Shown here piece by piece: positions 1-24,000 of a stretch of DNA of 24,000 nucleotides. The notes under the pieces are model-generated. The model saw only the letters and a list, made by a program, of their open reading frames with translations. It was not told the DNA's origin and did no database searches. Both the position numbers and the translations under genes were made by a program. The stretch's first letter is position 1; every line of letters begins with the position of its first letter. Source of the stretch: Oribacterium sp. oral taxon 078 str. F0262 (lineage in GTDB: Bacteria; Bacillota; Clostridia; Lachnospirales; Lachnospiraceae); NCBI RefSeq assembly GCF_000160135.1, contig NZ_GG729933.1, forward strand, positions 800,311 through 824,310, in the 5' to 3' direction.

Positions 1-902
1 ATCCGATGGGAGAGGAGCGCGCCGTGGTCCGCGAGGTCCTCGGAAAGCTGCTGCCTCCGACGGCTCTTCCCTCCGCGGCGGATGCCGTGGTCATCAATGT
101 GGAGACCGTGCTGAGAGTGGCGGAGGCGATCGAGGACAGACGGCCGGTTTTCACGAAGAACCTGACGGTCGCGGGAAAGCTGAAGAGAGGCACGGAGTCC
201 CAGGTCTTCCAGGATGTTCCGATCGGAACGACCGTCGGAGAGCTGATCGAGAGAGCCGGGGGCATCGACGGAGAGTACGGGGAGATCATCCTCGGCGGAC
301 CGTTCACCGGACATGCGGTGGGGATGGATGAGCCGATCACAAAGACGACAGGCGGGATCATCGTGACGGAGCCCTTCCCGGATCTGAAAAAGGCAAAGCT
401 CGGGCTTCTCCTCTGCGCCTGCGGCGGAAATCGGGAGAGGATGGAGGACCTCGCGAAAAAGTACAACGCGGTGGTCACGGAGGTCCAGGCCTGCAAGCAG
501 GCGGTAGATGTGAAGGGCACATTAAAGTGTGAGAACCCCGGAAACTGCCCCGGCCAGGCGCAGAAGTGCCTGAATTTCAAGAAGGCCGGCTGCACCGACA
601 TCCTGATCGGGAACTGCAGCGACTGCACCAATACCGTCATGGGATCGGCCCCGAAGCTGGGGCTCGTCGTACACCATCAGACGGACCATGTCTTCGAGAC
701 GGTGGGGATGGAGCCGATGCGCTATCTCACAAAGTCGAAGAAGGTCGAAGAGGAAGCGGAGGAGGCGGTGAAGGAAGCCGCGCCCTCGGAGCCTCAGGGC
801 GGAGAAGAGAGCCAGGAGCAGGACTACGTCTTCCGGACGGAGGATGGCTGCTTCAGTATCCATATAGGTTCCGGAAGAGATATCCACATCGAAGTCGTCT
901 GA
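1..902 (+). CDS. prdC: Proline reductase-associated electron-transfer protein PrdC (RnfC-like), C-terminal part. The 5' end lies upstream of the window (reading frame starts at position 3).
   Basis: The ORF is open to the window edge. It has an SLBB-like segment (TVGELIERAGGIDGEYGEIILGGP) and a Cys-rich C-terminal region (CACGG, CKQ, CENPGNCPGQAQKC, GNCSDC). It sits immediately upstream of prdA. Confidence 0.75.
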   Translation, partial: PMGEERAVVREVLGKLLPPTALPSAADAVVINVETVLRVAEAIEDRRPVFTKNLTVAGKLKRGTESQVFQDVPIGTTVGELIERAGGIDGEYGEIILGGPFTGHAVGMDEPITKTTGGIIVTEPFPDLKKAKLGLLLCACGGNRERMEDLAKKYNAVVTEVQACKQAVDVKGTLKCENPGNCPGQAQKCLNFKKAGCTDILIGNCSDCTNTVMGSAPKLGLVVHHQTDHVFETVGMEPMRYLTKSKKVEEEAEEAVKEAAPSEPQGGEESQEQDYVFRTEDGCFSIHIGSGRDIHIEVV

Positions 903-1004
903 TGGACGGCAGAATCCGGGGCGGCGGACAGCGCTTTGCCGCGCCGGATGGCGAGGGATAGAGTCACAGGGAATCAGAGCAGCGGGAAAGGAAGGAAAGG
1001 TTTT

Positions 1005-2876
1005 ATGTCTATTTCGGCAGAATATGCGGAGAGTCACAAGGACAGCCCGGCAGTGCTTTGCTGCCGTGCAGAGGAAGGTGTGATTCTCTCCAGTCACAAT
1101 CTGGAGGATCCGGAGATCTTTGATGAGCTCGTGGATTCCGGACTTCTCAATCTGAAGGGAGCGCTGAAGATCGGCGAGGTTCTGGGAGGAAAGCTCTTAA
1201 AGACCTGTGATTCCCTGACGCCGCTCACCGCGGATCTCGTGGAGAGATCGGCGGAGAGCTTTGCAGAGGAGAAGAAGGAGGCGGAGGCCCCCGCTGCGGC
1301 AGAGCCTGCAGCAGCGCCCGCGCCGGTACAGGGGAGCGCTCCCCTGGCAGCAGGCGGCACACTGAAGATTCATATCGGAGAGGGGAAGGGGATCGACATT
1401 CAGATCCCGATGGGGATCGCTGCGGCAGCGGCTCCCGCCGCAGGACGGAGCGCGGCGGCTGCCGGACAGGCTCTTCCCGCGCTGCCCCAGGCCGAGGCGT
1501 CTGAGAAGGAGGAGGATATCCTCGTCCGAAGCCTCACGAGAAAGCATTTTAAGATCACAGAGGTCCGGAGAGGTCCGGAGACGAAGTTGGAGGGCACGGT
1601 CCTTACGATCCGCGAGGGGATTGAGAAGGAAGCGGTCGACTCCCAGGATATCGTGCTGGATCTGAAGATCGACATCATCACCCCCGATCAGTACCATACC
1701 TTCTCCAACACGATCATGGATGTGCAGCCGATCGCGGTGAAGGAGGGAGAGGATGAGCTCGGAAGCGGCGTGACCAGAGTCTTCGACGATGTCGTCATGG
1801 TCGTATCCGGGACGGATGAGAACGGCGTTCAGATCGGTGAGTTCGGCTCCTCCGAGGGCTTCCTCGATGAGAATATCATGTGGGGCCGCCCCGGTGCGCC
1901 GGACAAGGGAGACATCTTCATCAAGACCAATGTCACGATCAAGGCGAAGATGAACATGGAGCGCCCGGGCCCCTTGGCAGCGCACAGCGCGACGGATGTC
2001 ATCACCCAGGAGATCCGCGAGGCCCTGAAGAAGGCAGATGAGAGTCTCGTCGTCGGGACGGAGACCTTTGAGCAGCACAGGCACCCCGGAAAGAAGAAGG
2101 TCGTCGTCGTAAAGGAGATCATGGGACAGGGAGCGATGCATGACAACCTCCTCCTCCCGGTCGAGCCGGTCGGCGTCCTGGGGGCGCGCCCGAACGTAGA
2201 CCTCGGAAATGTCCCGGTCGTCGTATCTCCACTCGAACTTCTGGACGGCTGCATCCACGCACTGACCTGTATCGGGCCGGCGTCGAAGGAGATGTCCCGC
2301 CATTACTGGAGGGAGCCGCTTGTCCTGGAGGCGCTCTATGACAAGGAGATCGACTTCGCGGGCGTGGTGCTCGTCGGATCCCCGCAGATCAATGCGGAGA
2401 AGTTCTATGTCTCCCGCAGAGTCGGCATGACACTGGAGGTCATCGGAGCGGACGGCGCGTTCGTCACCACCGAGGGCTTCGGAAATAACCATATCGACTT
2501 CGCAAGCCACATCGAGCAGATCGGAAAGCGCGGCATCCACGTCGTCGGAATGTCCTTCTGCGCGAACCAGGGCGCACTCGTCGTCGGAAACAAGTACATG
2601 ACCGCGATGGTGGACAACAACAAGTCCGAGGGAGGCATCGAGAACGAGATTCTCGCGAACAATACTCTCTGCCCGGAGGATGCGGTCCGCGCGATGTATA
2701 TGCTGAAGGCTGAGATGTCCGGTGAGGAGATCAAGAAGGCGGAGAAGAAGTGGAATCCGAGCGTCAAGTCGCAGAATGAGGAGCTGATCTCCAATGTCAC
2801 AGGAAAGCCTGTCGAGCTTGTGGAGAATGAGACCTCTCTTCCCATGAGCGAGAAGTTCAAGGAAAAGTACATGTAA
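1005..2876 (+). CDS. prdA: D-proline reductase proprotein PrdA (pyruvoyl-dependent, self-cleaving)
   Basis: I chose ATG 1005 because it follows a GGAAAGGAAGGAAAGG purine tract; the track start at 936 is less likely. The processing motif HALT-CIGPASKE has its Cys codon at 2268-2270. The two halves are paralogous to the downstream PrdD and PrdE. An Ala/Pro-rich linker is present. Confidence 0.9.
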   Translation: MSISAEYAESHKDSPAVLCCRAEEGVILSSHNLEDPEIFDELVDSGLLNLKGALKIGEVLGGKLLKTCDSLTPLTADLVERSAESFAEEKKEAEAPAAAEPAAAPAPVQGSAPLAAGGTLKIHIGEGKGIDIQIPMGIAAAAAPAAGRSAAAAGQALPALPQAEASEKEEDILVRSLTRKHFKITEVRRGPETKLEGTVLTIREGIEKEAVDSQDIVLDLKIDIITPDQYHTFSNTIMDVQPIAVKEGEDELGSGVTRVFDDVVMVVSGTDENGVQIGEFGSSEGFLDENIMWGRPGAPDKGDIFIKTNVTIKAKMNMERPGPLAAHSATDVITQEIREALKKADESLVVGTETFEQHRHPGKKKVVVVKEIMGQGAMHDNLLLPVEPVGVLGARPNVDLGNVPVVVSPLELLDGCIHALTCIGPASKEMSRHYWREPLVLEALYDKEIDFAGVVLVGSPQINAEKFYVSRRVGMTLEVIGADGAFVTTEGFGNNHIDFASHIEQIGKRGIHVVGMSFCANQGALVVGNKYMTAMVDNNKSEGGIENEILANNTLCPEDAVRAMYMLKAEMSGEEIKKAEKKWNPSVKSQNEELISNVTGKPVELVENETSLPMSEKFKEKYM

Positions 2877-2899
2877 TTCGGCGGGAAGGCTGGAAAGAT

Positions 2900-3142
2900 A
2901 TGCCGAAATACATGGACAAAATCATAGACATGGAGGGGATCATCGTGGAGGTGCATGATGGTTCCGTGGGCATTGACCTGAAAGGAAGGCTCGGCTATCT
3001 GGAGATCCCGATGAGGATGCTCATCACGGATTATGAACCAAAGGTCGGGCAGGAGGTCGGCTTTCGCATGAGCTTCATCGAACAGCTCGGCCCGGAGGTC
3101 AATGAAAAGTACGTCTGTAATCTCCGCCATAGAGGTCATTGA
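2900..3142 (+). CDS. Small conserved prd-operon protein (80 aa). It occupies the position of the small ORF between prdA and prdB in Clostridioides difficile and Acetoanaerobium sticklandii prd loci.
   Basis: Co-directional ORF that fills the prdA-prdB gap exactly. A purine-rich tract (GGAAAG) precedes the ATG. The call rests on synteny only. Confidence 0.5.
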   Translation: MPKYMDKIIDMEGIIVEVHDGSVGIDLKGRLGYLEIPMRMLITDYEPKVGQEVGFRMSFIEQLGPEVNEKYVCNLRHRGH

Positions 3143-3189
3143 CCGAAGGAGCGGAGGATTACATAAAAATCTATGAAAGGAGAAAAGAC

Positions 3190-3915
3190 ATGGGCTTTAC
3201 AGTAGTAAAGGGGCTCCAGTCCGAGATCTTCGTACCGGTCACGCCTCCTCCTGTATGGGCTCCGGTCACAAAGCCGCTGAATCAGATGAAGATCGCGATT
3301 GCCACGGCGGCCGGTGTCCACTGGAAAGAGGACAAGCGCTTTAACCTGGCCGGCGACTTCAGCTACAGGATCATCAAGGATACGATGCCCTCCAGCGATC
3401 TGATGGTGTCTCACGGCGGATATGATAACAGTGATGTCAATAAAGATATCAACTGTATGTTCCCGATTGACCGTCTGCATGAGCTCGCGCGTGACGGCGT
3501 CATCGGCAGTGTAGCTCCGGTACACGTCGGTTTCATGGGCGGCGGCGGAAATCAGGAAAAGTTCAAAAACGAAACGGGACCTGCGATCGCGAAGATCTTA
3601 AAGGATGAAGGCGTTGACGCTGTAATCCTCACCGCTGGCTGAGGAACCTGTCATCGTTCTGCCGTGCTTGTGCAGAGAGCGATCGAGGCAGCGGGCATTC
3701 CGACAATCATCATTGCCGCGCTTCCTCCTGTCGTAAGACAGACCGGTTCTCCGAGAGCAGTTGCTCCTCTCGTTCCGATGGGTGCAAATGCCGGTGAGCC
3801 AAATAACAGGGAAATGCAGTATAATATTGTAAAGGATACTTTAGAGCAGCTCGAGAAGATCGAGTCAGCAGGAAAGGTAGTTCCGTTACCGTATGAATAC
3901 GCAGCAAAAGTATAA
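3190..3915 (+). CDS. prdB: D-proline reductase selenoprotein subunit PrdB, with in-frame UGA (Sec) at 3640-3642
   Basis: Track ORFs 3139..3642 and 3664..3915 are in the same frame and are separated only by the TGA. Read-through gives ...[27 protein letters not shown]..., the U-x-x-C redox motif of the PrdB/GrdB family. ATG 3190 is preceded by AAAGGAG. selB lies in the same gene string. Confidence 0.9.
3655..3680 (+). promoter_or_regulatory. Candidate bacterial SECIS hairpin downstream of the prdB UGA
   Basis: TCTGC (3658-3662) pairs with GCAGA (3672-3676) around a 9-nt G/U-containing loop. The stem starts 16 nt after the UGA. It is short and I folded it by eye only. Confidence 0.3.
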
Positions 3916-4064
3916 GTGATCCGCGAGGCCGGATGCATGGGATCCATCCATGTATCCGGCTTCGCCTGTGACAGCGCTTTCTCCGCCGGATTTTCCGAAA
4001 GGAGAGGCATCGGGGTATTTTTCGGAGGATGCCGCGGGAGAGCGAAGAAGAGAGGAGAGACAGC

Positions 4065-4841
4065 ATGGACGGAGAAATCGTATTCCGCCAGCTTTGCATC
4101 AAGGCCTATCATGTATCGGAGGTGGAGGAGTCCGAGCGCTTTTCTCTGAAACAGAGAGAGGATGGGAGCTATCTGCTCTCGCTGAATCCCGCCGCGCTCT
4201 CGGAGTTTAGGAAGGAGGAGCCGCTGATCACGGATGCGAGGCTCAGCATCCTTCCTCCCGGAAAGAGACACATCCCGGTGAATTCCATCATGGATGTCAT
4301 TCCGATCTCCGCGAAGGTGCTCGGGAGACTCGGAGAGGGCATCACGCATACATTGACCGGCGTCTATGTGGTGCTGACAGGGGCGGATACGGAGGGAAAT
4401 CCCATCAGCGCCTTCGGAAACTCGGACGGGATGCTGGATGAGCATATGATCTTCGGACGGGCGGGCACACCGGGAGAGGACGACATCATTCTCCTTTTGG
4501 ATGTGACGCTGAAGGCGATGGAGGGCTATCACAGGACAGGACCGGATGCGGTCCACCGTCTCTGCGACCGCTTCTGCCAGGAGATCCGGGAGAAGCTTAA
4601 GAAGCTGAACCCCGGGAAATTCACCGAGAAGCACAGCTACCAGGACATCGCCCGGCCGGGAAAGAAGAAGGTCGCACTCGTGAAGCTCGTGTCCGGCCAG
4701 GGGGCGATGTATGATACGCACTTTCTCGCGAAGGAGCCCTCGGCCTTTCTGGGCGGGAGATCCATCATTGATATCACAGGCGCTCCGATGATACTGTCTC
4801 CCAATGAGTACCGGGACGGAGCGATCCGCGCGCTCTACTAG
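4065..4841 (+). CDS. prdD: PrdD, paralog of the N-terminal (beta) part of PrdA
   Basis: It aligns by eye to PrdA ([18 protein letters not shown] vs [34 protein letters not shown] vs VVSPLELLDGCIHALT). ATG 4065 follows GAGGAGA; the track start at 4029 is possible. Confidence 0.8.
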
Positions 4842-4880
4842 GGGAGATTCAGAGCTTCCCCGGGGAAGAAGGGAGGAATT

Positions 4881-5357
4881 ATGGGGATCGGACCCTCTAC
4901 AAAGGAAACCACACTTCATCATTTCAGAGATCCGCTGCTTTCGGTTCTCTCTGAGGACCAGGACCTGGATCTTCTGGGGATCGTCATCGCCGGTATCCCG
5001 CAGGACAACGAGAATAAATATTTCACCGGAGAGCGCGTCGCCGCCTGGCTGGAGGCGATGAGGGCGGACGGCGCCGTCGTGAGCGAGGACAGCTGGGGAA
5101 ACAGCAATGTGGACTTCGCCCACGCGATTGAGGAGATCGGGAAGCGGGGCATCTCCGTCGTCGGCGTCAGCTTCGTCGGGACGCAGGCCCAGTTTGTCGT
5201 GAGCAATGAGTACATGGATACGATCGTGGACATCAATAAGAGCGCGGAAGGGATTGAGACCAATGTGGTCGGAGAGAACAACCTGGACGAGCGGGATGCG
5301 AGGAAGGCCGCTGCACTTCTCAAGCTCAAGATGAGGAAGAGAGAAAATGGAAAATAG
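4881..5357 (+). CDS. prdE: PrdE, paralog of the C-terminal (alpha) part of PrdA
   Basis: [20 protein letters not shown] aligns with [45 protein letters not shown] aligns with GNNHIDFASHIEQIGKRGIHVVGMSF. Confidence 0.8.
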
Positions 5358-7293
5358 CGCTCCGGCGGGGGCGGAGGAGCACCCCATCATCGTCGGAACG
5401 GCGGGACATATCGACCACGGAAAGACAGCGCTCATCAAGGCGCTGACCGGCTGTGACACGGACCGGCTGGAGGAGGAGAAGCGGCGGGGCATCACGATCG
5501 AGCTCGGCTTCACCTCCTTTCGGGGAGCAGACGGACATATCATCGGTATCGTCGACACGCCGGGGCATGAGAAGTTCGTAAAGACCATGGCCGCCGGCGC
5601 AGTGGGCATGGATCTCGCTCTGCTTGTGATCTCCGCGGCAGAGGGGATCATGCCGCAGACCCGGGAGCATCTCTCGATCCTGGAGCTTTTGCAGATCCCG
5701 AAGCTCATCGTCGCGCTCACAAAGACAGACCTCGCAGGGCCGGAGCAGGTCTCTCTCCGGGAGGAGGAGATTCGGAGCTATCTCTCCGAAACGGCCTACG
5801 CGGGTGCCGGGATCTATCCGGTCTCCGCAAAGAGCGGGGAGGGAATTGCGGAGCTTTCGCGGGCGATCAGCGAGGGCGGGAGAGAGCTTAGGGGGAAATC
5901 CCCGGAGGGAGTCTTCCGCCTTCCGATCGACCGCGTTTTCTCGATCCCGGGCCAGGGCACGATCGTCACGGGGACCCTCCTCTCCGGCAGGATCCGAAAT
6001 CAGGACAGCGCCATGATCTATCCCGAGGAGCGGCTCGTCAGGATCCGGAATGTCCAGGTCTACGGCGCGGACGCGGAGAGAGCGCTCGCAGGGGAACGCA
6101 CTGCTCTGAATCTTTCGGGGATTGAAAAGCAGGAGCTGAGACGGGGCGCGGTCCTCGCAGAGCCGCATTCCATGCGCCCTTCCCTCCTCCTCGATGTGAG
6201 GATCCGCAGTCTGAATGACGCGGGGAGAAGCATCCGCCACAACGCGAACCTGGAGCTACTCCTCGGCACGGCGCATATCCGCGCGAAGCTCGTCCTTCTC
6301 AAGGCATCCCTGGAGGAGGTACGAAATGGAGAAAGCGAACTCGCGCAGCTTCAGCTGGAGGAGCCGGCCGCGGCGAGTCGGGGGGATCGCTTCATCCTCC
6401 GAGACGAGTCCATCCGGGAGACCCTCGGAGGAGGATGCATCATCGACCCCGTGCCAAGGGGAAAGCACCGGAGAGGGAGAGCCGCGTATCTTGAGCTCCT
6501 GGAGCTCGAGAGGGGGAGTCAGGATGCAGTCCTTCGGGAGAAGCTCCGTAGGAGCAGGGGAGGCTTTGTTTCCTTCTCCGCCTTAAAAAGGGAGATGCAG
6601 CTCCGGGATTCGGAGCTCTCTGAAATGGCAGAGGCGCTGAGACAAAAAGGAGAGCTTCGCATCCTTTCCTCCGGCCCGGAGCGCTATGTGTTCAGCGAGG
6701 AGCTTTTGGAGAAAAAGCTCGAAGAGCTGGAGAAGTATCTTGCGGACTTCCACAAAGCCTATCCCTATCGGGCGGGAGAAAAGCAGATGGTGCTTCGAAG
6801 CCGGATCTTTTCGGATTTCGATACGAAGCCTTATCTTTTGCTTCTCGATGCATGGAATGAGGAAAAGAGGATCTGGAAAAATAAGGACAGAGTATCCGCC
6901 GCGGGATATCGGGTAATAAAGGACGCGCGCTATACGGAGATCTCAAATCAGATCGTAAATTCCCTGCAAAAGACCGGACTTTCCTTTCTAAGGATCCGGG
7001 ATATTTCCTTTCCAAAGGAGCTGGAGCCCTGGGTCAATGATGTTTCAGACTGCCTCTTCGATAAGAAGACCATCGTGAAGCTGGACGAGGAATACTGCAC
7101 GCTGAACAGCATTTATAAGAAGCTCCTTCTTCTCTCCGAGCAGGAGCTTTCAGAGAGCGGGAAGCTCACGATCGACCGGCTGAGGGATGAGACGGGAATC
7201 TCCCGAAAAAACGCAAAAATCTTTTTCCGCACTCTGGATAGAAATCATATTACAAGGTACAATGGCATAGAGAGCGAGCGGGAACGTTTTTAG
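5347..7293 (+). CDS. selB: Selenocysteine-specific translation elongation factor SelB
   Basis: The GTPase G1-G3 motifs are present ([28 protein letters not shown]). A long C-terminal extension is typical of the SECIS-binding winged-helix domains. The start overlaps the prdE 3' end by 11 nt. Confidence 0.9.
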
Positions 7294-7415
7294 GTCCGGC
7301 TCTGCCGTCCCGATTGCAGCGACTCAGCCGGGCGTCCGCTCCCGGCGCGATATTTCCGAAGCGGAGAACAGCGTATTACGAAGATTTGCAGAGGCTTATA
7401 AAGAGGGGGAGAAGG

Positions 7416-8957
7416 ATGGAGAAAGAACTGCTTGCCGTTCTGGATTTCGGCGGACAGTACAATCAGCTGATCGCGAGAAGGGTGCGGGATGAGGGCGTCT
7501 ATGCGGAGATCTACCGCTCGGACATCGACCTCGAAAAGCTCCGTGAGCGCAGGCCGAAGGGCATCATCTTTACCGGGGGGCCGCAGTCCGTCTACCGGGA
7601 GGAGAGTCAGCACATAGACCCCCGGATCTTCGATATGGGGATCCCCATCCTGGGCTTTTGCTACGGGGCGCAGCTCATCGCCTACGAGCTTGGCGGAGAG
7701 GTGAAAAAGGCGCCGATCAGTGAATACGGGAGGACGGAGCTCTCGGTAGACCGAAGCGCGGGACTTTTCCGGGAGGTATCGGAGCGAACGAGCGTATGGA
7801 TGTCTCATACCGATTATATCGCGAGGGCGCCGGAAGGGTTTTCTATCACCGGGAGCACGGAAAACTGCCCGATCGCTGCGATGGAGGATGAGAAGCGGGG
7901 CATCTATGCCCTTCAGTTCCATCCGGAGGTGCAGCACAGCGTGGAGGGGAGGAAGATGATCCACGCCTTCCTCTATGATATCTGCCATTTCCGCGGGGAC
8001 TGGAGGATGGACAGCTTTGTCTCAGACCAGATCGAGGCGATCCGGGAGAAGGTCGGCGGAGGGAAGGTCCTGCTCGCGCTCTCCGGCGGCGTGGACAGCT
8101 CCGTCGCAGCGACGCTTTTGTCCAAGGCGATCGGGAGACAGCTCAGCTGCGTTTTTGTGGACCATGGCCTGCTTCGAAAGTACGAGGGGGATGAGGTGGA
8201 GGCCGTCTTCGGGTCGACGGGAAAGTACGATTTGAACTTTATCCGCGTCAATGCCGGTCCCTTGTATCTGGAGAAGCTGAAGGGAGTGGAGGAGCCGGAG
8301 CAGAAGAGGAGAATTATCGGAGAGCGGTTTATCCGCATTTTCGAGCAGGAGGCAAAGAAGATCGGAGCAGTAGACTTTCTCGCTCAGGGGACGATCTACG
8401 CGGATGTCGTAGAGTCCGGGCTCGGAAACGGCGCCGTCATCAAGTCCCATCACAATGTGGGAGGGCTTCCGAAGAATATCGAATTCCGCGGCATCATTGA
8501 GCCTCTCCGGGATCTCTTTAAGGACGAGGTGCGCCGCGTCGGTCTGGAGCTCGGGCTCCCGGAGTCCCTCGTCTATCGTCAGCCCTTTCCGGGGCCGGGA
8601 CTCGGCGTCCGCATCATCGGAGAGGTCACGGAGGAAAAGCTCCGCATCGTCCGAGATGCCGATTTTATCTACCGGGAGGAAATTAAGAAGGCGGGGCTTG
8701 AAAGAAAGATCAGCCAGTATTTTGCAGCTCTGAGCAATATGCGCTCAGTCGGCGTCATGGGGGACTTCCGGACCTACGATTATGCCGTTGTGCTTCGCGC
8801 CGTCGAAACGGATGACTTTATGAGTGCGGAGTGTTCCAATATCCCCTTCGAGATTTTACAGAGAATCATGAACCGCATCGTAAACGAGGTCAAAGGGGTG
8901 AACCGCGTGCTCTATGACCTCAGCAGCAAGCCGCCGGGGACGATTGAGTTGGAGTAA
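7416..8957 (+). CDS. guaA: GMP synthase (glutamine-hydrolysing)
   Basis: The GATase domain is present ([13 protein letters not shown]). So are the ATP-PPase P-loop SGGVDSSV and the C-terminal dimerisation domain ending [11 protein letters not shown] 7416 is preceded by AGAGGGGGAGAAGG. Confidence 0.95.
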
Positions 8958-8963
8958 TACACG

Positions 8964-9009
8964 AAATCCCTACAAACCGTGAATTTAAGCGGGTTGTAGG
9001 GATTTTTTA
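8964..9009 (+). terminator. Rho-independent terminator of guaA
   Basis: AAATCCCTACAA (8964-8975) pairs with TTGTAGGGATTT (8994-9005) and is followed by a T-run (9003-9008). Confidence 0.8.
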
Positions 9010-9016
9010 ATTGGCA

Positions 9017-9040
9017 TTGGGTACGATTTGGGTACACTTT
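9017..9040 (+). repeat. Left boundary repeat TTGGGTAC-GAT-TTGGGTAC-ACTTT (putative attL)
   Basis: TTTGGGTACACTTT (9027-9040) is identical to 22194-22207. The 8-mer TTGGGTAC occurs twice, 11 bp apart, at both ends. Confidence 0.6.
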
Positions 9041-9069
9041 CATTATTCTTCGGAATTATACCCAATGAC

Positions 9070-9621
9070 TTAATACTCATTCTTAGGATTCAAACCGATA
9101 TGATCCATGAACTGATCGTGTGCTTTCTGTGCTTTCAGCTTATCGGGCCAGCGCTCAGATTCGGGATAAATATCCATCCAGAGGTTGAAGGCTTCTTCTG
9201 CCTTAATAAGGGCAAGACCTCTTTCGAAAACATCTTTTATCTTTTCGCATTCCTTAATTTCTTTTTGATATTCTTCATATCTTTCAAGCCAGGAACTCAT
9301 TAACATGAGACTCCCAAAGGAAACAGCAATCTGATTATTGCCTTCCTTATCTTTGTATTCAACAAGTTCCCCACTATATTGACGGAAAATCTGAAAAAGC
9401 ATGTGCATGGCTTTGACACCATCGAAATCAGCGCCGGTTAATGCTTCGACATTTACGTGTAATGCTTTAGCAAGTGCTTCGAGAGATTTTAGCTTAGGGT
9501 TTCTTCTGCCTGTTTCATAGGCACGGATATAGGCTTCGCTCACACCTACTTCATCGCCAAGCTGTTTAAGCGTCAGACCACGTTCCTTGCGGATACGCCT
9601 GATGTTTTCTCCAATAGTCAT
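9070..9621 (-). CDS. XRE-family helix-turn-helix transcriptional regulator of the island (HTH plus a roughly 110-aa C-terminal domain)
   Basis: The N-terminus MTIGENIRRIRKERGLTLKQLGDEVGVSEAYIRAYETG is a Cro/C1-type HTH. AGGAG precedes the start on the minus strand. The gene is divergent from the xis/int genes. Confidence 0.8.
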   Translation of the reverse strand: MTIGENIRRIRKERGLTLKQLGDEVGVSEAYIRAYETGRRNPKLKSLEALAKALHVNVEALTGADFDGVKAMHMLFQIFRQYSGELVEYKDKEGNNQIAVSFGSLMLMSSWLERYEEYQKEIKECEKIKDVFERGLALIKAEEAFNLWMDIYPESERWPDKLKAQKAHDQFMDHIGLNPKNEY

Positions 9622-9687
9622 GATTTTATGCTCCTGTCGCTGTAATTATAAAACAAAAAAAATGTACTGTGCGTACCTTTTAGATAA

Positions 9688-9790
9688 ATAATATATCATT
9701 TGATACGGAAATACAAGAAAAAGATATTGACACGTATCAAAAGATACGGAATATACAAAACAAAGAAACGTATTAAAAGATACGCATAGA
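9688..9790. promoter_or_regulatory. Divergent promoter/operator region between the XRE gene and xis
   Basis: Plus strand: TTGACA (9727-9732), then a 17-nt spacer that is almost entirely the palindrome CGTATCAAAAGATACG (9733-9748), then AATATA. Minus strand: TTGTAT (complement of 9711-9716), 17 nt, TATTAT (complement of 9688-9693). There are three direct copies of (A/T)GATACG at 9702, 9743 and 9779. Confidence 0.4.
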
Positions 9791-10139
9791 ATAAAACGAA
9801 CGAATAACCGTTTATCGAACCTTGACAAGTGAATAAGGCGCAATCGGTTACACAGGTAACGAGCGATGCGGATCCCGCGCGAAGATGTCAATAGACGGAG
9901 CGAATAACGGGGAATTCCAAAATGAAGAAAAGGAATCTTCAATCGCAATGAAGGCCACAAATGATATTCCTTCCCAGCCACAACTTGAACGGTGAAAATC
10001 CGTCGCACGTAATGGGGGAAGCTTGGGGGAACTAATTCTCGGAGATGCTGAAAGGATGCATGTGTGATGGGAATCCTACCATCAGACCGGTTGTTGGAGA
10101 CAGTAACAAAAAACTATTTTAAGAAAGGATAAAAACTAT

Positions 10140-10340
10140 ATGAATGAAAAACTTTATTACACTGCTGCAGAAATTGCGCAGAGGATAGGCGTTGGAAGAA
10201 CAACTGCCTATGGAATCGTTAAACAAATGAATGAGGAGCTCAAGAGCCGTGGCTTCCTGGCAGTTCGAGGTAAGGTGCCTAAGGAATTCTTTGATGCAAA
10301 GTATTTCGGAGGAACAAGAGGTAAGGAGGTGAGTGCCTGA
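10140..10340 (+). CDS. Small excisionase-family HTH DNA-binding protein (Xis-like)
   Basis: It is 66 aa. YTAAEIAQRIGVGRTTAYGIVKQM is an HTH. Its TGA stop overlaps the ATG of the integrase reading frame (TGATG at 10338-10342). Confidence 0.7.
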   Translation: MNEKLYYTAAEIAQRIGVGRTTAYGIVKQMNEELKSRGFLAVRGKVPKEFFDAKYFGGTRGKEVSA

Positions 10341-11096
10341 TGGCGAGCAGTGCGAAGAGAGATCCAAACGGTACATGGCGAATTATAGATTTACTGATTG
10401 GACCGGAAAAAGCGTAAATCACAGAAACGTGGATTCAAAACCAAAAAGGAAGCGGAGGAATGGGTTGCTCACTTCAAGTATCAGCAGTCTTCAGATCCGA
10501 GTATGCCGCTTCGGGATTTTTGGAAGATTCACATGGAGGATATGGGTAAAAGACTCAAGGAAACTACCATAGAGAATAAAGAACATATATGGAGATGCAA
10601 AATTGAGCCGTATTTCGGAGATCTTCCCATAAATGAAATTACTCCGTCAAGGATTCGCCGGTGGCAGAGCGAGATGATTGAAAAAGGTTTTAAGCTGACT
10701 TATCTGAAGTCAATCAACAGCCAGCTCTCAGCAGTTATGAATTACGCGGTGAGATTTTATGACCTTCGTTCTAATCCTTGTTTGAAAGCGGGGAGCATGG
10801 GTAAGGGAAGAGCGGACGAAAGACCATACTAGACCTTGGAAGAATTCAATAAATTCAGTGATGCCATAAGTAATAAACACGAAGCATGGATGGGATTTCA
10901 GATTCTGTTTTGGACGGGGATCAGGGTTGGAGAGCTTCTGGCTTTGAAAGTGGAAGATATTGATCTTGAAGCCAGACTCATCAGAATTGATGAGTCGTAC
11001 ACAAGGCTAAAGAGCAAGGATATCATATCCTCTCCGAAAACAGAGAATTCTATCAGAACCATAGTCATCCATGAAGAACTTACGGAAGAATTGTAA
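10340..11096 (+). pseudogene. Tyrosine recombinase/integrase, inactivated
   Basis: The N-terminal arm-binding region is spread over three frames: MASSAKRDPNGTWR (frame 2), NYRFTDWTGK (frame 1) and KRKSQKRGFKTKKEAEEW (frame 3, with a shift at the A5 run 10407-10411). An in-frame TAG at 10830-10832 (ERPY*TLEEFNKF) sits where this family usually has Trp. The catalytic domain stops about 60 aa after the first Arg box (WTGIRVGELLAL), and no H-x-x-R or Tyr box follows. Confidence 0.8.
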
Positions 11097-11297
11097 AGTC
11101 AGAGAGTTCACGGATTTCGTTTCCGAACATGGTCTAATGGAAGCATTTAGGAAATTTATCAGACCAAAGTCCATGAAGGAAAAACTGGAAATCGGAAAGC
11201 AAAAATCTCGTAAGATGGAGATTCAAAAGAAAAACTTAACCGTAGTAACGAATAAAAAATATGATATCGCAATATAGTAGTGGGAAAGGATTTTAAT

Positions 11298-11642
11298 ATG
11301 AATGTATATGGAGTATTAACAATATCGGAAGAATTTGAGGAGCGTGATGACCACTCTTATGAAACCTTGAAAGAGGAAGGCATATTTGGACTTAAGCTAA
11401 AGTTCAGAGGGTGGTATCGAAAGGCATTTTCGATGGGCTTAATATGTTATTTTGAAACGGTTGATGGAAAACGATGTAAATTATTTTGCTTCCGACACGC
11501 TAAGAATGGTGAGGACCAATATCGTCCGAAGCTGTGCGAGGTTGATTTTGAAAAAGTCAAAGATGGCACTTGGTGGCGCTGTGCTGTTGAGAAAAATGAG
11601 AAGGGAAATTACACCTGGGTAGCTGCAGAAACGATGGAATGA
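11298..11642 (+). CDS. Hypothetical protein (114 aa), no family recognised
   Basis: ATG 11298 follows GGGAAAGGA. The ORF ends directly at a strong terminator. It is Trp/Cys/charged-rich (RGWYRK, CKLFCFRH, GTWWRC). Confidence 0.5.
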   Translation: MNVYGVLTISEEFEERDDHSYETLKEEGIFGLKLKFRGWYRKAFSMGLICYFETVDGKRCKLFCFRHAKNGEDQYRPKLCEVDFEKVKDGTWWRCAVEKNEKGNYTWVAAETME

Positions 11643-11650
11643 TGTAAAAT

Positions 11651-11685
11651 GGGCGGGAGAGATAATTCTCCCGCCGGTTTTTTTA
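11651..11685 (+). terminator. Rho-independent terminator
   Basis: GGCGGGAGA (11652-11660) pairs with TCTCCCGCC (11667-11675) and is followed by a T-run (11678-11684). Confidence 0.75.
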
Positions 11686-11741
11686 AATTACATCATCACT
11701 TGCTTAACTACATCATTCTCTAAAATTTGACGTAGTTAACA

Positions 11742-11770
11742 TTGACAATGAGTATAATGAGTGTTATTAT
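11742..11770 (+). promoter_or_regulatory. Candidate sigma-70-type promoter of the Fic/type I R-M/kinase gene string
   Basis: TTGACA (11742-11747), a 17-nt spacer, then TATTAT (11765-11770), 59 nt upstream of the fic ATG. Confidence 0.45.
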
Positions 11771-11828
11771 TTAAATGCATCATAAAATCCGCTTATGAGT
11801 GAATTGATGTTTGAATGAGGATATTGAA

Positions 11829-12887
11829 ATGAGAAATTTTGATTACAGTAAAAAATGGGAAAAACTACTGACGCCAGAAATCGTGGCATTGCTTACGCAA
11901 ATCCACGAGTATAAAGGCGAGCAGTCACTTTTTATAGAAGCAAAGGCAGATACACTGACCCAACTTGTGGAGATTGCAAAAATCCAGAGTACTGAGTCTT
12001 CCAATAAGATTGAAGGTATTTATACTTCTGATGCCAGATTGAAAGCTCTTGTAAAGGATAAGACTACACCTAAGACAAGAAATGAGCGTGAGATTGCCGG
12101 CTACAGGGATGTGCTTAATACCATCCATGAAAATCATGATTATATTTCAATCAGACCGAATATGATTCTTCAGTTACATAGAGATTTATACAAGTTTGAA
12201 GGATATGATATCGGCAGAAAATATAAAGCTGCTGACAATATCATTGAGGAGGAAGACGAAAAGGGGAACAAGTTTGTCAGATTTAGACCGGTCCCTGCTT
12301 GGGAGACACCTGAGTCAATTGAGAACCTTTGTAATGAATTTGATAAAGCTCTCGGTTCCGGGACAATAGATCCGCTTCTTCTGATACCGATGTTCATATT
12401 GGACTTTCTTTGTATCCATCCGTTTAATGACGGTAACGGCAGAATGAGTAGATTGCTCACATTGCTGATGCTATACAGAGCCGGATACATCGTAGGGAAA
12501 TATATCAGTATCGAGCACCTGATTGAAAAGACAAAAGAATCATATTATGAATGCTTGCAGGAAAGCTCTCTTAACTGGCATGAAGACGAAAACAATTACG
12601 TTCCGTTTGTTCAGTATATGCTGGGCGTTGTAATTGCAGCATATAGAGATTTTTCTGACAGAGTACAGGTATTGGTTACAAGCGGACTTTCAAAACCGGA
12701 ACGTGTGGCTGAACTGATTAAGAACACATACGGTGAGATCACAAAGTCTCAGATTATGGAAAAGTGTCCTGATATCAGCCGTATAACGGTAGAAAGAGCA
12801 TTGTCTGAATTGTTGTCATCAGAAAGTATTATAAAGATCGGTGGCGGTAGATATACAAAATATGTTTGGAACAGAGACAAGGAATAA
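11829..12887 (+). CDS. Fic-family protein (probable AMPylase) with an N-terminal inhibitory helix and a C-terminal winged-helix-like domain
   Basis: The Fic motif HPFNDGNGRMSR is at 12417-12452. The auto-inhibition motif S-x-x-x-E-G (SNKIEG) is at 12000-12017. ATG 11829 follows GAGGA. Confidence 0.9.
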   Translation: MRNFDYSKKWEKLLTPEIVALLTQIHEYKGEQSLFIEAKADTLTQLVEIAKIQSTESSNKIEGIYTSDARLKALVKDKTTPKTRNEREIAGYRDVLNTIHENHDYISIRPNMILQLHRDLYKFEGYDIGRKYKAADNIIEEEDEKGNKFVRFRPVPAWETPESIENLCNEFDKALGSGTIDPLLLIPMFILDFLCIHPFNDGNGRMSRLLTLLMLYRAGYIVGKYISIEHLIEKTKESYYECLQESSLNWHEDENNYVPFVQYMLGVVIAAYRDFSDRVQVLVTSGLSKPERVAELIKNTYGEITKSQIMEKCPDISRITVERALSELLSSESIIKIGGGRYTKYVWNRDKE

Positions 12888-12899
12888 AGGAGAACGATA

Positions 12900-14399
12900 A
12901 TGACCGGTGAACTTGGTAATAAGATTGATAGTTTATGGGAGATTTTTTGGAACGGAGGAATCACCAATCCGCTTGATGTTGTTGAGCAGATGACATACCT
13001 CATGTTTATAAAGGATTTGGATGATACAGACAACCTTCGTGCTAAGGAAGCTGCTATGCTGGGACTTCCGTATAAGAGCATATTCGCAGATGAGGTTGAA
13101 ATCGGTGATCGAAAGATTGACGGCAATCAGCTTAAGTGGTCCACATTTCATGATTTTTCGGCACAGAGAATGTACGCGGTGGTTCAGGAGTGGGTATTTC
13201 CGTTTATTAAGAATCTTCACGGGGATAAGAACTCTGCGTACAGCAAATATATGGATGATGCAATCTTCAAGGTAAATACACCTTTGATGCTCTCCAAGAT
13301 TGTGGATGCCATGGATGAGATTTATTCCATGATGGAAGAACTTCACCAGACAGATATCCGCGGGGATGTATATGAGTATCTTCTTTCCAAGATTGCTCAG
13401 TCCGGTGTTAACGGTCAATTTAGAACGCCGAGACATATTATCCGCATGATGGTAGAGATGATGGATCCTAAGCCGACAGATTCTATTTGTGATCCTGCTT
13501 GCGGAACCTCCGGATTCCTTGTTGCCAGTGGAGATTATCTCAGAGAAAAGTACAAGAAGGAAGTTCTTCTTGATAAGCAGAACAGAAATCATTTTATGAA
13601 TGATATGTTCCACGGATATGACATGGACAGAACCATGCTTCGTATTGGGGCCATGAATATGATGACTCACGGGGTGGAGAATCCGTTTATAGAGTATCGT
13701 GACAGCTTATCGGATCAGAATCCTGATAAGGAGATGTATTCCCTTATTCTGGCAAATCCGCCTTTTAAGGGAAACCTTGACGCTGATACAGTATCAACGG
13801 ATCTTCAGAAAGTTTGCAAGACTAAGAAAACAGAGCTATTATTCCTGGCGTTGTTCGTAAGGATGCTTAAAATAGGCGGCAGATGCGCATGCATCGTACC
13901 TGACGGAGTGCTCTTTGGTTCTTCCAATGCTCATAAGGCAATCAGAAAAGAAATAGTCGAAAATCAGCGACTTGAAGCGGTGATTTCGATGCCTTCCGGC
14001 GTATTTAAACCATACGCTGGAGTTTCCACCGGAATACTTATCTTCACGAAGACCGGTCACGGTGGAACAGATGATGTATGGTTCTATGATATGACAGCGG
14101 ACGGATTCAGCCTTGATGATAAGCGAACTGAAATAAAGGATAATGACATTCAGGATATTATCAGCCGATTCAAGAATCTGGAGGCTGAAAAAGGCAGAAA
14201 ACGTACAGATAAATCCTTCATGGTATCCAAGAAGGAGATTGCTGATAATGATTATGATCTTTCAATTAATAAATATAAAGAGGTTGAGTATGTTGCTGTA
14301 GAGTACCCGCCGACATCTGAGATTATGGCAAATATTAGAGAAATCGAGAAGCAGATAGGCAAGGAAATGGACGAGCTTGAAAAGCTTCTTAATGTGTAA
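12900..14399 (+). CDS. hsdM: Type I restriction-modification system, DNA methyltransferase subunit M
   Basis: It has an HsdM N-terminal domain (LWEIFWNGGITNPLDVVEQMTYLMFIK), the AdoMet motif DPACGTSGFL and the catalytic NPPF (LILANPPFKG). The start is 12 nt after the fic stop and has an AAGGAG RBS. Confidence 0.95.
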   Translation: MTGELGNKIDSLWEIFWNGGITNPLDVVEQMTYLMFIKDLDDTDNLRAKEAAMLGLPYKSIFADEVEIGDRKIDGNQLKWSTFHDFSAQRMYAVVQEWVFPFIKNLHGDKNSAYSKYMDDAIFKVNTPLMLSKIVDAMDEIYSMMEELHQTDIRGDVYEYLLSKIAQSGVNGQFRTPRHIIRMMVEMMDPKPTDSICDPACGTSGFLVASGDYLREKYKKEVLLDKQNRNHFMNDMFHGYDMDRTMLRIGAMNMMTHGVENPFIEYRDSLSDQNPDKEMYSLILANPPFKGNLDADTVSTDLQKVCKTKKTELLFLALFVRMLKIGGRCACIVPDGVLFGSSNAHKAIRKEIVENQRLEAVISMPSGVFKPYAGVSTGILIFTKTGHGGTDDVWFYDMTADGFSLDDKRTEIKDNDIQDIISRFKNLEAEKGRKRTDKSFMVSKKEIADNDYDLSINKYKEVEYVAVEYPPTSEIMANIREIEKQIGKEMDELEKLLNV

Positions 14400-14447
14400 T
14401 AGTAGCGGTCTAATGGATAAAGAAAAATAAAGATTGTAGGGATATAT

Positions 14448-15605
14448 ATGAAAAAAAGAGCATTTACCGAGTGCGTCGAAATTGTTGGCAGCGCATGTAA
14501 GCAATATGATGGTGTAAAGAACTACATAAGTACTGGCGCTGTGGATGTGGATTATATAGTGTCGGACGAGATAGAACGATTCGAATTTGAAAATCGTCCT
14601 TCTAGAGCTAACCTTGAAGTCAATAAAGGTGATATTATTTTTGCAAAAATGCAGGGTACTAAAAAGACTCTTTTGATAGACGATGCATTATCGCAAAATA
14701 TATATTCTACTGGGTTTTGCGCGGTGAGACCAAAGGATGACGTGCTTACAGATAGATGCTTATATCATTTGGTGACAAGTGAAATGTTTTTATCTCAAAA
14801 AGATAAGAATTGCTCAGGAGCAACACAGAAAGCGATTACAAACGCCGGCCTTGAGAAAATATTCATTAGGGTTCCTGATTACCATTTACAGGAAAGGATA
14901 GCAGATGAGTTGGATAAGCTTGCTGTTATTATTTCGAAAAGGAAAAACCAGCTAATCAAACTTGATGAATTAATCAATGCGCGGTTTGTTGAGATGTTTG
15001 GAGATCCGGTAAATAATGAAAAAAAATGGTCTACAAAGGCGCTGGAGGATGCCTGCAGGTCTATTGTCGATTGTCCTCATTCCACCCCAAACTATACGTC
15101 TGAAAACACTGGATTTATGTGCATTCGAACATCGATTGTCAAAAAAAATAGAATTATGTGGGATGATATAGAATTCATACCAGAGGAAGAGTATAAACAA
15201 AGGACTCAAAGAAAAAAGCCAGAGAAGGGAGATGTCGTCTATACTCGTGAAGGCGCGATTTTAGGGATAGCTGCCATTATAGACAGGGATTGCAATGTTG
15301 CACTTGGTCAGCGATCCATGCTCGTGTCACCTGATGATAAAATTTGCACGTCAGAATTTCTATCTGTAGCAATGAATTTTGATTCTTTTTTGAATAATGC
15401 GCTTAAGGGTATGAGCGGTTCGGCGTCGCCACATATCAATGTTGGCGATATTAAAACATTTAAAATGATTATGCCCCCAGTTAAACAGCAAGAAGAATTT
15501 TCGACTTTTGTAAAACAAATTGAGAAATCAAAAAATATAGTTGGCCAGGCATTGGAGGAAACGCAAGTCTTATTTAATAGTTTGATGCAAGAATATTTTG
15601 GATAG
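14448..15605 (+). CDS. hsdS: Type I restriction-modification system, specificity subunit S (two target-recognition domains)
   Basis: It has the central conserved helix (LAVIISKRKNQLIKLDELINARFVEMFGDP) and the C-terminal conserved helix (QQEEFSTFVKQIEKSKNIVGQALEETQVLFNSLMQEYFG), and it sits after hsdM. Confidence 0.9.
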   Translation: MKKRAFTECVEIVGSACKQYDGVKNYISTGAVDVDYIVSDEIERFEFENRPSRANLEVNKGDIIFAKMQGTKKTLLIDDALSQNIYSTGFCAVRPKDDVLTDRCLYHLVTSEMFLSQKDKNCSGATQKAITNAGLEKIFIRVPDYHLQERIADELDKLAVIISKRKNQLIKLDELINARFVEMFGDPVNNEKKWSTKALEDACRSIVDCPHSTPNYTSENTGFMCIRTSIVKKNRIMWDDIEFIPEEEYKQRTQRKKPEKGDVVYTREGAILGIAAIIDRDCNVALGQRSMLVSPDDKICTSEFLSVAMNFDSFLNNALKGMSGSASPHINVGDIKTFKMIMPPVKQQEEFSTFVKQIEKSKNIVGQALEETQVLFNSLMQEYFG

Positions 15606-15613
15606 GTGAGTGT

Positions 15614-15925
15614 ATGCAGGAATATTTACCATACGTTGTTTCTGTGCTGTGTGCATTCTTATCAGGAATTTTTAGTTATGCAATAGCAAGAAAACAGGCA
15701 AAAAATGATATAAAGATCATCACTAAGCAACATGAAGTTGATTTAGAGGCATTAGAGCGCAAGCATTAGATGGAGCTTGAAAAATTGAATTTGGAACATA
15801 CGCATCAGTTGGAACTTCAACAAAAGGAATTTGAAGCGACTCTGAGTTCATCGTTGCTGACTGAAGCAATGAAAATACCAGAGATAAGACAACAGATTTC
15901 ACAAGGAATGAAGAAAGGTAAATGA
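15614..15925 (+). pseudogene. Small membrane-anchored coiled-coil ORF interrupted by an in-frame TAG (51 aa + stop + 51 aa). It is below the size cut-off of the ORF track.
   Basis: ATG 15614 lies 8 nt after the hsdS stop, behind AGGTGAG. The translation is MQEYLPYVVSVLCAFLSGIFSYAIARKQAKNDIKIITKQHEVDLEALERKH, then TAG (15767-15769), then MELEKLNLEHTHQLELQQKEFEATLSSSLLTEAMKIPEIRQQISQGMKKGK. The charged helical pattern continues across the stop. Confidence 0.45.
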
Positions 15926-15928
15926 TAG

Positions 15929-16453
15929 ATGAGTGTATCAGTTGATAGCATAGCTGAAAAGACATTTGATAATTTTAAAAAAATAACGCCAGCTTTGGTA
16001 GCTGTTGCAATTTTGGCAGGACTGCTATTGTTTCTTCCTGAAAATGTTTTGGCGCGAATGAGCCTCAATGAACTGCCGGATTTATGGAAGCAAATTATTG
16101 GAATAGTGTTCCTGCTTAGCGTAGCGCTGATTTCTACGATGGTTGTTTTTTCAGTGATTTCTCAGATTACTGAAAAAAGGAGAAATAAGCGTATTAGAGC
16201 AAATTTGAGGAAAAAATATCAGACACTAAGTCCGAAACAAAAAACTATTATTTTACAGGTTTTGAGAAGCGAAGATAAAACTATATCACTGGACAAAAAT
16301 TCTGGAGATACCATTTATTTGGTAAACAACTTGTTTTTGCACATGCCAGGGCAAGCTTTTACATTAGGATGGAATAATGAAATGATATTGACATATGTTC
16401 CTCAGCCTTGGTTGATCGAATTGTATAATGAAGAACCTGATTTGTTTAAGTAA
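15929..16453 (+). CDS. Two-TM membrane protein resembling the superinfection-exclusion protein B (SieB) family
   Basis: There are two hydrophobic spans (ITPALVAVAILAGLLLFLP and IIGIVFLLSVALISTMVVFSVI). A basic stretch follows, then a soluble tail (LSPKQKTIILQVLRSEDKTISLD...YVPQPWLIELYNEEPDLF) that matches my memory of the PF14163 architecture. The ATG comes 3 nt after the preceding TGA. Confidence 0.6.
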   Translation: MSVSVDSIAEKTFDNFKKITPALVAVAILAGLLLFLPENVLARMSLNELPDLWKQIIGIVFLLSVALISTMVVFSVISQITEKRRNKRIRANLRKKYQTLSPKQKTIILQVLRSEDKTISLDKNSGDTIYLVNNLFLHMPGQAFTLGWNNEMILTYVPQPWLIELYNEEPDLFK

Positions 16454-16483
16454 TCAGATTTGAGTCCTGGAAGGAGAGTTAGC

Positions 16484-16641
16484 ATGCCTACAAAAGCCAC
16501 CTGGCCATTATTTACATTATCTAAGAAAATGATTGGGAAGCGGATCATATTGTTCCATGAAGCAAAGGCGGCAATACTGAGATAGAGAACAGACAGGTAT
16601 TGTGTCCGACTTGTAATTCGAAAAAGAGCGACACACTGTAA
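16484..16641 (+). pseudogene. HNH endonuclease remnant
   Basis: Frame 1 reads ENDWEADHIVP-TGA(16558-16560)-SKGGNTEIENRQVLCPTCNSKKSDTL-stop, which is the D-H...N...C-x-x-C-N core of HNH. The only RBS-linked ATG (16484, after AGGAG) is in another frame. There is no upstream C-x-x-C. Confidence 0.55.
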
Positions 16642-16668
16642 AATGCTTACTGGCAAGGAGGTAGTTAC

Positions 16669-19600
16669 ATGACCAATTTCGATTATTTGAAAAAGGAGGC
16701 AAAATTTAACACATTTTCTGATGTGGCGATTGCAGCTGAAAAAATATTATATATAGATCCTACCTCCTGCATAATTAACTGTCGTAGGGCAATGGAGTTT
16801 GCAATAAAGTGGATGTATTCCGTTGATGCATCCCTGACCATGCCTTATCAGGACAATCTGATAAGTCTTATGAGCACAGAAGAATTCAGGGATATTATCG
16901 ATGATGACCTTATGAAACGTATGGACTTCATCCGTAAGATGGGGAATAATGCTGCTCATTCAAACAAGAAGATTACAGAGGATCAAGCTATCCTGTGTCT
17001 TGAAAATCTTCAGATTTTCTTTGATTTTGTATGCTATTGCTATGCAGATGAGTATGAAGAACATACCTTTGACAAGGCTCTCCTGGTAAAGGATGAAACA
17101 GCACAGTTTAATAATGATTTCCCGGATGTAGATATTGAAAAGCTCATTGAAGAGAATTCTGCGTTAAAGAAAGAATTGACTTCACGTCGTGAAGAACAGG
17201 TGGAGACCTACGTTCCGAAGCCGTTGGATCTTTCTGAGTATAAAACTCGTAAGATTTATATTGATGCAATGCTTATGGATGCGGGATGGAAGGAAGGCTC
17301 CGATTGGATCAATGAAGTAGAACTTCCTGGAATGCCGAACAAATCTGAAGTGAGATACGCTGATTATGTTCTTTATGACAATTCGCATAAACCGCTTGCC
17401 GTTATTGAGGCAAAAAGAACATGCGCCGACGTTTCAAAAGGGCATCGGCAGGCTAAACTCTATGCAGATCTTTTGGAAAAGCAATATAAGAGAAGACCTT
17501 GCGTTTTCTTAACAAATGGTTTCGAGACAAGAATCATAGATGGGCAATACCCCGAGAGAAAGGTTGCCGGCATTTATTCTAAAGCTGACCTTGAAAAGAT
17601 GTTTAATCTCAGAAGGATGCGGACATCTCTTGATCATATAAATGTAGATGAGAAGATTGCCGGTCGTTACTATCAGGAGGCTGCTATAAAAGCGGTATGT
17701 GACAGCTTTGATAAGAAGAATCGTCGGAAAGCGCTTCTTGTCATGGCTACAGGATCCGGTAAGACAAGAACAGTAATAGAACTATGTCATGTGCTTCTAG
17801 ATGCAGGATGGATTAAAAACATTCTCTTCTTAGCTGATAGAACATCTCTTGTAATACAGGCTAAGAGAGCATTTGTAAATAACTATGCTTCTCTTTCGGT
17901 TACAAATCTTTGCGAAGAAAAAGACAACTATAATGCCCACTGTGTATTTTCAACTTATCAGACAATGATGAGTTGTATCGATTCTGTAAAGGCTGAAGAT
18001 CAAAAGCTGTTTACTAGCGGCCATTTTGACCTCGTGATATGTGATGAGGCTCATAGATCAATATATAACAAATATAGAGATATCTTTACTTACTTTGATG
18101 CGCCACTTGTAGGTCTTACGGCTACTCCGAAGGATGATATTGATAAGAATACTTATGAGATATTTGAACTGGAACCAGGCGTTCCGACTTACGGTTATGA
18201 GCTTGGGCAGGCTGTAACCGATGGATATCTTGTGGATTTCTTGTCCGTAGAGACAAAGCTTAAGTTCATAGAGCAGGGAATCGTGTATGGAGATCTTTCT
18301 GAGGAAGATAAAGCAATTTATGAAAGTACTTTTGAAATGGAAGACGGAGATGTTCCGGAAGCCATAAGTTCATCAGCACTTAACTCATGGATTTTTAACG
18401 AAGATACCATTCGTCAGGTGCTTCATACCGTTATGACAGAGGGCATTAAGATAGATTATGGACAGAAGCTTGGAAAGACTATCATCTTTGCAAAGAATCA
18501 TGATCACGCAGAAAAGATCCTTGAGATATTTAATAAGGATTATCCGCACTTAAACGGATTTGCACAGATTATTGATAACAGGATTAATTATGCCCAGACA
18601 TTGATAGATGAGTTCTCGGAGCCTAAAAAACTTCCGCAGATAGCGATATCCGTAGATATGATGGATACCGGTATCGATGTACCGGAAGTATTGAATCTTG
18701 TTTTTTTCAAGAAAGTAATGAGTTACGCTAAGTTCTGGCAGATGATTGGTCGAGGAACCAGACTTTGTCCGGGACTTATAGATGGTGAAGATAAGAGCAA
18801 GTTTTATATATTTGACTTTTGTGGGAATTTTGAATTCTTCCGCATGAGTAAAGGAAAACCTACAGCCAATATGATTGCCCTTCAGGGAGCCATCTTTAAT
18901 CTACAGTTTGAGATTGCTTATAAACTGCAAGATCTGGATTACCAGGTAGACAGGCTTATAGCATATCGTAACGCATTGGTAGAGATGATGACCGGAAAGG
19001 TGCAGGAGCTCCCTCGTGAAAACTTTGCGGTAAGGCAACATTTGAAATATGTTGATTTATATTCGGTTGAGACAAATTATCAGACACTGACGTATGAAGA
19101 TACGTTACTTGTCAGGGAAGAGTTGGCTCCGCTGATTCTTCCGAACGATGACGAGGCAAGTGCGGTACGTTTTGATGCGCTTATGTATGGCATAGAGCTT
19201 GCATATCTTGTTGGCAAGAAATATGGCAGAGCCCGTAGCGACCTGTTTAAACGTGTCAGGGGCATTGCAAGTGTTGCAAATATTCCTGAAATAAAAGTGC
19301 AGGCAGAACTTATCGATAAGATTCTTCATACGGATTATATCGATAACTGTGGCATCAACGAGTTTGAGGAAATCAGAGAAAAACTTCGTAATCTTATGAA
19401 GTATATTCCTCATACGAAGCTTCGTTATGATACGAACTTTGAGGATGATATCCTTGATATTTCATGGAAGGAATCAGAACTTGAGAATGATGACCTGAAG
19501 AATTACAAGGCAAAAGCAGAGTACTACATCCGTGAACATCAGGATAACGAGGCAATTAAGAAACTTAAGTCCAACATACCGCTGTCGCATTGTGATATTG

Positions 19601-19959
19601 AGGCATTGGAAAAGGTACTTTGGTCAGAACTTGGCACCAAGGAAGAATATGAGCAGGAATATGGATCTAAGCCTCTGGGCGAGCTCGTTCGTGAAATTGT
19701 CGGTCTTGATATGAATGCTGCTAAGGCGGCATTTTCAGAGTACCTGGAGAGCAACAACCTTGATAGCCGGCAGATATACTTTGTGAACCAGATTGTAGAG
19801 TATATCGTTCACAATGGCATGATGAAGGATCTGTCCGTTCTTCAAGAATCTCCGTTTACAGATCAGGGCAGCGTAGTTGAGATATTTACGGACCTCAATG
19901 TCTGGATGGGAATCCGGAAGGTAATAGAAAGCATAAATGATAACGCGATAGCGGCGTAA
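16669..19959 (+). CDS. hsdR: Type I restriction enzyme, R (endonuclease/translocase) subunit, with an N-terminal DUF4145-like domain
   Basis: It has a PD-(D/E)xK nuclease region (ADYVLYD...VIEAKR), helicase motif I (MATGSGKTRT), motif II (VICDEAHRS), motif III (GLTATP) and motif VI (QMIGRGTRL), plus an EcoEI-type C-terminal domain. The AAGGAGG RBS is at 16655-16661. Confidence 0.95.
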   Translation: MTNFDYLKKEAKFNTFSDVAIAAEKILYIDPTSCIINCRRAMEFAIKWMYSVDASLTMPYQDNLISLMSTEEFRDIIDDDLMKRMDFIRKMGNNAAHSNKKITEDQAILCLENLQIFFDFVCYCYADEYEEHTFDKALLVKDETAQFNNDFPDVDIEKLIEENSALKKELTSRREEQVETYVPKPLDLSEYKTRKIYIDAMLMDAGWKEGSDWINEVELPGMPNKSEVRYADYVLYDNSHKPLAVIEAKRTCADVSKGHRQAKLYADLLEKQYKRRPCVFLTNGFETRIIDGQYPERKVAGIYSKADLEKMFNLRRMRTSLDHINVDEKIAGRYYQEAAIKAVCDSFDKKNRRKALLVMATGSGKTRTVIELCHVLLDAGWIKNILFLADRTSLVIQAKRAFVNNYASLSVTNLCEEKDNYNAHCVFSTYQTMMSCIDSVKAEDQKLFTSGHFDLVICDEAHRSIYNKYRDIFTYFDAPLVGLTATPKDDIDKNTYEIFELEPGVPTYGYELGQAVTDGYLVDFLSVETKLKFIEQGIVYGDLSEEDKAIYESTFEMEDGDVPEAISSSALNSWIFNEDTIRQVLHTVMTEGIKIDYGQKLGKTIIFAKNHDHAEKILEIFNKDYPHLNGFAQIIDNRINYAQTLIDEFSEPKKLPQIAISVDMMDTGIDVPEVLNLVFFKKVMSYAKFWQMIGRGTRLCPGLIDGEDKSKFYIFDFCGNFEFFRMSKGKPTANMIALQGAIFNLQFEIAYKLQDLDYQVDRLIAYRNALVEMMTGKVQELPRENFAVRQHLKYVDLYSVETNYQTLTYEDTLLVREELAPLILPNDDEASAVRFDALMYGIELAYLVGKKYGRARSDLFKRVRGIASVANIPEIKVQAELIDKILHTDYIDNCGINEFEEIREKLRNLMKYIPHTKLRYDTNFEDDILDISWKESELENDDLKNYKAKAEYYIREHQDNEAIKKLKSNIPLSHCDIEALEKVLWSELGTKEEYEQEYGSKPLGELVREIVGLDMNAAKAAFSEYLESNNLDSRQIYFVNQIVEYIVHNGMMKDLSVLQESPFTDQGSVVEIFTDLNVWMGIRKVIESINDNAIAA

Positions 19960-19999
19960 ATAGTAAAGGAGAATGGCTTAAAAGGCCTGTTGGTGAAAA

Positions 20000-22186
20000 A
20001 TGAAGGCTGGAGATATTATTGCTGGAAAGTGGCTAGTAAAGGCTGAAGGTGAAGGGGGAGGCCAAGGAACTGTATATAAGGTAGTAGAACAAGATGCAAG
20101 TGAAGAGGAATATGCATTAAAGTTTTTGCATAAACAAAAAGATCAAGAGCGTAGAGAGAGAATGCATTATGAGGTTCAGAATGTTTCTCAGTTGGATAGT
20201 GTTCATTTGATGAGGATTGTGGAATCAAATACGGATCAATATGAGGATGAAACGGTAAAACTGTATTATGTTGCAGACTTTATCGAAGGAATGTCCTTAG
20301 AAAAATATGTTGAATCACATGATACAGATTTTGATACGGCGCTAAACTTTTTTGTGGAATTGTTGAATGTTTTGTATTATTGTCATTCGAATAATATCAT
20401 TCATAGAGATATTAAACCAGATAATATTATGTTACCAAATGGTGAACTGATGTCTTTTGTTCTTATAGATTTTGGATTATCGTTTAATCGTGAAGAGCAA
20501 GAGGGAATAACCGAAACAAATCAGCAGCTTGGGAACCGATTCATCCTTTTGCCGGAACTTGTGAGTGGGTCTTCTGAACAGAAGAGAATGCCACAGTCTG
20601 ATATTACGCAGGCAGCTGCAGTGTTTTTATATATATTGACGGGGTGTATTCCAAATTCGTTGTTTGATGGTGAGGGAAAGCAACCGCATCTTAGACATCG
20701 GTGCCAAAGTGCTTTGCGCTCCAAAGTATTGGAAAGAAATGCGTGGGATAATATAAACTGTATTCTTAGTAGATGCTTTGCTAATAATGTTGAGGAACGT
20801 TATTCGGATGAAAAAGAATTGTTACGAGAAATTCAGAATATACATGAACGTCGCGTGACAGAGATTGGAGGAGATATAATGGTAATAAATGCTGAGATGT
20901 CCCAGAATACCAGTAATGGGCTTACTACTTTGCGATATTCTGAATTGATGAACAATTTAAATCCTTGTTTAGAAATATGTAATCCTGCGGGATTGCAGTT
21001 ACCATTAGAGACAAATGTTGAACAGTTAATCACGTATGGAATCGCGTTGCCGAAACCTGTTCAAGCAAAAGTAGTAAAGTATTATATGGATGGGGATTTT
21101 GCAACTGCTACAGAGCATGTTTGGCCCAGGGCAATCAACATTCTTCGTAGAAGAATCCTGTCATTGGGCGAAGACTTTGTAGCAGATATGGTCGAGACAA
21201 CCGATTTGGAGTATGTTAGAGAGTTGCCTGCGTACAAAGTTATAGAGTTGTCTAGTGAGCTCGGATTTATAGATAAGAAAGGGAAAAGACAACTTCTTAA
21301 TGCTAATGAGTATTATAATTTTTTCCAAAATACAGAGGCTGACGATTATGAAGAAATGCCAAAGGATGAGGCAAATATAATAATAAAAAATGGGATTAAG
21401 TACATTTTATATAACAATGAAGATTCTTTTGGGCTTCAATTTAATGATTTTAGGGAGAAATTAAAAACAGGCAGAATATCAGAACTTTTTGAAGATGATG
21501 AGGTTATGTTTGAGTCATGCCCATATTTTTACTTGAAGATAACAGTTAGATCTTTGCTGAATTTGTTCTCTGATACGGAAGGAATTGAGTTCGATAATGT
21601 TTCTATCAACATGAATAGCTTCTTCCCGAAGGCATGGGGGCGGCTAAAGTTTGATGAGAGAAGAGCTCTTGCAGATATGTATTCAGATTATCAAAGTAAC
21701 AGAGATTCTAAGCGCGTAAATGTACTTAGTAAAATAATGGTAGCCGTTCATGGATTTGATTATGTTAAAGAAAACGAAAGATTGCGTACATATATTGCAG
21801 TTGCACGTAAATTAAAAGATATTCATTTCTCAATGAATAATTTTTATAATGAGCCGAGCCAGATTAAGCTATTAGAGGATTTGGGAACGATAATTCCTTC
21901 ATTGGCTTTAAAAGATTGTATAACAGCGATACTCTTTATAAAGTTAGGGAATCAGTATGGAACAAGTTGGTCTGCTGAAGATATAGCGGACAGGTTGTTA
22001 GCCCGATTAACAGAAACTGAATGGAGGACGTATTTGGAGCAGTATTTTAAGGAGGAAGAGGAGTTACAGGATTACATTACAAATTGCAATAAGATGAGGC
22101 AGAACTGGAAAAATGTTATTGCTACATACAAACTAAAGGAGTTAAATATTACTGATGTCATAGCAAAAAGATTTGTCTCCATTTAA
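20000..22186 (+). CDS. Hanks-type Ser/Thr protein kinase domain (about aa 1-285) fused to a roughly 440-aa C-terminal domain of unknown function
   Basis: It has the Gly loop GEGGGQGTVYK, the Lys of YALKF (K41), the catalytic loop HRDIKPDN (20402-20425), DFG (20468-20476) and a late Arg (EERYSDEKELL). I saw no TM segment and no PASTA, FHA or TPR signature. It starts 40 nt after hsdR on the same strand. Confidence 0.85.
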   Translation: MKAGDIIAGKWLVKAEGEGGGQGTVYKVVEQDASEEEYALKFLHKQKDQERRERMHYEVQNVSQLDSVHLMRIVESNTDQYEDETVKLYYVADFIEGMSLEKYVESHDTDFDTALNFFVELLNVLYYCHSNNIIHRDIKPDNIMLPNGELMSFVLIDFGLSFNREEQEGITETNQQLGNRFILLPELVSGSSEQKRMPQSDITQAAAVFLYILTGCIPNSLFDGEGKQPHLRHRCQSALRSKVLERNAWDNINCILSRCFANNVEERYSDEKELLREIQNIHERRVTEIGGDIMVINAEMSQNTSNGLTTLRYSELMNNLNPCLEICNPAGLQLPLETNVEQLITYGIALPKPVQAKVVKYYMDGDFATATEHVWPRAINILRRRILSLGEDFVADMVETTDLEYVRELPAYKVIELSSELGFIDKKGKRQLLNANEYYNFFQNTEADDYEEMPKDEANIIIKNGIKYILYNNEDSFGLQFNDFREKLKTGRISELFEDDEVMFESCPYFYLKITVRSLLNLFSDTEGIEFDNVSINMNSFFPKAWGRLKFDERRALADMYSDYQSNRDSKRVNVLSKIMVAVHGFDYVKENERLRTYIAVARKLKDIHFSMNNFYNEPSQIKLLEDLGTIIPSLALKDCITAILFIKLGNQYGTSWSAEDIADRLLARLTETEWRTYLEQYFKEEEELQDYITNCNKMRQNWKNVIATYKLKELNITDVIAKRFVSI

Positions 22187-22193
22187 GTTCCGT

Positions 22194-22216
22194 TTTGGGT
22201 ACACTTTGGGTACAAT
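22194..22216 (+). repeat. Right boundary repeat TTTGGGTAC-ACT-TTGGGTAC-AAT (putative attR, or the attL of the next element)
   Basis: It shares the 14-mer TTTGGGTACACTTT and the double 8-mer layout with 9017-9040. It begins 8 nt after the kinase stop. Confidence 0.6.
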
Positions 22217-22429
22217 AGCATTTGAACGGTATGAATATATCGAAAAGCGTATCAAATAATACGTATAAGAAATACGAAAAGAATAGAAAAAAACGGTTTG
22301 AATTTCCCGAGTAATTGAGCTAGAATAATATCTCACCTCTTAAAAAGCTTTATTTTATGCGGGGTTCAAGCAAAAATGCTTAAGCTGTGGCAACGTTTTG
22401 GCAACAGTATCTGACATCTGAATCATTCT

Positions 22430-22483
22430 AAAAAAGTAGCGCTGTCTGATTTACATCGTGTAAGTCAGGCAGCGCTATTTTTC
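22430..22483. terminator. Bidirectional intrinsic terminator that ends the second XRE gene
   Basis: TAGCGCTGTCTGATTTACA pairs with TGTAAGTCAGGCAGCGCTA (22437-22477, two G-U pairs). An A-run lies upstream and a T-run downstream. Confidence 0.7.
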
Positions 22484-22491
22484 TGTTCTTC

Positions 22492-22953
22492 CTATTTATC
22501 TTTTTTCCAATTTATGTAATGCGGGTAGTTTAGCTTCCAGTTGCTGTAGTCATCGAGCGAGGCGGAATCCTTCTGGTCCTGTTTCCAGGCTTCATACCAG
22601 TGCTGCATCATATCGAACAGCTCCGGATAATCCTTGCGGTGCCGGTCGAGCCGGATGCAGAGTTCTCCGTCGATCTCATCCACGTGCATCCCGTAGGTGT
22701 CTTCGAGATCGAACAAGGTGTACATGAGACCTATGTAGGTTCCGTAATCCACGGAAGAAATGGCATGTGGATTGACTTGCAGCACCTCGGCGATCTGCCG
22801 GATCAGATCGTCCTTGGGCTTTCTGGTTCCTGATTCATACTGCGCGATACGTACATCAGCGGATCGTTCCGGAAAACCCAGCGCGATGCCCAGTTCCTTC
22901 TGTGTCAGACCGCGCTGCATCCGTACGCGCCTGATCCGTTCACCTATTGTCAT
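22492..22953 (-). CDS. XRE-family HTH regulator, paralog of 9070..9621
   Basis: MTIGERIRRVRMQRGLTQKELG matches MTIGENIRRIRKERGLTLKQLG, and the size and architecture are the same. I chose the start at 22953 because it follows GGGAG on the minus strand; the track start at 23025 adds an implausible hydrophobic leader. Confidence 0.75.
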   Translation of the reverse strand: MTIGERIRRVRMQRGLTQKELGIALGFPERSADVRIAQYESGTRKPKDDLIRQIAEVLQVNPHAISSVDYGTYIGLMYTLFDLEDTYGMHVDEIDGELCIRLDRHRKDYPELFDMMQHWYEAWKQDQKDSASLDDYSNWKLNYPHYINWKKDK

Positions 22954-23078
22954 AAGCGGCTCCCTGCGAGTGAAATTAAACATAAAAGCTAAAGACAGTA
23001 TACAGCGGAGAAAGGATAACATCAAGTTGAATTAAGCAAAAAAGTTTATAAATTTTCCAGTTGTTAATTGCTATTCGA

Positions 23079-23110
23079 AGTTCCACCTGGAAATCTGAAA
23101 GGTGGAACTT
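23079..23110. repeat. Perfect 11-bp inverted repeat AAGTTCCACCT-N10-AGGTGGAACTT
   Basis: I read it directly from the sequence. It overlaps the first of two direct repeats, GGAACTTAATTCTTCCGAA (23104-23122), whose second copy is GGAAGTTAATTCTTCTGAA (23132-23150). Confidence 0.6.
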
Positions 23111-23211
23111 AATTCTTCCGAAGAATGGGATGGAAGTTAATTCTTCTGAAAAAGTATTATAATGGAGGTCTTGGTCCACCACCTGTTGCTCCGACCAGAA
23201 CAGGAGGATCC

Positions 23212-24000
23212 ATGACTAAATATAAGCAGCTTACCCTTGATAATCGGCTCTTGATCGAGGCCGGTCTCAAGGAGGGGAATTCCTTCAGGGGCATCGGCGA
23301 GAGGATCGGTAAGGACTGCTCCACCGTCTCGAAAGAGGTCCGCTCTCACCTGGTATTTAAGAAAAGCGGAGCCTACGGCAGGCCGTTCAATGACTGCATC
23401 AACCGCAAGGGATGCCGGATTTCCAGCGCCTGCAAGGCATGTTCACCGGAAAAGGCTCGGGTTCGTTACTGCTCTGTCTGCGGCAAGTGCACGACTTCCT
23501 GCACACTCTACAAGAAGGAAGAATGCCCCAGGCTGGCAAAACCTCCGTACGTCTGCAATGGATGCAGCCAACAGCGGCTCTGTACGCTTGAGAAGCGCTT
23601 CTACGATGGGGCAAAAGCCCAGATGGAATACCGTGACGTGCTCTCCGAGGCGCGTCAGGGAATCGCCCTCTCCGACGAGGAGCAAAAGCGACTGGACGAT
23701 ATCATTTCTCCCCTTCTGTTAAAAGGCCAGTCGCTGCACCATATCTGCCTGAACCATAAGGCAGAACTCATGGTCAGTGAACGGACGCTGTATACCTACA
23801 TGGACGCAAACCTCTTCTCTGCCCGGAACATCGATATGCCGCGCAAGGTGAGGATGCATCCCCGCCGCAAAAGGCCGGATACCGTAAAAGTCGATCCCAG
23901 GTGTCGTGAAGGGCGCACTCTGGAAGATTTCAAGGTCTTTATGGATGAGAATCCGGACACCCCTTTGGTCGAGCTCGATTCGGCAGAGGGTACAAAAGGG
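23212..24000 (+). CDS. IS30-family transposase, N-terminal part (continues beyond the window)
   Basis: It is absent from the ORF track because no stop is reached. ATG 23212 follows CAGGAGGA. The N-terminal HTH is LTLDNRLLIEAGLKEGNSFRGIGERIGKDCSTVSKEV, and the second HTH region is SERTLYTYMDANLF...DMPRKVR. A Cys-rich insert lies between them. Confidence 0.75.
   Translation, partial: MTKYKQLTLDNRLLIEAGLKEGNSFRGIGERIGKDCSTVSKEVRSHLVFKKSGAYGRPFNDCINRKGCRISSACKACSPEKARVRYCSVCGKCTTSCTLYKKEECPRLAKPPYVCNGCSQQRLCTLEKRFYDGAKAQMEYRDVLSEARQGIALSDEEQKRLDDIISPLLLKGQSLHHICLNHKAELMVSERTLYTYMDANLFSARNIDMPRKVRMHPRRKRPDTVKVDPRCREGRTLEDFKVFMDENPDTPLVELDSAEGTKG

What the first reader, a model, noticed from the sequence alone, without database searches (positions are those of the whole stretch)
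15614..16453. Membrane-protein module (small TM/coiled-coil ORF plus a SieB-like protein) embedded between hsdS and hsdR
Seen in sequence: two extra reading frames are packed into the type I operon with near-zero spacing. The first ATG is 8 nt after the hsdS stop, and there are 3 nt between the two. One frame encodes a single-TM protein with a charged helix. The other encodes a two-TM protein whose layout matches the SieB superinfection-exclusion family.

Established knowledge: SieB of lambda and P22 aborts superinfecting phage development. The hsdS-hsdR interval is the same slot PrrC occupies in the prr locus.

Inference: this is an Abi-type membrane effector physically and transcriptionally coupled to a type I R-M system, possibly released when restriction is neutralised. 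I do not know of a described SieB-like protein in this context.
Basis: partly seen in the sequence, partly recalled or inferred. Interest (0 to 1): 0.7.

Follow-up and report, generated by a model that had tools for sequence, protein, structure and literature searches.

The report
SieB-like membrane gene inside restriction operon
A small membrane protein of the phage "SieB" exclusion family sits inside a type I restriction-modification operon of an oral Oribacterium; this layout recurs widely in gut and oral Clostridia and probably adds an abortive-infection back-up to restriction, but the small partner gene next to it is broken in this genome.

Summary
The 174-aa ORF (15929-16453) is a genuine SieB-family protein: Pfam PF14163 scores 57.5 bits against a cut-off of 26. 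It has two N-terminal TM helices, a basic stretch and a cytoplasmic winged-helix-like domain.

Relatives have CAG there and an intact 104-aa gene.

Recurrence is strong. There are 78 related loci with 50 distinct sequences. Of the intact copies with enough flank, 18 of 20 have hsdS upstream and 17 of 21 have hsdR downstream. Homologues at only 30-31% identity sit in the same place.

The slot is a cargo hotspot that also holds GmrSD-like genes, PARIS-like genes and hsdS shufflons. The window itself carries a deletion scar of a GmrSD-like cassette at 16454-16668.

SieB-like genes also occur free-standing in guaA-anchored defence islands, which favours an autonomous Abi-type effector over a PrrC-like guard. 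The guard model is not excluded.

RefSeq already names the protein SieB, and embedding of defence genes in type I operons is an established idea. I found no paper describing this particular pairing. I rate it a new member of a known kind, of moderate interest.

The parts
11742..11770 (+). Promoter-like site (TTGACA-17-TATTAT with TG extension) upstream of Fic; likely operon promoter
   Evidence: 11 of 12 matches, the best in the region. It is preceded by a terminator-like hairpin at 11652-11675.
11811..12887 (+). Fic/DOC protein (SoFic-like), first gene of the operon
   Evidence: Pfam PF02661 E = 2e-14. PADLOC SoFic E = 2.5e-37. It precedes hsdM in most related loci that extend far enough upstream.
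12900..14399 (+). hsdM (type I methyltransferase subunit)
   Evidence: Pfam N6_Mtase E = 1.8e-66 and HsdM_N.
14448..15605 (+). hsdS (specificity subunit), stop codon TAG
   Evidence: Pfam Methylase_S E = 2.3e-19. Stop codon identified.
15614..15769 (+). N-terminal half (TM helix plus start of charged helix) of the 104-aa small membrane protein gene; ends at premature amber codon 15767-15769
   Evidence: The alignment to L001-L003 shows CAG changed to TAG. TM segment at residues 5-26.
15770..15925 (+). C-terminal half of the same gene, in frame, starting at the native Met53; its last codon is mutated to TGA
   Evidence: Family alignment A4. AF2 of an intact relative gives one helix 4-87 plus a helix 89-103, pLDDT 83. 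phrog_2542 E = 4e-12.
15929..16453 (+). SieB-family (PF14163) membrane protein of 174 aa, intact; identical to WP_009214424.1
16454..16668 (+). Deletion scar. It keeps the first ~15 codons and the last ~110 nt of a GmrSD-like (DUF262/HNH) gene. The following 254-aa gene (phrog_4170) is absent.
   Evidence: blastn to L001, L010, L025 and L029. Gene content of L001. PHROG hit.
16669..19959 (+). hsdR with an N-terminal DUF4145 (HEPN-family) domain and an EcoEI_R_C tail
   Evidence: Pfam. DUF4145 is described as a HEPN family in PMC3710099.
20000..22186 (+). PD-T4-6-like Ser/Thr kinase, last gene of the operon or island
   Evidence: Pfam Pkinase E = 2.1e-29. PADLOC PD-T4-6 E = 1.5e-88.
22435..22479 (+). 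Terminator-like hairpin; the only strong (20-pair) one on the + strand after the operon promoter

Best explanation
The 174-aa ORF is a true SieB-family inner-membrane protein. It has cytoplasmic N and C termini, a two-helix TM hairpin, a basic juxtamembrane helix and a small winged-helix-like cytoplasmic domain.

It is carried as accessory cargo in the variable hsdS-hsdR slot of a Fic-hsdM-hsdS-...-hsdR operon. That operon lies on a ~13-kb low-GC defence island inserted at the 3' end of guaA in Oribacterium sp. oral taxon 078.

The protein most likely acts on its own as an abortive-infection or exclusion effector. It would be co-transcribed with the restriction enzyme and give a second layer against phages that escape restriction. 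By analogy with P22 and lambda SieB, it would shut down macromolecular synthesis mid-infection, probably through the membrane.

The upstream 104-aa single-pass helical protein is a separate, optional exclusion-type gene. It has distant relatives in the lysogeny modules of streptococcal prophages. In this genome it is inactivated, or at least split, by an amber mutation.

What is shown: family membership, topology, operon layout, recurrence, purifying selection and cassette turnover. What is inferred: the defence function, its autonomy from the RM enzyme, and membrane-level killing.
For: Family and structure:
- PF14163 hit above the curated cut-off.
- Collinear 23% identity to lambda SieB over 168 aa (E = 5e-5; hhalign E = 1.7e-4).
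- The top BFVD structural hit is the P22 'initial portion of N operon' protein Q38660, which I take to be P22 SieB (probability 0.95, E = 0.49).

Embedding:
- Of intact copies with enough flank, 18 of 20 have hsdS upstream and 17 of 21 have hsdR downstream.

Autonomy:
- Free-standing copies sit beside AbiH, a KAP NTPase or a caspase-like protein in defence islands.
- More distant family members (20-24% identity) lie in Bacillus plasmids without nearby RM genes; one of these (the 15-kb Bacillus plasmid 3) also carries a phage tail tape-measure gene.

Slot as a cargo hotspot:
- It holds GmrSD+254aa, integrase+hsdS', Bro-N/DUF3800, DUF3990/3791, PARIS-like AAA_15+DUF4276 and a 286+375-aa pair.
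- SieB 3' remnants with several different breakpoints persist upstream of hsdR.
- RM backbones as close to the window as L001 (HsdM 97%, HsdR 95.5%) carry SieB alleles of either 95% or 85% identity.

Selection and partner gene:
- dN/dS is 0.03-0.08.
- The small protein matches phrog_2542. Its phage homologue in IPP23 lies next to the cI-like repressor and integrase.

Literature:
- Published SieB phenotype (PMC10461980).
- Published precedent that genes embedded in type I operons are independent defences (TgvAB, PMC11411939; Payne et al. preprint).
Against: - There is no functional test, and the SieB mechanism itself is unknown.
- PADLOC has no model for either protein.
- No relative was found in 50,697 phage genomes or in IMG/VR, so the phage analogy rests on distant homology.
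- The gene's position immediately upstream of hsdR is conserved from 100% down to 30% identity: a 4-70 nt gap (most often 31 or 37 nt) where no other cassette intervenes, and a 14-nt overlap in L089-L091. A freely moving cassette would not be expected to stay so fixed, which hints at coupling to HsdR.
- Many copies are disrupted: 23 of 50 distinct sequences are partial.
Confidence: 0.55

Rival explanations
1. PrrC-like guard. The SieB-like protein is held latent by the HsdMSR complex and is released or activated when a phage anti-restriction protein neutralises the enzyme. It then aborts the infection from the membrane.
For: - It occupies the hsdS-hsdR slot that I recall PrrC occupying in the prr locus; the review I read says only that prrC is embedded within that type IC locus (PMC12707154; PMC3506569).
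- Embedding is near-exclusive.
- It sits tightly next to or overlaps hsdR across 30-100% identity and across two HsdR architectures.
- A PARIS-like pair occupies the same slot in L019. PARIS is described as an RM guardian that senses Ocr.
Against: - Free-standing SieB-like genes exist outside RM operons.
- I know of no RM requirement for lambda or P22 SieB; the papers I read do not address this.
- RM loci of the same lineage persist after SieB loss or replacement.
- The protein has no nuclease or ATPase domain.
- No evidence of physical interaction is available.
Confidence: 0.2
2. RM accessory rather than a defence effector. The membrane-anchored protein, with its winged-helix-like cytoplasmic domain, would tether or regulate HsdR, for example by positioning the enzyme at DNA entry sites or restraining self-restriction.
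For: - Its position directly before hsdR is fixed, with apparent translational coupling.
- The C-terminal fold resembles MarR-type winged helices, but only weakly (all E > 1).
Against: - It is dispensable in many intact RM loci.
- It occurs away from RM genes.
- Its family is known for phage exclusion.
- The fold matches are not significant.
Confidence: 0.08
3. Decaying relic in this genome. The island is eroding, and the module no longer functions here even though the SieB-like ORF is still open.
For: - The integrase is a pseudogene with in-frame TAG and TAA stops.
- The small gene has a nonsense codon.
- The GmrSD-like and 254-aa cassette is deleted.
- Independent disruptions occur in relatives L010, L021-L024, L029 and L075.
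Against: - The SieB-like ORF is intact and 95% identical to L001, with dN/dS of 0.06.
- SieB-only loci are common and intact, so loss of the small gene need not disable it.
- Fic, hsdMSR and the kinase are all intact.
Confidence: 0.12

Closest known systems
SieB of phages lambda and P22 (Pfam PF14163)
   Same: - It passes the family HMM (57.5 bits against a cut-off of 26; lambda SieB scores 103.5 bits).
- It is of similar length (174 vs 184 aa) and aligns collinearly with lambda SieB over 168 residues, with two predicted TM segments followed by a basic stretch. The shared layout is inferred from that alignment, because lambda SieB's own topology was not computed here.
- The P-x-x-W motif before TM2 and the L(S/T)xxQ motif are conserved in the pairwise alignment.
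- The P22 protein is the best structural match in BFVD.
   Different: - It is not on a prophage. No relative was found in 50,697 phage genomes or in IMG/VR.
- Identity to lambda SieB is only 23%.
- It is embedded in a type I RM operon.
- Nothing indicates the in-frame Esc product or the sas antisense RNA that control the phage genes.
- The phenotype is untested.
PrrC anticodon nuclease in the EcoprrI (type IC) locus
   Same: - It is an accessory gene embedded in a type I operon, in the same hsdS-hsdR slot (slot position from my recollection of the prr gene order).
- Like PrrC, it is found almost only embedded.
   Different: - PrrC is a cytoplasmic ABC-ATPase plus HEPN RNase. This protein is a 2-TM membrane protein with no enzymatic domain.
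- Latency through binding to Hsd proteins is not shown here.
- Some copies are free-standing.
TgvAB and other defence genes embedded in type I RM, BREX or Hma operons ('guilt by embedding', Payne et al. preprint; PMC11411939)
   Same: - It is an unrelated defence-type cassette inserted between core RM genes on the same strand.
- It also occurs non-embedded.
- The slot holds alternative cassettes, including a GmrSD-like gene that has left a scar in this window.
   Different: - The cargo is a membrane protein of the SieB family.
- That family is not named in that preprint's text or in its 11 supplementary files.
- There are no activity data.
HEPN (DUF4145)-HsdR fusions and the immunity-suicide coupling hypothesis (PMC3506569, PMC3710099)
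   Same: - The same operon combines restriction with putative suicide or dormancy modules.
- The HsdR here carries the DUF4145 domain.
   Different: - The SieB-like protein is a separate gene product and is membrane-bound.
- It also occurs with an HsdR that lacks DUF4145.

Membership tests
SieB superinfection-exclusion family (PF14163) | Significant match to the family HMM above the curated gathering score | tested here: met
   E = 1.6e-15, 57.5 bits against a cut-off of 26, covering residues 24-149 and profile positions 2-127 of 147. Precomputed PF14163 on every listed homologue.
SieB superinfection-exclusion family (PF14163) | Same architecture as lambda SieB: two N-terminal TM helices, a basic stretch, and a ~90-aa cytoplasmic C-terminal domain | tested here: met
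   Collinear BLASTP alignment to lambda SieB, 23% identity over 168 aa, E = 5e-5. hhalign E = 1.7e-4. Hydropathy of the window protein. AF2 helices 5-34 and 49-98 plus an alpha/beta domain. Lambda SieB's own hydropathy was not computed.
SieB superinfection-exclusion family (PF14163) | Encoded by a temperate phage and expressed from the prophage | tested here: not met
   The locus is a guaA-inserted island with RM, Fic and kinase genes and a dead integrase, with no phage genes. There is no tblastn hit in 50,697 phage genomes and none in IMG/VR.
SieB superinfection-exclusion family (PF14163) | In-frame internal translation product (Esc) and antisense RNA (sas) controlling the gene | tested here: inconclusive
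   Met44 is nearly invariant and some database ORFs start there. No Shine-Dalgarno-like sequence precedes it in the window. Rfam finds nothing. The feature itself is described.
SieB superinfection-exclusion family (PF14163) | Aborts lytic growth of superinfecting phage by stopping macromolecular synthesis mid-cycle | not testable with these tools
   The phenotype is described in PMC10461980. Testing it needs phage challenge.
PrrC-type restriction guard | Gene embedded between hsdS and hsdR of a type I operon, on the same strand | tested here: met
PrrC-type restriction guard | ABC-ATPase N-domain plus HEPN anticodon-nuclease C-domain | tested here: not met
   There is no such Pfam, NCBIfam or PADLOC hit; only SieB is found.
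PrrC-type restriction guard | Found (almost) only embedded in type I RM | tested here: inconclusive
   18 of 20 intact copies have hsdS upstream and 17 of 21 have hsdR downstream. Free-standing copies are L032, L035 and L037. The sample is limited to retrievable contigs.
PrrC-type restriction guard | Latent complex with Hsd proteins, activated by anti-restriction factors | not testable with these tools
   This needs biochemistry or genetics.
Defence cassettes embedded in immune operons (Payne et al.; TgvAB) | Non-core gene(s) inserted within a multi-gene defence operon, with alternative cassettes at the same site and non-embedded homologues elsewhere | tested here: met
   Alternative cargo in the same slot. 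Remnants and scars. Non-embedded copies.
Defence cassettes embedded in immune operons (Payne et al.; TgvAB) | Demonstrated anti-phage activity independent of the host operon | not testable with these tools
   There are no experimental data for this clade.

The most novel reading that the evidence does not exclude
SieB-family proteins may be functionally wired to type I restriction enzymes. One version is a membrane-anchored guard triggered when HsdR is blocked. Another is a tether that couples HsdR to the membrane at DNA entry. Either would explain why the gene stays immediately upstream of hsdR (or overlapping it) from 100% down to 30% identity. It would also give the first mechanistic handle on SieB exclusion, which is still described as 'less well understood' roughly 50 years after its discovery.
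Probability: 0.18. Interest if true: 0.7.

Novelty: new member of a known kind. Interest (0 to 1): 0.45.

Why it matters
SieB is one of the oldest known phage-exclusion genes, yet its mechanism is unknown and current defence catalogues do not model it (no PADLOC hit).

This analysis shows a sizeable, purifying-selected clade of SieB homologues living outside phages in oral, gut and rumen Clostridia. Almost all of them sit between hsdS and hsdR. That gives:
- a tractable comparative data set (intact, SieB-only, small-gene-only and naturally broken alleles);
- a clear experiment to separate an autonomous Abi from a restriction guard;
- another documented example of the hsdS-hsdR interval acting as a cassette-exchange hotspot.

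If the protein proves to be coupled to HsdR, it would be a membrane-level analogue of PrrC.

Tried and rejected
1. Amber read-through or recoding of the TAG at 15767-15769. Rejected. Relatives have CAG, hsdS and selB end in TAG, no tRNA gene is present, and the integrase is independently decayed. It is a plain C-to-T nonsense allele, shared by an independent contig.

2. The 250-aa ORF upstream of SieB in L006-L009 as an alternative partner. Rejected. It is the first gene of a separate two-gene cassette (286 + 375 aa in L056), and the remnant of its second gene lies before SieB in L006.

3. The short SieB C-terminal fragments upstream of hsdR as Esc-like truncated proteins. Rejected as the main reading. 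They belong to one near-identical gut lineage, have at least three different 5' breakpoints and carry substitutions at otherwise conserved residues.

4. Broken genes being specific to loci that carry the pair. Not supported. SieB-only loci also show remnants and frameshifts.

5. Literature and tool dead ends:
- Makarova 2011 and Ranade & Poteete 1993 are not held.
- The first 'SieB' search was polluted by 'Siebert'.
- All PDB Foldseek hits have E > 1, so 'winged helix' is only a suggestion.

6. Rfam found no RNA family in the window.

Full report
**What is in the window**

The window comes from Oribacterium sp. oral taxon 078 str. F0262, based on exact matches to EFE92422-EFE92427. A low-GC (~38%) stretch from about 9.0 to 22.5 kb interrupts ~58% GC host DNA. 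It begins right after guaA (7314-8957).

On the + strand the island encodes, in order:
- a decayed tyrosine integrase with in-frame stops;
- a SoFic-like Fic protein;
- hsdM and hsdS;
- the region under study;
- an hsdR with an N-terminal DUF4145 domain;
- a PD-T4-6-like kinase.

One strong promoter-like site (11742-11770) precedes Fic. The scan finds no strong terminator-like hairpin on the + strand inside the operon before the 20-pair one at 22435-22479, so the layout fits a single operon. This is a consensus scan, not proof.

**Observation check**

In this genome there are therefore three same-frame ORFs of 51, 51 and 174 aa. Alignment with relatives shows CAG at that codon and an intact 104-aa gene. 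It also shows that the terminal CGT codon has become TGA here. An independent metagenome contig, 99.4% identical over 4.4 kb, has the same split and the same downstream scar. The mutation is therefore real and is circulating.

**Identity of the 174-aa protein**

- Pfam PF14163 (SieB): E = 1.6e-15, 57.5 bits against a cut-off of 26. Lambda SieB scores 103.5 bits on the same model.
- Direct comparison with lambda SieB is weak but collinear: 23% identity over 168 aa, E = 5e-5, and hhalign E = 1.7e-4.
- Hydropathy and an AF2 model (pLDDT 77) give a TM hairpin, a long basic helix and a small alpha/beta C-terminal domain.
- The best BFVD structural match is the P22 'initial portion of N operon' protein Q38660, which I take to be P22 SieB (probability 0.95, but E = 0.49).
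- The PDB matches are MarR-type winged helices, all non-significant.
- RefSeq already calls the protein 'super-infection exclusion protein B'.
- PADLOC has no model for it.

**Recurrence**

The 90%-clustered protein collection holds 271 homologue clusters, nearly all of 174 aa. The 50%-clustered library holds 362 representatives at E ≤ 1e-3.

All 14 loci from the first look-ups and the species-representative genomes place the gene between hsdS and hsdR of the same Fic-hsdM-hsdS-hsdR operon type. Adding 60 metagenome loci and four loci found through the small protein gives 78 loci and 50 distinct sequences, of which 27 are intact. Among the intact copies with enough flank, 18 of 20 have hsdS upstream and 17 of 21 have hsdR downstream.

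Homologues at only 30-31% identity show the same embedding. One sits before a DUF4145-bearing HsdR with a 3-nt gap (4 nt start to end). Another overlaps by 14 nt an HsdR that lacks DUF4145.

**Is it a fixed pair?**

No.
- The 104-aa gene abuts SieB in the window, L001-L005, L010, L014, L021-L026 and L029. In L014 the two genes have co-diverged to 54% and 67% identity.
- Many loci have hsdS followed directly by SieB (L011-L013, L027, L028, L030, L033 and others).
- The small gene also occurs in the slot without SieB. It stands alone in L017 and L018, and ahead of a PARIS-like AAA_15/21 + DUF4276 pair in L019.
- The small protein is a TM helix running into a ~60-residue charged helix (AF2 pLDDT 83).
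- It matches phrog_2542 (E = 4e-12).
- It has 28-30% identical homologues in five streptococcal temperate phages. In phage IPP23 the homologue lies in the lysogeny module beside the cI-like repressor. That is the classic place for prophage exclusion genes.

**The slot is a cassette-exchange hotspot**

Other cargo found between hsdS and hsdR includes:
- GmrSD-like plus a 254-aa gene;
- integrase plus a second hsdS (a shufflon);
- Bro-N and DUF3800;
- DUF3990/DUF3791;
- a 286 + 375-aa pair;
- a 135-aa TM protein;
- a Tn7-like insertion.

In one widespread human-gut lineage only the 3' end of the SieB gene survives, 37 nt before hsdR, with at least three different 5' breakpoints.

The window's own 215-nt gap (16454-16668) is a scar. 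It keeps the first ~45 nt and the last ~105 nt of the GmrSD-like gene seen in L001, L010, L025 and L029, and it lacks the 254-aa gene.

RM backbones equally close to the window carry different SieB alleles (95% identity in L001, 85% in L010). hsdS itself is only ~30% identical between loci. This indicates recombination within the central part of the operon.

**Autonomous effector or guard?**

Evidence for autonomy:
- SieB-like genes also stand outside RM operons but inside defence islands. Examples are guaA-AbiH-SieB (L037), guaA-134aa-SieB-caspase-like protein-hsdM (L035) and comM-dprA-SieB-KAP NTPase (L032).
- A 26%-identical homologue precedes a NERD protein.
- Bacillus homologues lie in plasmids without RM genes nearby; one of these (the 15-kb Bacillus plasmid 3) also carries a phage tail tape-measure gene.
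- Published precedent shows that genes embedded in type I operons can work independently (TgvAB, PMC11411939; Payne et al. preprint).

Evidence for coupling:
- The fixed position just before hsdR over deep divergence is not something the cargo model predicts.
- It keeps a PrrC-like or HsdR-linked role open (PrrC is reviewed).

**Selection and decay**

Both genes show dN/dS of about 0.03-0.08. Disruptions are nevertheless common:
- window: small gene Q52 to stop;
- L023: small gene E46 to stop, plus a SieB C-terminal frameshift;
- L021 and L022: both genes frameshifted;
- L010 (a Butyrivibrio isolate): SieB codon 4 is a stop;
- L029: a stop in TM2;
- L075: frameshifts.

This may reflect toxicity-driven loss or ordinary island erosion. 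I cannot tell which.

**Comparison with what is known**

- The SieB phenotype is that macromolecular synthesis stops mid-cycle. Control by Esc and sas comes from phage work. None of this is tested here.
- The coupling of RM with suicide-type modules, including DUF4145/HEPN-HsdR fusions, was proposed in 2012-2013.
- I found no paper linking SieB or PF14163 to type I RM. The family does not appear in the 'guilt by embedding' preprint or in its supplements. The library is incomplete.

**Verdict**

- The 174-aa ORF is a real, annotated SieB-family protein.
- Its conserved embedding in type I operons is, as far as I could find, undescribed.
- It fits an established class, so I rate it a new member of a known kind.
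- The mechanism (an Abi-type membrane effector, probably autonomous) is inferred.
- Interest is moderate, at 0.45.

Noticed in passing
window 10398-11300: The island's tyrosine integrase is a pseudogene. It has an in-frame TAG at 10830-10832, then a TAA at 11094-11096 followed by several more stops downstream. The island is therefore probably immobilised.
   Followed up: partly
window 16454-16668: This is not a plain intergenic spacer. It is the deletion scar of a GmrSD-like (DUF262/HNH) gene and a 254-aa phrog_4170 gene that are intact in L001, L010 and L029, with L025 showing matching flanks.
   Followed up: yes
window 9027-9040 and 22194-22207: A 14-bp direct repeat (TTTGGGTACACTTT), with neighbouring TTGGGTAC copies, brackets the low-GC island just after guaA and just after the kinase gene. 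These are candidate att sites. guaA is also the left neighbour of related islands in L001, L017, L035, L037 and L049.
   Followed up: partly
window 16669-17010 (HsdR residues ~23-114): HsdR carries an N-terminal DUF4145 domain, which is classed as a HEPN (RNase-type) family. The restriction subunit itself may therefore include a suicide or dormancy module.
   Followed up: partly
window 20000-22186; L035 2030-4171: The C-terminal ~450 aa of the PD-T4-6-like kinase are 33% identical to the C-terminal part of a caspase-domain (PF00656) protein that sits next to a SieB-like gene in L035. This looks like an effector-domain swap on a shared C-terminal module.
   Followed up: partly
L019 7592-9487: An AAA_15/AAA_21 ATPase plus DUF4276 pair (PARIS-like) is embedded in the same hsdS-hsdR slot. 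It is preceded by a homologue of the small TM/helix gene and a 75-aa ORF.
   Followed up: no
L051-L078, L084 (e.g. L074 6049-6276; L056 6160-6393): A widespread human-gut type I RM lineage keeps only a 3' fragment of the SieB-like gene, 37 nt upstream of hsdR. The 5' breakpoints differ and other cargo lies upstream. In L056 the fragment is fused in frame to hsdR by loss of the stop codon.
   Followed up: partly
L010 10001-10522 (Butyrivibrio sp. NC2002); L029 1628-2149: Independent nonsense codons occur in the SieB-like gene itself, at codon 4 in L010 and codon 69 in L029. In both loci the 104-aa gene is intact, which is the reverse of the situation in the window.
   Followed up: partly
alignment A4 (small protein family); window 15614-15925: The small protein family has a conserved E-H-x-H-Q motif and invariant Y7, H62, E84 and P89 on an otherwise variable charged helix. 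This hints at a specific binding or metal site.
   Followed up: no
window 1-8957: The host flank encodes glycine/sarcosine/betaine reductase components, the selenocysteine elongation factor SelB, and guaA. No tRNA and no Rfam family was detected anywhere in the window.
   Followed up: partly
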